NCBI GenBank assembly: GCA_025055015.1
Contig: JANWYQ010000131.1
Span: 1,856-65,855 of the forward strand
Length of the DNA: 64,000 nucleotides
Source of the DNA: Caldilineales bacterium
GTDB lineage: Bacteria; Chloroflexota; Anaerolineae; JAAEKA01
Direction of reading: 5' to 3'
The notes below the pieces were generated by a model. That model was not told where the DNA came from. It searched no databases and was given only the letters and a program-made list of their open reading frames with translations. Positions within the stretch are counted from its first letter, which is position 1. Every line of letters starts with the position of its first letter. The translations under genes and the position numbers were made by a program. Positions 1 to 64,000 of this stretch are shown in pieces.

Positions 1-168
1 CTTGGTCCGACGCTGGTGGACGCCCAAGCCAGCAGATCGGCCAGCGGCTGCGCCTTGGGATTGATGGCCAGCTGGTCGCTGGCGGTGCCCAAGGGCGCGT
101 AGACCGCCAGAGCAGGGTAGACATCGCCCACGAGTTGGCCAACGGTGACATCGAAGTTGTGGTACATG
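1..168 (-). CDS. hypothetical protein, 3' portion outside the window (not in the ORF track because it has no stop in the window)
   Basis: ATG at 166-168 (minus strand) is preceded by GGAGG 8 nt upstream. The reading frame to the window edge shows a strong G/C third-position bias and no stop. The first residues read MYHNFDVTVGQLVGDVYPALAVYAPLG. Confidence 0.35.
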
Positions 169-181
169 GTGCCTCCAAGGG

Positions 182-706
182 CTAGGGCAGTTGGAGCAGC
201 AGGCCATCGGCCCACAGGCCGGCTAGGCCGCCCAAGGTCAGAAACACTCCGTAGGGCAGGGCAATGTCTTGGCGGTAGGTGTTGCGGGCCAGGTGCCACA
301 GCAACAGCGCCAACGCCGCCAGGCCACCTGCCAACACGCCGATCAGCAGCGCCGGCAAAGCCGCTGGCCAGCGACACACCACCCCCACCAGCAGAGCGAG
401 CTTGACGTCTCCGAAGCCCAGGGCCGGTGCCGACTGGCCACGAGCACGAGACCAGCCCAAGCCGAGCAAGTACAACGGGCCGAAGAGAACCAGCGCGATC
501 AGACCGCCCATGATCGCAGCGCCCAGGGGTGCTCGTCCTTCCCAGGCTGCCCCGGCGAGAGCCGCAACTGCGCCGGCCAGGGTGAGCCAGTCGGGGATGC
601 GACGGCGTTGCCAGTCGTAGGCTGCCGCAAGGATGAGCAAGGCGCTCCAGGCCAGCGGCTGCCAACTTTCTGCGAGTCGGTCTCCCTGTGCTACAATCGA
701 GACCAT
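182..706 (-). CDS. short type IV prepilin peptidase (A24 family) lacking the N-terminal domain, TadV/FlaK-like
   Basis: GFGDVKLALLVGVV motif and multiple TM helices typical of peptidase A24. The ORF as called extends to 895, but the coding-like sequence starts near the Met at 706. Confidence 0.55.
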   Translation of the reverse strand: MVSIVAQGDRLAESWQPLAWSALLILAAAYDWQRRRIPDWLTLAGAVAALAGAAWEGRAPLGAAIMGGLIALVLFGPLYLLGLGWSRARGQSAPALGFGDVKLALLVGVVCRWPAALPALLIGVLAGGLAALALLLWHLARNTYRQDIALPYGVFLTLGGLAGLWADGLLLQLP

Positions 707-1514
707 GAAGAGCCACTTTCTGGATCGGATCAGCATCGCCGCCTGGTCGGTGACGATGCTGCTGGCGTTGAGCGCTGTGCTGGCGCTGCCGCCGAAGGGA
801 GCAAACCTCATCGTCGGCAACACTACGGTGACGTTGCCCGCCGATTTGGCTTCGCTGTTCCCGCCGCTGTTGGCCCTACTGAGCGGGCTGGGCACGGAGG
901 CGGTCCTGCGCGCTCATCCCATCGCCGAGGCGGGCGGCCTTCGGTTCTCAGCGCGCTACTGGGCGCTGCCCGTTGCCTTGACCATGATCGCCGCGGTGCT
1001 GCAGCCCCAGGCGCCGTCTGCCCTCTACCAGGCGCTGGGCCTGTTGGCCTTCGCCCTCCTGCTGAGCGGCGTGTTGGCAGCGCTGTACTACAGCTTGGAC
1101 GCCCAGGGAGTGGGCTACCGGCGGGCGCGGGCTTGGCTCAACCTGACTTGCTACGCGGTGGCGCTGCTGCTCTTCCTCCTCATTCCCCGTTCGTGGGGGA
1201 TCGCGGCTCGCAGCGCGGTGACGGGCGGCGTGGCGCTGCTCCTGGCCCTGGAGCTGCTGCGGGGCACGCAGCTGGGAGGCCAGCGGGTCGGTCTGTACGC
1301 TGCGATCGTGGCCGCAGTGATGGCAGAGGTAGCCCTGGTGTTGCCCCTGCTGGGCCGCAGCGAGCTGTCCAACGGCCTGCTGCTGTTGCTGCTCTTCTAC
1401 CTCCTGGTCAGCTTCTCCTGGCAGACCCTGCTGCGTAGGCTCAACCGTCTGGTGGCGGTGGAGCTGCTGGTGGTGGGGGCTGTGGGGCTGGCCTTGATCT
1501 TGCTCTTTGCCTAG
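705..1514 (+). CDS. polytopic membrane protein, function unknown
   Basis: Multiple hydrophobic helices and G/C third-position bias. The probable start is the internal Met (MKSHFLD) of ORF 633..1514. Confidence 0.5.
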   Translation: MKSHFLDRISIAAWSVTMLLALSAVLALPPKGANLIVGNTTVTLPADLASLFPPLLALLSGLGTEAVLRAHPIAEAGGLRFSARYWALPVALTMIAAVLQPQAPSALYQALGLLAFALLLSGVLAALYYSLDAQGVGYRRARAWLNLTCYAVALLLFLLIPRSWGIAARSAVTGGVALLLALELLRGTQLGGQRVGLYAAIVAAVMAEVALVLPLLGRSELSNGLLLLLLFYLLVSFSWQTLLRRLNRLVAVELLVVGAVGLALILLFA

Positions 1515-1544
1515 GACCGGTAGGACAACTCCGGGGGAGGCATC

Positions 1545-2618
1545 TTACTCGGCAGCGCGCCAGCGGGCCAGCAGCGCCGCGGGTTGATCGCGGTAGGCGG
1601 ACCACGCCTCGTCCCCGCGCACCACGGCCAGGAGCGCGTCGGTCAAGGCGCGGTTGGCCGGTGTGGCCAGCCCCAGCTGCCGGCCGGCTTCCACCACCGC
1701 GCCGTTTAGCCAGGCCACCTCGCTGCGCCCCTTGCCTCGGCTCAGGTCGAGGTACAGCGACGGCAGCTTGTCTCCCCGGCCGCCAACCACAAAGGGGCGC
1801 AGAGCCGGCGCCAACATGCCCACGGGCAGGCGGCGCAGCAGGGGCTCCACCGGCGCCAGGGGATAGCCGCCTAGGTTGATCAACCGCAGCCCTAGCCCGC
1901 GCACGACCGCCATGGCCTCGCGCCACGCCGCCATCTCCAGGCGCACCAGGCCAGGGTGGTCCCACACCTGTTCCGGCGTCCAGCCCAACAGCGCACAGGA
2001 CGCGTTGCACAGCAGGTTCATCACCAGCTTGGTCCACTTGAGGCTGCGCCAGTCGTCGTAGCAGCGCACTTGGAAGCCGGCCCGCTGAAAAGCGGCGGCC
2101 ACGGCGGCCAACGAGGCGCGCCCCGCCGCTGGGTCGGCCGGAAGCTGTACGTCGGCCAGACCGAGCCGGCGGCTGTCTCGCTCCACGACCACGGCGCCGG
2201 GCGCCTCGACGCTGACGGGGGTGGTGATGGCGCCTGCGAGCACGTGGCTGTTGGGGAGGGCAGCCACTGCTGTCTCCTCGTTGCCGACGCCGTTCTGCAG
2301 GGTGAGCACGGGAGGCGGGGAGGCCGTCGCCGCCCGCAGCTCCGCCATGGCCTGAGCCGTGTCGTAGCTCTTGACGGCCAGGATCGCCAGCCCGATGGCA
2401 GGGCTGCCGGCGAGGGCGGCCGCAGTCGAGGGGGCCACGGCGACGCGGCAGGCAAGGGTTTCCCCGTGGGCGGTGCGAAGCTGGAGGCCGGCCTGACGGA
2501 TGCGCTCCCCGGCGTCCCCGCGCGCCACCAGGATCACCGGCTGGCCGCTCAGGGCCATAGAGGCCGCTACGAAGGTGCCGATGGCGCCGGCGCCAACGAC
2601 GAGGTAGGGCTGGGTCAT
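1545..2618 (-). CDS. panE: 2-dehydropantoate 2-reductase (ketopantoate reductase)
   Basis: N-terminal VVGAGAIG Rossmann motif and the conserved SLYLDLSRGKGRSEV...NGAVV ApbA/PanE C-terminal region. Confidence 0.8.
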   Translation of the reverse strand: MTQPYLVVGAGAIGTFVAASMALSGQPVILVARGDAGERIRQAGLQLRTAHGETLACRVAVAPSTAAALAGSPAIGLAILAVKSYDTAQAMAELRAATASPPPVLTLQNGVGNEETAVAALPNSHVLAGAITTPVSVEAPGAVVVERDSRRLGLADVQLPADPAAGRASLAAVAAAFQRAGFQVRCYDDWRSLKWTKLVMNLLCNASCALLGWTPEQVWDHPGLVRLEMAAWREAMAVVRGLGLRLINLGGYPLAPVEPLLRRLPVGMLAPALRPFVVGGRGDKLPSLYLDLSRGKGRSEVAWLNGAVVEAGRQLGLATPANRALTDALLAVVRGDEAWSAYRDQPAALLARWRAAE

Positions 2619-2770
2619 GGCCGCATTGTACCCAAGGGCACCGAACTGTCAACGGCGCCGCCGACGTTGAGAATTTGCGGTCGCCGTTCGTTGACCTATA
2701 ATCGCAGGCAACGGTGGTTGGCAACCGCTTATCGCCAACCTCAAATCCAGAGGAAAGGACCTTACCACGC

Positions 2771-3916
2771 ATGCCCGACCTCTCTGACATGATGGTCTTC
2801 TGGGCTGTCGTTCTGGGCCGGCTGTTCATCCCGCTGTTGATCCCCCTCTACCCACTGCCGGCTGTCATCGCGGCTCTCTTGCTGGATGGGGTGGACCAGA
2901 CCATCTTCCAGGTGTTCACCAACCTCCCCATGGGGCCGTACCAGACCTACGACAAGGCGCTGGACATCTACTACCTGACCATCGCGTACATCTCTACCAT
3001 GCGCAACTGGGTGAGCCTGCCAGCCTTTCGCATCAGCCGCTTCCTGCTCTACTATCGCCTGCTCGGAACGTCGCTGTTTGAGCTGACCCAAATTCGCGCC
3101 TTGCTGCTGATCTTCCCCAACACCTTCGAGTACTTCTTCATCTTTTACGAGGCCGTGCGGAGCCACTGGAACCCCTTGCGGCTGTCAACCAAGCAGTGGC
3201 TCACTGCGGCCGCAGCTATCTGGATTTTCATCAAGCTGCCCCAGGAGTACTGGATCCACGTGGCGAAGCTGGACACCACCGACATGATCAAAACGCGCGT
3301 GTTCGGCGTGCCGCTGGAGGAGAGCTGGATGGTGGCCTTTGCCAATCGGCCGTGGGTGCTGGTGGTCGCTGCCATCGCCCTGGTGCTGGCCTTGCTCTTC
3401 TTCAAGTGGTTGCTGGCCAAGCTGCCGCCCAAGGACTGGAACCTGAAGCTGAAGGCCGATCCTCTGCCGGAGTACATTGACGAGCGCCGCGAGCAGCTGG
3501 CCGTGCAAGCCCGCTCCAAAGTCCTACGGGCTGTGTTGCTGGAGAAGTTCGCCCTGGTGGCGCTGGTGGGCCTGATCTTCGCCAACCTGTTGCCCCGGGT
3601 GTCGGCCACCAACTGGGAGCTGTACGCCCTGATCGGCATGGTGGTGGTGATCAACGCCTTTCTGAGCCATTGGTTGGCGCTGCACGGCCGCGGCTGGCGG
3701 TCTATCGCTCGCGAGTTCGTGGTGATGTCGCTGGTCAACCTTGGCCTAACCTACTTGGGGCATTGGCTAATTGGCCAGCGCGGCGTCCGGCTGGACCTTC
3801 CGGTGACCCTGTTCATGGTGATGCTGCTGACGCTGATGGTGGTCCTGTTCGACCGCTACCGGGTGATCTACGAGGCACGGCTGGCCGTGGAGGGCGAGGC
3901 AGGGATGGGCGCCTGA
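2771..3916 (+). CDS. polytopic membrane protein, function unknown
   Basis: AGGAAAGGA ribosome-binding site before ATG 2771 and about 9 hydrophobic helices. Divergent from panE. Confidence 0.55.
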   Translation: MPDLSDMMVFWAVVLGRLFIPLLIPLYPLPAVIAALLLDGVDQTIFQVFTNLPMGPYQTYDKALDIYYLTIAYISTMRNWVSLPAFRISRFLLYYRLLGTSLFELTQIRALLLIFPNTFEYFFIFYEAVRSHWNPLRLSTKQWLTAAAAIWIFIKLPQEYWIHVAKLDTTDMIKTRVFGVPLEESWMVAFANRPWVLVVAAIALVLALLFFKWLLAKLPPKDWNLKLKADPLPEYIDERREQLAVQARSKVLRAVLLEKFALVALVGLIFANLLPRVSATNWELYALIGMVVVINAFLSHWLALHGRGWRSIAREFVVMSLVNLGLTYLGHWLIGQRGVRLDLPVTLFMVMLLTLMVVLFDRYRVIYEARLAVEGEAGMGA

Positions 3917-3919
3917 GGG

Positions 3920-4393
3920 TTAGGCCCCTTGCCGCCACGGGGGCGCCAGGAGGGCAAAGGCGACGGCCGGGGCTGCGCCGGCCAACGCCCATCCGCCTAG
4001 GCTGGACAGGGCGAGCTCGGTCGCCGTGGTGGGCTGGGTCATCAGGCCCAAGCCCACCCAGATGGCCGCGCCGCAGAGCGCCCACAGCGCCAGCCACGCC
4101 GTGCGCCAGCGGAGGGACGTGGGCCAGCGGCGCTGAACCAGGCGGTAGCTGACCAGTCCGCCGGCCAGGCCGGTCAGCGCGCCGACCACGGGGAAGAGGA
4201 TGCGCTCCAAGGCTTCAGCGCTGTCGCCGATGTCGGCGCCCCCCATCTCCGCCACCACCGCGGCGGCCATGAGCAGGGCGAGAGCCGTGGCCATGGCCAG
4301 GGTGGCGGCGATGGCGGCGGCCGCGCCGAGAAGGCTGTACCCGGCAAAACGCAGAAAGTTCTTCGGAGGGGAGGAGGGGGACGGGGGCTGCAT
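3920..4393 (-). CDS. small membrane protein, function unknown
   Basis: Four predicted TM helices. Convergent with the previous gene. Confidence 0.4.
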   Translation of the reverse strand: MQPPSPSSPPKNFLRFAGYSLLGAAAAIAATLAMATALALLMAAAVVAEMGGADIGDSAEALERILFPVVGALTGLAGGLVSYRLVQRRWPTSLRWRTAWLALWALCGAAIWVGLGLMTQPTTATELALSSLGGWALAGAAPAVAFALLAPPWRQGA

Positions 4394-4622
4394 CGGATTT
4401 GCTCAGTTGGGCGAGGGCTTCGGGACGGCGCCGGTCTCCGGATGATCGCGTCTCGGCCATTGTACGACGGGACGCACGCCGCGTCAACCGCAGCGCAGCT
4501 CTCCGTATCCGGACAAGGCGACACTTGTACCTGGGCGGCTGTTGGGGGTAAAATAGGGCAGCACGCAAGCCGACAAATGCCCAGGCGCAAAGGCTTCGAC
4601 CAGACGCCACAGTGAGCCCTCC

Positions 4623-5138
4623 ATGAACGAGCAACAAGATCCCCGGCGCCGAGCGGACCAGGCCGACAGCTGGACCCAGGCCATGGCCCTCTTCCGCGAG
4701 GGCTATGAGCTGCAGGTGCAGGGGCTTTGGGCCGACGCGATGGCGCGCTACCGCGAGTCGATCTGCCTGCATCCCACCGCCGAGGCGCATACCTTCCTGG
4801 GCTGGGTCTACAGCTTCCTCAAGCTGTACGACGAGGCCATCGCCGAGTGCCAGAAGGCCATCGCCGTGGACCCCACCTTCGGCAACCCGTACAACGACAT
4901 CGGCGCCTATCTGATCGAGCTGGGCCGGCCGGAGGAGGCGATCGCCTGGTTCGAGCGCGCGATCCAGGCCCCCCGCTACGACGCCCGCTGCTATCCCTTC
5001 TACAACCTGGGCCGGGTGTACGAGAAGCGAGGGCAGTGGGTGCGGGCCCTGCACTACTACCGCCTGGCCCTGCGCGAGAACCCCGGTTACCACTTGGCGC
5101 GCGCTGCGCTGATGGACCTGCAGGCGCGGCTGAACTGA
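4623..5138 (+). CDS. TPR-repeat protein
   Basis: Three to four tetratricopeptide-like repeats (W/LG/Y, A-x3-Y/F-x2-A-x4-P pattern, e.g. AIAWFERAIQAPRYDARCYPFYNLGRVYEKRGQW). Confidence 0.6.
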   Translation: MNEQQDPRRRADQADSWTQAMALFREGYELQVQGLWADAMARYRESICLHPTAEAHTFLGWVYSFLKLYDEAIAECQKAIAVDPTFGNPYNDIGAYLIELGRPEEAIAWFERAIQAPRYDARCYPFYNLGRVYEKRGQWVRALHYYRLALRENPGYHLARAALMDLQARLN

Positions 5139-5204
5139 GCGGCTTGCGGACTTGACAAATCCCCCGGAGTAGCTATACTCGCAGCCCACAACCGAATACG
5201 TCCG

Positions 5205-5390
5205 ATGCTCTTATCCAGAGAGGCGGAGGGACCGGCCCGATGAAGCCTCGGCAACCAGGATACGGAGCGGACGGCGGTGAACAGCCTGGCGACTGACGTT
5301 TCCAACGGTGGAGCAGCCGCCGTTCATCGGCCCCGCAGCCCGGTCCATGGTGCCAATTCCGGCAGACGAAGTCTGGAAGATGAGATCAGG
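5205..5390 (+). ncRNA. SAM-I (S-box) riboswitch aptamer
   Basis: CTCTTATCCAGAGAGGCGGAGGGACCGGCCCGATGAAGCCTCGGCAACC ... GGTGCCAATTCCGGCAGACGAAGTCTGGAAGATGAGAT matches the S-box consensus (P1 UCUUAUC/GAUGAGA, GGAGGGA, GCCCGAUGAA, GCAACC, GGUGCNAAUUCC). It has an unusually long insertion at P3 and lies upstream of metY. Confidence 0.75.
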
Positions 5391-5477
5391 CGGCGTAGCA
5401 AGCTTACTGCCTCATCCCCAGCCGGGGATTTTTTTATCCCCGGCGCAGGTAGGCAACCACCCCAAGGTACCCCACGC

Positions 5478-5512
5478 GCCCTCTCGTCTACCAGGCGAGA
5501 GGGCTTTTTGTT
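5478..5512 (+). terminator. intrinsic terminator of the riboswitch expression platform
   Basis: CCCTCTCG-tctaccagg-CGAGAGGG hairpin followed by CTTTTTGTT. Confidence 0.55.
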
Positions 5513-5575
5513 GGCCACTGCGCTCGACCGACGCCGAGAGCCTGCACCTGTCCCCGTTCCCAGGACGGTGCCTAG

Positions 5576-7024
<1,449 letters not shown>

Positions 7025-7173
7025 GGGGGAGACGGGTAGATGGGCAGATTGGGGAGCGGTGGGTTGGTAGACCGAAAACCGTGGACCAACCCGCCGCTCG
7101 CCCATCGGTTAGCCCCTATCTCGACCACAAAGTCACCGAGGTGCCGAGCCGCTCCCAATCCCCACCTAACCCA

Positions 7174-7208
7174 CTCACCGTTCACCGTTCACCGTTCACT
7201 GTTCACCG
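7174..7208. repeat. tandem repeat (CACCGTTCAC)x3-4 immediately upstream of the metX start
   Basis: ctcaccgttcaccgttcaccgttcactgttcaccgcc read directly from the sequence. Confidence 0.7.
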
Positions 7209-7210
7209 CC

Positions 7211-8371
7211 ATGTTCCCTCCCAACTCCGTCGGCCTGGTCAAAACCGAGTACTTCACCTTCGCCCACGACGAGCCCTTCCGGCTGGAGAGCGGCGCCACG
7301 CTGCGGCCGGTCACCATCGCCTACGAGACCTACGGCCGCCTCAACGCCGACCGCTCCAACGCCGTGCTGATCTGCCATGCGCTCAGCGGCGGCGCACATG
7401 CGGCCGGCTACCACCGCCCCGAGGACCCGCAGCCTGGCTGGTGGGACGACTGCATCGGGCCCGGCAAGGCCTTCGACACGAACCGTTTCTTCGTGATCTG
7501 CAGCAACGTGCTGGGAAGCTGCTACGGCTCCAGCGGGCCCACTAGCGTTGACCCGGCCACGGGCAAGCCCTACGGCCTGCGCTTTCCGGTAGTGACCATC
7601 GGCGACATGGTGAACGCGCAGGAGCGGCTGATAGACCACCTGGGCATCGAGCGGCTGCTGTGCGTGGCCGGCGGTTCCATGGGCGGCATGCAGGTGCTGG
7701 AGTGGGCCGCGCACCACCCGCAGCGGGTGCGGGCCGCCATCCCCATCGCCACCACGGCCCGCCACAGCCCCATGCTCATCGCGTTCAGCGAGGTGGGCCG
7801 CCAGGCCATCTACGCCGACCCGGCCTGGAACAACGGCGACTACTACGACAACGGCCGCCGGCCCGACGCCGGCCTGGCCGTGGCGCGCATGGTGGGCCAC
7901 ATCACCTATCTCAGCGAGCAGTCCATGCACGAGAAGTTCGGCCGCCGGCTGCGGGAGCGGGAGCGCTACGGCTACGAGTTCCAGACCGAGTTCGAGGTCG
8001 AGAGCTACTTGAAGTACAACGGGCTAAAGTTCACCCGGCGCTTCGACGCCAACAGCTACCTGTACATCACCAAGGCCATGGACTACTTCGACCTCACCCA
8101 GCCCCACGGGTCCCTGGCCGCGGCCTTCGCTAACTCCGCCCACGTCAAGTTCCTGGTGATTAGCTTCACCAGCGACTGGCTCTACCCCAGCTACCACAGC
8201 AAGCAGCTGGTCAGCGCGCTGACCGCTGTGGGCGCGGATGTCACCTACCTGGACATCCAGAGCACCTGGGGCCACGACGCGTTCCTGCTGGAGGTGGACA
8301 CCATGACCAAGCTGCTGAGCAGCTTCATGGACCAGATCGCGCGCGAGGCCCAGGTCACGCCACCGGATTGA
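7211..8371 (+). CDS. metX: homoserine O-acetyltransferase
   Basis: Alpha/beta-hydrolase MetX signature (RLESGATL...IAYETYG, GGSMGGMQ nucleophile elbow). Start chosen at MFPPNSV by homology. Confidence 0.9.
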   Translation: MFPPNSVGLVKTEYFTFAHDEPFRLESGATLRPVTIAYETYGRLNADRSNAVLICHALSGGAHAAGYHRPEDPQPGWWDDCIGPGKAFDTNRFFVICSNVLGSCYGSSGPTSVDPATGKPYGLRFPVVTIGDMVNAQERLIDHLGIERLLCVAGGSMGGMQVLEWAAHHPQRVRAAIPIATTARHSPMLIAFSEVGRQAIYADPAWNNGDYYDNGRRPDAGLAVARMVGHITYLSEQSMHEKFGRRLRERERYGYEFQTEFEVESYLKYNGLKFTRRFDANSYLYITKAMDYFDLTQPHGSLAAAFANSAHVKFLVISFTSDWLYPSYHSKQLVSALTAVGADVTYLDIQSTWGHDAFLLEVDTMTKLLSSFMDQIAREAQVTPPD

Positions 8372-8490
8372 ACCTCAACCGAGCCGTCCGCCCGCAGGCT
8401 TCGGACGTGGACGGACACCAATGGAGCCGATGAGCGCAGGTACCGCAGAGGTGCCTTCCATCCTGCGCTCATCGGCGCCCCCAATTCACC

Positions 8491-9153
8491 ATGCTCTCTA
8501 CGCCCTCTCTCTCGACCCCTGCGACGGCGTCTACCGACGTGCTGGTTCTGCGCCCGGACCTGCTGGCCATCGCCGACATGGTGCCGCCGGGCGTCAAGCT
8601 GCTGGACCTGGGCTGCGGCGACGGCAGCCTGCTGCTGCACCTGGCCCGCACCAAGGAGGTGAAGGGCCGCGGCATCGAGCTCAGCGAGGCGGGCGTGCTG
8701 GCCTGCGTGCGCCGCGGGCTCAGCGTGCGCCAGGGCCACCTGGAGGAGGGGCTGGCCGATTACCCCGACCACAGCTTCGACGTGGTGGTGCTCAGCCAGA
8801 CCCTGCCCTTCCTGGACGACCCGGCGGCTATTCTGCGCGAGATGCTGCGGGTCGGACGCTGTGCGCTGGTCAGCTTCCCCAACTGGGGCTACTGGCGCTG
8901 TCGGCTGGAGCTGCTGTTCACCGGCCGCATCCCCCAGGCGCCTGACCTGCCCCAGGCGTGGCACGAGGCTCCCCGCTGGCAAGCCTTCACCATCACCGAC
9001 TTCGCCCGCTTCTGCCGAAGCCAGGACGTGCGCATCACCGGGGAGGTCTATCTCATGCACGGCCGGCGGGTGCGGATCATCAAGGTCAAGAACCTGCTGG
9101 CTACCACAGCCATCTTTCGCCTGGAGCCGGCGGCCCGCAACGGGGGGCGGTGA
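8491..9153 (+). CDS. metW: methionine biosynthesis protein MetW
   Basis: LRPDL..I...VPPG.KLLDLGCGDG...SFDVVVLSQTL...ILREMLRVGR..LVSFPNWGYWRCR matches MetW almost position by position. Confidence 0.8.
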   Translation: MLSTPSLSTPATASTDVLVLRPDLLAIADMVPPGVKLLDLGCGDGSLLLHLARTKEVKGRGIELSEAGVLACVRRGLSVRQGHLEEGLADYPDHSFDVVVLSQTLPFLDDPAAILREMLRVGRCALVSFPNWGYWRCRLELLFTGRIPQAPDLPQAWHEAPRWQAFTITDFARFCRSQDVRITGEVYLMHGRRVRIIKVKNLLATTAIFRLEPAARNGGR

Positions 9154-9321
9154 GTCTTGCGCAGCGGGAGCCAGTGACGCCGACGGGGTTGTAGCCCAAG
9201 TTGGCTCACAACCACGAAGACGCCAAGACCCGGAGAAGAGGAACCGGCAACGGACGTTTTCGTGGCTTTGTGGTCGCCGAGAGCTGACTCTAGCCGGCGA
9301 GGAGCCTCTGATCCGGATCCC

Positions 9322-11115
9322 CTAGCGATGGACGGTCACCTCGGCCAGCAGCACGCTGTCGCGGCCGTCGTCGGTGCGCAGGCGGGGGAGGCCGGGCCGA
9401 CCCGCGTCGTACAGCCCCGCCACCAGCCGATAGGCGCCCGGCGGCAGGTCCGCCGGCAGGGGGAGCACGTAGGGGTCCTCTACGACCTCGCCTGCCAGCC
9501 AGGTGTTGGTGGGCTTGCGGCCGCCCAGGGGCACGTGGTCGTCCTGCGCCACCAGGCGGCCCTCGGCGTCCAGCAGGTGCACGAAGCCGGTGTAGGAGGT
9601 CTCCATGCGCTGCACGGCACGCCAGCCCAGGGTGATGGCCAGCGCCTGGCCGGGCCGCAGGTCCGCCGGGTCGCTGTCCCAGCGCGCGCCCAGCAGCTCG
9701 ACGAGGAAGGCGAAGTTGGCAGGGCCCCCGACGTCGAGGGGCGCGCTCGGTTGAAAGCGCCGGGTGCTGGGGAGCACGGTGATGGCCAGATCCGCCGTCT
9801 GGCCGGCGAAGGGGGCGTCGTTGCGGCCGGCGGCCGGGTTCAACAGGCCCAGGCGCAGCTGCCGAGGGCCGGGCGCCATGTCCGGCGATGGAACGACGGC
9901 GACCTGGCCGCGCACCACCGCGCCCACCGGCCACCGGCTGGTGGGGAAGCCCTGGGCGGTGGGCGAGAGCCAGCTGTCGCCCGGCTGCGCCCGGCCGTCC
10001 GGCTCCACCCACCGGTAGCCGAAGGGATAGTCGCGCTCGACAGGCTGGGTGGCCTGCCACCAGGTGTTCACCCGGATCGGCTCGCCCGGCTCCACCTCCG
10101 TGCGGTCGGCGGTCAGCGCCAGCAGCAGGATGCCCGGCGCAGCCTCGATGGCCTGGGCGTCGGCAGGCGGGCCGTTGGGGCCGTCGGTCACCAGCCCCTG
10201 GGCCACCACCGGCTCCAGCCACGCCCAACGCCCCTGGGGCGCACCGGCCGCGTCCAACACGTCCAGAGCCTGGCCGCTGTCCGCGTCGTACACGCCCAGG
10301 CGCAGGCGGTACTCGCCCGGCGGGGTGCCCAGGTCGGCAGGGACGTCCAGCCGGCTGAGGACCGCCACGCCCGCCGGCCAGCGGAAGGTGGGGTAGGTGT
10401 AGGCAGCCAGCCGGCGGTCCAGGGGCGCGCTCCAGGCCTCGTCGGTGTAGCGGCCGTAGAGGGCGGCAGTGAGCTTGAGATCGGCCGTCAGCGGCTGCAG
10501 CGCCTGCCAGAAGAGGTAGACGGGGCACAGGGGCTGCGCGCAAGGGGGCTGGGAGTAGCCCAGCAGCAGCACCTGGCCGCCGAAGTTGACGTTCAGGGCC
10601 TGGCCCTGGTAGGCGGCGGTGAGGGGGAGCTCGGTGGGGAAGGCCGTCTCCTGGCCCACGGCGCCGACGAAGCGGTAGTGCTGCGGCGCGCCCAGGCCCC
10701 AAAAGCTGGCCTCCGCCGGCCGGGCGTCGCCGACGGTGTCCAGCAGGAAGGGCACCACGCCGTTGGGGTCCACCACCTCGGCCTGCCACTGCACCAGCCA
10801 GGCCCCGCGGCGACCGGCCAGCGCGGCGTTCATCGGCTGGGCCACCCGCAGGTCCAGCACGGCGTTCACGTCCAGGGTTTCGATCTCCGGCAGCCGCACC
10901 GGCTCCACGTCGGCCGCATAGTAGCGCCAGGCGGGGTAGGCGTGGCCGCTCACCAGCACCACGCGCTCGTCCGGCCGCAGCTGAGATTTGACATAAGCAA
11001 CCGCACCGCGCCAGTCGTCCTTGGTGAAGGCGGGGTCGGTGAACCAGGCGCGGGTGGAGGAGGCGAAGAGGAGAAGGAGGAAAAGAAGGGAAAGGAGGGA
11101 AAGAAGGGACGGCAA
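9322..11115 (-). CDS. large extracytoplasmic domain protein, probably the C-terminal part of the upstream GT-C glycosyltransferase (frameshift or fusion) or a separate anchored protein
   Basis: Strong G/C third-position bias from about 11050 downward. N-terminus is hydrophobic and low-complexity. No recognisable catalytic motif. The TTG start call is uncertain. Confidence 0.45.
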   Translation of the reverse strand: MPSLLSLLSLLFLLLLFASSTRAWFTDPAFTKDDWRGAVAYVKSQLRPDERVVLVSGHAYPAWRYYAADVEPVRLPEIETLDVNAVLDLRVAQPMNAALAGRRGAWLVQWQAEVVDPNGVVPFLLDTVGDARPAEASFWGLGAPQHYRFVGAVGQETAFPTELPLTAAYQGQALNVNFGGQVLLLGYSQPPCAQPLCPVYLFWQALQPLTADLKLTAALYGRYTDEAWSAPLDRRLAAYTYPTFRWPAGVAVLSRLDVPADLGTPPGEYRLRLGVYDADSGQALDVLDAAGAPQGRWAWLEPVVAQGLVTDGPNGPPADAQAIEAAPGILLLALTADRTEVEPGEPIRVNTWWQATQPVERDYPFGYRWVEPDGRAQPGDSWLSPTAQGFPTSRWPVGAVVRGQVAVVPSPDMAPGPRQLRLGLLNPAAGRNDAPFAGQTADLAITVLPSTRRFQPSAPLDVGGPANFAFLVELLGARWDSDPADLRPGQALAITLGWRAVQRMETSYTGFVHLLDAEGRLVAQDDHVPLGGRKPTNTWLAGEVVEDPYVLPLPADLPPGAYRLVAGLYDAGRPGLPRLRTDDGRDSVLLAEVTVHR

Positions 11116-12386
11116 ACGGTGAACGGTGGGCGGTGGGCGGCGGGCGGCAGGCGGTGGCCGGTGGGAGTAGAACGGACGGTAGAGGGGCTACGGTCGGCGG
11201 TTTGCGCAAAGGGGAGGGAGAGGGCGCCGGCCAGGAGCAGGAGGAAGGCGGGGGAGGCCAGCATCAGGTAGCGCGGGTTGAACTTGGGGTTGCTGTAGCT
11301 GAGCAGCAAGATGCTGACCAGCGGCCCCAGCAGGTAGATCAGCACGAAGAGGACCGCTCCGCAGCGCGGCAGTGCGGCCGGCCCGTCGGCCGATCTGCCG
11401 CCCTGGTCCCCAAGCTGGCCCCCCTCCCAGGCATCGCCCCCCTTGGCAGCGGCCGCCTGAGCCCATGGGCGCCTCCGGCAGCCGGCCCAGAGCAGCGCCC
11501 CCGCGCCCGCCGCCGCCAGGCCCACCACGGCCCAGGCCAGGGGCGCCGCCCGCTGCTCCAGCATGGTCTCGCCCACGGTGAAGCTGATGGCCACGTGGCG
11601 GAGGGCCTCGTCCAGCTTCAGCGTGCCCCGCCAGTAGCTGGCGTCCTCGCCGAAGCGGCGCAGCGCGTTGGGCAGCCAGGGCAGGTAGGCCGCCGCCATC
11701 ACGGCCGCTGCCAGGCCACCCTCGGCCAACAGGCGCCCCCGCGGCCGCAGCCCGCCGGCCAGCCACGCCAAGGCGAAGTACAGCCCGAAGGAGGCCAGCA
11801 GAAACGCGGCGAAGTAGTGGGTATAGAGCGCGGCCACGCCGGCCAGGACGAACACCGCCCACCACCGCAGCCGGTCGGCTGGACTGGCCCCGGCGGCCGA
11901 GCCTGTCGAAGCCCCGGCGGCCTCCACCCGCAGCAGCGCATACCCCGCCAGCATCCCCAGCGCGGTCAACAGGGTGTACATGCGCGCCTCCTGGCTGTAG
12001 TACACCCACAGGGGATGTACCGCGGCCATCAGCGCAACCACTAGCCCGGCGGTGCGCCCGAACAGCCGCCGGCCCAGCGCATAGACCAGCGCCACCATCA
12101 GGACGCCGAACCACGCCGAGGGGAAGCGCAGGGCCCACTCGCCCAGGCCGGCCAGCCGCGTCCACCCCGCCACCGCGGCGTAGTACAGCGGCGGCTGGAT
12201 GTCGTCCGCGGTCCACCGCGCCAGCTCCGCCAGGCCCTGTTGCACCACCTGCGCGGTCACCGCCTCGTCGTACCACAGGGATTGGGCGTCCAGGCGGTAG
12301 ACGCGCAGCGCAAAGGCCAGGGCCAGCACGGCCACCAAGGCCCAGCGTGGGGCTACCCGGCGTTGCCGATCGGCGAGCACGGCCAT
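10950..12386 (-). CDS. GT-C family glycosyltransferase, PMT_2/ArnT-like membrane domain; coding signal in this frame ends near 11200
   Basis: SLWYDEAVTAQ (the DE motif of GT39/GT83 transferases) and about 11 TM helices. The last ~80 codons of the called ORF are proline/serine low-complexity and overlap the next ORF in another frame. Confidence 0.6.
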   Translation of the reverse strand: MAVLADRQRRVAPRWALVAVLALAFALRVYRLDAQSLWYDEAVTAQVVQQGLAELARWTADDIQPPLYYAAVAGWTRLAGLGEWALRFPSAWFGVLMVALVYALGRRLFGRTAGLVVALMAAVHPLWVYYSQEARMYTLLTALGMLAGYALLRVEAAGASTGSAAGASPADRLRWWAVFVLAGVAALYTHYFAAFLLASFGLYFALAWLAGGLRPRGRLLAEGGLAAAVMAAAYLPWLPNALRRFGEDASYWRGTLKLDEALRHVAISFTVGETMLEQRAAPLAWAVVGLAAAGAGALLWAGCRRRPWAQAAAAKGGDAWEGGQLGDQGGRSADGPAALPRCGAVLFVLIYLLGPLVSILLLSYSNPKFNPRYLMLASPAFLLLLAGALSLPFAQTADRSPSTVRSTPTGHRLPPAAHRPPFTVCRPFFPSFPFFSSFSSSPPPPAPGSPTPPSPRTTGAVRLLMSNLSCGRTSAWCW

Positions 12387-12472
12387 TGCGCCTCGATCCA
12401 TCCAACGAACCAACCGCGCGACCACACGGCCGCACAACCTCCTGATCGCAGGAGCAGCACGATCTCACCGCC

Positions 12473-13582
12473 TCACGCCCGCCCGAACTCCCTGACCGCC
12501 GCCGCCACGCGCGCCACGTCGGTCGGGGCAAGCTGCGGATACATGGGCAGGGAGAGCACCTCGGCGGCCGCGGCCTCGGTGGCCGGCAGGCCGCCGGCGG
12601 GCGCCAGGCGGCGGTAGGCGGGCTGTTGGTGAACCGGTACGGGGTAGTGGATGGCTGTGGCCACGCCACAGCGGGCCAGGTGGGCGACCAGGGCTTTCCG
12701 CTGCCGCGTGCGCACCACGTACAGGTGGTAGACGTGCTCGTTGCCCGGCGCTACCGCCGGCGGGACCACGTCCGCTCCGGCCAGCAGCTTGTCGTACAGC
12801 TGCGCCAGGGCTTGCCGCTGTCGGTTCCACCGCTCTAGGTGGCGCAGCTTGACCCGCAGCAGCGCAGCCTGGAGCTCGTCCAGCCGGCTGTTGACCCCTG
12901 CCACGTCGCTGACGTAGCGCTCCCGCCAGCCGTATTGCCGCAGCAGCCGCACCCGCTCGGCCACCTCCGGCCGGCGGCTAACCACCATGCCGCCGTCGCC
13001 GGCTGCGCCCAGGTTCTTGGTGGGGTAAAAGCTAAAACAGCCCGCGTCCCCTACCGTGCCCACGGGCCGGCCTCGCCAGCGCGCGCCGTGGGCCTGGGCG
13101 CAGTCCTCGACGAGCCACAGCCCATGGTGGGCGGCCAGGGCCCCCAGGCGGTCCAGGTCGGCGGCCTGGCCGTACAGGTGCACGGCCACGATGGCCCGGG
13201 CGCGGGGGCCGATCACCCGGTCGGCGTGGTCCGGGTCCAGAGTGTAGGTGTCGGGCCGGATGTCGGCGAAGACGGGGGTGGCGCCGGCCATCTCCACCGC
13301 GGCGACGGTGGCCACCGCGGTGTGGCTGGGCACGATCACCTCGTCGCCGGGGACCACGCCGCAGGCCCGCAGGGCCAGGTGGAGCGCGTCGGTGCCGGAG
13401 TTGACGCCCACGGCCGCCTCGGCGGGCAGGCCCAGCCAGGCGGCGAACTCCGCCTCGAAGCGGCGGACCTGCTCGCCCAGCACGTACCAGCCGGAGCGCA
13501 GCACCTCCAGCGCTGCGGCCTCCAGCTCCTGGGCCAGCTCGGCGTGGGCAGCCTGCAGGTCAAGGATCGGAACGGTGCTCAT
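12473..13582 (-). CDS. DegT/DnrJ/EryC1/StrS family sugar aminotransferase (ArnB-like), PLP-dependent
   Basis: Family-wide conservation (VNSGTDALHLAL, FSFYPTKNLGA..DGG, lysine region). Confidence 0.85.
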   Translation of the reverse strand: MSTVPILDLQAAHAELAQELEAAALEVLRSGWYVLGEQVRRFEAEFAAWLGLPAEAAVGVNSGTDALHLALRACGVVPGDEVIVPSHTAVATVAAVEMAGATPVFADIRPDTYTLDPDHADRVIGPRARAIVAVHLYGQAADLDRLGALAAHHGLWLVEDCAQAHGARWRGRPVGTVGDAGCFSFYPTKNLGAAGDGGMVVSRRPEVAERVRLLRQYGWRERYVSDVAGVNSRLDELQAALLRVKLRHLERWNRQRQALAQLYDKLLAGADVVPPAVAPGNEHVYHLYVVRTRQRKALVAHLARCGVATAIHYPVPVHQQPAYRRLAPAGGLPATEAAAAEVLSLPMYPQLAPTDVARVAAAVREFGRA

Positions 13583-14652
13583 GGTACGTAGTGCTGCCAG
13601 TGTTGGCGGTAGTAGGCGATCATGCGCGCCAGGCCCTCGGCCAGGGGCGTGGTGGGCTGCCAGCCCAGGGCTTGCTGGATGGCCGCGTAGCTGGAGTACA
13701 CGTCGCCCACGTCAATGCGGCGCCGGTTCTCCGGCCACGGCACCAGCTCCACCTGACCCCGGCCGGCGATGGCCACGATGAGGCGCGCCAGGTCCACCAG
13801 GGCGATGGGCTCGCTGCCGCCTAGGTTGAACACCCGGCCGTCGGCCGCGTCGCTGGCGCCCGCGCGCAGAAAGGCGTCCACCACGTCATCCACGTAGGTC
13901 AGGTCGCGGCGCTGGCGGCCGTCGCCGTAGACCTGGATGGTGCGCCCCTCCATGGCCAGGCGCACGAACCAGGCGATGAAGCCCTGGCGGCTGTGGCGCA
14001 TGAGCTGTCGGGGGCCGTAGGTGTTGGTAAGGCGCAGGCTGCAGGTGCGCAGGCCGTAGGCTGTTCCGTACACCAGGTGAAAGAGCTCGCCCGCCAGCTT
14101 GTTGACGCCGTTGACGTCGGTGGGACGGTTGGGGTGCGCCTCGTCCAGGGGCAGGTAGAGGGGCCGGCCGTAGCACTGGCGGGTGCCGGCGTACACGACC
14201 TTGGCGTCGGGGCTGTGGCGGCGGCAGGCCTCCAACAGGCTCAGCGGGCCGCGCGCGTTCAGCTCTAAGTCGTTGAACGGGTCCACCATGGAGTCCAGGT
14301 GGCTTACCTGGCCGGCCAGGTTGAACACCACCTGGCAGCCGGCCACCAGGGCGTCCATGGCCTCTCGGTCGCGCACGTCGGCGATGTGAACCTGCAGGCG
14401 GTCGCGCATGTCGGCCAGGTTGAAGGGGTTGCCGCCGCAGTCGGGCGCCAGCGAGTCTACCACCACCACGTCGGCGCCCAGCTCCACCAACCGCCGGGCC
14501 AGGTTGGAGCCGATGAACCCCAGCCCGCCGGTGACCAGCACGCGGCGACCGCGATAGAACTCGTAGACTGGACCAGCCTCAGGCGCGGCGATCCCCGGCG
14601 TGCTGCGAGGCAGGCTGGCCCAGTCTGGTGGCGTGGAAGATACGCGGTTCAT
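13579..14652 (-). CDS. NAD-dependent nucleotide-sugar epimerase/dehydratase (SDR family)
   Basis: VLVTGGLGFIGSNL Rossmann motif and the YxxxK-containing region. Overlaps the downstream DegT gene by 4 nt (ATGA). Confidence 0.85.
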   Translation of the reverse strand: MNRVSSTPPDWASLPRSTPGIAAPEAGPVYEFYRGRRVLVTGGLGFIGSNLARRLVELGADVVVVDSLAPDCGGNPFNLADMRDRLQVHIADVRDREAMDALVAGCQVVFNLAGQVSHLDSMVDPFNDLELNARGPLSLLEACRRHSPDAKVVYAGTRQCYGRPLYLPLDEAHPNRPTDVNGVNKLAGELFHLVYGTAYGLRTCSLRLTNTYGPRQLMRHSRQGFIAWFVRLAMEGRTIQVYGDGRQRRDLTYVDDVVDAFLRAGASDAADGRVFNLGGSEPIALVDLARLIVAIAGRGQVELVPWPENRRRIDVGDVYSSYAAIQQALGWQPTTPLAEGLARMIAYYRQHWQHYVP

Positions 14653-14658
14653 GCTCGT

Positions 14659-17271
14659 CTATTGGCTGGCGCAGGCCTCTGCAGCTACGGCGCAGGCCAG
14701 GTCGGGCGCCGGCCGGGCGGTGGCGTCCACCTCTAGCTCGCCGATAGCCAGGCTGTCGCCCACCGGCAGGCCGTCCGCGCCCAGCAGCGCCAGGCGCTCC
14801 AGCGTCTCCCAGTAGTACCAGCCGATCACCAGGCGATAGCGCCCCGGCGGCAGGTCTGCCGGTACCTGGATGGCGTAGGCAGCGACCACGGGCTGACCCG
14901 CCGCCCACTGCGAGGTGGGCAAGGGCCCGAACCAGCGCGGGGGCGCGTCGCCCTGGGCGACGTTGCGGTCCGCAGCGTCGCGCACGTGGACAAAGACTGT
15001 GTAGTCCCGCAGGGCGGGGCCGCTGCCCTCCCAGCGCAGCACCAGCCGCGCGATGGAGTCCGGCGCCGTGCGCGGGGGCAGGGCCACGCCGGTGAGCCGC
15101 GCGGTCCAGCCGTCGCCGCCGAACAGAGCGTCGGCCGGCTTGAGCGCGGGCGGCGGCGCAGGGACCAGTCGGCTGCGCTCCCAGCGCTGGGGCGCCAGGC
15201 GGACCCAGGTGTTGCCCTCGAACAGGGCGGTGTCCGCTGCGTCGGCGGGGGTGCGGTCCACGGCCGGCCAGCGGCGGCCCACGTCCTCCCACGAGCCGCC
15301 GCTGTGGACGCCCACAGCCGGCGCCCACTCCTTGGGCAGGTACCAGGGCAGGCGAGCGACGACCACCGTCTCGCCCACGGGCCATGCCTCCGGCGGGAAC
15401 CACAGGGGCTGGATGAAGGGCCGCAGGTCGGTGCTGTCCACCTCCTGGCCGTCCGGGGTGAGCACGAAGAGGCGCAGCTGGGTGTCGGGCGGCAGCGGCT
15501 CCAGCGCCTGCCAGTACAGCCGGAAGCCCACCGTGCGCCAGCGGCGGTCCTCCAGCAGGTCGTAGCCCACCAGGCGCAGCCGGCCGTCGAAGGTCACGTC
15601 CAGCTTGACCTGGGGCTCGCCGGCCGGCCGGGCAAAGGTGAAGAACTCGTCGGGCAGGGCGGCTGTCCAGGGCGAGGGGCCGGCCACAGGGCTCGCCTGT
15701 CGGGCCAGCAGCAGGTAGCCGTCCGCCCCGTCCTGCACCCGCCACTGTCCAGAGCCGATCATCTCAGCCACTTGGTCACGCAGGGCTGTGGGGTGCATGG
15801 CCCATCCGGTCTGCGCGGCCAGGTCCATCAGCACGTACTCGGCGTCGGCCACGGTGGGAAGGCTGTAGATGCGCTGCCGGTGGCTCAGGTGGGGATAGAG
15901 CACGTCGGTGGTCGCCACGGCCGCGTCGGCCGGGATCTGCGCGATGAAGCGAGCCAGCAGCCGGTGATGGTCGGTGATCGGCGGCCAGTAGTAGCGGAAC
16001 TGACGGCCGATGGGGGTGTAGCCCCAGGCTGCCTGGCTGCCCAGGCTCCAGACCACTAGCCAGCCGATCAAGAACAGGTAGCGATGGTGGGCGCGCCAGA
16101 GCCGGCGATGGCGGCTGAGCAGCACCACGCGGCGCGCCTGGCTGCGCAGGCGGTGGCTGCCCACCACGGCGGCCACCAAGGCATAGGCCGCCAGGGGCGC
16201 GGAGTAGTGAAGCTGGCCGCTGTACTGGAAGGCGAAGCCGCTGAGCAGGTTGGCCAGGAAGAGGGGCAGCCCCAGCGCCAGGTAGTCGGGCGCAAAGAGA
16301 GCTAGGAAGCCCACGGGCGCCAGCAGTCGCAGCGCGTAGGCGATGCGCATGGGCTCCAGCGCGATCTGGAGCACCAGCAACGGCCGGGTCACCAGGCTGC
16401 GCAGCACGTCGCCGAAGCTGTCGCCCAGCGCGCCGAAGCGCGCTGCGTAGGGCGTCTCGCTCAAGCCGTAGGCCTCGGCGGCGTGGGCGGGGATGACCAC
16501 AAAGGTGGCCAGGTAGAACCAGGCCAGGCCGCCGACTAGGACCAGGCCGCCGGCCGCCAGGGCCGCACGGGCCGCCGGCGCGTCGGCGCCCTCCTGCCGC
16601 CGCAGCCGAAGGCCCAGCACCAAGGCGTAGACGCCCAGGGCTGCGGCCAGCAGCGCCGTTCCCTCCTGCACGGCGGCCACCAGCAGCGCGGCCAGGGCAA
16701 AGCGAACCCACTGCCCCCGCGCAGCGAAGAGAAACGCAAAGAGGATGAAGGGCGTGGCCAGCGGCAGGGCGTGGAACTCGGCCACGTTGGCAGCCTGGAG
16801 GGGCGGATAGAGCAGGTAGGCCAGGGCAAAGGCCAGGGCCAGCAGGCCGAGGTAGCGTCGGCTGCGCAGCCCTTGTTGCCGCTGGCTGCCGAAGCGCTGC
16901 CATGCCAGGCTGAACACGGGCCAGGCGCCCACCGCCAGCGCCACCGACTGCACCACCAGCAGGGCCCGCACGTCGTCCCACACCCAGAACACGGGGGCCA
17001 CCAAAGCAAAGATGGGCTCCACGTGGTCGGTCAGCCGTGTGCTGACCTGGTCTCCCTTGATCTCCTGCACGAAGCGGCCCTGGCTGGTGTTCCAGATGGC
17101 CTGGTCAATCTGCCCTAGGTCGGCCCGGTGGGTGCGATGGGCCTCGTGCTGGCGGATGGAGAGGGCAGAGAAGTAGAGGGCGTAGGCTGCCACCATGAGC
17201 CACAGCGCAGCCATAGCCCAGCGCGGCGGCCGCCCTGGCTGCGTCCCCCGCGGTTGGGGCGCGTTGTTCAT
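14659..17271 (-). CDS. DUF2079-like large membrane protein (GT-C-like) with C-terminal extracytoplasmic domain
   Basis: HRADLGQIDQAIWNTSQGRF motif as I recall for DUF2079 and about 12 TM helices followed by a roughly 400-aa soluble domain. Family assignment is from memory. Confidence 0.55.
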   Translation of the reverse strand: MNNAPQPRGTQPGRPPRWAMAALWLMVAAYALYFSALSIRQHEAHRTHRADLGQIDQAIWNTSQGRFVQEIKGDQVSTRLTDHVEPIFALVAPVFWVWDDVRALLVVQSVALAVGAWPVFSLAWQRFGSQRQQGLRSRRYLGLLALAFALAYLLYPPLQAANVAEFHALPLATPFILFAFLFAARGQWVRFALAALLVAAVQEGTALLAAALGVYALVLGLRLRRQEGADAPAARAALAAGGLVLVGGLAWFYLATFVVIPAHAAEAYGLSETPYAARFGALGDSFGDVLRSLVTRPLLVLQIALEPMRIAYALRLLAPVGFLALFAPDYLALGLPLFLANLLSGFAFQYSGQLHYSAPLAAYALVAAVVGSHRLRSQARRVVLLSRHRRLWRAHHRYLFLIGWLVVWSLGSQAAWGYTPIGRQFRYYWPPITDHHRLLARFIAQIPADAAVATTDVLYPHLSHRQRIYSLPTVADAEYVLMDLAAQTGWAMHPTALRDQVAEMIGSGQWRVQDGADGYLLLARQASPVAGPSPWTAALPDEFFTFARPAGEPQVKLDVTFDGRLRLVGYDLLEDRRWRTVGFRLYWQALEPLPPDTQLRLFVLTPDGQEVDSTDLRPFIQPLWFPPEAWPVGETVVVARLPWYLPKEWAPAVGVHSGGSWEDVGRRWPAVDRTPADAADTALFEGNTWVRLAPQRWERSRLVPAPPPALKPADALFGGDGWTARLTGVALPPRTAPDSIARLVLRWEGSGPALRDYTVFVHVRDAADRNVAQGDAPPRWFGPLPTSQWAAGQPVVAAYAIQVPADLPPGRYRLVIGWYYWETLERLALLGADGLPVGDSLAIGELEVDATARPAPDLACAVAAEACASQ

Positions 17272-18308
17272 GCCTGGGCCTCCTGAGAGGCTTCCCGGTC
17301 GGCCTCATGCCGCACAGGGGGAGGAAGGGCTTCCTCGGCCCCGCGGCGACGGCCCAGGAGCACGGCCAGGGCGACGCCCAGCAGCTCGCCGGCCACCATC
17401 CACAGCCGAGCTGCCAGGGCCACGACGGTGGGCGCGGGCGCAGGAAGGATGGGGGTCAGCAACAGCACCATGACCCCCTCGCGCACGCCAAGGCCGCTGG
17501 GGGTGAGCAAGCTGAGATAGCCGATGACGTAGGCTGCAGCCCAGGTGGCCACCAGCGCCGGCGCCTCCGCCCGGCCGACAGACGTCACCGAGGCCGCCAA
17601 GAGGGCGAAGGCGCCGCCCATGATCAGCCACACGCCCAGGTAACCCAGGAGCGCCGCCGCCACCTGTTGCCAGGTGAGGGTCACCTGCACCGGCGGCCGC
17701 CGCAGGAGGCGCAAGGCCTGGTTGAGCAGCCACTCCAACAGCCGCGGATGGCAGAACACCAGGCCCAGGGGCACCAGCCACAGCGCAGGGCGCACGGCCT
17801 CCAGGAGCGCGCCCTGGCCGGCCGCGGCGAAGTAGACCGCCGCCACCACCAGGCCCACGGCGGTGCTCAGGGCCTGGTGGAGAGCGATGCTGGTGAAGGT
17901 GGTGAGCCGGCCGACGCCGCTGTCGGCGGCCAGCTCGGCCATGCCCAGGAACTGCCAGATGTTGCCGGGGATGTAGCGCACCAGGTTGGAGTAGAACCAG
18001 ACTTGAGCGGCGCGGCGCCAGGACAGCGCTCCCCCCACGCCGGCCAACAGGAAGCGCCAGATGGAGAGCTCCACCAGCCAGGCTGCCAGCAGGCCCCCCA
18101 GGCTGAGGACCAGCCAAGCGGGCCGCAAGGTCCAGGGGAAGGCCCGCAGCTCCTGCCACTGGCTGATCACCAGGGCGGCCAGAAAGCCTAGCGATGCGAC
18201 CACCGCGGCCAGACGAACAGCCTTCTTCCAGCGGCCCGCAGGCCGGGAGGCAACCGCCGGTGGGCCAGCTTCCTGGGCTGCGGCGGCCGGTTCTCTCAAA
18301 AGCGCCAT
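17268..18308 (-). CDS. UPF0104 / lysylphosphatidylglycerol-synthase-TM-like flippase-like membrane protein
   Basis: Conserved PSGLGVREG motif and 8 TM helices. Overlaps the neighbouring gene by 4 nt. Confidence 0.6.
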   Translation of the reverse strand: MALLREPAAAAQEAGPPAVASRPAGRWKKAVRLAAVVASLGFLAALVISQWQELRAFPWTLRPAWLVLSLGGLLAAWLVELSIWRFLLAGVGGALSWRRAAQVWFYSNLVRYIPGNIWQFLGMAELAADSGVGRLTTFTSIALHQALSTAVGLVVAAVYFAAAGQGALLEAVRPALWLVPLGLVFCHPRLLEWLLNQALRLLRRPPVQVTLTWQQVAAALLGYLGVWLIMGGAFALLAASVTSVGRAEAPALVATWAAAYVIGYLSLLTPSGLGVREGVMVLLLTPILPAPAPTVVALAARLWMVAGELLGVALAVLLGRRRGAEEALPPPVRHEADREASQEAQA

Positions 18309-18317
18309 GCCGCTATT

Positions 18318-19601
18318 CTACCCCTGCCCCGCGAGGCGCGCAAAGTGGTCTAAGTACCGGCGGGCCAGGGGAGGCCAGCCGAACTCGGTCTCCACCAGCC
18401 GGCGGCCGGCTGCACCCATGGCCTGGCGCTGTTCGGGCGAGAGGGCAGCCAGGCGCAGGATGGCGCCGGCCAGGGCGGCGGGGTCCTGCTCCGGGATCAG
18501 GTAGCCGTTGACGCCGTTGCGGATCACCAGCTCGTTGCCGGCGGCCGTGCTGCCGATCACCGGCTTGGCGCAGGCCATGGCATCCAGCACGCATACGTTC
18601 AGGCCGTCGGCCGGCCGGGTGACCGAGGGCATGACCAGCGCGTCGGCCGCGTTGTAGTAGGCGGGGATCCGGTCGAAAGGCACGCGGCCCACCCAATGCA
18701 CGCAGCCCTCCAGCCCCAGGTCTCGCGCCAGCGCCTGCCACGCCTGCCACAGGTCGCCGTCTCCCACCAGGGCTAGGTGGATGGGGGGCAGGCGGTGGGG
18801 GCCGGCAGGGGAGGGCGAGCAGGCCAACAGGCCGCTCTGTCTCAGGACGCCCAGGCTGCGCAGCAGCACGTCGAAGCCCTTCTTGTAGACCATGCGGCCC
18901 ACGGCCAGCAGCAGGAGCGCGTCGGCCGGCACGCCCAGGCTGGCCCGCAGCTCGGCCGTCCCGGTGGGGTCGGGGCGCAGCGCGCCGGGGTCCACGCCGT
19001 AGATGATCAGGTCAAAGCGAGCAGGGTCTGCGCCCAGGTCGCGGACCGCTACCTCCTGCAGCGCGTGGCTGTTGGCCGTCACCAGGCCGGCCTGGTCCAG
19101 GGCGAAGCGGGCCATGCGGCGAAAGAGGGGGTTCTGGCCGGCTACCAGCGCGTCGGAGCCGGGGATGGAGACCACCAGGGGGATGCCCAGCAGCCGGCCG
19201 GCCGCGGCGCCGAAGAAGCCGTTGGGCAGCAGCCAGTGGGCGTGGATCACGTCGGGGCGATGGCGACGGCACCAGCGGAGCGCGGCGGCCACGCCAGCGG
19301 CGAAGAAGGCCGGGGCCAGCCAGTAGGTTTCCCGCCGCATGCGGACGTCGGCCTCCATGGTGCGCATGTAGCCCAGGCGGTGCCAGTCGCCGCGCGGGGC
19401 GTAGCGCCACAGGTAGAGCTGCGGCCGATGGGAGGCTTGGGGCCCGGCCTGCCCGTCAACGGTGTAGGCGGCGTCCCACGGGGCCAGCACCGAGACGCGG
19501 TGGCCCTGCCGCGCCAGCTCCTGGCTCAGCGCGGCCACAAAGCTGCCGCTGAAGTCGCCGGGGAAACGAGGGTAGTTGTGGGTGAGAACGGCGATGTGCA
19601 T
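18318..19601 (-). CDS. glycosyltransferase family 1 (GT4-type, GT-B fold)
   Basis: Glycos_transf_1 C-terminal region (E-x7-E context, GFDVLLRSL, NAADALVMPS). Start taken at MHIAVLTHNYP. Confidence 0.8.
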   Translation of the reverse strand: MHIAVLTHNYPRFPGDFSGSFVAALSQELARQGHRVSVLAPWDAAYTVDGQAGPQASHRPQLYLWRYAPRGDWHRLGYMRTMEADVRMRRETYWLAPAFFAAGVAAALRWCRRHRPDVIHAHWLLPNGFFGAAAGRLLGIPLVVSIPGSDALVAGQNPLFRRMARFALDQAGLVTANSHALQEVAVRDLGADPARFDLIIYGVDPGALRPDPTGTAELRASLGVPADALLLLAVGRMVYKKGFDVLLRSLGVLRQSGLLACSPSPAGPHRLPPIHLALVGDGDLWQAWQALARDLGLEGCVHWVGRVPFDRIPAYYNAADALVMPSVTRPADGLNVCVLDAMACAKPVIGSTAAGNELVIRNGVNGYLIPEQDPAALAGAILRLAALSPEQRQAMGAAGRRLVETEFGWPPLARRYLDHFARLAGQG

Positions 19602-19739
19602 GGAGAAAGGGCTAGCCGCGAAGTAGGCCACGGCTGTGGCCCAGGGCAAGAGGGGATTATAGCATCGGGCCGACGGCGGGGCAATTGGACGGCGCTATGA
19701 TTTGGGGCCGGACGGCGGATGCGGTATAAGGGGTCGGCT

Positions 19740-20537
19740 ATGGCCGAGCACCACGAACGCAGCTACACCGCCATCACCGAGATGCCGGGAAGCCTGGTCA
19801 CCGAGGAGCAGCGGGCCCGACTGCGCCACCGCTATGCCTTGGCGCGGAGCCACGCAGCCGGCCGCCGGGTGCTGGAGGTGGCCTGCGGCGCCGGCCTCGG
19901 CTTGGCCGCCGTGCGGGAGACGGCCGCCTGGCTGGTGGGCGGGGACTACACCACAGATGCCCTGGACGCGGCCCAGGCGCACTACCGGGGCGCGGTGCCC
20001 CTGGTGCGCCTGGACGCGCAGCGGCTGCCCTTCGCCGACGGCTCCTTCGACCTGGTCCTGTGCTTCGAGGCGATCTATTACTTCCCCCGGCCGATCGAGT
20101 TTCTGGCGGAGTGCCACCGGGTGTTGGCGGCCGACGGCCTGCTGCTGATCGGCAGCGAGAACAAGGCGTGGCCGCACTTTGTCCCCGGCCCCCTGAGCGT
20201 GGCCTACTACGCCACGGCGGAGCTGGCGGCCCTGCTGGCCCAGGCGGGGTTCGTCGCCGTGGAGGCGCTGGGCGCCTTTCCGGTGGAGCACCTGTCGCCG
20301 CGGCAGCGGGCGCGGGCCTGGCTGCGCCGCGGGGTCATGGCCACCGGCCTGTTCCGGCGCTGGCCGTGGGCGCGGGAGCGGCTGAAGCCCCTGGTCTACC
20401 GAGACCTACAGCCGCTGAGCTACGACCTGGCCCAGCAGCCATGGGGGCCGTTGCCTGTTCATCCCCTGGACCCCCAGGCCGACAACCGCGAGTTCAAGGT
20501 GATCTACGCGCTGGCGCGGCGCGGGCCGCGCTGCTAG
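19740..20537 (+). CDS. class I SAM-dependent methyltransferase
   Basis: VLEVACGAGLG motif I and DLVLCFEAIYY motif. Confidence 0.7.
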   Translation: MAEHHERSYTAITEMPGSLVTEEQRARLRHRYALARSHAAGRRVLEVACGAGLGLAAVRETAAWLVGGDYTTDALDAAQAHYRGAVPLVRLDAQRLPFADGSFDLVLCFEAIYYFPRPIEFLAECHRVLAADGLLLIGSENKAWPHFVPGPLSVAYYATAELAALLAQAGFVAVEALGAFPVEHLSPRQRARAWLRRGVMATGLFRRWPWARERLKPLVYRDLQPLSYDLAQQPWGPLPVHPLDPQADNREFKVIYALARRGPRC

Positions 20538-20767
20538 GGGCGCGCACCCCGCGAAGTTGACCTACCGCAGCGACACCCCGGCCCTGTGGGGTGAGAAACG
20601 TGGCCGCGAAGGCGCGAAGGTGAGCGCGAAGGCGCGAAGCGCTGGAATGGGTACGATCTCAAATCGTTCCGGGCAACGGAGCGGACGCCTTTGCGGTCCT
20701 GGAGATCCTTCGTCGGGTGTGGATCTCACACCGGATGGTCGCGCAGCGCCACGTAGCCGCGCCCGCG

Positions 20768-21742
20768 TCAGCGACCTTTCTCCCGCAGCCGGTGCTCCAG
20801 CTCCCGGATCTGCTCGCTCTGGCTGACGATGAGCTCGGCGATGAAGCCCACCAGGATCAGCAACAACCCGGCCAGGGCCAGGATGCCGGCGGCGATGAAG
20901 ATGGGGCGCTTTTGGGTCTGGGCGGCGAGCCACAGGCCCAGCAGGAAGGCGAAGGTAACGAAGGAGACGCCCAGGCTGATCAACCCGAGGCCGCCGAAGA
21001 AGCGCATGGGCGCCTGGCTGAAGGTGAGCAGGAAGCGCACCACCAACACGTCCAGGAAGGAGATGGGGATGCGGCCGATGCCGAACTTGGAGCGGCCGGC
21101 GCGGCGGCGATACCAGTTGGTGGGCACCTCGCCGATGCGGAAGCCCTGGTAGGCCGCAATGTGCAGGATGAAGCGGTGCCAGTCGGAGCGCAGGGGGGGC
21201 AGCTCCTCGATCACCTCCCGGCGAAAGGCCTTGATCCAGTTCATGTCGTGCACGGGCACGTCGAACAGCAGGCGGGAGACCCGGTTGTAGATGGCCGAGG
21301 CGAAGACCTTGCCCTCCTTGCGGTTCTGCCGCCAGCCGGCCACCACGTCGTAGCCCTCGTCCAGCTTGGCCAGCAGCTTGGGGATGTCCTCCTCCGGGTC
21401 GGACTCCAGGTCGGCGGGCAGGAAGACGATCACGTCGCCCTGCACGTGGCGGAAGCCGGTGCGCAGCGCAGCGGTGAGCCCCAGGTTGCGGCGGTGGCGC
21501 ACCAGGCGCAGGAAAGGATAGCGATCGGCCAGGCTGGCGGCCCGGTCGCCGGTGCCGTCGGTGGAGCCGTCGTCCACCAGCACCAGCTCGCAGGCGGTGC
21601 CCTGGGCCATCAGGGGCCGGAAGGCGCGGTCCACCTTCTCCAGCAGCAGGGGGATGTTGTCCGCCTCGTCCCGCGCGGGGATCAAGACGGAGAGGAGGCG
21701 CGTCGAGGGGGGCGCGGCGGCGGAGGTCGGCAAGTCGCTCAT
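20768..21742 (-). CDS. polyprenyl-phosphate glycosyltransferase, GT2 (ArnC/GtrB-like)
   Basis: PADLESDPEEDIPKLLAKLDEGYDVVAGWRQNR matches ArnC [32 protein letters not shown]. Two C-terminal TM helices. Confidence 0.8.
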   Translation of the reverse strand: MSDLPTSAAAPPSTRLLSVLIPARDEADNIPLLLEKVDRAFRPLMAQGTACELVLVDDGSTDGTGDRAASLADRYPFLRLVRHRRNLGLTAALRTGFRHVQGDVIVFLPADLESDPEEDIPKLLAKLDEGYDVVAGWRQNRKEGKVFASAIYNRVSRLLFDVPVHDMNWIKAFRREVIEELPPLRSDWHRFILHIAAYQGFRIGEVPTNWYRRRAGRSKFGIGRIPISFLDVLVVRFLLTFSQAPMRFFGGLGLISLGVSFVTFAFLLGLWLAAQTQKRPIFIAAGILALAGLLLILVGFIAELIVSQSEQIRELEHRLREKGR

Positions 21743-21749
21743 GGCCGGA

Positions 21750-23825
21750 TCACCAGGGCTCCCACGGCGCGCCTACGGCGTCCACGATGAAGGCGTAGAC
21801 CTCGGCCTCCTCGCGCAGGCGGTCGTAGCGGCCGGAGTGGCCGCTGTGGCCGGACTGCATGTTGGTCAGCAGCAGGAGGGGAAGGTCGTCGGTCTTGTGG
21901 GCGCGCAGCTTCGCCACCCACTTGGCCGGGTCCCAGTAGGGCACCTGCAGGTCGTTGAGGCCGGCCTTGGCCAGGATGGCGGGATAGGCCTGGGCGGTCA
22001 CGTTCTCGTAGGGGGAGTAGGAGAGCATGTAGTCGAAGGCCTGCGGGTCGTCGGGGTGGCCCCACTGCTCCCACTCCACCACGGTCAGGGGCAGCTCCGG
22101 CATCAGCATGGCGGTGATGACGTTGGTGAAGGGCACCTCGGCCACCACCGCGCGGAAGAGGTCGGGCCGCAGGTTGGTGACGGCGCCCATGAGCAGGCCG
22201 CCGGCGCTGCGCCCCCGGATGGCTAGCCGCCGGGGCGAGGTGTAGCCCTGGGCGATCAGGTGCTCGGCGCAGGCGATGAAGTCGGTGAAGGTGTTCTTCT
22301 TGTGCATCAGCCGGCCCTGCTCGTACCAGCGCCGCCCCATCTCGCTGCCGCCCCGCACGTGGGCGATGGCGAAGACGAACCCGCGGTCCAGCAGGCTGAG
22401 CCGGTCGCTGTTGAAGCCGGGGTCGGTGCTGGCCCCGTAGGCGCCGTAGGCGTAGAGCAGCAGCGGCCGGCTGCCGTCCAGGGTGATCCCCTCGGCGCTG
22501 TCGTCCTTGCGGAAGACCAGGGAGATGGGCACCTGGGCGCCGTCGGGGGCCGTGGCGAAGAGCCGCCGGCTTTCGTAGCGGGTGGGGTCGTAGCCGCTGG
22601 GGATCACCTGCTGCTTGCGCACCGTCCACTCGCCGGTGACCACGTTGTAGTCCACGGTGGAGCGGGGCGTGACCAGGGAGCTGTACTCGAAGCGCAGCTC
22701 GTCGGTGTTGTACTCGTGGTTGCCCTCGTACAGGCTGACGGTGTAGGTGGGCTCGGGGAAGGGCACGTAGCGCACGTTGGACACGCCGTCGGGGTCGGAG
22801 ATGCGCAGGCGGCGCAGGCCGTCGAAGCGCTCCACCAGCACCAGGTGGCTGCGGAAGGCCATGACCGAGCTGAGCAGGGTGTCCTCGCGGTGCGGCACCA
22901 CCAGCCGCCAGTTGGCCTTGGCGGGGTCTGCCACCGGCGCCTCCATCAGCTTGAAGTTCTCCGCGTCCTCGTTGGTGCGGATCAGGAAGCGGTCCTCGTG
23001 GTGCTCGACGTAGTACTCCATCCAGTGCTGGCGGGGATGGACAACGCGGAACTCGTCGGTGGGGCGGTCCGCCGGCAGGTAGTGCACCTCGGTGGTGGAG
23101 TGGCTCTGCAGCGTCATCAAGAGGAAGGCGCCGCTGCGGGTGCGCTCGATCTCCACGGTGTAGGCGTCGTCCGGCTCGTGGTACACCAGCACGTCGTGGG
23201 CCGGGTCGTCGCCGACGGTGTGGCGGAAGAGCCGGTAGGCGCGGTGGGCGTCGTCGAAGACGGTGTAGAACAGGGTGCGGCTGTCGTTGGCCCACGCCAC
23301 CGACCAGGCCACCCTGGGGATGGGGCCGTCCACCACCTCTCCGGTGCGCAGGTCCTTGACGTACAGGTCGTACACGTAGGCGCCGGTGGTGTCTACCGCG
23401 TAGGCCAGCAGGGTGTGGTCGGGGCTCGGCTCGAAGAGGTCGACGCGGCAGTAGGCGTGGCCCTCGGCCAGGGCGTTCTCGTCTAGCAGCAGCTCCTCCG
23501 GCGCCACCAGGCTGCCCTGCTTGCGGCAGAACTGGCGGTACTGCTGGCCCGGCTCCATGCGCCAGTAGTACAAGAACTCCCCGCGGCGCTCCGGCGCGCT
23601 GCTGTCCTCCTCCTGGATGCGGCCCCGCAGCTCCTGGTAGATCCGCTCCTGCAGAGGGGCTAGGTGTTGCATGGCCGCCCGCGCGTAGGCGTTCTCCGCC
23701 TCCAGGTACGCGATCACCTCTGGGTCGTCCTTGTTCTGCAGCCAGGCGTACTCGTCCACGAAGGTGCGGCCGTGCTTCTCGAAGGGATGGGGTATGCGCT
23801 TGGCGATGGGTGGGGCAAGAGACAT
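21750..23825 (-). CDS. ptrB: oligopeptidase B (protease II), S9 prolyl oligopeptidase family
   Basis: N-terminal beta-propeller plus C-terminal GRSAGGLL nucleophile motif. Full-length similarity to PtrB. Confidence 0.85.
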   Translation of the reverse strand: MSLAPPIAKRIPHPFEKHGRTFVDEYAWLQNKDDPEVIAYLEAENAYARAAMQHLAPLQERIYQELRGRIQEEDSSAPERRGEFLYYWRMEPGQQYRQFCRKQGSLVAPEELLLDENALAEGHAYCRVDLFEPSPDHTLLAYAVDTTGAYVYDLYVKDLRTGEVVDGPIPRVAWSVAWANDSRTLFYTVFDDAHRAYRLFRHTVGDDPAHDVLVYHEPDDAYTVEIERTRSGAFLLMTLQSHSTTEVHYLPADRPTDEFRVVHPRQHWMEYYVEHHEDRFLIRTNEDAENFKLMEAPVADPAKANWRLVVPHREDTLLSSVMAFRSHLVLVERFDGLRRLRISDPDGVSNVRYVPFPEPTYTVSLYEGNHEYNTDELRFEYSSLVTPRSTVDYNVVTGEWTVRKQQVIPSGYDPTRYESRRLFATAPDGAQVPISLVFRKDDSAEGITLDGSRPLLLYAYGAYGASTDPGFNSDRLSLLDRGFVFAIAHVRGGSEMGRRWYEQGRLMHKKNTFTDFIACAEHLIAQGYTSPRRLAIRGRSAGGLLMGAVTNLRPDLFRAVVAEVPFTNVITAMLMPELPLTVVEWEQWGHPDDPQAFDYMLSYSPYENVTAQAYPAILAKAGLNDLQVPYWDPAKWVAKLRAHKTDDLPLLLLTNMQSGHSGHSGRYDRLREEAEVYAFIVDAVGAPWEPW

Positions 23826-23864
23826 CGTGCGCTCCTGAACAAGCGATGAGAGACCACCCTGAGC

Positions 23865-23892
23865 TTATAGCACGGCCTCCCCACTTTGTCAA
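23865..23892 (-). promoter_or_regulatory. sigma70-type promoter for ptrB and the GT2 gene
   Basis: Minus strand reads TTGACA-17nt-TATAAG, about 30 nt before AGGAG and ATG 23825. Confidence 0.5.
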
Positions 23893-24111
23893 CGCCTGGG
23901 AACCTTTCGACGAGAGGGGCAGCTGGTTGCGCTGGTCTCCCGGGGCCGGGCAGCGCCGATCAACGACCGGGGCGGGCCGGCCGTCCGGTCGAAGCGATCA
24001 GGGCACGGCTCCTCGCCGCCGAAGGTGGCGCGAAGGCGCCCCGCCGCGGCCTCTCGAAACGCCCTGTGGGCGAGAGGTCTTGCCTCCCCATCGCAGTGCT
24101 CTGCCGCGGCT

Positions 24112-25224
24112 TCAGTGCAACGCCTCCCGCAGGGCAGAAACGACGCGGTCCTGTTGTTCCTCGGTCATCTCCGGGAAGAGGGGCAAGGAGAGCACCTGGC
24201 CGGCCGCGGCCTCGGCCACGGGGAACTGGCCCGGCTGGTGCCCCAGGAAGCGATAGGCGGGCTGCAGGTGGAGGGGCAGGGGATAGTGTACGCCGGCGCC
24301 GATCCCGCGCTGCTGCAGGTGGGCCAACACCTGGTCGCGGCGGGGCGTGCGCACGACGTAGAGGTGGAACACCGGCGTGACGTGGGCGGGCGCCGAGGGC
24401 AGGGCCAGGTCGGTGTCGGCCAGGAGCTGGCTGTAGCGCGCCGCCAGGCGGCGGCGGGCTGCGTTGGCGGCGTCCAGGTGGGGCAGCTTGGCGGAGAGGA
24501 TGGCCGCCTGCAGCGCGTCCAGGCGATGCCCGAAGCCCACCTCCTCGTGGACGTACTTGCTGGTGCGGCCGTGGTCCCGCAGGCGACGGACGCGGTCGGC
24601 CAGGGCCGCGTCGTTGGTCACCACCGCGCCGCCGTCGCCGTAGCAGCCCAGGTTCTTGCCGGGGAAGAAGCTGAAGCAAGCGGCGTCGGCCAGGCTGCCC
24701 ACGCGGCGGCCGCGGTGCTCTGCGCCGTGGGCCTGAGCCGCGTCCTCGATCAGCCGGAGGCCGTGCCGGCGGGCCACTGCAGCCAGGCCGTCCATGTCCG
24801 CCGGCTGGCCGTAGAGGTGGACGGGCAGGATGGCCCGGGTGCGGGGGGTGACGGCCGCCTCCACCGCGGCCGGGTCGAGGTTGTAGGTGGCGGGGTCAAT
24901 GTCGGCGAAGACCGGCGTAGCCCCCACGGCCGAGATGGCCTCGGCGGTGGCGATGAAGGTGAAGGGAGTGGTAATGACCTCGTCGCCCGGCCCGATGCCC
25001 AAGGCGCGCAGGGTCAGCTCCAGCGCCGCCGTGCCGGAGCTCACGCCGACCGCGTGCTCGGCCTGGCAGTAGGCGGCAAAGGCCGCCTCGAAGGCCCGCA
25101 CCTCCGGACCCAGGATGAAGCTGGCGTTGGCAATGACGCGCGCGATGGCCGCATCAATCTCCGGCTTGAGCGCCGCGTACTGCGCCTTCAGGTCAACCAG
25201 GGGAATGGGCGACAGATCAGGCAT
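24112..25224 (-). CDS. DegT/DnrJ/EryC1/StrS family sugar aminotransferase (second paralog)
   Basis: Same family signatures as 12473..13582. Overlaps the upstream ATPase gene by 8 nt. Confidence 0.85.
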   Translation of the reverse strand: MPDLSPIPLVDLKAQYAALKPEIDAAIARVIANASFILGPEVRAFEAAFAAYCQAEHAVGVSSGTAALELTLRALGIGPGDEVITTPFTFIATAEAISAVGATPVFADIDPATYNLDPAAVEAAVTPRTRAILPVHLYGQPADMDGLAAVARRHGLRLIEDAAQAHGAEHRGRRVGSLADAACFSFFPGKNLGCYGDGGAVVTNDAALADRVRRLRDHGRTSKYVHEEVGFGHRLDALQAAILSAKLPHLDAANAARRRLAARYSQLLADTDLALPSAPAHVTPVFHLYVVRTPRRDQVLAHLQQRGIGAGVHYPLPLHLQPAYRFLGHQPGQFPVAEAAAGQVLSLPLFPEMTEEQQDRVVSALREALH

Positions 25225-26620
25225 CGGTCTGCGCTCCTGACGTGATGAAGTCCAGCCGCTCCTCCAGGCGCTCGATCTCCGCCTTGGTGCGGTTGATGTC
25301 GTTGATCAGGTCCACGGGCACGCGCACGCCGTAGGCCGCGCGCTGCAGCTCCAGCTCGCGCAGGTTGGTGCGCTGGATGCGCAGCATCTCGGTCACGTAG
25401 CGCCTCTCCTCCTCCCGGCCCGCGTTGATCATCTGCTGGGTGGCGTCGTCCGGCACGTCGCTGGCGTGGGCCTGTTCCAACAGCTGCTCGTAGTTCTGCT
25501 CCAGCCAGCGGCGCAGGAACTCGTTGGCAGGGGCCAGGCCCTGGGGCGTGATGCGCAGCTTGCCCAGCCGCTCCTGGCTGTAGACGAAGTCCTGCACGGC
25601 CGCGGGCGGCAGGCCGGTGTCTTGGCTGATGGCGGCGACGTCCCGGTGGCCGGCGACGATGGACAGCAGCACCTGTCGTTCGCCGGGGCTGAGCCAGCGG
25701 TAGTCGTTGTCGAAGTAGTCAGCCAAGGTGGAGTCCAGGTAGAGGTCCTCCGGCTGCAAGGGCTTCAGCTCGCCGCTTTCCAAGAACAGCCGGCTGCACA
25801 GCACCTGCAGCAGGTAGGGGTGGTTGCCGGTGGCCTCCATGATCTGGCGCACCTGCTCGTCGCTGACCTGCACGGGGACAGGATCCTGGGTCTGGCGGAT
25901 CAGGGCGGCGGCCGACTCGTCGTCCAGGCCGGTGAGGTTGCGCAGGCTGAAGCCGAACAGGAAGGGCGACGTGGGCCAGTCTCGGGTGAGCAGGTTCAGT
26001 CGGCTGACGACCTTGGTGCCCGTCAGCACCACGCGCAAGCCGCCAGCGCTGAGCAGCACGCGGCGCAGGCGCGCGAGAGACCTGGGGTCCGTTTCGGCCA
26101 GGTTCAGCAGCGCCTCGGCCTCGTCCACCAGCAGCAACAGGCGCTTGTCCGCCTCCCGCAGCATGGCGCGCAACAGACGCAGCACCAGGGGCGCGTCCGC
26201 CTGGTCGCGGTAGAGCTTGTGCAGCTCCACGCCGATGCTGGTGAAGCGCCGCTTCTCGTCCTCGACGCTGTAGAGCAGCTCGTTGGTCATGTCCTCCATC
26301 GTCTCGCTGCCCTGCAGGTCCCAGAAAAGGGGCACGTAGGTGGCGCCGTCGGCGGTGAGGTACTCCAGCTGGCGCAGGAGGGATGTCTTGCCCATGCGCC
26401 GGTTGCCTATCACCAGGACGGCGTCGTTGTCGCTTTCGAGGATGTGGGCCAGCAGCGCGTGGCGACCGTAGTGCTCACGGCCGCTGACCCATCCGCCGGT
26501 CTTGTAGGGGTTTCGCACGGTGGTTGACTTCCTTGCTAGGGATGGAGCCCGTCGGGCGGCTCTTGGGCGCACGGCGCGAGCGCCGCTAGCTGCCCTGGCC
26601 GGCGGACGGCTCCGATCCAT
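25217..26620 (-). CDS. soluble AAA_35-like P-loop NTPase with C-terminal HTH and coiled-coil
   Basis: NPYKTGGWVSGREHYGR...VLVIGNRRMGKTSLL Walker A, LLLVDEAE Walker B, C-terminal SPGERQVLLSIVAGHRDVAAISQDTGL helix-turn-helix. Paralogous to the cytoplasmic half of 26586..29893. The AAA_35 family name is from memory. Confidence 0.7.
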   Translation of the reverse strand: MDRSRPPARAASGARAVRPRAARRAPSLARKSTTVRNPYKTGGWVSGREHYGRHALLAHILESDNDAVLVIGNRRMGKTSLLRQLEYLTADGATYVPLFWDLQGSETMEDMTNELLYSVEDEKRRFTSIGVELHKLYRDQADAPLVLRLLRAMLREADKRLLLLVDEAEALLNLAETDPRSLARLRRVLLSAGGLRVVLTGTKVVSRLNLLTRDWPTSPFLFGFSLRNLTGLDDESAAALIRQTQDPVPVQVSDEQVRQIMEATGNHPYLLQVLCSRLFLESGELKPLQPEDLYLDSTLADYFDNDYRWLSPGERQVLLSIVAGHRDVAAISQDTGLPPAAVQDFVYSQERLGKLRITPQGLAPANEFLRRWLEQNYEQLLEQAHASDVPDDATQQMINAGREEERRYVTEMLRIQRTNLRELELQRAAYGVRVPVDLINDINRTKAEIERLEERLDFITSGAQTDA

Positions 26621-29600
26621 CGGGCTGTGATGTCCGCGCGTTGGTCACGATCTCCAGGGCCTTCTGCGCGTCTCTCAGGGTCACGCGCGTCCGGCCCGCC
26701 GCTAACATCTGGTTCACGGCCTCCAGGCAGTGCTGCTGAATGTAGTAGGGGCGCCCTTCCGACGCCCGCAGGATCAGATCCACGGCAGCCGGCTCATAGG
26801 TATACACGCCCCGCACCGGCTCCAGGATCAGCTGACGGGCCGCCTGTTCGTCCAGCGGCCCCAGCCGGATCTCGGTGAACAGGTTGTACCAGGGGCTCTC
26901 CAGCCGGTCCCACTGCTTGCTGATGTTAAGACCGGCCACCACCATGCCCAGGTTCCGGGCGAAGGTCCGCATGAAGACCCGGCGAAGCTGCTGGTGGAGG
27001 GCCTGGTCGTAGGTGTTCATCACGTCTACCTCGTCCAGCAGCAGGATGATGCGCACCTGGCGATCGCTGGCGCCCTGCAGCGCTTCCACGATCCGGCTGA
27101 TGTCGTGGCTGAAGTCTCGGTCGGAGTAGGTGTCGGCGGCCTCGCCGTGGAAGCGCAGCTCCAACCCCTGGGCCGCGGGGGGCAGCGCGGCCAGGATCTC
27201 CTCCATCAACAGGTGGAAGAACTCCTGCTCCGGCGTCCCCTCCAGGTCCACGTACACGGGGATGAACCAGTACTCCGGGTCCTTCGTCTCCCGCAGGTAG
27301 CGCAGGAGCTGGTAGAGCAGGCTGGTCTTGCCGATGCGCCGCTCGCCCTGGATCATGACGTTGTTCTCGTGCAGGATGTTGGCGATGCGGGCCAGGGTCT
27401 CTTGCCGTCCAAAGAACATGTCGCTGGTCTGGATAGGATCGCCGGAGACGTAGGGGTTGAAGCGTCGCCGCACGGCCTCTCGGCGCCGCCGTCGGCTGCG
27501 AGCGGCGGTGGCAACCGCGGCGCCGCCGCCGGCCACGGTCGCCGCCAGCAGGACGCCCAGGGCCCCTGCCGTGCCCTGCGCCACCCGGCCGAAGAGGGGC
27601 AACACCACGCTGGGCCTCACCTGCACGGCCATGCGGGCAGGCGCTGACCCGCGCAGGCTGGTGCTCCAGGCCTCGACCTCGAAGGTGAACTCGCCAGGGG
27701 GCAACCCGGGGTAGATCGCCTGGCGGTCCGCTGTGATGCGCCAGCCGTCTCCGGTGGCCGCGCCGTTCAACCGTGTTCGATAGAGCATGTCGTTGGCCGG
27801 GGTCAGCAGGTCGTAGCCGGCGTAGGTGATCACCATGGGCTCGCCCGACAGGACCTCGACCTGGTGAGCCGACGGCTTCTGGCCGTTCACGGCGGTGATC
27901 TCCACCCGCGGGGAGCCGGCGAAGGGCACATGGCGGTTGAGGCCTAGCCGCGTGCCCACCCACAGCTCGCCCCGGTTGCCGGCGGCCAGGGCGGTAACCT
28001 CGTTGTCCAGCAGGCCGTCGCTGCGGGTGTAGGCGCGGCGCAGGCCGGTGGCGGGATCGAGGCGGGTCAGGCCGGCGGTGGTGCCCCACCAAAGGCCCTG
28101 ACCCGGCGCGGCCAGGAGGGCGTTGATGGGCGCCGCAGCTGCGGTGGCCGTTTCCCACCGCTCGGTCGTCGGATCGAACCGATAGATCAGGCCGCGCTGC
28201 GTGCCTGCCCAGACCCCGGCGCCGGGCCGTCCGGCGGGCATCTCCGCCAGGCTGAGCACCTGGGCGTCCTCCAGTCCGGCGGCGCGGTCGAAGGTCCGCC
28301 ACCGGCTCTCGCCGGGATCCAGCCGAGCCAGGCCGCCGCGGGTTCCTACCCACAGCCGGCCCAGGCTGTCCTCCAACAGCGCGCCCTGGTTGACCTCGTC
28401 GCTGGGCAGGCCGTCGGCGACGGTGAAGGAGGTCCAGGTGTTGTCCTGGGGCGTGAAGCGCAGGACACCCTGGTCGAAGGTGCCGAACCAAAGGCTGCCG
28501 TCCCGTGATCGCAGGGCGGCGCGAGGCACCGGCGCGCGGGGAGTTGCCGTATCCACAGCCTCCCACCGCAGCGTGGGCGGCTGGACCTCGGCCCCCAGGG
28601 GAAGCCGTGCCCGGAACAGCCCCTGGGACGCTGTGCCCAGCCATAGGTAGCCGTCCCGGTCCTCCACCAGCGTGCGCACGTAGTCCTCGGGGAGCCCGTG
28701 GCTTTCCTGCGAGAAGCGCGCCAGCCGCTGGCCGTCGAACCACAACAAGCCCGCCCCCTCGGTGCCCACCCACAGCGCGCCGGAGGAGTCGACCAGGAGG
28801 GTCACCACCTCCAGCCCGGCCGGCAGGTCGGGAGAGGCGAAGGTGCGCCACGAGCGCGCGTCGAAGCGGCTGACGCCCACCACGGTGCCCAGCCACACCA
28901 GGCCGTTGTGGTCCATGGCGACGGCGCCCACGGCGTTGGCGTTGAGGCCGTCCAGCGTGGTGAGGGTGCGCCAATAGCCCTCGCCCCAGAAGGGGGAAAG
29001 GCCGTTGCGGTTGAACACGCTCACGCCCGCGCCGTCGGTGCCGATCCAGAGGTTGCCCTCGTCGTCCTGGCCGAGGGCCAGCACGTCGTTGGAGGCGATC
29101 CCCTCGGCGGCGTTGCCGGTGATCGGCCGCGGGAAGTGGGCCCAGTCCTCGCCGTTGAAGCTCCAGAGGCCGTCGCCCAGGGTGCCCACCCAGAGGGTCT
29201 CGGGCCACTGCGGGGTCGGCGGCGTCACCAGCAGCGCCTGCACCCGCCCCGATCCTCGATAGCCCGGCGCCGGCTCCGGCCGACCGCCGAAGGGGTCCAG
29301 GCGATACAGGGTATTGCCGCCCAGCCAGACCGCGCCCCGCCCGTCCACGGCGATGGCGGTGATGGTGTCGGCCAGGGAGGCAGCGTGGTCGCCGGCCACC
29401 GGGCGCCACTCGTCGGCCGTCCAGTAGCCCACCACGCCGTCGCCGCCCACCCAGACCACGTTGCCTGTCGCGTGCAGCGCCCACACGGGCCCGGCCTCCG
29501 GCTTCGGCAGCCGCTCGAACTGGCGTCTCTGCCCCGGCGCCGGCGAGGCGGCGCGCGCCAGGCCGTTGGCGGTTCCGACCCACAGCGCGCCGTCGGCGGT

Positions 29601-29893
29601 CTGGGCCAGGGCGTAGACCGGGCCAGGGGGCAGCCCGTCCTGGGCGGTGTAGCTGCTCCAGGCGCCGTCGAAGTGGCTCAGGCCGCTGCGAGTGCCAAAC
29701 CAGACGCTGCCGTCGGGCTCGACCACGATGCTGCGCACGTTGCCGCCCGGCAGCTCCTCGGTGAAGGAGGTCCAGCCCACCCCGCCGGCGCCCTGCGCCC
29801 GGCCCGTCCAGGCACGGGGAAGACAGACCATGCCCAGGCTGGCCAGGGCGGCGGCGAGGAGCGCTAACTGCCAGGGCCGCAGGCGAGGCTGGG
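26586..29893 (-). CDS. transmembrane sensor: signal peptide + about 11-14 Reg_prop propeller blades + Y_Y_Y domain + TM helix + cytoplasmic AAA_35-like NTPase-HTH
   Basis: Repeated xLWVGTxxGLxRFD blades. EFTFEVEAWS-type Y_Y_Y region. Hydrophobic segment followed by RSRRRRR. FNPYVSGDPIQTSDMFFGRQE...IQGERRIGKTSLL Walker A, ILLLDEVD Walker B. The ORF runs to 29969, but the likely start is the GTG near 29893, which gives a canonical signal peptide. Confidence 0.75.
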
Positions 29894-30032
29894 CCACCTT
29901 AAATTTTGTGCGAGAGTTAGACGTTTGTAACCTGCAATGGTTGTCAGCAGGCGTAAAATATGCTATCATCGTTTTCAGCTAGTTTGACAAACGCCGCCGG
30001 AGCCTGCTCCTCTCAGCGTTTCTGGAGGCCAT

Positions 30033-30806
30033 ATGAGACCGCATCGTGTGCTCACCATCGCTTTCCTCATCGCCGCCCTGCTTGGGGCAACACGAGTCGG
30101 TGCTGAGGCCTCTTTCCGGCCGCAAGCAGCCATCGTTCACACCGTCAAGCGGGGAGACACCCTTTCCGGCATTGCCGCTCGCTACGGCTCATCGGTCCAG
30201 GCCATTGTCCAGGCCAACGGCTTGTCCGGCACCACCATATACCCTGGGCAGTCCTTGCTGGTTCCCCAGGTCAGCCAAGGTAGCGGCGCCGCTGCAGCTG
30301 CGCCGAAGCCGTCCGGCGCGGCTCTCAAGTCCATCGTGCACGTCGTGCGGGCGGGCGACACGCTGAGCAGCGTGGCTGCGCGCTATGGCACCACGGTGGC
30401 GGCCATCAAGCAGGCCAACGGCCTGGCCAGCAACACCATCTACGTGGGCCAGTCGCTGCTTATTCCGGTGGGCGCGGCGTCGCCGAGCGGCCATCGCCAG
30501 TACATCCCTACCTCAGGCGGCACAGTTGGCGGCGCGTGCGGCAGCGCCTACACGGTCCAGCCAGGGGACACCCTGGGTGGCATCGCGGCGCGCTGTGGAC
30601 TGACGGTCAGCGAGCTGCGCAGCTACAACGGCATGGACGCCAGCACCGTGCTCCGTCCCGGCCAAGTGCTGGTGGTGGCTGCGCCGACCGCGCCGGAGGA
30701 GGGCAGCGTCGGCTCGGCGCCGGAGGCTACGCCGGCCGCACCGGAGCCTGCCACCACGCGGGTGCCGGTGCGTCCTCCGGCCACCTACAGCGGCAGCACA
30801 CCTTAA
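30033..30806 (+). CDS. secreted protein with three LysM domains
   Basis: Signal peptide, then 3 x (HTVKRGDTLSGIAARYG...ANGL...IYPGQSLLVP)-type LysM repeats. Confidence 0.8.
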   Translation: MRPHRVLTIAFLIAALLGATRVGAEASFRPQAAIVHTVKRGDTLSGIAARYGSSVQAIVQANGLSGTTIYPGQSLLVPQVSQGSGAAAAAPKPSGAALKSIVHVVRAGDTLSSVAARYGTTVAAIKQANGLASNTIYVGQSLLIPVGAASPSGHRQYIPTSGGTVGGACGSAYTVQPGDTLGGIAARCGLTVSELRSYNGMDASTVLRPGQVLVVAAPTAPEEGSVGSAPEATPAAPEPATTRVPVRPPATYSGSTP

Positions 30807-31091
30807 TAGGGGCGCTGTTCCTTTGCGCCAGCTGCCGTCGTCCTGCACCGGGCGAACCGTTGTGCGCGCCGCGGCTCGGCCCAGGCGCGCCGCGAACGGG
30901 TTTGTAAGGTCGCAAGGCAAGCAAACCGTACATAATATAGCACAACTTGACAGAAAAATCAAGTCTATGTCAAGTCGTTTCCGACATTTTTTACATAAAT
31001 TCGAGCCCGATGCGCCATCGCGCCGTCACTTCCACGGGTTGCTGTCGTCACCATAAGAAGACAGACCGTGCATCTCAACCGGAGAGGTTCT

Positions 31092-31730
31092 ATGCGCAGA
31101 GATCCCTGGAAAGCCCTTCTGACGATGGCAGCAGCACTGCTGGCTCTCGGCCTGGCGGCTTGGCCGACCCAGGCGGGCGAGCCGCGCCCGGAAGCCGTGG
31201 TGGTGCGCACCGGGGAGACCCTGAGGGAGATCGCAGCCCGCTACCGCCTGCTTCCCCACGTCCTGATCGAGGCCAACGGCCTGACCGGGCGAGCGCTGTA
31301 CCCAGGCATGCGCTTGATGATCCCAGAGGCGGAGACGGACGTGGACGGCTTTGCCGCTGATTGTCGCCAGACAGCGCTCTACACCGTACGCCGCGGGGAC
31401 ACCTTGCCCGCCCTGGCCAAGGCCTGGGGGACCACCGTGGCCGAGCTCAAGGCGGCCAACGGCCTGGTGGGCGAAGCTATCTGGGTGGGGCAGGGGCTGC
31501 GACGGCCGTGTTCGCCTTCGGCGGACGGCGCAGACGGCTCGAGCGCCAGGACCTCAAGGCCTCGCTGCGGCGCCGAATACGTGGTGCGCCGGGGAGACAC
31601 CCTGGCAGGCATCGCCGAGGGCTGCGGCGTGACCCTTTCTGCCCTGAAGCAGCTCAACCATCTGAAGGGGGACACAGTTCTGGTGGGCCAGAACCTGCGC
31701 ATTCCGCTGCCGACGGCTCGGGACCACTGA
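31092..31730 (+). CDS. secreted protein with three LysM domains (paralog)
   Basis: GGAGAGG ribosome-binding site, signal peptide, 3 LysM repeats (VVRTGETLREIAARY, TVRRGDTLPALAKAWG, VVRRGDTLAGIAEGCG). Confidence 0.75.
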   Translation: MRRDPWKALLTMAAALLALGLAAWPTQAGEPRPEAVVVRTGETLREIAARYRLLPHVLIEANGLTGRALYPGMRLMIPEAETDVDGFAADCRQTALYTVRRGDTLPALAKAWGTTVAELKAANGLVGEAIWVGQGLRRPCSPSADGADGSSARTSRPRCGAEYVVRRGDTLAGIAEGCGVTLSALKQLNHLKGDTVLVGQNLRIPLPTARDH

Positions 31731-31795
31731 CACCTCGGGCGGGCAGCGCCGGGGTTGCTCAGCCCCGGCAGAGGCGCAGGGCGGGCCCGCCGCCT

Positions 31796-34612
31796 TCATT
31801 CCTCCGCCCGCAGCCAAGCTACGGCGGCAGCCACCTGCGGCTCGCGCCACCCCATGCCCAGGCCGACCCGCACCCCCTGGACCGCGTCCACCGCCTCCAC
31901 CACCGGCCGCGCTGCGCCGGGCGCCGGCGCCGGCAGCACCAGCGCGGCCTGGCTCCAACGGAAGCGCCCCCGCAGGTCAGTCAGCCCCAGCTGCGCCAGC
32001 GCTTCCGCCGCCTCGGCGCTCAGCTGGTCGGCCGCCGTATCCTTCACCGCAACGGCCAGGATTTCCTGCTGGCCTAGCCCCTGCAGATAGGCTATCAACG
32101 CCGTGGACGCGTCGGGGTCGGCGTGGGTGTCGAAGTGGGCGGCCGAGATCAGCCGGCCGGACGCCCCGTCCACGATGGCCAGGTTGTAGCCCCGGCTGTT
32201 GGGGGACACGTTGCGGCCGTTGAGCCAAATGTGGCCGTAGTTGCCCGCCTCGAGGCCCGCGCTCTCCACCAGCAAGTTCACCGGGGCCAGCCCAAAGGCG
32301 GCCGCTGCGTCGGCGACGGGGTAGGTGCGGCCGAAGCGGAGGAGCACCTCGTTGGCGTCCTCGGTCAGCGCGCCGGCCGGTACCTCGAAGAGGAGCGCGG
32401 CCCACTGCGTCGGCAGGGGCTGGGGGGGTGTGCGGTGGCCGTTGACCTCCAGGGCCACGGTCTGCCCCGGGCCGGCGGCCATGGCGCGCACCGCGATGCG
32501 CCTCGCGCCGGGCGACGCCGGCGGCAGCAGCAGCCGGGTCTCCCGGCGATGCGCCCACAGGGCGGCTTCCTCGGCGCCCGGCGGCCGGGCGGTGCCCTGG
32601 CCTGCGCCGCTCCAGCCCTCCCCGCGGCTCAGGGGGTCCGCCGCCGGCCGCACGACGACCGGCCCCGGCGACGGCGCGTAGACCGGCCGGTAGAGGCGTC
32701 GGGGACCTTCCTCGGCCACCAGGGTCAGCGGCAGGTAGCGCTCCACGAAGCGGGTGTACTCCGGCGGCACCCGGTCGGTCTGCACCACCACGTAGGCCAC
32801 GTCCAGCGCTGCCAGCACGGCAGCGGCGTCGGCGGCCGCCGCTTGGAGCATGGCGTTGCCGCCCAGGCTCGGGTCGCCCTGGCGGATGCCCTCCAGGGCC
32901 GGCGCCAGCGCGCGGCGCACGTGAGGGTGCCCGTCGTCGGCGTTGGCCAGCACCGTCAGCGGGCCGATCAACGGCGCCTCCAGGAAGTAGCGGAACTTGT
33001 GCTCGGGGTTGCGAGAGGTGTTGCCCCCTAGGATGGGCCGGCCGTGCCGCGTCTGCCACCACTGCTGGAACATGATGATCACGTCCTGCTTGCCGAAGAC
33101 GCTGAAGCCGTTGCGCCAGCCCGTGGGCAGGTCCAGCACGGCGAAGCTGCCCTCGGCTCGCGCGATGCGGTCGTAGATGGCGGGGATGCGCATGTCGCTC
33201 AGGGGCAGAGGGACCGAGAGGTTCTCGATCAGCAGCCCCCCGGCCAGCGCCGTCGCTACCAGGCTCGGCGCCCACCGCTGGGCCGGCCGGCGTCGCTGCG
33301 CCCAGGCCAGCGCGGTCTCGGCCGCTGCGGCCAGCAGCACCGAGGCAGCCAACAGCAGCATCACGCTCCAGCGGCTAGGGTAGCGGTTGCCCTTGAAGAG
33401 GGGGAGCTCCTGCAGCAGACGGAAAGGGCCGGGCACGCCGGTGTCGTGACCCATAACCCGCAGGGTCGGCCCCAGGGTCAGCAGGAAGAAGAGGGCAGCC
33501 GCCGCAGCCCAAAAGGCCAGGGAAGGCCAGGGCTGTTCCTCTCGGCGGCGTCGCCAGGCCAGCCAGCCGCCGGCCAGGGTCAGCGCCAGTCCCAGGTAGC
33601 CGAGGGTGAGGTGTTGACCCTTGTTCACCTGCCACTGGCTGCCGTCAGGCCGGAGCTGCGAGTCGTCCGCCAGCGTGCGCACCACGTCGCCGAAGAGGGG
33701 ATGGAGCTGCGTAGGCAGCAGGAAGCCGGCCAGGTCCGCGGAGAAGAGGTCGGCGAAGCCGCCCCCCTCCACCAGGAAGTCCCCCTCGGCGCGCAGGTCG
33801 GGGACCATGTTGGCCAGCACCGGCGCCAGGCCGACCACGAAGAGCAGCGCCAGCGCAGCCAGGTTGCCCAGCCAGCGGCCGTCCTCCAAGCCGTTTTGGC
33901 GGCTCTGGGCTCTGGCCTCCGCCCACTGCACCCCGCGCCAGGCTGCGGCCAGGGCGATGAACACCGCCAGAAAGCTGGCGTAGGTCAACTCGGCGTAGGC
34001 CTGCATCAGCAGGAAGAGAGCGGCCAGGAGCGCCTCCCGCCGCCGCGCGGCGGGGCGCAGGCAGCGCAACGCGTAGAGAGCAGCGAAGGGCACCCACTGC
34101 GAGCTGGCGATGTTGAACTGCCCCAGGGAGGCGTAGAACAGCTTGCTAGAGGAGAAGGCGTAGAGCAGGCCGGCCAGGAAGGCTGCCGCGTAGCGGGCCG
34201 CGCAGGGCCGGTCGCCGCGGCCCTGTGCCAGGGCCCACAGGGCCAGCAGGTAGGCGCCGTAGCCGCCCAGCACGAAGGAGGAAAGCAGCACCAGGTTGGA
34301 CGCCGGCACCAGCCCGACGCTCACCTGGAGCGGCACCGCCAGCAGGCCGTTCCACACCGTCAGGGTGTAGAAGGCCAGGTTGATCCCCAGGGGGTAGAAC
34401 ATCCAGCGGCTGTCGAAGGGGTTGAGCTGGCGGTCCACCAGGCTGAACTTGACCCACCACAGGTTCCAGGCCAGGGCCGGGTCGTCAATGCCGTCGCCGG
34501 GGACGTGGGTGGTGAAGCGCAGGGCCAGGGGCAGGGTGAGCAGCAGGCTGAGCAGCGTGTAGCCCGACAGAGCCCACAGGTGGTGAGAACGCAGAAGGCG
34601 TCGCAGGGACAT
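31796..34612 (-). CDS. large YfhO/GT-C-like polytopic membrane protein with C-terminal PANDER/ILEI-like (GG-lectin) domain
   Basis: About 13 TM helices in the N-terminal 480 aa. C-terminal NYGHIWLNGRNVSPNSRGYNLAIVDGASGRLISAAHFDTH resembles the ILEI/PANDER fold as I recall it. Confidence 0.55.
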   Translation of the reverse strand: MSLRRLLRSHHLWALSGYTLLSLLLTLPLALRFTTHVPGDGIDDPALAWNLWWVKFSLVDRQLNPFDSRWMFYPLGINLAFYTLTVWNGLLAVPLQVSVGLVPASNLVLLSSFVLGGYGAYLLALWALAQGRGDRPCAARYAAAFLAGLLYAFSSSKLFYASLGQFNIASSQWVPFAALYALRCLRPAARRREALLAALFLLMQAYAELTYASFLAVFIALAAAWRGVQWAEARAQSRQNGLEDGRWLGNLAALALLFVVGLAPVLANMVPDLRAEGDFLVEGGGFADLFSADLAGFLLPTQLHPLFGDVVRTLADDSQLRPDGSQWQVNKGQHLTLGYLGLALTLAGGWLAWRRRREEQPWPSLAFWAAAAALFFLLTLGPTLRVMGHDTGVPGPFRLLQELPLFKGNRYPSRWSVMLLLAASVLLAAAAETALAWAQRRRPAQRWAPSLVATALAGGLLIENLSVPLPLSDMRIPAIYDRIARAEGSFAVLDLPTGWRNGFSVFGKQDVIIMFQQWWQTRHGRPILGGNTSRNPEHKFRYFLEAPLIGPLTVLANADDGHPHVRRALAPALEGIRQGDPSLGGNAMLQAAAADAAAVLAALDVAYVVVQTDRVPPEYTRFVERYLPLTLVAEEGPRRLYRPVYAPSPGPVVVRPAADPLSRGEGWSGAGQGTARPPGAEEAALWAHRRETRLLLPPASPGARRIAVRAMAAGPGQTVALEVNGHRTPPQPLPTQWAALLFEVPAGALTEDANEVLLRFGRTYPVADAAAAFGLAPVNLLVESAGLEAGNYGHIWLNGRNVSPNSRGYNLAIVDGASGRLISAAHFDTHADPDASTALIAYLQGLGQQEILAVAVKDTAADQLSAEAAEALAQLGLTDLRGRFRWSQAALVLPAPAPGAARPVVEAVDAVQGVRVGLGMGWREPQVAAAVAWLRAEE

Positions 34613-34740
34613 GTGCGCGTTATACCACCGCCGGGGTCAATTGACAAGACCTGTTTTGGGCCGCGGCGCTCTTTCCGATTTGCGGAGAGTGGGGTAAAAT
34701 TGCGCGCAGGTTTTCTATCCGATCGTCAGGCAGGTTTGCA

Positions 34741-36192
34741 GTGGCTCTTCCCGCCAGCTACCAGGCGGCCCTGGATTACATCTTCAACTACGTGGACTAC
34801 GAGCGTCGGCGCTCCGTTCCATACACCGAGCAGGCGTGGGACTTGGGACGGATGCGCCGAGCGCTGGCTGCCCTGGGCGACCCGCACCAGCAGCCGCGCT
34901 TTGTGCACATCGCCGGCAGCAAGGGCAAAGGCTCCACGGCGGCGATGGTGGAGGCGGTGCTGCGGGCCAGCGGCCTGCGGGTGGGCTTCTACTCCTCGCC
35001 CCATCTGCACACCGTCCGCGAGCGTATCCGGGTGGACGGCCAGCTCATCGGCCGGGACGAGCTGGTGCGCCTGTTGGATCGCTGCCGACCGGCCATCGAG
35101 GCCACGCCCGGCATCACGACCTTCGAGATCTTGACGCTGTTGGCCTTCGTGCACTTCGCCGAGCAGGGCGTTCCCTGGGTGGTGTTGGAGGTGGGCCTGG
35201 GCGGCCGGCTGGACGCCACCAACGTGGTCACGCCGGCGGTGAGCGTCATCACCCCCATCAGCTTCGAGCACACGGCCATCCTGGGCAACACCCTGGACCA
35301 GATCGCGCGCGAGAAGGCAGGCATCATCAAGCCCGGCGTGCCGGTGGTGACCGCGCCTCAGGAGGAGGAGGCCTTTGCGGCCATCGCCCAGGTCGCCGGG
35401 CAACGGGGCAGCCGCCTGGAGGCCGTCGGCCATCGTTGGCGCTGGACCGCCGTCGCCGACGGGCTAGAGGGCCAGGTGCTGGACGTGGAGCGCCTGGCCA
35501 ACGGCCGACCCGCTTTCGCCCTGTCAGGCTTACGGCTGTCGCTGCTGGGCGCGCATCAACAGGCCAACGCCGTCACCGCCCTAGCTGCCCTGTGCGAGGC
35601 CGTGGAGGCGGGCGCGGCGGTCACGGAGGCCGGCCTGCGCCGCGGCCTGGCCACGGTCTACTGGCCCGGCCGGCTGGAGGTGCTGCGCCCGCCGGACGCC
35701 GAGGGGCCGGCGGTGGTGGTGGACAGCGCGCACAACGACGCGTCCGCTCGGCTGCTGCGCAGCGCGCTGGCGCACTACTTCCGCGGCAGGCGCCTTCGCC
35801 TGGTGGTAGGCGTCTCCACCGACAAGGACCTGGCGGGCATTCTGTCGGCGCTGGCCGAAGACGCCGAGCGGCTGGTGGCGGTGCGCTCCCGGCACCCGCG
35901 CGCGGCCGACCCCCGGCTGGTGGTGGAGGCGGCGCGCGGCGTCGGCTTGTCACAGGCGCAGGTGGCCTCGGCCGACACGGTGGCGGACGGGCTAGCCCTG
36001 GCCTTGGATGGCGCCGACGCCGACCGGGTGATCTGCGCCGCGGGATCGCTGTTCGTGGCGGCCGAGGCGCGGGAGGCCTGGCTGGCCTGGCATCCCGACG
36101 CGTTCTCTGCCGCCGACTGGGCCTGGGAGGCGGAGCCTCCTGACTTCTCCTGGCAGATCACCGCCCAACGGCCGGCGCCAGGGCCGGCGTGA
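34741..36192 (+). CDS. folC: bifunctional folylpolyglutamate synthase / dihydrofolate synthase
   Basis: HIAGSKGKGST P-loop of the Mur ligase family and FolC-wide similarity. GTG start. Confidence 0.85.
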   Translation: MALPASYQAALDYIFNYVDYERRRSVPYTEQAWDLGRMRRALAALGDPHQQPRFVHIAGSKGKGSTAAMVEAVLRASGLRVGFYSSPHLHTVRERIRVDGQLIGRDELVRLLDRCRPAIEATPGITTFEILTLLAFVHFAEQGVPWVVLEVGLGGRLDATNVVTPAVSVITPISFEHTAILGNTLDQIAREKAGIIKPGVPVVTAPQEEEAFAAIAQVAGQRGSRLEAVGHRWRWTAVADGLEGQVLDVERLANGRPAFALSGLRLSLLGAHQQANAVTALAALCEAVEAGAAVTEAGLRRGLATVYWPGRLEVLRPPDAEGPAVVVDSAHNDASARLLRSALAHYFRGRRLRLVVGVSTDKDLAGILSALAEDAERLVAVRSRHPRAADPRLVVEAARGVGLSQAQVASADTVADGLALALDGADADRVICAAGSLFVAAEAREAWLAWHPDAFSAADWAWEAEPPDFSWQITAQRPAPGPA

Positions 36193-36195
36193 GCT

Positions 36196-38724
36196 ATGGC
36201 AATGCGATCACGCTTCGACATGGAACGACGAGCAGCGCCCCCCTCTCCGCCTGCGCCGGCGTGGCCGGAGCCCATGCTGATGCTGGAGGATCGAGGCCCG
36301 GACCGGGACGCGGGCGAGAGCCTCTACCCCTTGTTGCCGCTGCGCCACAACGTGGTCTTCCCGCGCCTGATGGAGCCCCTGATCGTCGGCCGCGATCGCT
36401 CGCTGCTGGCTGTGGAGGCGGCGCTGCTGGGCGATCAGCGCCTGGTGGTGGTGGCCCAGCGCGACCCCAACGAGACGGACCCAGGCGCCGAGGACCTCTA
36501 CCGCATTGGCACCGAGGTGCGCTTGGCCCGCGTGCTGCGCATGCCCGACGGCTCCACCAGCATCCTGGTGCAAGGCCGGCAGCGGGTGCGCATCCTGGAG
36601 GTGGTGGACGAAGATGACCACCTGAGCGCGGCGGTGGTGCCGCTGTGGGAGCAGGCGCAGACAACGCAGCCCAGCGAGGGGCTCATGCGCGCCGTGCTCG
36701 GCCTCTTCGAGCGCTGCGTGGCCCTGAGCCCGCGGCTGAGCGACGAGGCCTACGTGGCGGCCCTCAACGCCACCGAGCCCGGCTGGCTGGCCGACGTGAT
36801 TGCGGCCAGCCTCCTGCAAGACGTGAGCGCCAAGCAGGAGGTGCTGGAGATCCTGGACCCCGTGCAGCGGCTCCAGCACGTCAGCGTGTTGCTGGGCAAG
36901 GAGCTGGACCTGCTGGAGCTGGAGGGCCACATCCAAAGCCAGGTGCAACAGCAGGTGCAGAAGTCGCAGCGGGAGTTCTTCCTGCGCGAGCAGCTGCGGG
37001 TGATCCAGGCCGAGCTGGGGGAGGTGGACGAGCGCACCCGCGAGATCGCGGAGCTGCAGGCGCGCATCGAGCGGGCCAACATGCCGTCCAAGGCGCGGGA
37101 GAAGGCGGAGCACGAGCTGCGCCGCCTGGCGGCCATGCCGCCGGCCTCGCCGGAGATCGCCAGCGTGCGCAGCTATCTGGACTGGCTCATCGAGCTCCCC
37201 TGGTCCAGGGCCACCGAGGACAACATGGACATCGCGCACGCGGCCGCGGTGCTGGCCCGCAACCACTACGGCCTGGCCAAGGCCAAGGACCGCATCCTGG
37301 AGCACATCGCGGTGCGCAAGCTGGCCCGGGACAAGATGAGCACGCCGATCCTCTGCTTGGTAGGGCCGCCCGGCACGGGCAAGACCTCCATGGGCCGCTC
37401 GGTGGCCGAGGCCCTGGGCCGGCGCTTCGTGCGCATCAGCCTGGGCGGCGTGCGCGACGAGGCGGAGATCCGCGGCCATCGGCGCACCTACGTGGGCGCG
37501 CTGCCGGGCCGCATCCTGCAGGCCATGCGCACCGCGGGCACGGTCAACCCGGTGTTCATGATTGACGAGATTGACAAGCTGGGCCTGGACTTCCGCGGGG
37601 ACCCGGCCGCAGCGCTCCTGGAGGTGCTGGACCCGGAGCAAAACCGGGAGTTCATTGACCACTACTTGGACGTTCCCTACGACCTGAGCCAGGTGTTCTT
37701 CATCGCCACGGCCAACTTCCTCGACCCCATCCCGGAGCCGTTGCTGGACCGCCTGGAGATCATAGACTTCCCCGGCTACATCGAGGAAGAGAAGCTGCGC
37801 ATCGCACGGCAGTTCCTGATCCCCCGTCAGGTGGAGCAGACCGGGTTGACGGCCCACGGCCTCACCTTCACCGACCCGGCGCTGCGGCGCATCGTTCGGG
37901 AGTACACCTCGGAGGCGGGCCTGCGCAACCTGGAGCGCGCCATCGCCGCCGTTTGTCGCAAGGTGGCGCGGCGGGTAGCCGAGGGCAAGGCAGCGCCCCA
38001 CCGCATCACGCCCTCTCTGGTAGCCCGCTACCTGGGCCCGCCGGAGTTCGCTTCCACGGCCGCCGAGGAGCGGGACGAGGTGGGCGTGGCCACCGGCGTG
38101 GCCTGGACGGAGGCCGGCGGCGACCTTGTGCAGGTGGAGGTGACGCTGATGCCGGGCAAGGGCAACCTGCTGCTCACCGGCCAGATGGGGGAGGTCATGC
38201 AGGAGTCGGCCCAGGCGGCGCTCAGCTACGCGCGCTCCCACGCCGCCGAGCTGGGCATCGAGGAGGTCAACTTCGACGAGCTGGACGTCCACGTGCACCT
38301 GCCGGAGGGCGCCATCCCCAAGGACGGCCCCAGCGCCGGCATCACCATGGCGACGGCGCTGGTCTCGGCGCTCACCAACCGGCCGGTGCGCCGCGACGTG
38401 GCCATGACCGGCGAGATCACCCTGCGCGGCCGGGTGTTGCCCGTGGGCGGCTTGAAGGAGAAGGCTATCGCTGCTCACCGCGCCGGCATCAAGACCCTGT
38501 TGGTGCCGCAGAAGAACGCCAAGGACCTGGTGGAGCTGCCCCCGCGCATCCGCCGCGAGGTGCAGGTGGTGCTGGTGAGCCACATGAGCCAAGTGTTGGA
38601 GCAGACCCTGTTGCCGCCGGTGGAGGGCGCTCGACCCGTGGCGCCCAAGGGCGGCAGTCGGAAGCGAAGCAACCCGCGCAAGGCGGGCCCACCCTACGGC
38701 CGGATCGTTCGCTGCCATGGCTGA
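36196..38724 (+). CDS. lon: ATP-dependent Lon protease
   Basis: LON N-domain ([13 protein letters not shown]), AAA+ (GPPGTGKTS), and protease domain with [15 protein letters not shown] catalytic Ser. Confidence 0.9.
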
Positions 38725-39853
38725 ACCCACGCCCCTCCGAGAACAACCTCCCCTGCGGCCGGCTTGTCCGGCGGCCGCCGGCCTCCGGCCGTTGGTGCTG
38801 CTGGCGTTGGCGCTGGCGCTGCTCGTGCTGGCCGGCTGTCGCGACCGCGGCACGCAGCTTCCCATCCCCATGGACGACCTGCTGCCCACCGGCTGGCGGG
38901 TGCACAGGCCGGAGGGCAAGCGCCAGGTCCTTCAGCCGCTGAGCATTGACGGCGACAGCGAGCAGGAGTGGCTGCTGTTCTACCACTTCGACAACGTGGA
39001 GGGGGGCGCCAACGGACCCATCGGCGGCATCATCTACGACGCGCAACAGGACGCAGCCCGGTACGATCCGCAGACCGTCATCCCCTTCCCTTACCAGCCC
39101 TCTGCCTTCTTGGTGCCCTATCGCCTGCTGCCCGACTGGCGCTTCGGCAAGGGCCAGGGCTACCTGGGCAACGACGCGGTGCAGTTCGAGGTCGTCAGCG
39201 CCGTCACCCCGCGCCGAGGCGAGGAGAGCACCGGCCAGGAGCTGGTGGTGTTCGGAAAACAGCGCGGGGCGGTGACGCGGGTTTCGATTTTCCGCTGGGT
39301 GAGCCCTCAGGAGGGCTATGCGTCGGTGCACTTCGTCGGCAGCCATCGCGTCGAGATCGGCCCGCGCGAGGCGCTGACGTTGGTGCGGGAGGTGACCACC
39401 TTCGACATGTTGTCCGAGCGTAGCAACCTGTGCAAGCGCACCACCTACCAGCGCCAGGGCGACGCGCTTACTTTCAACGTGGTCAGCCCGCCTGCCATCG
39501 TCTTCTGCCAAGGCACGCCCGCCGAGCCGACCTATCCGGAAGCGGTGGTGCTGGCCTGGCTGCTCAACAGCCCTGGCGCGGCGCGCAACGCCCTGGTGGC
39601 GCCGGGCAGGGAGGGCCAGGTCAACGCCGCCGGCCCGGCGTCCGTCCTGCGGGTGCTCTCCCTCACCTACGACTCCACGGCCATGACCCTGGACGTGGGC
39701 CAGGATGCCGTCTCGCGCATGGCGGTGCAGACCACTGTGGAGGTGCCCGGCCCAGGCCGGCGAGTGTATCGGTGGACCCTGCAGGAGCGCAAGCCCCAGG
39801 CGGTGCGCGACACCTCCCGCTGGCTGATCCTCGACGTGGCGCAGGTGCCGTAA
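38717..39853 (+). CDS. lipoprotein, function unknown
   Basis: Signal peptide with LAGC lipobox. Overlaps the lon stop by 8 nt. Confidence 0.5.
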
Positions 39854-39870
39854 GCTGCTCACCAGAAGCC

Positions 39871-41277
39871 ATGCTCTCGTCGTCCCCCTATCAAACGTCC
39901 CCCCAACAGATCGCCCAGTGGCTGGAGGCCGGCCCCAGCGAGACCCTGGCCTTTCTGCCGGAGACGGCCAGCCCGCGGCGCCTGGCCGAGACCCTGGTGG
40001 CCCTGGCCAACGGGCACGGCGGCGCGCTGGTGCTGGGGGTATCCTCCGGCGGCCGGCTGAGCGGCCTCGCTTCCCCGCGCGAGGCCCAGGATCGGGCCAT
40101 CGCCGCGGCCCTGATGGCCGATCCGCCCCTGGTGCTCCCCCTGCCGGAGGTGGTGTCGGTGGACGGCGTGGCGGTGTGCGTGGTGCACGTGCCGCCCGGC
40201 CTGCCCCACGCCTACAGCCTCAAGGGCCAGTACTTAACGCGGACAGGGAGCGAGAACCGGCCGTTGACCACGCCGGAGCTGCGCAGCCTGCTGATGGCGC
40301 GCGGCTCCGTGAGCTTCGAGTCGCTCCCCGTGCACGAGGCCACGCGCGAGGACCTGGACGATGCCCAGGTAGCCCAGTACATGGAGCGGCTGTCCGGCCT
40401 CACGGCCACCTCCCTCTCCGCCGCGCTGCTCACCCGTGGCTGCCTGAAGCCGGCGGAGCCGGGCCGCTTCGTGCCCACCTACGCCGGCCTCCTGCTCTTC
40501 GGCCGCAACCCGCAGCAGTTCCTGCCCTCGGCCGAGATCATCGCCGTGCGCTATGCCGGCGCCACCATGGGCGACGAGTTCGTGCGCGAGGACATTCGCG
40601 GCACGCTGCCGCAGCAGATCCGCCGCGCCGAGGCCTTCATCGCCGCCAACATGCGCCGGGGCTGGCGCATCCGCAGCTTCGAGCGCGAGGAGGTGACCGA
40701 GTACCCCCTGGCGGTGGCGCGCGAGGCGGTGGTGAACGCCGTGGCTCATCGGGACTACGGCGTGCGCGGGGACAGCATCCGCCTGCTGATGTTCAGCAAC
40801 CGCATGGAGGTCTACAGCCCCGGCCGGCTGCCCGGCCACGTCACCCTGGACAACCTGGTGACCGAGCGCTTCAGCCGCAACGAGGTGATCGTGCAGGTGC
40901 TCAGCGACCTGGGGTTCATCGAGCGGCTGGGCTACGGCATTGATCGCATGATAGCGGCCATGCAGGAGGCCGGCCTGCCCGCGCCCCGCTTCGAGGAGAC
41001 GGCCAACGGCTTTCGGGTCACCCTGTACGGCCACGGCGAGGCGTTGGTGAGCGCCAAGCCGGAGGCGCAGCGGTGGGGCAACGTGATGCTCAACCCCCGG
41101 CAGGAGCAGGCCCTGGCCTACGTGCTGGAGCACGGCCGCATCACCAACAGCGCATTTCAGGCCCTGTGCCCCGACGTCAGCCCGGAGACCATCCGCCGCG
41201 ACCTAGCCGACCTGGTGGAAAAGGACCTGCTGATCAAGATTGGCGAGAAACGGGCAACGTACTACATCCTGAAGTAG
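39871..41277 (+). CDS. AlbA_2 (Schlafen-like) + HATPase_c_4 domain protein, putative transcriptional regulator/ATP-binding protein
   Basis: N-terminal [10 protein letters not shown]...[13 protein letters not shown] (AlbA_2) and C-terminal wHTH ([29 protein letters not shown]). Confidence 0.7.
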
Positions 41278-41475
41278 GACCGGCGGCCGGACGACGGTTA
41301 GGCGGTCCGACCGCAGGACGCCAGGCCCGGCCACTTTCGCAGTAGTGTACGGCCTGTCGCCGCGGCCCGGACGGCTCGGCGCCGTTGGCGGGCAGTCGAG
41401 CAGCCGGCTGTCGCCGCAGGTTCGTGTAGCAGCTAGGCGAGACCGTTGGCTTCCGCCCAGCGCTGCGGCCGACCA

Positions 41476-41542
41476 CTATCCCACAGATTTCCCACACTAT
41501 CCCACAACTATCCCACACGGCCCGGAGGCCGGTGTGGGATAC
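41476..41542. repeat. array of four direct TATCCCACA repeats plus one inverted copy (hairpin) upstream of the saccharopine operon
   Basis: ctatcccacag..tttcccacac tatcccacaac tatcccacacggcccggaggccggtgtgggata. Confidence 0.7.
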
Positions 41543-41575
41543 GCGCAAAGCGATCGAGGAGCCGATCTCATGCTG

Positions 41576-42895
41576 CGTTGCATCGGTGTGCGCCGCGAGG
41601 ACAAGAGCGTCTGGGAACGCCGGACGCCGGTGACGCCGTCTGTAGCCAGGCAGCTGGTCCAGGAGCACGGCATCGAGGTGGTGGTGCAGCCATCGCCCAC
41701 CCGCGCCTTCTCGGCGGCCGAGTTCCAGCAGGCCGGCGCGGCGGTGGAGGAGAGCCTGAGCCGTTGTCCGGTGGTCTTCGGCATCAAGGAGATCCCGCCG
41801 GCCGCCCTGGAGCCGGGCAAGGCCTACGCCTTCTTCGCCCACGTGATCAAGGGGCAGCCCTACAACATGCCCATGCTGCGGCGCCTCTTGGAGCTGGGCT
41901 GCACCCTGATTGACTACGAGCGCATCGTGGACGACCAGGGCCGGCGGCTGATCTTCTTCGGCTGGCACGCCGGGGTGGCCGGCGCGCTGGAGACCCTTTG
42001 GGCCCTGGGCCGGCGGCTGGCCTGGCAGGGCATCCCCACGCCGTTCACCCAGCTGCGCCACGCCTACGAGTACCATGACATCGCCGAGGCGAAGGCAGCG
42101 GTGCTGGCGGTGGCCGACCAGGTGCGCCAAGAGGGGCTGCCTCCGGCCATCCTTCCCCTCACCGTCGGGGTGGTCGGCTATGGGAACGTGGCGCGCGGGG
42201 TGTGGGAGGTGCTGAACCTGCTGCCCATTCAGCGCGTGGAGCCGGCGGACCTGCTGGCCGGTCTGCCGGAGGCCGCGCCGGGGACCGATCCCCGTCGCAC
42301 CATCTACGCGGCCACCTTCCGCGAGGAGCACACCGTCCGGCCGGACGATCCGACCCAGCCCTTCGACCTGCAGCACTACTACGCGCACGGCCACCTCTAC
42401 CGCGGCGCGTTCGAATCCTACCTGCCGGCGCTGAGCGTGGTGATCAACGCCGTCTACTGGGACGCCCGCTACCCGCGGCTGGTGACGAAGGAGGGGCTGC
42501 GCCGCCTGTTCGCGGCCGGGCCGGTGAAGCTGCAGGTGATCGGCGACATCAGCTGCGACATCGAGGGCGCCATGGAGTGCACGGTGAAGGCTACCGAGCC
42601 GGGCGAGCCCAACTACGTCTACAACCCGCTGACCGGCCAGGTGGTGGACGGCGTGGAGGGAGAGGGCGTGGTGGTCATGGCGGTGGACATCCTGCCCAGC
42701 GAGCTGCCGCGGGACGCGTCGGAGGACTTCAGCCGCGCCCTGGCGCCCTTCATCCCGGCCCTGGTGTCCGCCGACTACAGCGCCCCCTTCGAGGCGCTGG
42801 CGCTGCCGCCGGAGATCAAGCGCGCGGTCATCGCCCACCGAGGAGAGCTGACGCCCGCCTATCGGTACCTGGAGCAGCACCTAAGCGCCGTCTGA
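41576..42895 (+). CDS. saccharopine dehydrogenase (L-lysine-forming) / lysine-ketoglutarate reductase, AlaDH/PNT fold
   Basis: AlaDh_PNT N- and C-domains (VGVVGYGNVARG Rossmann). Similar to LKR/LYS1. Confidence 0.75.
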   Translation, partial: RCIGVRREDKSVWERRTPVTPSVARQLVQEHGIEVVVQPSPTRAFSAAEFQQAGAAVEESLSRCPVVFGIKEIPPAALEPGKAYAFFAHVIKGQPYNMPMLRRLLELGCTLIDYERIVDDQGRRLIFFGWHAGVAGALETLWALGRRLAWQGIPTPFTQLRHAYEYHDIAEAKAAVLAVADQVRQEGLPPAILPLTVGVVGYGNVARGVWEVLNLLPIQRVEPADLLAGLPEAAPGTDPRRTIYAATFREEHTVRPDDPTQPFDLQHYYAHGHLYRGAFESYLPALSVVINAVYWDARYPRLVTKEGLRRLFAAGPVKLQVIGDISCDIEGAMECTVKATEPGEPNYVYNPLTGQVVDGVEGEGVVVMAVDILPSELPRDASEDFSRALAPFIPALVSADYSAPFEALALPPEIKRAVIAHRGELTPAYRYLEQHLSAV

Positions 42896-43001
42896 ACCGC
42901 CATCGGCCGCCCGGCCGACCCGCGGCCGACCGGCCACGCCTTATCTGCTGCCCCGGCGCCCGCCGGGCCCAAGCCATGCAGTGCAATCGAGGAGTTGTCC
43001 C

Positions 43002-44336
43002 ATGAAACGCGTCCTGGTTCTCGGCGCCGGCATGGTGGCCGGCGCGCACGTGGAGTACCTGCTCAACCAGCCTGACTTTCAGGTCACCGTCGCCAGCCGC
43101 ACCGTGAGCAAGGCCCAGGCCCTGGTGGGAGACCACCCGCACGGCCGCGCGCTGGCCGTCAACTCCGACGACCTGGGGGCGGTGGAGGCGCTGGTGGCCG
43201 AGCACGACCTGACGGTCAGCCTGTTGCCCTGGGCGTATCACCCGGCCGTCGCACGCTTGTGCGTGAAGCACGGCAAACACATGGTCACTACGTCCTACGT
43301 GAAGGAGCCCATGGCGCAGCTCGACCAGGCCGCCAAGGCCGCTGGCGTGATCTTGCTCAACGAGATCGGCGTGGACCCCGGCATTGACCACATGACCGCC
43401 ATGCGCATCTTCCACCGGGTGTGGGCCCAGGGCGGCCGCATCACTCGCTTCGTCTCCTGGTGCGGCGGCCTGCCGGCGCCGGAGGCCAACACCAACCCCT
43501 TCGGCTACAAGTTCTCCTGGAGCCCCCGCGGGGTGCTGCTGGCCGGCAAGAACTCCGCCCACTACCTGTGGGACGGACAGGAGGTGGTGATCCCGGGCGA
43601 GGAGCTCTTCGACCACTACTGGACGGTGCCGGTGGAGGTGGAGGGCAAGGTGATGAACTTCGACGGCTATCCCAACCGGGACAGCCTGCCCTACATGCGC
43701 ACCTACGGCGTGGAGAACCCCCTAACCTTCTTCCGCGGCACCTTGCGCTATCCCGGCTGGTGCCAGACCCTGCGCAAGATCGCCGACCTGGGCTTGCTGA
43801 GCGAGGAGCCCATGTCGGGCCTGGCGGGGATGACCTTCGCCCGGTTCACGGCGCGGCTGATCGGCAGCGAGGGACACCGCCTGCGTGCAGCTCTGGCGGC
43901 GTTCCTGAACTTGCCCCTGGACTCGCCGGTGCTGGACAACCTGGAGTGGCTGGGGCTGCTGAGCGACGATCCCCTGCCGGTGAGCGGCGACGCGGCCGCG
44001 CCCATCGACATCCTCACCGCACGCATGTTGGAGAAAATGCAATACGCGGCGGGTGAGCGGGATATGCTCATCCTGCAGCACCAGATCGAGGCCGTCTACC
44101 CCGACCGAACGGAGCGCATCACCTCCACCATGGTGGACTTCGGCATCCCCCACGGCCACACCAGCATGGCGCGCACCGTGGGCCTGCCCGCGGCCATCGC
44201 CGTCAAGATGATCCTCAACGGCCAGCTCGACCTCACGGGCGTGCAGATCCCGGTGGTGCCGGCGATCTACGAGCCGGTGCTGAACGAGCTGGAGGAGTTG
44301 GGCATCCGCTTCGTGGAGACGTTCGAGACGGCATGA
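43002..44336 (+). CDS. saccharopine dehydrogenase (NADP+, L-glutamate-forming), Sacchrp_dh family
   Basis: MKRVLVLGAGMVAG Rossmann and Sacchrp_dh_C region. GAGGAG ribosome-binding site. Confidence 0.75.
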   Translation: MKRVLVLGAGMVAGAHVEYLLNQPDFQVTVASRTVSKAQALVGDHPHGRALAVNSDDLGAVEALVAEHDLTVSLLPWAYHPAVARLCVKHGKHMVTTSYVKEPMAQLDQAAKAAGVILLNEIGVDPGIDHMTAMRIFHRVWAQGGRITRFVSWCGGLPAPEANTNPFGYKFSWSPRGVLLAGKNSAHYLWDGQEVVIPGEELFDHYWTVPVEVEGKVMNFDGYPNRDSLPYMRTYGVENPLTFFRGTLRYPGWCQTLRKIADLGLLSEEPMSGLAGMTFARFTARLIGSEGHRLRAALAAFLNLPLDSPVLDNLEWLGLLSDDPLPVSGDAAAPIDILTARMLEKMQYAAGERDMLILQHQIEAVYPDRTERITSTMVDFGIPHGHTSMARTVGLPAAIAVKMILNGQLDLTGVQIPVVPAIYEPVLNELEELGIRFVETFETA

Positions 44337-44389
44337 TCCTGGCCCTCCCTTTCCCGACGAACCCACGTCGCCCGTGAAACGAGGTCTTT

Positions 44390-45226
44390 GTGTTCTTCTG
44401 TTTACCGGCTCCTATCTCGGCAGGCGCTTCGTCCCTTGGTTTCCCAGCGTTTCCTTCCTCTCTGGCTCCCCTCGACCTCCTCTGGATCGCCCTGGCTGCG
44501 GTGGGCGCAGGCCTGGTCAACGCCATAGCCGGTGGCGGCACCCTCATCTCCTTTCCGGCCTTGATGGCGGTGGGCGTGCCTGCGGTGGCCTCCAACGTCA
44601 CCAACACGGTGGCTCTGGTGCCGGGTTACCTGGGCGCCACCTTTGCCCAGGCCCGGGACCTGCGCGGGCAGGAGCGGCGCCTGCGCCTGCTGGTCCCTGC
44701 GGCCATGCTGGGTGGGCTGGCGGGCAGCGTGTTGTTGCTCAGCACCAGCGAACGCCTCTTTCGGCAGCTGGTGCCCTGGCTGATCCTGTTGGCCTGTGGG
44801 CTGCTGGCCAGCCAAGAGCGGGTGCGGCGCTGGGCGGCGGCCCGCAGCGCCGGGAACCCCAACCCCGCGCCGAAGGCCGGCGCGTGGGCGGCGCTGCCGG
44901 TGTTCGCTGCAGCCATCTACGGCGGCTACTTCGGCGCCGGGCTCAGCGTGATCATCTTGGCCGTCTTGGCGTTGATGTACGACGACAACCTAACGCGGCT
45001 CAACGGCCTCAAGCAGGCGCTGGCCTTCGCCACTAACGTCGCCGCCGCAGGGCTCTTCCTGTTCTCCGGTCGCGTCGTGTGGCCGGCTGCCGCCGTGATG
45101 GCCGTGGGCGCGCTGGCGGGGGGAGCCCTGGGCGGCCGGCTGGCCAGCAGTATCCCCCCGGCCGTCCTGCGTCGAGTGGTGGTGAGCCTGGGCGTGGTAG
45201 TGGCCCTGGTGTACCTCGTGCGCTGA
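44390..45226 (+). CDS. TSUP family (TauE/SafE) anion exporter
   Basis: Two-repeat TSUP topology ([24 protein letters not shown]). The true start is probably downstream of 44390 (non-ATG). Confidence 0.6.
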
Positions 45227-45267
45227 GCGCGCCGGCATCTTTGAGTTTTCGAGCACGATCACGGTCT

Positions 45268-46974
45268 ATGTCCGCTTCGAGCCTGTCTTCTGTCCCCTCT
45301 TTGCCTCCCCTATCAAGGCGCAGTGAACGCTGGCTGACCGCGGGGCTGGTATTGCTGAGCCTCGTGTTGCATCTGTTCTTCGTGCGCGGGCCGCGCGTGG
45401 TGTGGGGCGACGAGCCCTTCTACCTGTGGCTGGGACACAACCTGGTCACGGGCCGCGGCTACCAGTTCGTGGGCTTCAACGACGTCCACCATCCTCCCCT
45501 GTTTCCGCTGCTGGCCGGCCTGCTCTATCTGGCGGTGGGCAGCCTGGAGCAAGCCAGCAACGTGGTGTACGTGGTGCTCGGCAGCTTGTTGGTGCTGCCG
45601 ATGGCAGGCATCGGCCGGCGGATGTATGGACCGTGGGCCGGGCTTTTCGTCGGCCTGTTGACCGCCCTGTGGCCGGTCTTCAACGCAGCGGTGCCCTGGT
45701 GGGGCACCATGACCGAGCCGCCCTTCTTCTTCTTCGTGGCGCTGGGGCTGTGGGCAGCGGTCGAGGTCGCGTCCGCCGACACGGCCGCAGGCCGGCCATC
45801 CCCGGCGACGCACGCTGTCGGCAGCCGCCGCTGGCTGGTCCTCTGGTGGCTGGCCGGGCTCGCCTTCGGCCTGGCCTATCTCACCCGGCCGGAGGGGATT
45901 TGGTACGTGGCGACGGTGGGGTTGGCGCTGCTGGCCGTGGCCTGGTTGACTCGGCAGCCGCTGCGGCACTGGCTGTCCGGCGCCCTGCTCTACGCGTTGG
46001 GCTTCGCGCTCTGCTTCGGCCCCTACGCCGTCTACACGCGCGTCCACACCGGCGCCTGGATGGTGAGCCAGAAGGTGGGCATCACCTTCCAGGACTCCCT
46101 GGCCCTGGCCCGCAACGACCTGGCCGAGCACGACCGCATCCTTTGGCAGCTAGACTCCACCGGCGAGCGGGTCTTCTTCTTCAGCGAGGAGAGCTTCCAC
46201 CTCTCCATGCTGGACGCGATCCGCGCCAATCCCCGGCGCTACGCCGGCCTGGTGTATCTGAACGTCCGCTCCCTGCTGGGGAGGTTTTTCACGGTTCAGG
46301 GCTTTCTGCCTGCGCTGCTGCCGCTGTTGGGCCTAGGGCTCTTCGGCTTGGCCTGGGATCGTCGGCGACTGCGGGGAGAGGCGGTGCTGCTGGCCGGCCT
46401 GCTGCCGCCCCTCACCTTCCTGCTCTTCTTCATCTTCGAGCGGTACGTGGCGCCGCTCTTATTGCCGCTGCTGATCTGGACCGGCCTGGGCGCGGCCTTG
46501 CTCTGCCGATGGGCGCGAGAGACGGCGGCCAACCTGCTGCCGAGGCTGGGGCGCCGCAGCCTGGCCGTGGCGACAGCGCTGCCGGCCCTGGCGCTGGTGG
46601 CCATCTTGGCGATCGCCCACCCGGAGACGCTGCGCGCCGTCCGGGCGACCCAAGCCTTCCGGGCAGAGCACCGCGCGGCCGGCGAATGGCTGGCGGCCAA
46701 CGCGCCGGCCGACGCCGTGGTCATGGCCCGCTACCCGGCCATCGCCTTCCACGCCAACCGATATTGGCTCCCCAGCCCCAACAGCGACTACGCAGCCGCC
46801 CTGCGCTATGCCGCAGCCAACGGCGCCGACTACTGGGTGATGGACGGCAACGAGCGCGCCTGGCGGCCGCAGCTGGCCTTCCTCTTCGAAGATCGCCCAC
46901 CGCCCGAGCTGGAGCTGGTCTATCGCGTTCCGACGGCAGGCCAGCCGGTGTTGGTGTATCGCGTTCTGCCGTGA
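45268..46974 (+). CDS. GT-C family glycosyltransferase (PMT_2/ArnT-like)
   Basis: VWGDEPFY DE motif in the first loop and about 11 TM helices. Confidence 0.7.
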   Translation: MSASSLSSVPSLPPLSRRSERWLTAGLVLLSLVLHLFFVRGPRVVWGDEPFYLWLGHNLVTGRGYQFVGFNDVHHPPLFPLLAGLLYLAVGSLEQASNVVYVVLGSLLVLPMAGIGRRMYGPWAGLFVGLLTALWPVFNAAVPWWGTMTEPPFFFFVALGLWAAVEVASADTAAGRPSPATHAVGSRRWLVLWWLAGLAFGLAYLTRPEGIWYVATVGLALLAVAWLTRQPLRHWLSGALLYALGFALCFGPYAVYTRVHTGAWMVSQKVGITFQDSLALARNDLAEHDRILWQLDSTGERVFFFSEESFHLSMLDAIRANPRRYAGLVYLNVRSLLGRFFTVQGFLPALLPLLGLGLFGLAWDRRRLRGEAVLLAGLLPPLTFLLFFIFERYVAPLLLPLLIWTGLGAALLCRWARETAANLLPRLGRRSLAVATALPALALVAILAIAHPETLRAVRATQAFRAEHRAAGEWLAANAPADAVVMARYPAIAFHANRYWLPSPNSDYAAALRYAAANGADYWVMDGNERAWRPQLAFLFEDRPPPELELVYRVPTAGQPVLVYRVLP

Positions 46975-47061
46975 AAGCCACCATGGGTTGGCCGCCGCGC
47001 GTGGACATGATATAATCGTTGGCGCATTCTGGCCTGACCATTCCTCTCAGAGGAGCACGCT

Positions 47062-47931
47062 ATGGACCCTGTGTTGTTCTCCATCGGCCCCTTCACCGTG
47101 CACTGGTACGGCGTCTTGATCGTGATCGGGGCCGTGGCTGGCGCCTTCGTAGCCACCAAGGAGGCCGCTCGCCGCGGGGAAGATCCCGAGCACGTGTGGA
47201 ACCTGCTGGTGTGGGTGCTGATCTTGGGCATCATCGGCGCGCGGCTGTACCACGTCTTCTCCAACCCCGTGGGTGGGGTCGGCTGGAGCTACTACCGAGA
47301 GCATCCGCTGGACATCATCAACTTCTGGTCCGGCGGCTTTCGCGGGCTGGGCATCTACGGCGCTATCCTGGGCGGGCTGATCGCGGTGGTCATCTACACC
47401 CGCCGCCACGGCCTGAGCCTGCCGCGCTGGGTGGACATCGTCACCCCCGGCCTGCTGCTGGGCCAGACCATCGGCCGCTTCGGCAACTACGTCAACCAAG
47501 AGCTCTACGGCCCGCCCACCACCCTGCCGTGGGGCTTCAAGATCAACCCCAACTACCCCTTCATGACTCCCACCGAGATGATCGGTCGGCCCCAGGAGGA
47601 GGTCCTGGCCTACGTCGCGGCCACCCGCTTCCATCCCACCTTCTTCTACGAGGCGCTGTGGAACTTCGTCGGCTTCCTGCTGGTGATGGTCTTCGGCCGC
47701 AAGCTGGCCCCCAAGCTGCGCGACGGCGACATCTTCCTCTTCTACCTCATCTGGTACGGCGTCGGCCGCTTTTGGGTGGAGATGTTCCGGCCCGACGCCT
47801 GGCGCAGCGGCATTCTCAACCTGGCCACGGCCCAGGTGATCGCGCTGGCGCTGGTGATCATCGGTGGGGTGGGCATCTTCCTGCGCCATCGCGGCTGGCA
47901 GCCTTCGTCCCCTTCGGAGGCTGCGCCATGA
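47062..47931 (+). CDS. lgt: prolipoprotein diacylglyceryl transferase
   Basis: Lgt signature (FTVHWYGVL, GARLYHV, LGQTIGRFGNYVNQELYG). Confidence 0.9.
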   Translation: MDPVLFSIGPFTVHWYGVLIVIGAVAGAFVATKEAARRGEDPEHVWNLLVWVLILGIIGARLYHVFSNPVGGVGWSYYREHPLDIINFWSGGFRGLGIYGAILGGLIAVVIYTRRHGLSLPRWVDIVTPGLLLGQTIGRFGNYVNQELYGPPTTLPWGFKINPNYPFMTPTEMIGRPQEEVLAYVAATRFHPTFFYEALWNFVGFLLVMVFGRKLAPKLRDGDIFLFYLIWYGVGRFWVEMFRPDAWRSGILNLATAQVIALALVIIGGVGIFLRHRGWQPSSPSEAAP

Positions 47932-48326
47932 CCAGCGAGCCCCTGGACCTATCCGGCGGCCTCTTGCGGCGGCTGGAGGAGCGGGCGCGCGCCGCCGTGA
48001 TGGCGGTGACCGGCGGCGGCCGCAGCAGCGAGCTGGTGGAGGTCTACCGCGCGGCCAACGAGCTAGAGGCGCAGGTGGTTAAGGGGCTGCTGGAGACCAA
48101 CGACATCCCGGTGTTGCTCCAGGGGGAGAGCCTGCGCACGGCCCTGGCGGTGACGGTGGGTCCCTTGGCCGAGGTGCGGGTGTTGGTGCCGGCGCCGCTG
48201 GCCGAGCAGGCACAGGCGCTGTTGGCCCAGCACGGGGAGGAGGACCTGGCCGACCAGGCGGAGGAACCGCCGGACGATGCGATAGAGGGCGGGCTACTGT
48301 CGGCCGACGGGGAGGAGCCGATCTGA
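47928..48326 (+). CDS. DUF2007 (putative signal-transducing) protein
   Basis: EVYRAANELEAQVVKGLLETNDIPVLL core. ATG overlaps the lgt stop. Confidence 0.55.
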   Translation: MTSEPLDLSGGLLRRLEERARAAVMAVTGGGRSSELVEVYRAANELEAQVVKGLLETNDIPVLLQGESLRTALAVTVGPLAEVRVLVPAPLAEQAQALLAQHGEEDLADQAEEPPDDAIEGGLLSADGEEPI

Positions 48327-48387
48327 GCCGGCCTTGCCGAGGGTCCAGGCCTTGGACGGGTGTGCACGGATGACCGGCTGAAGCCTC

Positions 48388-48458
48388 GAGTCCGTGTGGG
48401 GAGGACGAGGAATGAGAGGAATGAGCCGAGAGTCCGTGTGGGGAGGACGAGGAATGAG
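48388..48458. repeat. two identical 29-bp direct repeats, 42-bp period
   Basis: gagtccgtgtggggaggacgaggaatgag occurs at 48388 and 48430. Only two copies, so not a CRISPR array. Confidence 0.8.
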
Positions 48459-48614
48459 CCGAGGGTCGAGGCCTTGGGCGGTGGTTTCGATCATGGGCGG
48501 CGTCGAGGCTTGAGCCAGTGGGCTTCGAAAGCCGCCGGTCATCGAGTCTTGGCACCACTGGGCTTTGCCAGCCTCCCTTGGGGACCTGCGCCCTGCGGAG
48601 AACGTCCTTCCCCT

Positions 48615-48642
48615 TTGACAAAACCGTCAATGCTCTTATAAT
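48615..48642 (+). promoter_or_regulatory. consensus sigma70 promoter upstream of blaI-like gene
   Basis: TTGACA-16nt-TATAAT, about 85 nt before ATG 48728. Confidence 0.6.
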
Positions 48643-48727
48643 GCGTAAGACTTAAGCAGAGAGGGCAGGCCGACGGGAGCGCGCAGGCATCAACCGGCGC
48701 TCCTCGAGTCGTTCCGTCGAGAAACCC

Positions 48728-49189
48728 ATGACCACCAATCGCAGCTTACCGGTCCACACCTTTCGCATCAACCAGGCCGGCATGGCGCGCGTCTTCGGCG
48801 AGCTGGAGGCGCAGGTCATGGAGGCCGTGTGGGCGTTGGAGGAGCCGACGGTCCAGGCGGTGTGCGATTATCTGGGCCCCGATCACCACTACAAGACGGT
48901 GATGACCGTGTTGAACCGCCTGGTGGCCAAGGGCGTTCTCACTCGTCAGCGCCGCTCCCGCGCCTTCGTCTACGTGCCCCGCCAGAGCCGCGAGGCCTTC
49001 CTCAGCCGGGTGGCCCAGGCCATCATCGGCGGCCTGGTGCGAGACTTCGGCAGCCTGGCCGTGGCCCAGTTCGTCGAGGCGCTGGACGAGGTGGACCCCC
49101 AGCAGCTGGAGGAGCTGGAGCGCCTGGTGCAGGAGCGTCGGCGCAGCCGGAGCGGCGCCGGAGAGGTTGGCCATGCGTCTGCGAGCTAG
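48728..49189 (+). CDS. BlaI/MecI/CopY family transcriptional repressor
   Basis: Winged helix of the penicillinase repressor family (LEAQVMEAVW...PTVQAV...TVMTVLNRLVAKGVL). Confidence 0.8.
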   Translation: MTTNRSLPVHTFRINQAGMARVFGELEAQVMEAVWALEEPTVQAVCDYLGPDHHYKTVMTVLNRLVAKGVLTRQRRSRAFVYVPRQSREAFLSRVAQAIIGGLVRDFGSLAVAQFVEALDEVDPQQLEELERLVQERRRSRSGAGEVGHASAS

Positions 49190-50138
49190 CGCCGCGCAGG
49201 CCTTCTGGGGCCTGGTGGTCGTGGCAGTGGGCGCCGTGGTCGGCCTGGCGACGCTGGTGGCGTGGCAGGCGCCGGTGCTCGCGGCCGGCGTCTGGCAGGC
49301 ATGCGCCGACGCGGCAGTGGCCGTAGCCGGTCTACTGCCTGCCCTCGGCTTGGTCCTGCCGACGGCGCTGCTGGCCGGCGGCGTCGCGGCAGCCTTGGGC
49401 GTGGCCATCCTCCAGCTCTATCACACCCGTCGGCTGGAGAGGTGGGTGCGGGCCCGCCGTGTGCCCTGGCCGGCTCCCTTAGCCGAGGCCCTGGCCGACT
49501 TCGAGCCGGACCAGCGCACCCTGCTGGTTGACGATCTTGCGCCCTACACCTTCACGCTCGGGCTGCGCCGGCCGCACGTGTGGGTGAGCGCCGGATTGGT
49601 GGAAGCCCTGGACCCCGCCGAGCTGCAAGCCGTGCTGCGCCATGAGCGTCATCACCTGTGGCGCCGTGATCCCCTGCGGGTGTTCGTGAGCCGATGCCTG
49701 GCGCGGCTGGCCTTCTTCGTGCCCATGGCGCCAGCCCTGCGGGACGCCTACCTGGTGGCCAAGGAGGTGGAGGCCGACGCCGCCAGCGGCGCCGACGATG
49801 CGTTGGCCGCGGCCCTGCTGAAGCTGCTGCGCAGCGGCCCTCGGCTGCCCGTCCCGGCCCATCTGGCGGCTATCGGCCCTGTGGACGCCACCGCCGCGCG
49901 CATCCAGCGGCTGGCAGCGGGCCAGGGCCGACTCCAGCCCACCGGCGTGCGGCGTCCCCGGATCCTGACCAGCCTGGCGGTTGCTTTGGCGTTGGTGGCC
50001 GTCAGCTACTTCTCCACGGCCCGCACGGCCGGGCCCCTGGCCGACAACGAGTGCGGCTACAGCGCCGCGCCGGCCCGCGCGGCGGTTTGGCAAACACCGG
50101 CCAGCTGGCAAACGGCTAGCCTTGCCGGTCGCCCTTGA
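49167..50138 (+). CDS. BlaR1/MecR1-like M56 family membrane metalloprotease (no C-terminal sensor domain)
   Basis: TM helices plus HERHH (HExxH) zinc motif. Overlaps the blaI-like gene. Confidence 0.7.
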   Translation: MAMRLRASAAQAFWGLVVVAVGAVVGLATLVAWQAPVLAAGVWQACADAAVAVAGLLPALGLVLPTALLAGGVAAALGVAILQLYHTRRLERWVRARRVPWPAPLAEALADFEPDQRTLLVDDLAPYTFTLGLRRPHVWVSAGLVEALDPAELQAVLRHERHHLWRRDPLRVFVSRCLARLAFFVPMAPALRDAYLVAKEVEADAASGADDALAAALLKLLRSGPRLPVPAHLAAIGPVDATAARIQRLAAGQGRLQPTGVRRPRILTSLAVALALVAVSYFSTARTAGPLADNECGYSAAPARAAVWQTPASWQTASLAGRP

Positions 50139-50169
50139 CCGATCTCTCGTAGAAAGAGTTGGACACGCG

Positions 50170-52092
50170 ATGAAATCCCCCATCTTGCGAGCTTTGTCGT
50201 TCTCCCCACGGCGTCTGGCCGAGCTGTTGGGCCTGGCTCTGGCCCTGGCTTTAGTTGCCGGGTGCGCGCCGTCGCTGCCATCGGCGCCGGCGGATCAGCA
50301 GCCGTCCGCTGCCACCGCCAGCGCGACCGACCCGGCTCCGCTCCAGGGCGTCCCCGCCATCCCCAGCGACGATCCGCGCAGCAAGGGCTCGCCCGACGCG
50401 CCGGTGGTCATCGTGGAGTACTCCGACTTCCAGTGCCCGTATTGCAGCCGCTGGGTGCAGCAGACCTTCCCGACGATTTTGAAGGAGTACATCGAGACCG
50501 GGAAGGTGCGGCTGGTGTTCCGCGACTTTCCGCTGGACTTCCACCAGAATGCCCGCGGCGCGGCAGTAGCGACGCGCTGCGCCGCGGAGCAGGGCGCCTA
50601 CTGGCCCATGCACGACGCCCTGTTTGCCCGACAGGCTGAGTGGTCCGACCTGGCCGACCCGCGCGAGACCTTCGTCGGCTACGCCGGGGAGATCGGCCTG
50701 GACCGCGAGCAGTTCCGCACGTGCCTCGACAGCGGCCGGTTCGACCAGGCCATTGAGGACGACATCCAGGCCGGCCTGGCGGCCGGCGTCACCGGCACAC
50801 CCAGCTTCGTGATCAACGGCCAGCTGCTGGTGGGCGCGCAGCCGGCCTCCGCGTTCCGCAAAGCCCTGGACACGATCCTGGCGGGCGGCAGCATCGTGGA
50901 GCCCACGCCGACGCCGAACCTGGCCGCCCAGCCCACGCCCGTGACCGTGCCCCTGGGCAACGCGCCCGTCAAGGGCAGCCCCAACGCGCCCATCACCATC
51001 GTCGAGTACTCCGACTACCAGTGCCCCTTCTGTCAGCGCTTCACGCTGCAAACCCTGCCCGCGCTGCTGCAGGAGTACGTGGAAAAGGGCCAGGTGCGGC
51101 TGGTGTTCAAGGACTTCCCGTTGAACCAGATCCATCCCCAGGCGCAGAAGGCGGCTGAGGCTGCCCGCTGCGTGCGGGAGCTGGCCGGCAACGACGACGC
51201 CTACTGGCAGATGCACGACCTGCTCTTCGCCGGTCAGGGAGAGTGGTCCGGCCAGGCCAACGCCAACGCTATCTTCGCCGACTACGCGGTCCGGCTTGGG
51301 GTGGAGCGCAGCGCCTTCGATGCCTGCTTGAGCAGCGGCCGCCACGAGGCCGCGGTGCTGGCCGACCTGCAGGAGGGCCTCGAGCTAGGCGTACGGGGCA
51401 CCCCCACCTTCTTCATCAACGGCCAGATCTTCATGGGCGCGCAGCCGCTGCAGAACTTCCGCCAGGCCATCGCCACGGTGGCCGCCGGCGGCAACATCGT
51501 CCCGCCGCCAGAGCCGACCCCCACGCCGGTTCCGACGCCCGCGCCCCTGACCAGAGACGTGCCCCTGGACAACGCTGCCGGCATCAAGGGCCGGGCCGAC
51601 GCGCCGGTGACCATCGTGGAGTACACCGACTACCAGTGCCCCTTCTGCCAGCGCCACTTCCTGCAGACTATGCCGCAGCTCCAGCGCTACATTGACGAGG
51701 GCACTGTCAAGTACGTGGTCAAGGACTTTCCGTTGAACCAGATCCACCCGCAGGCGCAGAAGGCCGCCGAGGCCGCCCGCTGCGCCGGCGCGCAGGGCGC
51801 CTTCTGGGAGATGCACGACCTGCTGTTCAACCGGCAGCAGCAGTGGTCCGGCAAGGCCGACGCCGTGAACTTGTTCAAGGGCTACGCCCGCGAGCTCAGG
51901 CTGAACGAGCAGGCCTTTGCCGAGTGCCTGGACTCCGGCCAGTTCCAGGCCGTGGTCGAGCAGAACCTGATCGAGGGCGTTGAGTTCGGCGTGCGCGGCA
52001 CCCCCGGCTTCTTCGTGAACCGGGTGCCGCTGCCGGGCGCTTACCCCATCGAGTACTTCCAGGCGCTGATCGAACAGGCCCTGGGCCGCTGA
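50170..52092 (+). CDS. lipoprotein with three tandem DsbA-like thioredoxin-fold domains
   Basis: LVAGC lipobox. Three repeats of VxIVEYSD(F/Y)QCP(Y/F)C...VRLVF(R/K)DFPL...GV(T/R)GTP(S/T)F(V/F)INGQ, each about 190 aa. Confidence 0.8.
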   Translation: MKSPILRALSFSPRRLAELLGLALALALVAGCAPSLPSAPADQQPSAATASATDPAPLQGVPAIPSDDPRSKGSPDAPVVIVEYSDFQCPYCSRWVQQTFPTILKEYIETGKVRLVFRDFPLDFHQNARGAAVATRCAAEQGAYWPMHDALFARQAEWSDLADPRETFVGYAGEIGLDREQFRTCLDSGRFDQAIEDDIQAGLAAGVTGTPSFVINGQLLVGAQPASAFRKALDTILAGGSIVEPTPTPNLAAQPTPVTVPLGNAPVKGSPNAPITIVEYSDYQCPFCQRFTLQTLPALLQEYVEKGQVRLVFKDFPLNQIHPQAQKAAEAARCVRELAGNDDAYWQMHDLLFAGQGEWSGQANANAIFADYAVRLGVERSAFDACLSSGRHEAAVLADLQEGLELGVRGTPTFFINGQIFMGAQPLQNFRQAIATVAAGGNIVPPPEPTPTPVPTPAPLTRDVPLDNAAGIKGRADAPVTIVEYTDYQCPFCQRHFLQTMPQLQRYIDEGTVKYVVKDFPLNQIHPQAQKAAEAARCAGAQGAFWEMHDLLFNRQQQWSGKADAVNLFKGYARELRLNEQAFAECLDSGQFQAVVEQNLIEGVEFGVRGTPGFFVNRVPLPGAYPIEYFQALIEQALGR

Positions 52093-52211
52093 TCGCCCCG
52101 GCGTCCGGAACCAGGGCCGGCGGTCACGCCTGGGCGCAAGGGACGCTCCCCGTGCACTCCCGGGACGAGCCTGGAGTGCCGGCCCTGGCGTTTGCGACGA
52201 TTTCGGCTCCC

Positions 52212-52229
52212 TGTGACAAAGATCACAGC
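52212..52229 (+). promoter_or_regulatory. CRP/FNR-family binding site (TGTGA-N6-TCACA) with TACACT -10 about 22 nt downstream
   Basis: ctgtgacaaagatcacag. The spacing puts the site at about -41.5 relative to a start following the TACACT element at 52250-52255. About 120 nt upstream of ccmE. Confidence 0.5.
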
Positions 52230-52347
52230 ATTCGGCGGCCGGATCGTTTACACTGGGCGGCGACCTCCCAAGCCCAAGCGTGGAGCGCGAGGTTCGCCGC
52301 TGGAATGGGCACAGCGGCGGGAAGCATCGCTCTAGGAGCAAGGTCCC

Positions 52348-52836
52348 ATGTCTGACTACACTGTGCTGAAGTCTCCCCAGCTCGACGTGAAGCCCGCCAA
52401 TCGTCAGCTGAAGTTTCTCATCGGCGCGGTTATCCTCTTCGTGGCCATTGCCTACTTGGTGGTCAACGCCATTGGCAGCGCCGGCGCCTACTACATGACG
52501 GTGAGCGAGCTGCTGGCCTACGGCCCCCAGTACCAGGGCAAGAACGTGCGCGTCAGCGGCACCGTCGTGGAGAACTCGGTGGACTACAACGCCGCAGACT
52601 TGATTCTCAAGTTCAGCATCCAGGACGCCCACGGCCAGATCCCGGTGTACTTCCACGGCCCCAAGCCCGACAACTTCAACCACGCCGCTGAGGCGATTGT
52701 GGAGGGCAAGTACGGCGACGACGGCGTGCTCTACGCCAAGACGCTGTTGCTGAAGTGTCCATCCCGCTACGAGGACTACAACGGCCAGCAGGTGCCGGTG
52801 GACTACGAGGAAATCGAGGTCAAGTCCGTTGGCTAG
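52348..52836 (+). CDS. ccmE: cytochrome c-type biogenesis heme chaperone CcmE, variant with Cys in place of the heme-binding His (CxxxY)
   Basis: TM anchor, VRVSGTVV and FSIQDAHG OB-fold motifs. LLLKCPSRYEDY sits where E. coli has LAKHDENY. Confidence 0.8.
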   Translation: MSDYTVLKSPQLDVKPANRQLKFLIGAVILFVAIAYLVVNAIGSAGAYYMTVSELLAYGPQYQGKNVRVSGTVVENSVDYNAADLILKFSIQDAHGQIPVYFHGPKPDNFNHAAEAIVEGKYGDDGVLYAKTLLLKCPSRYEDYNGQQVPVDYEEIEVKSVG

Positions 52837-52929
52837 CCGCCCTGGCCGTGTAGCCGGGTGTTGTCGGCATCGTTTACCGGGGAGCGGTCGCCCAGGGCGG
52901 GCGACCGCCCCTCACGTCTGGACGGCGTC

Positions 52930-54807
52930 ATGGCTTTGTCACTTAGAACACGCTTGCGCCGGGTGGGCCAGGGGCTCTTCACGGTCGGCGTCCTGGCCGC
53001 GCTGGCTCTGGCCGGCGGCCTGCTTCTTTCGCCGGCCTCGAGCGAAGCCGTTGCTCCCGCCCAAGGCCCTGTCCAGCCCCCCTCCGCACGCGAGGGGCGG
53101 CTGATCTACGCCCAGAACTGCGCGCCTTGCCACGGCAACACCGGCTGGGGCGATGGGCCCGCGGCGGCGGAGCTGCCCAACCCGGCTACTGCTTTCGCCG
53201 ACCCGGCGGTCGCCCGTGCAGCCGTGCCGGCCGATTGGTTCGAAGTCACCAAGAACGGCCGCATCGAGCGGATGATGCCCCCCTGGCGGGATCAGCTGAG
53301 CGACCAGGAGATCTGGGACGCAGTGGCCTACGCCCTCAGCCTGCACACCACGCCCGCCGAGCTGGCGCAGGGACAACAGGTCTGGGAGGCGCAGTGCGCT
53401 GATTGCCACGGCCTCCAGGGGCAGGGCAACGGGCCCCAAGCCCTAGAGGCAGGCTGGACGCTGGCCAACCTGGCCGACCCCGACTACGCGGCCCAGCACT
53501 CCCTAGAGGCGTGGCACCAGGTCACTCGGCAAGGCAAGGGCCACATGCCGGCCTTCGAGGGTGTGCTGGCGCAGGACGCCATCTGGAACGCTGTGGCCTA
53601 CGCGCGCACCTTCAGCTTTGCGCCGGTGGTTCCGGTCTCCCTCCCGCGCGGGGAGGGCGTGATCCGCGGGGTGGTGACCAACGACACGCAGGGCGGCGCG
53701 CCGGTGGCCGGCCTGCAGGTGACGTTGCTTCCCTTCCTGGGCTCCGACGAGCTGCCGCCGCTGGTCTCCGCCGCCGACGGGAACGGCGCCTTTGCCTTCG
53801 CCGGCCTGCCCACCGGCCCCGACTACACCTACCTGCTGACGACGGAGTATAGCGGCGTGGAGTTCGCCAGCGCCGCCGTCACCTTGCACCAGGCCGCCCA
53901 GCAGGAGGTGAGGCTGCCGGTCTACGAGCCCAGCAGCACGCCGGGCCAGATCCGCATTGCGCTGGCGCAGTGGTTCGTGGACTACGAGCCGGGCTCGCTG
54001 CTGGTGGGCGAGCTCTATCGAGTGGAACACGTCAGCGACCGGGCCTTCGTCGGCGCGGCCGAGCTGGCGCCCGGCAAGCGCGAGGTGCTGCGCTTTCCGC
54101 TGCCCGCGGGCTATCGCAGCTTGGCCGTGGAGGGCGGCGAGATCGGCGATCGCTTCCTGCTGGCCGACGCCGCCGTGGTGGACACCCGGCCCTTGCCCCC
54201 CGGCGTCACCCAGTATTTGCTGCGCTATCGCCTCCCCTACCAGGGCAACCGCGTCGATCTGGCGCATCGTTTGGCCTATCCGGCCAGCCAGGTGAGGGTG
54301 TTGGTGGGGCCAGGGCCTGAGGTGCGCTCGTCCGTGCTCCAGCGGGTAGGTGTGCAGCCCATCGGCGACCGGGAGTTCACCGACTTCCGGGCCGACAGCC
54401 TGCCGGCTAACCAGGTGATCAGCCTGCAGTTCCGCAACCTCAGCCGCGTTCGGTCGGACCAGGCCTTCTCCACGGCGGTGCTGGCCTACTCGCCGGCGCT
54501 TTTGTTCGGCTTGGGCGGCGCTGCGGCTGTGTCCATGCTGGCGCTCCTGGCCCTGGCCGTGATCGCTCGGCCGCGGCGGGCGGGCCCGTCGGCTGTCGCC
54601 GGCGCACCGACGGACGGCGCATGGGATCCCCGGCTCCTGCAGGCCATCGCCGACCTCGACGATCGCCACGCTGCGGGCGAGCTGGACGACGAGGACTACG
54701 CGGCGCAGCGGGCGGCCTTGAAGCGGGCCCTGATCGCCCGCGCTGGCCTGGCTGCCTCGACCGCCGACCGGTCCCAGCCATCGGGTTCGGCAGGACAACC
54801 GGCGTGA
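52930..54807 (+). CDS. membrane-anchored diheme c-type cytochrome with central beta-rich domain and C-terminal TM helix
   Basis: Two CxxCH motifs (CAPCHG, CADCHG), a carboxypeptidase-regulatory-like middle domain and a C-terminal hydrophobic segment. Confidence 0.65.
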   Translation: MALSLRTRLRRVGQGLFTVGVLAALALAGGLLLSPASSEAVAPAQGPVQPPSAREGRLIYAQNCAPCHGNTGWGDGPAAAELPNPATAFADPAVARAAVPADWFEVTKNGRIERMMPPWRDQLSDQEIWDAVAYALSLHTTPAELAQGQQVWEAQCADCHGLQGQGNGPQALEAGWTLANLADPDYAAQHSLEAWHQVTRQGKGHMPAFEGVLAQDAIWNAVAYARTFSFAPVVPVSLPRGEGVIRGVVTNDTQGGAPVAGLQVTLLPFLGSDELPPLVSAADGNGAFAFAGLPTGPDYTYLLTTEYSGVEFASAAVTLHQAAQQEVRLPVYEPSSTPGQIRIALAQWFVDYEPGSLLVGELYRVEHVSDRAFVGAAELAPGKREVLRFPLPAGYRSLAVEGGEIGDRFLLADAAVVDTRPLPPGVTQYLLRYRLPYQGNRVDLAHRLAYPASQVRVLVGPGPEVRSSVLQRVGVQPIGDREFTDFRADSLPANQVISLQFRNLSRVRSDQAFSTAVLAYSPALLFGLGGAAAVSMLALLALAVIARPRRAGPSAVAGAPTDGAWDPRLLQAIADLDDRHAAGELDDEDYAAQRAALKRALIARAGLAASTADRSQPSGSAGQPA

Positions 54808-55517
54808 TCACCGTAGAACGGCTCACCAAGGCCTTCGGTCGGACGGTGGTGCTGCGGGACGTAAGCCTGCACGTGCCGGCCGGCGAGACCCTCGTCCTCT
54901 TTGGCCCCAACGGCGCGGGCAAGACCACCCTGGTGCGCATCATCGCCGGCTTGAGCCGGCCCACTGCGGGCTCCGTCACCCTGGGCGGCGTGGACGTGCG
55001 CCGGGCCGGCGAGGGGCTGCGGCGCTACGTGGGCGTGGTCTCCCACAACCCGCTGGTGTACGAGAGCCTCACCGGAGAGGAGAACCTGCGCTTCTTCGGC
55101 CGGCTCTACGAGGTGCCCAACTTGGCCGCGCGCGTGGACGAGGTGCTGGACCAGGTGGGGCTTCGGCCGCGTCGGCGGGACCTGGTGCGCACCTACAGCC
55201 GCGGCATGGTGCAGCGCCTGGCTATTGCGCGGGCCATCCTCCACGACCCGCCTATCCTGCTGCTGGACGAGCCGGACACGGGCCTCGACCAGCAGGCCGC
55301 CGACATGCTGCGCCGACTGTTGGTGGACCTGGGCAGCGACCGCCGCGCTGTGCTCTTTACCACCCACAACCTGGACCGCGGGATCGAGTGGGCGGACCGC
55401 GTGGCCATCCTCAGCGGCGGCCGGCTGCGGTTTGAGGCGCCGACCGCCGGCCTGAGCCCGGCCCAGATGCGCGAGGCCTACGCCGAGGCGGTGGCCGCAG
55501 CGAACCGAAAGGCCTGA
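54804..55517 (+). CDS. ccmA: heme exporter ABC ATP-binding protein CcmA
   Basis: GPNGAGKTT Walker A, LSRGMVQRLAIARA signature, LLLDEPDTGLD Walker B. GTG start overlaps the upstream stop. Confidence 0.8.
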   Translation: MITVERLTKAFGRTVVLRDVSLHVPAGETLVLFGPNGAGKTTLVRIIAGLSRPTAGSVTLGGVDVRRAGEGLRRYVGVVSHNPLVYESLTGEENLRFFGRLYEVPNLAARVDEVLDQVGLRPRRRDLVRTYSRGMVQRLAIARAILHDPPILLLDEPDTGLDQQAADMLRRLLVDLGSDRRAVLFTTHNLDRGIEWADRVAILSGGRLRFEAPTAGLSPAQMREAYAEAVAAANRKA

Positions 55518-55520
55518 GGC

Positions 55521-56192
55521 ATGGCTTTTCTGCGCAAGGTCCTGGCCATCGTGTGGAAAGATGTCACCGCGGAGCTGCGCACCAAGGACATCTTCAGCGC
55601 GATGGCGGTATTTGCCCTGCTGGCGACGGTCATCTTCCAGTATGCCTTCGATCTGCGGGCCGAGAACCTGCGCCTGGTGCTGCCCGGCGTGGTGTGGACC
55701 ACGGTCACCTTCTCCGGCGTGCTGGGCCTGAGCCGTTCCTTCATCCTGGAGCAGGACCGAGGGCTGCTGGAGGGGCTGCTGCTGGCCCCCATGGACCGCA
55801 GCGCCATCTACTTCGGCAAGCTCATCGGCAACCTGCTGTTCATCACGGCGGTGGAGCTGCTGCTGCTGCCGGCGCTGAGCATCCTGTTCGACGTCTGGCT
55901 GCTGACCCCGCCCATCCTGTTGTTTGTAGCCCTGGGCACCCTGGGCTTCGCAGCGGTAGGCACCCTCTTCTCGGCCGTCAGCATCAACACGCGGGCGCGC
56001 GAGGTGATGCTGCCCATCCTGCTGTTCCCGGTGATGGTGCCGGTGCTAATCGCAGGCGTGCGCGGGATCAGCGGGCTGTTGGACGGCGAGCCTCTGACGG
56101 ATCTGCTGCAATGGGTGCGTCTGTTGTTGGCGTACGACGTTGTCTTCACGACCACAGCGTTTCTGTTGTTTGACTACGTGGTAGAGGAGTGA
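55521..56192 (+). CDS. ccmB: heme exporter membrane protein CcmB
   Basis: Six TM helices and CcmB-family similarity. Sits between ccmA and ccmC. Confidence 0.7.
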   Translation: MAFLRKVLAIVWKDVTAELRTKDIFSAMAVFALLATVIFQYAFDLRAENLRLVLPGVVWTTVTFSGVLGLSRSFILEQDRGLLEGLLLAPMDRSAIYFGKLIGNLLFITAVELLLLPALSILFDVWLLTPPILLFVALGTLGFAAVGTLFSAVSINTRAREVMLPILLFPVMVPVLIAGVRGISGLLDGEPLTDLLQWVRLLLAYDVVFTTTAFLLFDYVVEE

Positions 56193-56198
56193 ACTGCC

Positions 56199-56963
56199 AT
56201 GGCATCCACGTCTGTACCTTCCAATCCACCTTCGAAGCGCTCTCGCAGCGACGCGGTGTGGACCGTCCTGACCGCGCTCGCAGCGGTGTCGGTCGCTGTC
56301 GCCCTTTATCTGTCGTTGGTGTGGGCGCCCACCGCCGTGAACTTCACCACCGAGACCGAGCGCCTGTCTCAGCGCATCTTTTACTTCCACGTAGCGTCCG
56401 GCTGGGTGGGCTTCTTCGCCTTCTTCGTGACCGCGGTGAGCGGCGCTGTCTACCTGATTACCCGCCGGCGGCGCTGGGACGCCGTCGCTCTCTCCTCCGC
56501 CGAGCTGGGCGTGACCTTCACCTTGGCCAACCTGTTCAGCGGCATGGTGTGGGCGCAGACCACCTGGGGCAAGCCCTATCCCATCGAGGACCCGCGCATC
56601 AACACCTCCACCATCGTGGTGCTCGTGTACATCGCCTATCTGATGCTGCGCAACGCCATCGCCGACCCGGAGCGCCGGGCGCGGCTGGCCTCGGTGTACG
56701 GCATCGTGGGCTTCCTGAGCGTGCCCATCACCTTCCTCTCCATTCGCATCTGGCGCACCATCCACCCGGCGGTGATCGGCACGGGCAGCGAGACGGCCCA
56801 GGGCGGCTTCGACCTAGCGCCTGACATGGTGGTAGCGCTGCTGTTCTCGATCTTCGCCTTCACGGTCATGTACGCTGCGCTGCTGCGCTGGCGCCTCAAG
56901 CTGGAGGACCTGCGAGACCAGGTGGACGGGCTGAAGGCGCTGGCGGCGGGCGGCGACCGATGA
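56199..56963 (+). CDS. ccmC: heme exporter protein CcmC
   Basis: Trp-rich periplasmic loop (VWAQTTWGKPY) and conserved His residues. CcmC family. Confidence 0.8.
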   Translation: MASTSVPSNPPSKRSRSDAVWTVLTALAAVSVAVALYLSLVWAPTAVNFTTETERLSQRIFYFHVASGWVGFFAFFVTAVSGAVYLITRRRRWDAVALSSAELGVTFTLANLFSGMVWAQTTWGKPYPIEDPRINTSTIVVLVYIAYLMLRNAIADPERRARLASVYGIVGFLSVPITFLSIRIWRTIHPAVIGTGSETAQGGFDLAPDMVVALLFSIFAFTVMYAALLRWRLKLEDLRDQVDGLKALAAGGDR

Positions 56964-57054
56964 TCGGTGGACCGTGAACGCTAAACGGTGAGCGGCAGCA
57001 CGGGAAGCAATCGGGCGCCGGCTTGTTACCTGATCGGAGGAAAGCCTCATCCAA

Positions 57055-57185
57055 TGTTTTACCTGACCCTTGGCATGATCATCTTCTGGGCCGTCACCTT
57101 CGTTTTTGTCTTCAGCGTGATGCGTCGGCAGCGGCGGCTGGAGGCGGAGGTGGAGGCCCTGCGCGAGGCCCTGCGCGAGGAGTAA
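57055..57185 (+). CDS. ccmD: heme exporter protein CcmD (small single-TM protein)
   Basis: 43 aa, one TM helix followed by a basic stretch. GGAGGAAAG ribosome-binding site. Lies between ccmC and ccdA. Confidence 0.5.
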
Positions 57186-57275
57186 CGCCCAGGCCTGGAC
57201 CCAACCGCTTTTCCGGGCCGCCCGACCGGCCAATGGGTGCGCGTGGTAGGGGTTGGCCTGTGGTCGTTGGGCGAG

Positions 57276-58341
57276 TATGGACGCACAGAACCTAAACCTG
57301 TTGTTGGCCTCCACCTTCGGGCTGGTGTCCTTCTTTTCGCCGTGTGTGCTGCCCCTGGTGCCGGTGTACCTGGGCTACCTGAGCGGCGCGGCGCTGGCCG
57401 GCGCCGACGACCGCGGCCAGGTGCCGCGCGGCCAGGTTGTGGCCCACGCGGCCGTGTTGGTGCTGGGGTTCAGCGTCGTCTTCATCGCCCTGGGCGCCCT
57501 GGGCGGCGGGCTGGGGTATCTGCTCAGCCAGGCTACTCCCTCCATCGTGCGCGTGGGCGGGGTCCTGCTGGCCGTGTTCGGCCTGCGGGTGGCGCACCTG
57601 CGCTGGCCGCGATGGGCGTGGCTGGTCCTGGCGGTGGGCCTGGGCCTGCTGGCCTGGCTGATCAACGTGCGGGAGACGGCGGTCAACCGCCTGCTGCAGG
57701 CGGCGCTCTTCGCTGCGGTCGGCTTGGCCGGCATGGCCTGGCCCTTGGCCGGGCACGTGGCCTTGGGAGGCGCTGCGGCGTTGCTCAACTTCCTGTCCAC
57801 GTGGAGCGGCTCGGCCGCGCTGTTGGGGGTGCCCGATCTGGGCGGCTTCTCCTCCACCCTCACGGCGATAGCCGAAAGCGGCCTGATCTGGCTGCTGGTG
57901 GCGTGGGCCAGCCGCACCGATCTGTTCTACGCGGAGAAGCGCTTCGACCTGGGCACGCCGCGCCGCACCGGCTACGGCACCTCCCTGCTGGTGGGCATGG
58001 TCTTCGCCGCCGGCTGGACCCCCTGTGTGGGGCCGATCCTGGCCAGCATCCTGGTGCTGGCCGCGTCGGAGCAGAGCGTGGGCCGCGGCGCGCTGCTGCT
58101 CACTTTCTACTCTATCGGCCTGGGCGTGCCCTTCCTGCTGGCCGGCCTGTTGTTCGGCAACCTGGCCTCCCTGCTGCCGAAGATCAGCCGGCACCTGCCG
58201 ACCATCACGGCGGTCAGCGGCCTGCTGTTGGCCGCGGTGGGCGTGTTGATCTACAACAACGGCTTGCAGCTTCTGGCCTCGATGGTGCCACAGGTGGAGC
58301 TGGAGACGTGGCTGTTGGGCGTGCTGGGGATGCAGGAGTGA
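57276..58341 (+). CDS. ccdA: cytochrome c biogenesis thiol-disulfide transporter CcdA/DsbD-TM family
   Basis: FSPCVLPLVP and GWTPCVGPIL conserved Cys motifs. Confidence 0.8.
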
Positions 58342-58354
58342 GCGGAGGAGCGCC

Positions 58355-58936
58355 GTGAGCACCAACCTTTGGCGACGGTTGACCTTGGCAGCGGCAGCGG
58401 CTTTGCTCGTCGTCGCGTTGAGCGCCGGGTGTGGAGGAGGCGGTGGGCCGGCCGCCAACAGCGGCGACGGCTCGCTTCCCGTGGCCTCCACGGCTCGGAT
58501 CGACAACCGCGGCCGGGGCCTGGAGAAGGGGGACCTGGCGCCGGACTTCGCCCTGTCCTACCCAGACGGCACCCGCACGCGCTTGAGCGACCTGAAGGGC
58601 CAGGCGGTGGTGATGAACTTCTGGGCCTCCTGGTGCGCGCCGTGCAAGGAGGAGATGCCCGGCTTCGCCAAGGCCCATCGCCGCTACAGCGACGAGGGGG
58701 TGGTCATCATCGGCATCAACGCGCAGGAGACCGCCGAGCAGGCGCAGAAGTTCCTCGACCAGGTGGCCGTTCCCTTCACCGTGGCCTTGGACACGCGCGG
58801 GGAGGTGATGCAGGCCTACAACGTGCGCGGGCTGCCGACCACCGTCTTCATAGACCGCGAGGGGCGCATTGCCGTTCGCTACGCCGGCCTGCTCAGCGAA
58901 CAGCAGCTGGAGGCCTTCATCGCCCAGATCAAGTGA
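58355..58936 (+). CDS. thiol-disulfide oxidoreductase ResA/TlpA/CcmG family lipoprotein
   Basis: LSAGC lipobox and WASWCAPCKEE active site. Confidence 0.8.
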   Translation: MSTNLWRRLTLAAAAALLVVALSAGCGGGGGPAANSGDGSLPVASTARIDNRGRGLEKGDLAPDFALSYPDGTRTRLSDLKGQAVVMNFWASWCAPCKEEMPGFAKAHRRYSDEGVVIIGINAQETAEQAQKFLDQVAVPFTVALDTRGEVMQAYNVRGLPTTVFIDREGRIAVRYAGLLSEQQLEAFIAQIK

Positions 58937-58949
58937 GCGCTCCTTTCCC

Positions 58950-59204
58950 ATGCCCGTCCTTGTGACCCTTTACACCCGGCCCGGCTGTCACCTATGCCAG
59001 GATGTCCTAGAGGACCTGCGGCTGTTGGCCGGCGAGATGGACGTGCAGGTACAGACCGTGGACATCTCGGCCGACCCTGACCTGCTGGCTCGCTACCAGC
59101 ATTTGATCCCCGTGGTGGACGTGCAGGGCGGACCCTTGCTGACGCCGCCCCTGGCCTTGCCCCAGCTGCGCCAGGCCCTGCGATCCGTGCAGCCTCCAGG
59201 ATAG
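58950..59204 (+). CDS. glutaredoxin-like small thioredoxin-fold protein
   Basis: LYTRPGCHLCQDV CxxC near the N-terminus. About 85 aa. Confidence 0.5.
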   Translation: MPVLVTLYTRPGCHLCQDVLEDLRLLAGEMDVQVQTVDISADPDLLARYQHLIPVVDVQGGPLLTPPLALPQLRQALRSVQPPG

Positions 59205-59213
59205 GACGTCGGA

Positions 59214-59876
59214 ATGGCCTCCAGAGCCTCTGCGGTTGACCGCTCATCCCTCTCGCGCGAGGACAGCTTGGTGCTTTGGATCACCCGGCACTGGCTGGCG
59301 CTGTTGAACCTGGCGATCTTCGCGTACCTGGCGCTGGCGTTCCTGGCGCCCCTGCTCATGCACTGGGGCGCGGCCGGCCCGGCCCGGCTGATCTACCTGG
59401 TCTACAGCTTCGCCTGTCACCAGCTGCCCGACCGCTCCTACTTCCTGTTCGGCCAGCGGCTGGTGTATCCTCTCCCCGAGCTGGAGGCGCTGAACGTGCT
59501 GCCCGGCCTGGGCATCCTGGAGCGGCGCCATTTCATCGGCAACGAGGAGATGGGCTGGAAGGTTGCGCTGTGCCAGCGCGACGTGGCCATCTACGGCGCG
59601 CTGCTGGCGGGCGGCCTCCTGTTCGGGGTGTTGCGCCGGCGGATGGCGCGGCTGCCGTGGAAGGTGTTCCTGTTGTGTCTGCTGCCCATCGGGGTGGATG
59701 GGGTGACCCAGCTGGTCGGCCTGCGCACCAGCACCTGGTGGCTGCGCACGCTGACCGGCGGCCTGTTCGGCCTGGCCACGGCGTGGCTGGCGCTGCCCTA
59801 CGTCGAGGAGGCCATGAACGACGTTCGTTTTGGCCTGCTGCGCAAACTGGACAAGATTCGACGTCCTGGGGTATAA
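59214..59876 (+). CDS. DUF2085 membrane protein
   Basis: FACHQLPDRS motif and 4 TM helices. Confidence 0.5.
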   Translation: MASRASAVDRSSLSREDSLVLWITRHWLALLNLAIFAYLALAFLAPLLMHWGAAGPARLIYLVYSFACHQLPDRSYFLFGQRLVYPLPELEALNVLPGLGILERRHFIGNEEMGWKVALCQRDVAIYGALLAGGLLFGVLRRRMARLPWKVFLLCLLPIGVDGVTQLVGLRTSTWWLRTLTGGLFGLATAWLALPYVEEAMNDVRFGLLRKLDKIRRPGV

Positions 59877-59992
59877 TCGGCTTCGCTGGCCGCAAGCCCC
59901 TGTGGGGGCGCGGCCAGCCGTCGTGTTTGAAGAGGTCGCCGTCCGCCGGCGTCAGAGAAATCGGTTTTACTAGCCAACTGTTTGGAGGCATT

Positions 59993-60266
59993 TGTGGCTA
60001 ACCATCGTTCCGCTCTCAAGCGCATCCGCTCGTCCGAGCGAAAGCGCCAACGCAACCGCATCGTGCGCGGCCGCGCCCGCACCTTCGTCAAGAAGGCCAA
60101 GCTGTACATCGCTGCCGGCAACACCGCTGAGGCTGAGGCCGCGGTAATAGCGGCGATCTCGGCCTTGGACAAGGCGGCCGAGAAGGGCGTGATCCACAAG
60201 AACAACGCGGCTCGGCGCAAGTCCCGCCTGATGCGCGCGCTCAACAAGGCCAAGGCGGCGGCGTAG
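59993..60266 (+). CDS. rpsT: 30S ribosomal protein S20
   Basis: ANHRSALKRIRSSERKRQRN...HKNNAARRKSRL. GGAGG ribosome-binding site, GTG start. Confidence 0.9.
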
Positions 60267-60302
60267 GTCCTCTGCGCAGGCGCTGCGCCTCTTCCGTGAA
60301 GA

Positions 60303-60343
60303 AAAAGAGGGAACCGACCACGGGCCGGTTCCCTCTTTGTGTT
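60303..60343. terminator. bidirectional intrinsic terminator between rpsT and the convergent response-regulator gene
   Basis: AGAGGGAACCG-accacggg-CGGTTCCCTCT followed by TTGTGTT, with an A-tract on the other side. Confidence 0.6.
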
Positions 60344-60370
60344 GCCCTCGGCCGACGGCTGTGCAGCCGC

Positions 60371-61075
60371 TCAGTCGCCGGAGAGCGTGTCAACAGCGAC
60401 CTGGTTCTGGGGTGCATCTTGGCCGTTCGGGCGGAAGATATACCCAGCCCCGCGCTTGGTCACCAGGTAGCGCGGCGAGTGGGGATCGGGCTCGATGTGC
60501 CCTCGCAGCCAACTGATGTGCACGTCCAGGGTGCGCGTGTCCTCCAGGTAGTTGGTGTGCCACACCTCCTGCATCAGCGTTTGTCGCAGCACCAGCTGGT
60601 TGGGCCGCGTCATGAACAGCCGCATCAGGTCCAAGAGCTTAGGCGTGAGGCGGACCTCCCCAGCGGGCCCCATCACGGTTTGGTGGTCCATGTCCAGCAC
60701 AAAGTCGCCGGCCACGATCACCTGTCGGCGGGGGGTGTTCATGGCCTCCTGGATGGCCGCAACCAGCCTCTCCGGAGACACCGGGTGGATCAGGCGATGG
60801 TCGTAGCAGGCGCTGCTCAGCCCGGGGGTCTCGCTGATCAGGATCAGACGCGCGCTGGGCGCCATCTGCCGCAGGCTTCGACAGAGCTGTTCCCCTGCGG
60901 CGCGCAGGGACGACACATCCAGCACGATGACGTCCACCCGGTGCTCGCTCAGCTCGCGCGCCGCGCGCATGGCGCTGGGCGCAAAGAGGAGCTCATGGTG
61001 CGAGGCACTGAGTTGGCGCCAGACTGAAGCAAACTGATCCGGTTGTCGGCCGACAAACAGAACGCAACAGGGCAT
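60371..61075 (-). CDS. OmpR-family response regulator with atypical receiver domain
   Basis: C-terminal trans_reg_C winged helix (LTPKLLDLMRLFMTRPNQLVLRQTLMQEVW...RTLDVHISWLR). The receiver has VIVLDVS Asp but lacks the conserved Lys (IHPVSP). Confidence 0.7.
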   Translation of the reverse strand: MPCCVLFVGRQPDQFASVWRQLSASHHELLFAPSAMRAARELSEHRVDVIVLDVSSLRAAGEQLCRSLRQMAPSARLILISETPGLSSACYDHRLIHPVSPERLVAAIQEAMNTPRRQVIVAGDFVLDMDHQTVMGPAGEVRLTPKLLDLMRLFMTRPNQLVLRQTLMQEVWHTNYLEDTRTLDVHISWLRGHIEPDPHSPRYLVTKRGAGYIFRPNGQDAPQNQVAVDTLSGD

Positions 61076-61178
61076 GATGTTCACCCGCCGTCCAGCATTA
61101 TACACACGTTGAGCGCGGCGCGCCAATGGTATAAACGCCGCGTCAGGCCGGACTCCCGCCGAGCGCTGCACCGACAGC

Positions 61179-61208
61179 GTTGACCTTTGCTGGGCGAAAG
61201 TGTATAAT
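61179..61208 (+). promoter_or_regulatory. sigma70-type promoter with very short 5' leader
   Basis: TTGACC-18nt-TATAAT, with GGAG and ATG 61218 only about 10 nt downstream. Confidence 0.5.
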
Positions 61209-61217
61209 CCGGAGCCT

Positions 61218-62069
61218 ATGAGCCACTTCACCAGCGTCCCCAGCAGCGCCCCCCTCGCCCCGTCGTCCGATCCCGCCGGCAGCGCAGCGCCCGGCTCGCC
61301 CGTGTGCGTTGTCCTGCCCACCTTCAACGAGGCTGACAACTTGCCGGCCATGGTGGCAGCCCTGCTGAACCTTGCGCCGTTGCGGGTGGACATCGTCGTG
61401 GTGGACGACGACTCCCCCGACGGCACCGGCCAGGTCGCCGACCGCCTGGCCCAGCGTCACCCCGGTCGGGTCTTCGTCATCCACCGCACCGCGCAGCGCG
61501 GCCTGGGGCGCGCCTATCTCGACGGTTTTCGTTTCGCGCTCAGTCGCGGCTATCCCTTCATCGTCCAGATGGACGCCGACTTCTCCCACGACCCGGCGGA
61601 CGTGCCTCGGCTAGTGGAAGCCGCCCAAGCCGCCGACGTGGCCGTCGGGTCGCGCTATGTCGAGGGAGGCAAGCTGGATCGCCGCTGGAGCTGGTGGCGC
61701 CGCTTCCTGAGCTGGTGGGCCAACGCCGTCTACACGCGCGCGCTGCTGGACCTCTCTGTGCGGGACGCCACCGCCGGCTTCAAGTGCTGGCGCCGCGAGG
61801 CTCTCCAGGGCATTGACCTGGACACCGTGCGCTCCAACGGCTACGTGTTCCAGGTGGAGATGGCCTACATCGCCGACCACCTCGGCTACCGGGTGGTGGA
61901 GATCCCCATTTACTTCGAGGACCGACGGGTGGGGAGCTCCAAGATGACCTTTCCTATCAAGGTCGAGGCTGCCTGGCGCGTGTTAGACATTCGCCGGCGC
62001 CACCGGCATCTGCGCCGCCGCGAGCCCCTGCCCCTGCCGCAGGTGGTGGGCTCCACCAAGCCCTCGTGA
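61218..62069 (+). CDS. polyprenol-phosphate mannose synthase-like GT2 (Ppm1/DPM1-type, soluble)
   Basis: VCVVLPTFNEADNL...VVVDDDSPDGT...DADFSHDP GT2 motifs. No TM segment. Confidence 0.8.
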   Translation: MSHFTSVPSSAPLAPSSDPAGSAAPGSPVCVVLPTFNEADNLPAMVAALLNLAPLRVDIVVVDDDSPDGTGQVADRLAQRHPGRVFVIHRTAQRGLGRAYLDGFRFALSRGYPFIVQMDADFSHDPADVPRLVEAAQAADVAVGSRYVEGGKLDRRWSWWRRFLSWWANAVYTRALLDLSVRDATAGFKCWRREALQGIDLDTVRSNGYVFQVEMAYIADHLGYRVVEIPIYFEDRRVGSSKMTFPIKVEAAWRVLDIRRRHRHLRRREPLPLPQVVGSTKPS

Positions 62070-62109
62070 GGGGCGGCCCTCTCCGCCCGTTGACCTGACC
62101 TGAAACTCC

Positions 62110-64000
62110 ATGAGGCGAATTGTTGCGCGCCGGGCGCGCCAGGGCTTCGTAGCGGGGATCGTCCTCTTCGCCGTGCCCTTTTTTTGGTTTGCGCCGGTGA
62201 TCCTGGGCGGCCGCACCCTGGTGCCGGCAGACAACATCTACCAGTTCCAGCCGTGGGCGGCTCAGGCTGCTGCCCTGGGGGTGGGCACGCCCCACAACGA
62301 GCTGCTGAGCGACCTGGTGCTGGAGAACTACGTCTGGAAGACCTTCCTTCGCCGAACCCTGGCGGCCGGCGAGCTGCCCCTCTGGAACCCCTACATCTTC
62401 AGCGGCGTGCCCTTCCTGGCCGCCGGCCAACACTCTGCCCTCTATCCCCTCTCCCTCCTCTTCTTCCTGCTGCCCCTGCCCCTGGCCTATGGCGTTTTCA
62501 CCTGGCTGCAGTTCGGGCTGGCCGGTCTGGGGATGTACGCCTTCGGCCGCAGCCTGCGCCTGAGCCACGGGGGTAGCCTGTTGGCCGGCCTGGCCTTCCA
62601 GTTCAGCGGCTTCTACGTGGTCAGCGTGGTGTTCACCATGATCATCGCGGCCGCGGCCTGGCTGCCCTGGCTGCTGGCCGCCATCGAGACCGTGGTGCAC
62701 AAGCAGGAGGAGAAGGGCAACGTCTCCTACTCGCCCGCGCCCTACGCGTTGGGCGCGGCGGTGGCCGTGGGGCTGCAGGGGTTGGCCGGCCACCCGGAGA
62801 TCCTGGTGATCACCCTGCTGGCCGCCGGACTCTACACCCTGCTGCGGCTGGCCATCGCCTGGCGCCGGCTGGGTAGCCCGCGGCGGCCGGCGGTGTTGGC
62901 GGTCTGGCTGCTGGCCGCCGTGCTGCTGGGCCTCGCCCTGGGGGCTGCGCAGGTGTTGCCGCTCTACGAGCTGGTGAGCACCAGCTTTCGCGAGGGCTCC
63001 GCCAGCTACGCCGAGGTGGTGGGCTGGGCCTGGCCCACGCGGCAGCTTCTCACCTTCGTGCTTCCCGACGTCTTCGGCAACCCCAGCCACCACGGCTGGT
63101 TCGACCCCTGGCAGTGGGCCTGGCGGCCGGCGGGGCCCAACGCGGCCGGCCAGCCGGTGGCCACGGTCTTCTGGGGCGTGAAGAACTACGTGGAAGGGGG
63201 CAACTACCTCGGCCTCCTCACCCTGCTGCTGGTGGCCGTGGCCGTGGCGCGGGTGATCATCGGCCGGGGGCGGGACGGCGATGTCCCGCCCGAGGCAGCG
63301 GCTGCTCCGGAGGGACAGGGCCGGGCAGAGGCCGCTCTGTTGATCCTGCTGGCCGTCATCAGCCTGCTCTTCGCCTTCGGCACACCTCTCTATGCGCTGC
63401 TCTTCTACGGCGTGCCCGGCTATAAGCAGCTCCACTCGGCCTTTCGCTGGGTGTTCCCGTATACCGTGGCCATGGCGGCGCTGGCCGGCATGGGGCTGGA
63501 CGGGCTGCGGGCGTGGGCTGCCGGCGGGTCGCTGGGCGTCGGCGCGCGCCTGGCCGCCGCGCTGGGCGTGGGGAGCCTGCTGGTGGGGCTGGCCGCGCTG
63601 GCGGCGGCCGGACTGAGCGTGGCGTGGCCGGGGCCTTTTGTGGCCCTCGGTCAACGGGTGGTGGACGCGTCCGACCTGGCGCGCGCGGTCTTCGCCGACG
63701 GCCGCGACTTCTGGGGCTACCAGTGGCGCAACGTGCTGCACCTGGGCGCCTTCAGCCTGTTGGCTGGCGCATGGCTGCTGCTAGCGCTGCGCAACGCCTC
63801 GCCGTGGCGCCGCTATCTGCCGGCCGCGGCCATGGCCCTGGTGGTGTTGGACCTGTACGGCATCTTCGGCCGCTTCAACCCTGCCGCCGACGCTGCGCTG
63901 CTGAAGGTCACGCCGCCCAGCGTGGCCTTCCTGCAGCAGGAGCGAGACCGGAGCCTGGCCGAGGGAGATGTTTGGCGGCTGACCACCTTCGAGGGGCCGG
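62110..64000 (+). CDS. YfhO-family (GT-C-like) membrane protein, 3' end beyond the window; absent from the supplied ORF track
   Basis: My own translation from ATG 62110 is open to the window end with overwhelming G/C at third positions. It contains LWNPYIFSGVPFLAAGQHSALYPL and many TM helices. The listed minus ORF 61957..63741 is its shadow. Confidence 0.75.
   Translation, partial: MRRIVARRARQGFVAGIVLFAVPFFWFAPVILGGRTLVPADNIYQFQPWAAQAAALGVGTPHNELLSDLVLENYVWKTFLRRTLAAGELPLWNPYIFSGVPFLAAGQHSALYPLSLLFFLLPLPLAYGVFTWLQFGLAGLGMYAFGRSLRLSHGGSLLAGLAFQFSGFYVVSVVFTMIIAAAAWLPWLLAAIETVVHKQEEKGNVSYSPAPYALGAAVAVGLQGLAGHPEILVITLLAAGLYTLLRLAIAWRRLGSPRRPAVLAVWLLAAVLLGLALGAAQVLPLYELVSTSFREGSASYAEVVGWAWPTRQLLTFVLPDVFGNPSHHGWFDPWQWAWRPAGPNAAGQPVATVFWGVKNYVEGGNYLGLLTLLLVAVAVARVIIGRGRDGDVPPEAAAAPEGQGRAEAALLILLAVISLLFAFGTPLYALLFYGVPGYKQLHSAFRWVFPYTVAMAALAGMGLDGLRAWAAGGSLGVGARLAAALGVGSLLVGLAALAAAGLSVAWPGPFVALGQRVVDASDLARAVFADGRDFWGYQWRNVLHLGAFSLLAGAWLLLALRNASPWRRYLPAAAMALVVLDLYGIFGRFNPAADAALLKVTPPSVAFLQQERDRSLAEGDVWRLTTFEGP

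What the first reader, a model, noticed from the sequence alone, without database searches (positions are those of the whole stretch)
9322..21742. Arn-like lipid-linked amino-sugar glycosylation operon
About 10 kb is co-directional on the minus strand with 4-10 nt overlaps or gaps. It encodes a GT4 glycosyltransferase, a UPF0104 flippase-like protein, a DUF2079 GT-C-like membrane protein, an SDR nucleotide-sugar epimerase/dehydratase, a DegT (ArnB-like) aminotransferase and a PMT_2/ArnT-like GT-C transferase. An ArnC/GtrB-like polyprenyl-phosphate GT2 lies nearby at 20768. This is the logic of the ArnA/ArnB/ArnC/ArnT pathway: nucleotide amino-sugar to polyprenyl-phosphate carrier to GT-C transfer on the outer face. 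Here it sits in an organism whose other genes (lgt, LysM, no LPS genes seen) do not suggest lipid A as the acceptor. The target is probably a cell-wall polymer, lipoprotein or protein O-glycosylation.
Basis: partly seen in the sequence, partly recalled or inferred. Interest (0 to 1): 0.55.

Follow-up and report, generated by a model that had tools for sequence, protein, structure and literature searches.

The report
Chloroflexi envelope amino-sugar glycosylation operon
This is a real gene cluster, conserved across one class of Chloroflexi, that probably makes amino sugars, attaches them to membrane lipid carriers, flips them outward and transfers them onto an unknown non-LPS envelope component; it only partly resembles the Arn pathway, and one transferase gene is broken here by loss of a 7-base repeat unit.

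Summary
Every domain call is correct and the GT4-to-PMT_2 run is a tight minus-strand operon. The source is a Caldilineales (Chloroflexota) MAG.

- A plus-strand methyltransferase separates the GT2 from the operon here. Relatives have GT2 directly upstream of GT4.
- "PMT_2" and the 597-aa ORF are one roughly 1,030-aa GT-C gene split by a frameshift. A 99.9 % identical assembly carries one extra heptanucleotide unit and an intact gene.
- Both DegT aminotransferases resemble C-3 aminotransferases (DesV, QdtB, WbpE) far more than ArnB.
- The SDR is not ArnA-like. Its whole orthogroup has Asn in place of the catalytic Tyr.

Across 80 species loci the cluster resolves into two sub-modules. DegT2 + ArnC-like GT2 (+ PMT_2) follows Arn-like logic. 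GT4 + SDR + DegT1 + DUF2079, usually with a UPF0104 flippase that is sometimes fused to DUF2079, looks more like gpgSDF/hexSDF amino-glycolipid or lipomannan logic.

DUF2079 models as a GT-C fold. The product and acceptor remain unknown.

The parts
24112..25224 (-). DegT2: PLP sugar aminotransferase, paired with the GT2 in relatives
   Evidence: Pfam DegT_DnrJ_EryC1, 445 bits. Best solved relatives are DesV (411 bits), QdtB and WbpE; ArnB scores only 231. The PLP-lysine motif FSFFPGKNLG is present. It never occurs without the GT2 in 34 species loci. It is 51 % identical to DegT1.
21750..23825 (-). Prolyl oligopeptidase (S9), inserted between DegT2 and GT2. Probably not part of the glycan system.
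   Evidence: Pfam Peptidase_S9_N and Peptidase_S9. Found at this position only in the closest relatives (L006/L008), 1 of 34 loci.
20768..21742 (-). GT2: polyprenyl-phosphate glycosyltransferase of ArnC/GtrB/DPMS type
   Evidence: Pfam Glycos_transf_2. NCBIfam PgfS 105.7 and ArnC 101 bits, both below cut-off. Solved relatives: ArnC 111 bits over residues 15-305, GtrB 74, DPMS 73. TM helices at 248-275 and 278-310. Lies directly upstream of GT4 in L005, L006 and L012.
19719..20537 (+). SAM-dependent methyltransferase on the opposite strand, lineage-specific insertion between GT2 and GT4
   Evidence: Pfam Methyltransf_11, 73.8 bits. Same position and orientation in L011 (68 % identity) and L089. 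Absent in L005 and L006.
19656..19684 (-). Promoter-like site just upstream of GT4
   Evidence: TTGCCC-17-TATAAT with an extended -10 TG, 10 of 12 matches. It is the only site found in 16.6 kb, but the count is not above the shuffle expectation.
18318..19649 (-). GT4 (GT-B) glycosyltransferase, first gene of the operon in this genome
   Evidence: Pfam Glyco_trans_1_4, Glycos_transf_1 and Glyco_transf_4. No NCBIfam equivalog; MshA 94, BshA 85 and GlcNAc-PG synthase 56 bits are all far below cut-off. It is the constant partner of DUF2079 in the minimal operons L004 and L088.
17268..18308 (-). UPF0104 / MprF-type (PplT) flippase-like membrane protein
   Evidence: Pfam LPG_synthase_TM and multiple TM segments. 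Lies immediately upstream of DUF2079 in most loci. Fused to DUF2079 in 14 of the 120 best DUF2079 homologues. DUF2079 is the only fusion partner seen in its orthogroup.
14659..17271 (-). DUF2079: GT-C-fold membrane protein with C-terminal beta-sandwich domains; centre of the conserved cluster
   Evidence: Pfam DUF2079, 217 bits. AF2 full-length model pLDDT 86.5. The TM-domain model's top Foldseek hits are all GT-C: STT3A, PIG-U, PglB, Stt3, ALG9, AftA, ArnT and EmbC. Acidic residues D51, D56, D82 and E85 are invariant in the first outer loop. No solved sequence relative and no literature.
13579..14652 (-). Extended SDR (nucleotide-sugar oxidoreductase/epimerase class) with an atypical T-N-K active site
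   Evidence: Pfam Epimerase, 176 bits. Best solved relatives are GalE-like enzymes and CDP-tyvelose 2-epimerase. Asn181 aligns to the catalytic Tyr. The motifs GTRQxYG and PTD[VI]NGVNK are invariant in 25 orthologues. The orthogroup is at least 69 % identical across the top 120 homologues.
12473..13582 (-). DegT1: PLP sugar aminotransferase, translationally coupled to the SDR (4-nt overlap)
   Evidence: Pfam DegT, 412 bits. Solved relatives: 7b0d 391, DesV 372, QdtB 307 and WbpE 266 bits, against ArnB 192. Co-occurs with the SDR 10/1/4/19.
10950..12437 (-). PMT_2 GT-C gene, N-terminal (membrane, catalytic) part, ending in an out-of-frame tail
   Evidence: Pfam PMT_2, 47.9 bits, and PMT, 28.6 bits. 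Invariant SLWYDE loop-1 motif. Orthologues are single ORFs of 650-1,023 aa.
11124..11165 (-). Heptanucleotide tandem repeat (CCCACCG-type units) in the PMT_2 linker; site of the frameshift
   Evidence: TRF period 7, 6.0 copies. Adding one unit in silico gives a 1,040-aa ORF. L089 is 99.90 % identical over 13,074 nt, has exactly one extra unit (CACCGTT) and an intact 1,023-aa gene.
9322..11115 (-). PMT_2 GT-C gene, C-terminal part: one TM helix plus an extracytoplasmic beta-rich domain of about 570 aa
   Evidence: Aligns to the C-terminal two-thirds of the intact orthologues. The frame is open from about 11187. Shares a repeat module with the DUF2079 C-terminus (45 % over 83 aa, E 1e-13). No Pfam hit.

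Best explanation
The locus is the local copy of a class-wide Anaerolineae/Caldilineales envelope-glycoconjugate cluster. Its fullest form is DegT2-GT2-GT4-UPF0104-DUF2079-SDR-DegT1-PMT_2(-MptA/B-like GT-C).

I propose two coupled arms.

Arm A (core):
- The atypical SDR and DegT1 convert a common nucleotide sugar into a nucleotide amino sugar, probably 3-amino (inferred).
- The cytoplasmic GT4 places a sugar on a membrane lipid (inferred by analogy with GpgS, HexS and PimA).
- The MprF-type UPF0104 protein flips that glycolipid (inferred).
- The GT-C-fold DUF2079 protein then acts on it at the outer face.

Arm B (Arn-like):
- DegT2 feeds an amino sugar to the ArnC-like GT2.
- The GT2 loads it on polyprenyl phosphate.
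- After flipping, the PMT_2 GT-C (and DUF2079) use it as donor to extend or decorate the lipid-anchored glycan or another non-LPS envelope acceptor.

In this genome copy the PMT_2 step is switched off by loss of one heptanucleotide repeat unit.

Shown: gene content, folds and families, synteny, fusions, co-occurrence and the repeat polymorphism. Inferred: all substrates, the order of steps and the acceptor.
For: Gene families.

Conserved order in relatives at 85, 66 and 60 % identity, including GT2 directly before GT4 and an intact PMT_2.

80 species loci, all Chloroflexota, with UPF0104 directly upstream and PMT_2 directly downstream of DUF2079.

UPF0104::DUF2079 fusions in 14 of 120 homologues. 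DUF2079 is the only fusion partner seen in the UPF0104 orthogroup.

Minimal operons are GT4 + UPF0104::DUF2079 (L004) and GT4-SDR-DegT-DUF2079 (L088). GT4 and DUF2079 are therefore the common denominator.

Co-occurrence gives two sub-modules:
- DegT2-GT2: 14/0/3/17
- SDR-DegT1: 10/1/4/19
- GT4-DegT1: p = 0.005
- GT2-PMT_2: p = 0.04

The GT2 is ArnC/GtrB/DPMS-like with two TM helices.

DUF2079 has a GT-C fold.

DUF2079 and PMT_2 share a C-terminal beta-sandwich module, which suggests a common acceptor.

Experimental precedents:
- GT-B + UPF0104 flippase makes amino-sugar lipids (gpgSDF, PMC12713373; hexSDF, PMC10128005).
- A GT2 + UPF0104 + PMT/STT3-like GT-C neighbourhood is conserved in archaea (PMC5898192).
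Against: - No biochemical data exist for any member of this cluster.
- GT4 has no specific similarity to lipid-directed GT4 enzymes (GpgS model 56 bits against a cut-off of 480; PimB' 50 bits).
- The GT-C assignment of DUF2079 rests on weak Foldseek E-values (0.014-0.9) and TM-scores of 0.35-0.46. A profile comparison with PMT_2 shows nothing.
- The SDR lacks the canonical catalytic Tyr, so it is unclear how the keto-sugar needed by the aminotransferases is made.
- No N-acyl or formyl transferase is present, unlike Arn.
- Only about half of the well-flanked loci carry each accessory gene. The co-occurrence statistics also ignore phylogenetic non-independence.
Confidence: 0.4

Rival explanations
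1. A strict Arn-like pathway. One nucleotide amino sugar (SDR + DegT) is loaded on polyprenyl phosphate by the GT2, flipped, and transferred as a single residue by the PMT_2/ArnT-like GT-C onto a pre-existing envelope polymer. GT4 and DUF2079 would be ancillary.
For: The GT2's best solved relative is ArnC. The DegT2-GT2 pairing mirrors arnB-arnC. The PMT_2 family includes ArnT-like enzymes. GT2 and PMT_2 co-occur.
Against: GT4, UPF0104 and DUF2079, not GT2 and PMT_2, are the invariant core. The DegTs are C-3-aminotransferase-like rather than ArnB-like. The SDR is not ArnA-like and no formyltransferase, deformylase or ArnE/F is present. The PMT_2 profile finds no ArnT among solved structures. 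PMT_2 is dispensable in this genome, where it carries the OFF allele.
Confidence: 0.2
2. A simple cationic amino-glycolipid system of the gpgSDF/hexSDF type. GT4 glycosylates a phospholipid or glycolipid with an amino sugar, UPF0104 flips it, and the result is a change in membrane charge. The GT-C proteins would serve a separate, merely adjacent glycosylation function.
For: GT4 and UPF0104 are adjacent, separated by a 9-nt gap. Experimental precedents are PMC12713373 and PMC10128005. An amino-sugar supply (SDR + DegT1) is linked to GT4.
Against: UPF0104 is fused to DUF2079, not to GT4. The minimal operon L088 has GT4-SDR-DegT-DUF2079 without UPF0104, so the GT-C is integral rather than incidental. 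GT4 is not a GpgS orthologue. There is no deacetylase.
Confidence: 0.15
3. Protein O-glycosylation. The GT2 makes a polyprenyl-P-sugar, and the PMT_2 and DUF2079 GT-C enzymes transfer it to Ser/Thr of secreted proteins, lipoproteins or S-layer/sheath proteins, as in actinobacterial Ppm1/Pmt or S. mutans Pgf.
For: PMT_2 also hits the PMT family and has a PMT-like loop-1 'DE' motif. The GT2's best NCBIfam hit is PgfS. LysM and other surface-protein genes lie nearby.
Against: This does not explain a cytoplasmic GT4 as the constant partner of DUF2079. The large beta-sandwich domains shared by both GT-Cs give weak hints of glycan binding; Wzt_C and NPCBM_assoc match below threshold. All family scores are below equivalog cut-offs.
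Confidence: 0.15

Closest known systems
E. coli/Salmonella Arn (PmrHFIJKLM) pathway: ArnA, ArnB, ArnC, ArnD, ArnT, ArnE/F
   Same: - A DegT-family aminotransferase is genetically paired with an ArnC-type polyprenyl-phosphate GT2.
- A PMT_2-family GT-C transferase sits in the same cluster.
- The overall logic matches: nucleotide amino sugar, then lipid carrier, then outer-face transfer.
   Different: - The aminotransferases resemble C-3 enzymes, not ArnB.
- The SDR is not the ArnA decarboxylase and lacks the catalytic Tyr.
- There is no formyltransferase or deformylase.
- The flippase is UPF0104/MprF-type, not the ArnE/F type.
- GT4 and a DUF2079 GT-C are added.
- The host belongs to a phylum grouped with LPS-less monoderms, so the acceptor cannot be lipid A.
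gpgSDF (P. aeruginosa GlcN-phosphatidylglycerol) and hexSDF (C. difficile aminohexosyl-hexosyl-diradylglycerol)
   Same: A cytoplasmic GT-B glycosyltransferase is encoded next to a stand-alone UPF0104/MprF-like flippase. The product carries a free amino sugar on a membrane lipid.
   Different: - Here the amine would come from an aminotransferase acting on a nucleotide sugar, not from a deacetylase.
- GT4 is not a GpgS orthologue (56 bits against a cut-off of 480).
- The flippase is coupled, and sometimes fused, to a GT-C protein that has no counterpart in gpg or hex.
Mycobacterial/corynebacterial PIM-LM-LAM assembly (PimA/PimB' GT4, Ppm1 GT2, PimE/MptA/MptB GT-C); eukaryotic GPI assembly has the same layout
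   Same: - A GT4 primes a membrane lipid in the cytoplasm.
- The intermediate is flipped.
- Several GT-C enzymes extend it outside using a polyprenyl-P-sugar made by a GT2.
- Relatives (L002, L006) carry an MptA_B-family GT-C at the end of the operon.
   Different: - No specific sequence relationship to PimA or PimB' (50 bits).
- There are no inositol-related genes.
- An amino-sugar branch is present.
- The MptA/B-like gene is absent from this window.
- The flippase is identifiable here, whereas to my knowledge it has not been identified in mycobacteria.
Archaeal AglD/Agl23-type neighbourhood (GT2 + UPF0104 + PMT/STT3-like GT-C; Makarova et al. 2015, PMC5898192)
   Same: The same three-part design of lipid-sugar synthase, MprF-type flippase and GT-C. 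Domain fusions link the flippase to a partner enzyme.
   Different: - In archaea the flippase is fused to the GT2 (AglD); here it is fused to the GT-C (DUF2079).
- The PMT_2 protein scores only 39.8 bits against the Agl23 cut-off of 126.
- The system here is bacterial, with added GT4, SDR and DegT genes.

Membership tests
Arn pathway | ArnC-type GT2: GT-A domain plus two C-terminal TM helices, acting on undecaprenyl phosphate | tested here: met
   Architecture and similarity are met: ArnC is the best solved relative (111 bits over residues 15-305) and TM helices lie at 248-275 and 278-310. The protein is below the NCBIfam ArnC cut-off (101 against 529), so it is ArnC-like, not an ArnC orthologue. 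The substrate was not tested.
Arn pathway | ArnB: UDP-4-keto-pentose C-4 aminotransferase | tested here: not met
   NCBIfam ArnB model scores 236 and 267 bits against a cut-off of 631. Solved ArnB scores 192 and 231 bits, against 372-411 for DesV and 266-342 for QdtB and WbpE, which are C-3 aminotransferases.
Arn pathway | ArnA: UDP-GlcA C-4 oxidase/decarboxylase fused to a formyltransferase | tested here: not met
   ArnA model scores 33.8 bits against a cut-off of 777. There is no formyltransferase domain. The SDR has T-R-Q and N-x-x-x-K in place of T-S-E and Y-x-x-x-K.
Arn pathway | ArnD deformylase and ArnE/F small flippase subunits | tested here: not met
   No such domains occur among the genes from 9322 to 25224. 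The only flippase-like gene is UPF0104.
Arn pathway | ArnT (GT83) GT-C transferring to lipid A | tested here: inconclusive
   The Pfam PMT_2 family is met (47.9 bits), but the orthologue profile finds no solved ArnT at E <= 1. The host phylum is grouped with monoderms lacking an LPS outer membrane (PMC10608941), so lipid A is not expected.
GT-C glycosyltransferase superfamily (for DUF2079) | Multi-helix membrane domain of GT-C topology with acidic residues in the first outer loop, plus an extracytoplasmic domain | tested here: met
   AF2 models have pLDDT 86.5 and 83.3. Five of the top six Foldseek hits for the TM domain are GT-C proteins, namely STT3A, PIG-U, PglB, Stt3 and ALG9, with probability 0.92-1.0 and TM-score 0.35-0.46; ArnT, AftA and EmbC follow. 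D51, D56, D82 and E85 are invariant. The E-values are weak, and catalytic activity cannot be tested here.
gpgSDF / hexSDF amino-glycolipid systems | GT-B lipid glycosyltransferase adjacent to a UPF0104/MprF-type flippase | tested here: met
   GT4 and UPF0104 are separated by 9 nt. The arrangement is conserved in relatives.
gpgSDF / hexSDF amino-glycolipid systems | GpgS-type GlcNAc-PG synthase orthology and a partner deacetylase | tested here: not met
   NF053787 scores 56 bits against a cut-off of 480, over the C-terminal part only. No deacetylase domain is present in the cluster.
PIM/LM/LAM-type lipoglycan pathway | PimA/PimB'-type GT4, Ppm1-type GT2 and MptA/MptB-type GT-C | tested here: inconclusive
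   GT4 against PimB' scores 50 bits. GT2 against DPMS scores 73 bits. An MptA_B-family GT-C is present in relatives L002 and L006 but absent from this window. The lipid acceptor cannot be tested with these tools.
Extended SDR nucleotide-sugar enzymes | GxxGxxG NAD site and the S/T-Y-K catalytic triad | tested here: not met
   The NAD motif TGGLGFIGSN is present and Thr157 and Lys185 are present. The Tyr is replaced by Asn181 in all 25 orthologues examined. The protein is a fold member with an atypical active site.

The most novel reading that the evidence does not exclude
DUF2079 is a new kind of GT-C enzyme that works directly on a GT4-made glycolipid flipped by an MprF-type flippase. That substrate would be an amino-sugar lipid rather than a classical polyprenyl-phosphate donor made by a GT2.

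On this reading, monoderm Chloroflexi would have a lipoglycan or GPI-like membrane anchor pathway of their own. Its keto-sugar would come from an SDR that has dispensed with the catalytic tyrosine. Its outer decoration by PMT_2 would be switched on and off through heptanucleotide-repeat slippage.
Probability: 0.12. Interest if true: 0.75.

Novelty: new variant of a known kind. Interest (0 to 1): 0.45.

Why it matters
I found no study of the surface glycoconjugates of Anaerolineae or Caldilineales, filamentous Chloroflexi that are often recovered from wastewater sludge and sediments. This cluster is a concrete, class-wide candidate for making one of them.

It gives a first functional context to the uncharacterised DUF2079 family: a GT-C fold that is genetically and physically coupled to an MprF-type flippase and a GT4.

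It points to an SDR subfamily without the canonical tyrosine, sitting next to a C-3-type aminotransferase. That is a testable route to a 3-amino sugar without the usual GFO/IDH/MocA-family dehydrogenase.

It offers a natural ON/OFF pair of alleles for one transferase.

Cultured relatives (Litorilinea, Caldilinea) carry the minimal operon, so the questions are experimentally approachable.

If the cluster turns out to be an ordinary polysaccharide decoration system, the gain is limited to annotation.

Tried and rejected
- Sequence-level link between DUF2079 and PMT_2: hhalign probability 2 %. No relationship is visible, so only fold evidence was used.
- DUF2079 and PMT_2 profiles against PDB sequences: no meaningful hits.
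- Foldseek with the full-length DUF2079 model: the hits were swamped by beta-sandwich matches such as arrestin and RbmA. I re-modelled the TM domain alone.
- Literature: nothing on DUF2079. One irrelevant hit for PF09852. Nothing useful on Caldilineae polar lipids or the Chloroflexi envelope.
- SDR as a 4,6-dehydratase or UDP-GlcA decarboxylase: rejected. The motif T-R-Q replaces T-D-E or T-S-E, and Tyr is replaced by Asn.
- GT4 as a GpgS, PimA, MshA or BshA orthologue: rejected. All scores are far below cut-offs.
- The prolyl oligopeptidase and methyltransferase as core members: rejected. They occur in 1 of 34 and 0 of 34 species loci.
- L001 against L002 as a second example of heptamer switching: rejected. 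Their many differences are mostly single-base indels typical of assembly noise.
- Rfam scan of 8000-32000: no regulatory RNA.

Full report
**Observation**

The window is about 70 % G+C. Its DUF2079 protein is 100 % identical to one annotated from a 'Caldilineales bacterium' MAG, so the host is a member of Chloroflexota.

- GT4, 18318-19649
- UPF0104/LPG_synthase_TM, 17268-18308
- DUF2079, 14659-17271
- extended SDR, 13579-14652
- DegT, 12473-13582
- PMT_2, 10950-12437
- GT2, 20768-21742

All are on the minus strand. The junctions are a 9-nt gap, 4-nt overlap, 6-nt gap, 4-nt overlap and a gap of about 35 nt. lgt and LysM genes are also present.

- A SAM-methyltransferase on the plus strand (19719-20537) separates the GT2 from GT4.
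- The GT2 forms a unit with a prolyl oligopeptidase and a second DegT (24112-25224).
- A promoter-like site (TTGCCC-17-TATAAT) sits right before GT4.
- The unassigned 597-aa ORF (9322-11115) is the C-terminal part of the PMT_2 gene.

**The split PMT_2 gene**

The PMT_2 frame and the 597-aa frame overlap by 165 nt. Orthologues are single ORFs of 989-1,023 aa.

The junction lies in a heptanucleotide tandem repeat: window 11124-11165, period 7, six copies. The gene span is 3,116 nt. Adding one repeat unit in silico gives one 1,040-aa ORF with the correct C-terminus.

A second public assembly, L089 (GCA_033578055.1), is 99.90 % identical to the window over 13,074 nt, with six mismatches and one gap. 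That single gap is exactly one extra 7-nt unit in this tract, and PMT_2 is intact there at 1,023 aa.

So the 'ArnT-like' transferase is in an OFF state in this sequence. The cause is either real slipped-strand variation or, less likely, a repeat mis-assembly.

**Comparative genomics**

Look-ups of DUF2079 homologues show the same order in relatives:
- L005 (85 % identity): GT2-GT4-UPF0104-DUF2079-SDR-DegT-PMT_2.
- L006 (66 %): STAND-AAA-DegT2-POP-GT2-GT4-UPF0104-DUF2079-SDR-DegT-PMT_2-MptA_B-like GT-C, with GT2 and GT4 overlapping by 4 nt.
- L002 (60 %): the same core.

The methyltransferase is therefore a lineage-specific insertion, also seen in L011. The GT2 belongs ancestrally to the cluster.

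A scan of GTDB species genomes returned 80 loci, all Chloroflexota (Anaerolineae or Caldilineales). A tblastn map shows three patterns:
- UPF0104 lies immediately upstream of DUF2079 in most loci.
- PMT_2 lies immediately downstream, or after SDR-DegT1.
- DegT2-GT2-GT4 lies upstream in many.

Among 34 loci with long flanks, each accessory gene is present in roughly half. Co-occurrence separates two sub-modules:
- DegT2 is never present without GT2 (14/0/3/17).
- SDR pairs with DegT1 (10/1/4/19).
- GT4 goes with DegT1 and SDR (p = 0.005 and 0.03).
- GT2 goes modestly with PMT_2 (12/5/5/12).

These p-values are descriptive only, because the species are related.

The minimal forms are GT4 + a UPF0104::DUF2079 fusion (L004) and GT4-SDR-DegT-DUF2079 (L088). 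L088 was reached through an SDR homologue that NCBI attributes to cultured Litorilinea aerophila.

Fourteen of the 120 best DUF2079 homologues are fused to UPF0104. In the UPF0104 orthogroup, DUF2079 is the only fusion partner seen.

**The individual proteins**

*GT2.* ArnC is the best solved relative (111 bits, near full length), followed by GtrB and DPMS. The protein has two strong C-terminal TM helices. It is a polyprenyl-phosphate glycosyltransferase by architecture, but below all equivalog cut-offs.

*DegT1 and DegT2.* They are 51 % identical paralogues, and each has the PLP lysine. Both score far higher against the C-3 aminotransferases DesV, QdtB and WbpE than against ArnB.

*SDR.* Its nearest solved relatives are GalE-like enzymes and CDP-tyvelose 2-epimerase. 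In the alignments Asn181 takes the place of the catalytic Tyr, and T-R-Q replaces the T-D-E or T-S-E of dehydratases and decarboxylases. This is invariant in 25 orthologues, while about 30 %-identical paralogues near other DUF2079 genes mostly keep the Tyr. The orthogroup is unusually conserved, at 69 % identity or more in the top 120 homologues. That argues for a functional, constrained enzyme with atypical chemistry.

*DUF2079.* It has no solved sequence relative and no literature.
- AlphaFold models are confident, with pLDDT 86.5 for the full length and 83.3 for the TM domain.
- They show about 13 TM helices followed by beta-sandwich domains.
- The TM domain's best Foldseek matches are all GT-C proteins: STT3A, PIG-U, PglB, Stt3, ALG9, AftA, ArnT and EmbC. 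E-values are weak.
- Invariant acidic residues sit in the first outer loop.

*PMT_2.* It is a Pfam family member with a PMT-like loop-1 'DE' motif. It is not demonstrably ArnT.

DUF2079 and PMT_2 share a C-terminal repeat module (45 % over 83 aa). This hints that they handle the same acceptor.

**Mechanism**

Published precedents frame the interpretation:
- gpgSDF in P. aeruginosa and hexSDF in C. difficile pair a cytoplasmic GT-B with a UPF0104/MprF-like flippase to make amino-sugar lipids (PMC12713373, PMC10128005).
- Archaea keep a GT2 + UPF0104 + PMT/STT3-like GT-C neighbourhood, and AglD is a GT2::UPF0104 fusion (PMC5898192).
- PplT (UPF0104) domains are fused to GT-A and GT-B enzymes, including in Chloroflexi (bioRxiv 10.1101/2022.03.11.483950).

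I therefore favour a two-arm model.
- Core arm: GT4 glycosylates a membrane lipid, with an amino sugar supplied by SDR + DegT1. UPF0104 flips the product, and the DUF2079 GT-C acts on it outside.
- Arn-like arm: DegT2 and GT2 make a polyprenyl-P-amino sugar, which the GT-Cs, notably PMT_2, use as donor.

The layout resembles PIM/LM/LAM and GPI assembly as much as Arn.

The acceptor is unknown. Lipid A is excluded by phylum-level knowledge, since Chloroflexota are grouped with monoderms that lack an LPS outer membrane (PMC10608941).

All substrate assignments are inferences.

**Comparison and verdict**

- The Arn analogy holds for GT2 + DegT2 + PMT_2.
- It fails for ArnA, ArnB, ArnD and ArnE/F.
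- It leaves the conserved GT4-UPF0104-DUF2079 core unexplained.

The cluster is a new variant of the known 'lipid-linked sugar, flippase, GT-C' design. It has three unusual features: a flippase::DUF2079 coupling, a Tyr-less SDR next to C-3-type aminotransferases, and an ON/OFF heptamer tract in one transferase.

Interest is moderate (0.45). The cluster is real, conserved and testable in cultured relatives, but its function rests on inference.

Noticed in passing
window 11124-11165; L089 9380-9660: The PMT_2 GT-C gene is frameshifted inside a heptanucleotide repeat. A 99.90 % identical assembly (L089, GCA_033578055.1) has exactly one more 7-nt unit and an intact 1,023-aa gene. This is a candidate phase-variable (contingency) switch in an environmental Chloroflexi glycosyltransferase, or a repeat mis-assembly.
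   Followed up: yes
window plus loci L001-L087 (1.49 Mb); e.g. L002 8521-8970, 15805-15892, 16047-16092; window 7175-7208: Period-7 tandem repeats dominate all arrays of four or more copies in these Anaerolineae sequences: 130 arrays, against 27 of period 8, 11 of period 6 and 1 of period 3. The unit sequences are diverse. 14 of 38 PMT_2 orthologues carry them inside the ORF, and 30 further arrays fall within DUF2079 match spans. They recall the heptameric STRR repeats I remember from cyanobacteria. Their origin and role are unexplained.
   Followed up: partly
window 13579-14652 (Asn181, Thr157, Lys185): The extended SDR has Asn in place of the catalytic Tyr (T-N-K instead of S/T-Y-K). This is invariant across 25 orthologues, in an orthogroup that is at least 69 % identical over its top 120 homologues. 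How it would oxidise a sugar is unclear.
   Followed up: partly
window 25217-29969: An AAA_22 ATPase and a 1,127-aa STAND NTPase with a Reg_prop beta-propeller and Y_Y_Y domain lie directly upstream of DegT2. They recur at that position in 7-8 of 34 related loci, and may be a regulator of the cluster.
   Followed up: no
window 31796-34612 (-) and 45079-46974 (+): Two further large membrane proteins with GT-C-like signals. One is 938 aa, with a C-terminal ILEI domain and a weak DUF6541 match; an ILEI protein and a LysM protein are also neighbours in L003. The other is 631 aa with a sub-threshold PMT_2 match, just upstream of lgt.
   Followed up: no
window 19719-20537 (+): A SAM-methyltransferase is inserted divergently from GT4 in this lineage and in L011. 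Its best NCBIfam hits are lipid O-methyltransferases (Mtf2, phthiotriol methyltransferase), all below cut-off. It could methylate the glycan or lipid product.
   Followed up: no
L088 4435-6521: In the L088 locus (GCA_026003675.1), a polyprenyl synthase and an FMN-dependent dehydrogenase-family gene (Pfam FMN_dh), which could be a type-2 IPP isomerase, lie about 3 kb upstream of the minimal GT4-SDR-DegT-DUF2079 operon on the opposite strand. This is possibly a link to the lipid carrier.
   Followed up: no
L001 vs L002 (12.8-15.7 kb): Two JGI assemblies of the same organism differ mostly by single-base indels that fragment SDR, DegT and PMT_2 in L001. This is assembly noise, and a caution for pseudogene calls in these data.
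   Followed up: yes

Follow-up and report, generated by a model that had tools for sequence, protein, structure and literature searches.

Gene models

The window (the whole stretch of DNA analysed, 64,000 nucleotides from a Chloroflexota bacterium) carries two neighbouring genes on its minus strand. Gene A (26586..29969) encodes a putative receptor NTPase and gene B (25217..26518) a soluble partner NTPase. The first-pass annotation, made from the letters alone, had placed both reading frames correctly. Gene A is an open reading frame of 1127 aa whose likely true start is GTG 29897, giving 1103 aa. In the public record of this MAG (Caldilineales GCA_033578055.1) the gene is annotated from this start (P0380, 1103 aa), and because that annotation begins 24 codons later, the 1127-aa form has no exact database record. 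The 72 nt 5' of GTG 29897 (29898-29969) are rich in A and T and resemble a promoter, a point in favour of the shorter form. Gene B probably starts at GTG 26518 and encodes 433 aa rather than the 467 aa of the frame opened by ATG 26620, which would overlap A. An SD-like AAGGAAG lies 5' of GTG 26518, the consensus start of the orthologues is MRNPY, and P0121 (433 aa) is 100% identical to the gene B product.

Downstream on the minus strand is a gene for a DegT-type aminotransferase (24112..25224). Its ATG overlaps the stop codon of B (ATGCCTGA), which places it in the same operon. On the other side of A, Pfam searches of the annotated locus identify two genes for secreted LysM proteins on the plus strand (30033-30806 and 31068-31730), followed on the minus strand by a gene for a 938-aa multi-TM protein with an ILEI domain (31796-34612).

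Domain architecture of A

A is predicted to be a type-I-like membrane receptor, with a double propeller and Y_Y_Y domain of the BT4663 type outside and an NTPase inside. All its features are on the minus strand. A hydrophobic segment at the N-terminus, WQLALLAAALASLGMVCLP (29817..29873), is read from the sequence as a signal anchor or signal peptide and corresponds to model helix 8-24. The extracytoplasmic double beta-propeller of about 14 Reg_prop blades (27930..29774) is supported by Pfam (E 1e-45, 8 stretches), by the AF2 model (strands in residues 42-656) and by Foldseek. A Y_Y_Y-type Ig-like domain follows (27579..27908). Its Pfam match in A is sub-threshold (E 0.0054), the model has a beta-sandwich at residues 664-773, and Y_Y_Y is listed among the precomputed Pfam domains of several orthologues. 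A single hydrophobic TM helix, GALGVLLAATVAGGGAAVATAA (27501..27578; model helix 774-798), leads into an Arg-rich juxtamembrane linker, RSRRRRREAVRRR (27441..27500), that runs into the NPY lead-in; about 15 Arg-rich residues separate the TM helix from the start of the NTPase-plus-lid module.

The NTPase core and its AAA+ lid (26628..27467) are delimited by Pfam, invariant motifs and the model, which has no winged helix after them. The lead-in motif RFNPYVSG...FFGR is present in the sequence, and 26 orthologues all keep its N, P, Y, G and P. Walker A is GERRIGKTS (27321-27347), Walker B is LLLDEVD (27024-27044), and an ESPWYNLF motif lies at 26877-26900. AAA_16, ATPase_2 and nSTAND1 each exceed their Pfam cut-offs in A.

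The AF2 model of A (pLDDT 84.5) comprises the anchor helix, about 14 blades, the Ig-like sandwich, the TM helix, the NTPase and the lid. Its ectodomain matches the periplasmic sensor of BT4663 over about 795 aligned columns (Foldseek E 5e-44); BT4673 and BT3049 are also among the matches. No HisKA or HATPase_c was found in A by Pfam even at E <= 1, nor was REC or HTH_18 matched. Pfam and NCBIfam searches of the cytoplasmic half returned P-loop families only, ruling out a histidine kinase or a known effector. The architecture first proposed for A, a propeller/Y_Y_Y sensor joined by one TM helix to a P-loop NTPase with no kinase or receiver, is borne out by Pfam, the AF2 model and Foldseek.

Domain architecture of B

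B, also on the minus strand throughout, begins with an NTPase core and lid (25709..26518), with Walker A GNRRMGKTS (26381-26407), Walker B LLLVDEAE (26114-26137) and a TSPFLFGF motif (25949-25972). A winged-helix domain follows (25523..25696; model helices 278-288, 294-301 and 305-317, strands 321-324 and 327-330). In a structure match, 317 residues of B align with the 350-residue chain of 2qen. The protein ends in a predicted antiparallel helical hairpin, a coiled coil (25223..25450; model helices 357-396 and 402-432), which occupies the variable output slot of the family.

The winged helix is the domain typical of the family after the NTPase, as in PABY2304, SSO1545 and the matched NB-ARC proteins. 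It need not bind DNA. Its recognition-helix positions are poorly conserved among orthologues, which counts against a conserved operator. Pfam and the model revealed no enzymatic or dedicated DNA-binding output in B of the window. The idea that the hairpin is a homotypic adaptor shared with a neighbouring gene was rejected, since neither the window nor any fetched locus holds a second copy. The small third gene of the TPR-type group is unrelated to the hairpin.

Family assignment

The two NTPases are paralogues (BLASTP 28% identity over 264 aa, E 2e-12; profile-profile probability 99.65%, E 5e-25), as the first-pass annotation had held of the soluble gene next to A. Walker A and Walker B are invariant among the orthologues of both, and both Walker B motifs fit the STAND pattern hhhhD[DE]. 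Mean pairwise identity is 57% and 58% for the two NTPase cores and 33% for the ectodomain and the hairpin, and the two cores are under equal constraint.

Both NTPases look ATPase_2/AAA_16/nSTAND1-like. The nSTAND1 profile (PF20703) matches A with 30.9 bits against a cut-off of 27.1, covering only positions 12-223 of 379; it has no match in B, and relatives of the B type score 28.2-32.4 bits. For ATPase_2 (PF01637, cut-off 33.2 bits), A lies just above and B below. The label first given, AAA_35 (PF14516, cut-off 27 bits), does not hold: A scores 10.4 bits (E 0.28) and B 25.1 bits. Sequence searches for solved relatives gave nothing significant, with no match for B and ORC4 as the best match of the A profile (E 0.003).

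The STAND layout places a helical and a winged-helix domain after the NTPase core; B has the winged helix and A lacks it. Neither protein combines a C-terminal repeat sensor with an N-terminal effector in one cytosolic polypeptide: the sensor of A is N-terminal and extracytoplasmic, and B is without a repeat sensor. By Pfam, neither window protein has a dedicated DNA-binding domain (LuxR HTH or OmpR-type wHTH) fused to its NTPase; among relatives only one, at L150, does.

Pairing across genomes

A and B are co-oriented and nearly always adjacent. Surveying from B to A in 80 species-level genomes, all Chloroflexota and mainly Caldilineaceae, we found A directly upstream of B on the same strand in 78. 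In the converse survey of metagenomes, 61 of 72 informative loci have a B-type gene after the A-type NTPase. These two surveys rule out chance adjacency, on which the earlier reading of the genes as a pair could have foundered. Most loci have between -8 and +122 nt from the A stop to the B start, some have as much as 1.7 kb, and gene order and orientation are identical in every fetched locus. B is missing from the neighbourhood of A in nine of the 72 A-type loci, and A is missing from one B locus (L018), so pairing is not obligatory in every subfamily. A scan detected relatives of B in 303 species-level genomes, and within Caldilineaceae synteny around the pair is long-range. The module also occurs in MAGs assigned to Litorilinea aerophila and Caldilinea sp. 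The record of one group-2 protein bears the source name Vicinamibacteria.

The domains attached to the two NTPases vary. The input of A can be the propeller, TPR plus an apparent Ig-like segment and TM, REC, TM only (L107), or none (L089). The output of B can be the hairpin, SIR2_2, Pkinase (a Ser/Thr kinase), Trans_reg_C (OmpR-type), or none; SIR2_2 and Pkinase are C-terminal, and one relative has an N-terminal Trans_reg_C and an apparent C-terminal TM segment. The A-NTPase/B-NTPase pairing persists through swaps of either end. The order is also kept across groups that are about 40-45% identical and have completely different wider contexts. In close relatives of the A NTPase (about 55% identity) a receiver domain lies at the N-terminus, so the pair can also sit downstream of a phosphorelay. 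The replacement of a phosphorelay that was originally suggested would thus not apply throughout.

Genomic context

Genes for envelope glycans are co-transcribed with the pair or neighbour it: DegT, GT2, GT4, LPG_synthase_TM, DUF2079, the ILEI membrane protein and the LysM proteins. DegT lies directly downstream of B in many loci outside Caldilineaceae, and was not found near the pair in most loci of Caldilineaceae proper. The LysM and ILEI neighbours (30033..34612) recur in L003, L005, L087 and many metagenome loci, and in L089 and L005 a hexapeptide transferase lies on one side of the pair and DegT on the other. The TPR-type relatives have no glycan-gene context around the pair. Part of the glycan-gene link may be due to synteny inherited within Chloroflexota.

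The 64-kb window is uniform in base composition, giving no sign of a genomic island. We found no operator-like inverted repeat upstream of A, and a promoter/terminator scan of 20.5-30.2 kb returned nothing exceeding shuffled expectation.

Proposed mechanism and alternatives

We give about even credence to the reading that A and B work as a conserved transmembrane relay of two NTPases, from sensor-NTPase to output-NTPase. The signal would pass from the input domain of A to its NTPase, then to the NTPase of B and on to the output domain of B. Ligand on the ectodomain would probably reposition the membrane-tethered A NTPases; dimers of BT4663 reportedly close like scissor blades upon ligand binding. 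Nucleotide-bound A might then recruit or nucleate B into a hetero-oligomer, by analogy with sensor/helper NLR pairs or Orc1/Cdc6, and this assembly would cluster the output domains of B. More speculatively, and for the window locus only, the ligand could be an extracytoplasmic glycan, possibly derived from the envelope, and the output could target the co-transcribed or neighbouring envelope-glycan genes. It might act on DNA by way of the winged helix of B, or on a protein partner by way of the hairpin.

Four alternatives were weighed against this relay. One, after the one-component transmembrane switch first proposed, has A alone binding DNA through its own C-terminal HTH. We consider this hardly credible. 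Its sole support is that the A C-terminus reads as helical in sequence, and the model contradicts it: the last helices are the AAA+ lid, and the chain ends after them without a winged helix or HTH. In sequence these helices match the C-terminal region of proteasomal Rpt ATPases weakly and without significance, and the Pfam match to HTH_62 (E 0.015) is sub-threshold and falls inside the NTPase region. Having no HTH, the receptor is not a self-contained one-component switch; of the helix-turn-helix domains once assigned to both proteins, only that of B stands, as the modelled winged helix. That winged helix in turn suits the idea that the proteins are independent, with B acting alone as an ATP-dependent winged-helix transcription factor for the downstream operon, A a separate receptor ATPase, and their adjacency due to shared regulation only. 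MalT and AfsR are STAND/AAA+ regulators that act alone, and the loci with only B (one) or only A (nine) agree with independence. Shared regulation alone poorly explains an order and adjacency kept when inputs and outputs are swapped and between groups that share about 40-45% identity, and the model leaves A without an output domain of its own; we see a slim chance for independence.

Two further readings keep the proteins together and give the pair another job. It could be a STAND/NLR-type anti-phage or conflict system, with A sensing an invader or envelope-damage cue and B delivering an abortive-infection effector. The nSTAND1-type lead-in and Pfam match point this way, as do SIR2_2 or Ser/Thr kinase domains on B variants, which also serve as defence-system effectors, and weak matches of the P-loop region to two PADLOC candidate models, PDC-S27 and PDC-S01. 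However, no PADLOC or NCBIfam defence model matched outside the P-loop. The matches are short, lie in the N-terminal NTPase and fall far below cut-offs (PADLOC <=23 bits; NCBIfam Avs and DS8 <=15 bits). B of the window has no enzymatic effector and the neighbours are envelope and housekeeping rather than defence genes. Together with the uniform base composition, the constant gene order and orientation, the spread of B relatives over 303 genomes and the long-range Caldilineaceae synteny, this makes a defence role unlikely. The pair could instead be a non-transcriptional regulator or a part of the envelope-glycan assembly machinery, analogous to Wzc or CapA/CapB, in which oligomerisation cycles of a membrane P-loop protein and its soluble paralogue control polymerisation or export, as in polysaccharide co-polymerase/BY-kinase pairs. 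Translational coupling of A, B and DegT favours this, as do the recurring GT2, GT4, LPG_synthase_TM, ILEI and LysM neighbours and the placing of the pair in L089, L090 and L005 amid one sugar-nucleotide pathway (GFO_IDH_MocA, hexapeptide transferase, DegT). BY-kinases have a MinD/ParA-type fold, unlike the AAA+/STAND-like NTPases of A and B. The TPR-type relatives retain the pair without any glycan genes, and Trans_reg_C, SIR2 and Pkinase outputs on B point to generic signalling, not to a dedicated machine part. We judge this reading improbable.

A wider form of the relay reading is put forward tentatively: A and B may represent a distinct prokaryotic transmembrane signalling class, a membrane-spanning "sensor/helper NLR" pair with exchangeable inputs and outputs. 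In it an extracytoplasmic ligand sensor would act through a single TM helix on an NLR/AAA+-like NTPase, which would nucleate the assembly of a second NTPase bearing the output. The class would be one that is widespread in Chloroflexota and probably also present in Acidobacteriota, the latter judged from a single source name. The literature searched on STAND/NLR NTPases and Reg_prop/Y_Y_Y sensors contains no description of the architecture, in line with the initial statement that no characterised precedent is known. The works covered include the 2026 STAND survey and Kaur et al. (2020); 'System 4' in the latter is a different, EACC1-caspase system.

Significance

Known routes of bacterial transmembrane signalling include histidine kinases, Ser/Thr kinases, anti-sigma factors, cyclases and membrane-bound DNA-binding proteins, and STAND/NLR-type NTPases are known as cytosolic receptors. 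An HTCS-type extracellular sensor driving an NTPase pair would, if the relay is real, be a new transduction principle, ligand-controlled NTPase assembly at the membrane, and would connect NLR-like switches with the sensing of extracellular cues. Within the family, naturally occurring swaps at the input and output ends provide material for dissecting the mechanism. In filamentous Chloroflexota, among them Ca. Amarolinea from wastewater systems, the pair may govern the synthesis of envelope or sheath glycans. Litorilinea and Caldilinea are genera with cultured members, and the presence of the module in their MAGs makes the question directly testable.

Comparison with known systems

The archaeal ATPase_2 proteins PABY2304 (2qen) and SSO1545 (2fna) share the NBD, lid and winged-helix layout of B, which has the helical hairpin in addition. 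In the PDB they are listed simply as a Walker-type ATPase and a conserved hypothetical protein, and we know of no partner receptor or assigned function for either. MalT, AfsR/SARP-NB-ARC and GutR are single cytosolic proteins with cytoplasmic ligands, and B of the window differs from them in having no dedicated DNA-binding domain. The relay logic resembles that of sensor/helper NLR pairs (NAIP-NLRC4, paired plant NLRs), a likeness in how the parts would work and not one of membership. NLRs are cytosolic proteins that carry the sensor at their own C-terminus. The sensor of A lies outside the cytoplasm, at the N-terminus, and the winged helix of NLR/STAND NOD modules is missing from A.

On the input side there are also proteins in which the same type of sensor meets an AAA+ domain instead of a kinase, as in A. 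The Reg_prop/Y_Y_Y fusions to Sigma54_activat (for example P0406, P0407, P0431, P0440), seen here in precomputed Pfam domain lists, carry an AAA+ domain of the bEBP clade, different from that of A, and some also list HTH_8; to our knowledge none has been characterised. The Bacteroides HTCS sensors BT4663, BT4673 and BT3049 have the same two Reg_prop propellers, Y_Y_Y domain and TM helix as A. In those proteins the sensor drives HisKA/HATPase_c with a fused REC/AraC output, whereas A, in a Chloroflexota host rather than Bacteroides, has an AAA+/STAND-like NTPase in their place.

Conservation of the gene pair

Two independent surveys show that the pairing of A, a receptor NTPase gene, with B, a gene for a soluble NTPase, is more than chance. 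For the B-based survey, we scanned one genome per species and found B relatives in 303 genomes. The best 80 of these are all Chloroflexota or unclassified MAGs (names include Caldilineaceae, Litorilinea, Caldilinea, Ca. Amarolinea and 'Anaerolineae'). In 78 of the 80, B is preceded on its own strand by an ORF resembling the A-type NTPase, usually at a spacing of 4–120 nt; this count is approximate, as are all pairing counts here, because gene calls in fetched loci are stop-to-stop ORFs with BLAST labels. Most of these ORFs also encode the propeller; in the remainder, a contig end or frameshift interrupts the gene. Of the two loci outside the 78, L025 runs into a contig end and L018 has no A. 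For the A-based survey, a metagenome scan with the NTPase of A gave 80 loci, 72 of them with sufficient downstream sequence. The B-type NTPase gene is directly downstream in 61/72, elsewhere in the locus in 2/72 and absent in 9/72. The propeller-NTPase and soluble NTPase partners proposed by the first-pass annotation, which was made from the sequence alone, thus co-occur well beyond the window. The full-length propeller-NTPase fusion is itself common, being present in dozens of the best 150 cluster representatives (50% identity).

Gene boundaries

The ORF of A (26586–29969, minus strand) encodes 1127 aa and that of B (25217–26620, minus strand), co-oriented with A, 467 aa. Public annotation of GCA_033578055.1 (contig JAVQXR010000005.1) starts A at GTG 29897, giving 1103 aa (P0380), and B at GTG 26518, giving 433 aa (P0121). 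On sequence grounds the shorter version is the more probable one for both genes: in the long A ORF, the opening 24 codons fall within AT-rich, promoter-like DNA, while B orthologues begin with MRNPY and an AAGGAAG motif precedes GTG 26518. A DegT-type aminotransferase gene comes next, its ATG overlapping the stop codon of B (ATGCCTGA), so A, B and DegT very probably share a single transcript.

Between A and a divergent LysM gene, positions 29898–29990 are strongly AT-rich although the genome has a GC content near 70%, with a promoter-like TTGTCA-17-TATCAT match on the plus strand. This is probably a divergent promoter region common to both genes.

Domain structure of A and B

Pfam matches Reg_prop to A in eight stretches (E 1e-45) and Y_Y_Y below threshold (E 0.0054). 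From residue 848, AAA_16 (36.4 bits), ATPase_2 (33.3 bits) and nSTAND1 (30.9 bits) are all barely over their cut-offs. The same search of A found no HisKA, HATPase_c or REC and no significant HTH model. An AlphaFold2 model built from 26 orthologues (pLDDT 84.5) opens with an N-terminal anchor helix and continues with some 14 blades of four strands each and a sandwich of Ig-like type. A TM helix then leads through a short linker rich in Arg to the NTPase core, and three lid helices end the protein. The ectodomain is at about residues 55–797 and the cytoplasmic part at about 824–1127. The two hydrophobic helices and the positive-inside linker imply the membrane topology. In Foldseek searches, the ectodomain matches the periplasmic domain of the Bacteroides hybrid two-component sensor BT4663 (E 5e-44, about 795 columns), as well as BT4673 and BT3049 and, more distantly, PorZ. 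The first-pass reading of A as a propeller/Y_Y_Y sensor joined through a TM helix to a P-loop NTPase, with no kinase or receiver, therefore holds. Elsewhere, Reg_prop/Y_Y_Y sensors co-occur with HK, GGDEF, SpoIIE, TPR and Sigma54_activat modules.

Two other parts of that annotation fare differently. A C-terminal HTH had been assigned to A, but neither the AlphaFold2 model nor Pfam finds a winged helix or HTH there; the stretch is predicted to form the lid helices, whose sequence resembles the C-terminal region of proteasomal Rpt ATPases only weakly and below significance. The AAA_35 label also falls away, since AAA_35 is not significant in A (E 0.28) and under its cut-off in B.

B matches AAA_22 over its cut-off and ATPase_2 under it. 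Its AlphaFold2 model is very confident (pLDDT 93.4, pTM 0.89), with the NTPase core and lid at residues 1–270, a winged helix at about 275–332 and a long antiparallel helical hairpin at 357–432, in agreement with the HTH and coiled-coil previously proposed for this protein. Sequence comparison identifies the NTPases of A and B as paralogous, again as proposed (28% identity over 264 aa, BLASTP E 2e-12; profile-profile probability 99.65%, E 5e-25). Orthologues of both have an invariant Walker A GxRRxGKT[ST] and invariant D-E Walker B residues, and share an NPY..G N-terminal lead-in and a W..SP[WF] motif. Mean pairwise identity among orthologues is 57% and 58% for the two NTPase cores and about 33% for the A ectodomain and B hairpin; by this measure, constraint on the two cores appears equal.

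Domain replacement at both ends

The most informative result is that the pairing persists through domain swaps. Relatives of the A NTPase with differing inputs are 42–57% identical. In place of the propeller, Y_Y_Y and TM helix found in the window, the input can be about 800 aa of signal sequence, TPR-like helical region, apparent Ig-like segment and TM (L115–L170; TPR by Pfam, other parts read from sequence), an N-terminal receiver domain (P0010, P0013, P0015, P0078), a TM anchor alone (L107) or nothing (L089, 315 aa). The receiver-type A of L087 has a B-type gene after it, with 39% identity over 209 aa. The B family's output position is highly modular, as its fusions show: the hairpin in the window is replaced by SIR2_2 (L089:8945–10843) or a Ser/Thr protein kinase (L135:8761–10782), and another variant has an N-terminal OmpR-type Trans_reg_C and an apparent C-terminal hydrophobic TM segment (L150:2685–4562, minus strand). 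L145 has nothing beyond the winged helix (about 350 aa). The constant element is the couple of A and B NTPases, and the variable parts occupy the places expected of input and output.

The TPR-like/Ig-like/TM loci, whose B is short (about 350 aa), form a second large A/B group (L115–L170, L171:11161–11424 and L172:11297–11557). In at least 18 TPR-type loci, B is directly followed by a third, conserved gene encoding about 86 aa. This small protein was considered as a relative of the window B hairpin and is unrelated. The sole taxon name near the group is Vicinamibacteria, on the related protein P0092.

Genomic neighbourhood

On one flank of the window pair are two paralogous secreted LysM-repeat proteins (30033–30806 and 31068–31730, plus strand), located 5' of A and on the strand opposite to it, the nearer one being divergent from A, and a 938-aa multi-TM protein (31796–34612, minus strand) that carries ILEI (PF15711) at its C-terminus and matches DUF6541 weakly. 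LysM genes recur at the corresponding position in other loci. The ILEI protein recurs beside the pair in many Chloroflexota loci, and is a possible target or accessory of it. On the other flank, a long envelope-glycan gene cluster (12488–25224) contains DegT, an inserted oligopeptidase B-like peptidase S9 (21750–23825), GT2, methyltransferase, GT4, LPG_synthase_TM, an 870-aa DUF2079 membrane protein, an epimerase (13579–14652) and a second DegT paralogue (12488–13582).

Comparable neighbours are seen at further Chloroflexota loci. L089/L090 and L005 have the pair flanked by DegT on one side and, on the other, by a hexapeptide transferase that itself follows a GFO_IDH_MocA oxidoreductase; together these three enzyme types look like a WbpB/WbpD/WbpE-type route to diacetamido sugars. 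Further downstream are GT2 genes, with GT4 and LPG_synthase_TM additionally in L089/L090. L018 (9177–12441) resembles L089 minus the A gene, with B directly flanked by DegT and by an ORF whose sequence looks like that of a hexapeptide-repeat transferase. The ILEI membrane protein adjoins again in L087, where it and a cNMP-binding protein precede the receiver-type A (8001–9431); two REC+Robl_LC7 proteins and one Ser/Thr kinase are nearby.

Not all loci share this setting. Within Caldilineaceae proper, most loci gave no DegT near the pair, and B is followed by other genes, e.g. methyltransferases or a class A PBP. Glycan genes were not found around the pair in the two TPR-type loci examined for neighbourhood. 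Accordingly, the core pair looks like a generic relay, and the envelope-glycan link is a trait of the Chloroflexota lineage.

Elsewhere in the window are a SAM riboswitch (RF00162, 5208–5386, plus strand; 80.6 bits, E 2e-17) and a 615-aa ORF (39430–41277, plus strand) that by eye has an HTH-like C-terminus and a middle like an ATP-binding regulator.

Proposed mechanism and alternatives

We infer a signal route from the A input to the A NTPase, then to the B NTPase and the B output. By analogy with STAND/AAA+ switches, ligand would reposition the membrane-tethered A NTPases and favour a nucleotide-bound state, which would recruit B into a hetero-oligomer and cluster its output domains. BT4663 dimers reportedly close upon ligand binding. 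More speculatively, the ligand in the window locus may be a glycan, the target the neighbouring envelope-glycan genes, and the output of B either winged-helix contacts with DNA or hairpin contacts with protein partners. The hairpin is weakly favoured, because recognition-helix positions of the winged helix are poorly conserved and some B variants have their own dedicated DNA-binding domain.

Other readings are less likely. The first-pass view of A as a self-contained one-component switch acting through its own HTH is contradicted by the structure model, which has no HTH. That A and B act independently sits badly with an adjacency that persists when domains are exchanged and when the surrounding genes change completely. 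A defence or conflict system is suggested by the similarity to nSTAND1 and by the B variants bearing SIR2 or a kinase; however, gene order is consistent and synteny conserved within Caldilineaceae in the loci examined, neighbours are of housekeeping type, base composition around A and B is uniform, and no defence-model match was found for either protein. A direct part in glycan assembly, analogous to BY-kinases, fits the operon context, but the TPR-type loci examined lack glycan context and B outputs are of signalling type.

Comparison with known systems

The literature searched contains no description of the A architecture or the A/B pair, consistent with the earlier remark of no known characterised precedent. 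Databases offer only names such as 'AAA family ATPase', 'ATP-binding protein' and 'two-component regulator propeller domain-containing protein'. The pair has a real chance of defining a separate class of transmembrane signalling, and belongs with NTPase-switch signalling as a variant of it. The sensor of A belongs to the HTCS sensor fold family, but A lacks the kinase, receiver and AraC features of HTCS. Unlike canonical STAND proteins, A has no winged helix, and its sensor is on the opposite side of the membrane and at the opposite end of the protein. Neither A nor B belongs to AAA_35, the bEBPs or known defence proteins. Nearest to the NOD-like fold of B are archaeal ATPase_2 proteins deposited without a functional name. 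The proposed relay would work like sensor/helper NLR pairs and MalT/AfsR-type nucleotide switches, without being a member of either family.
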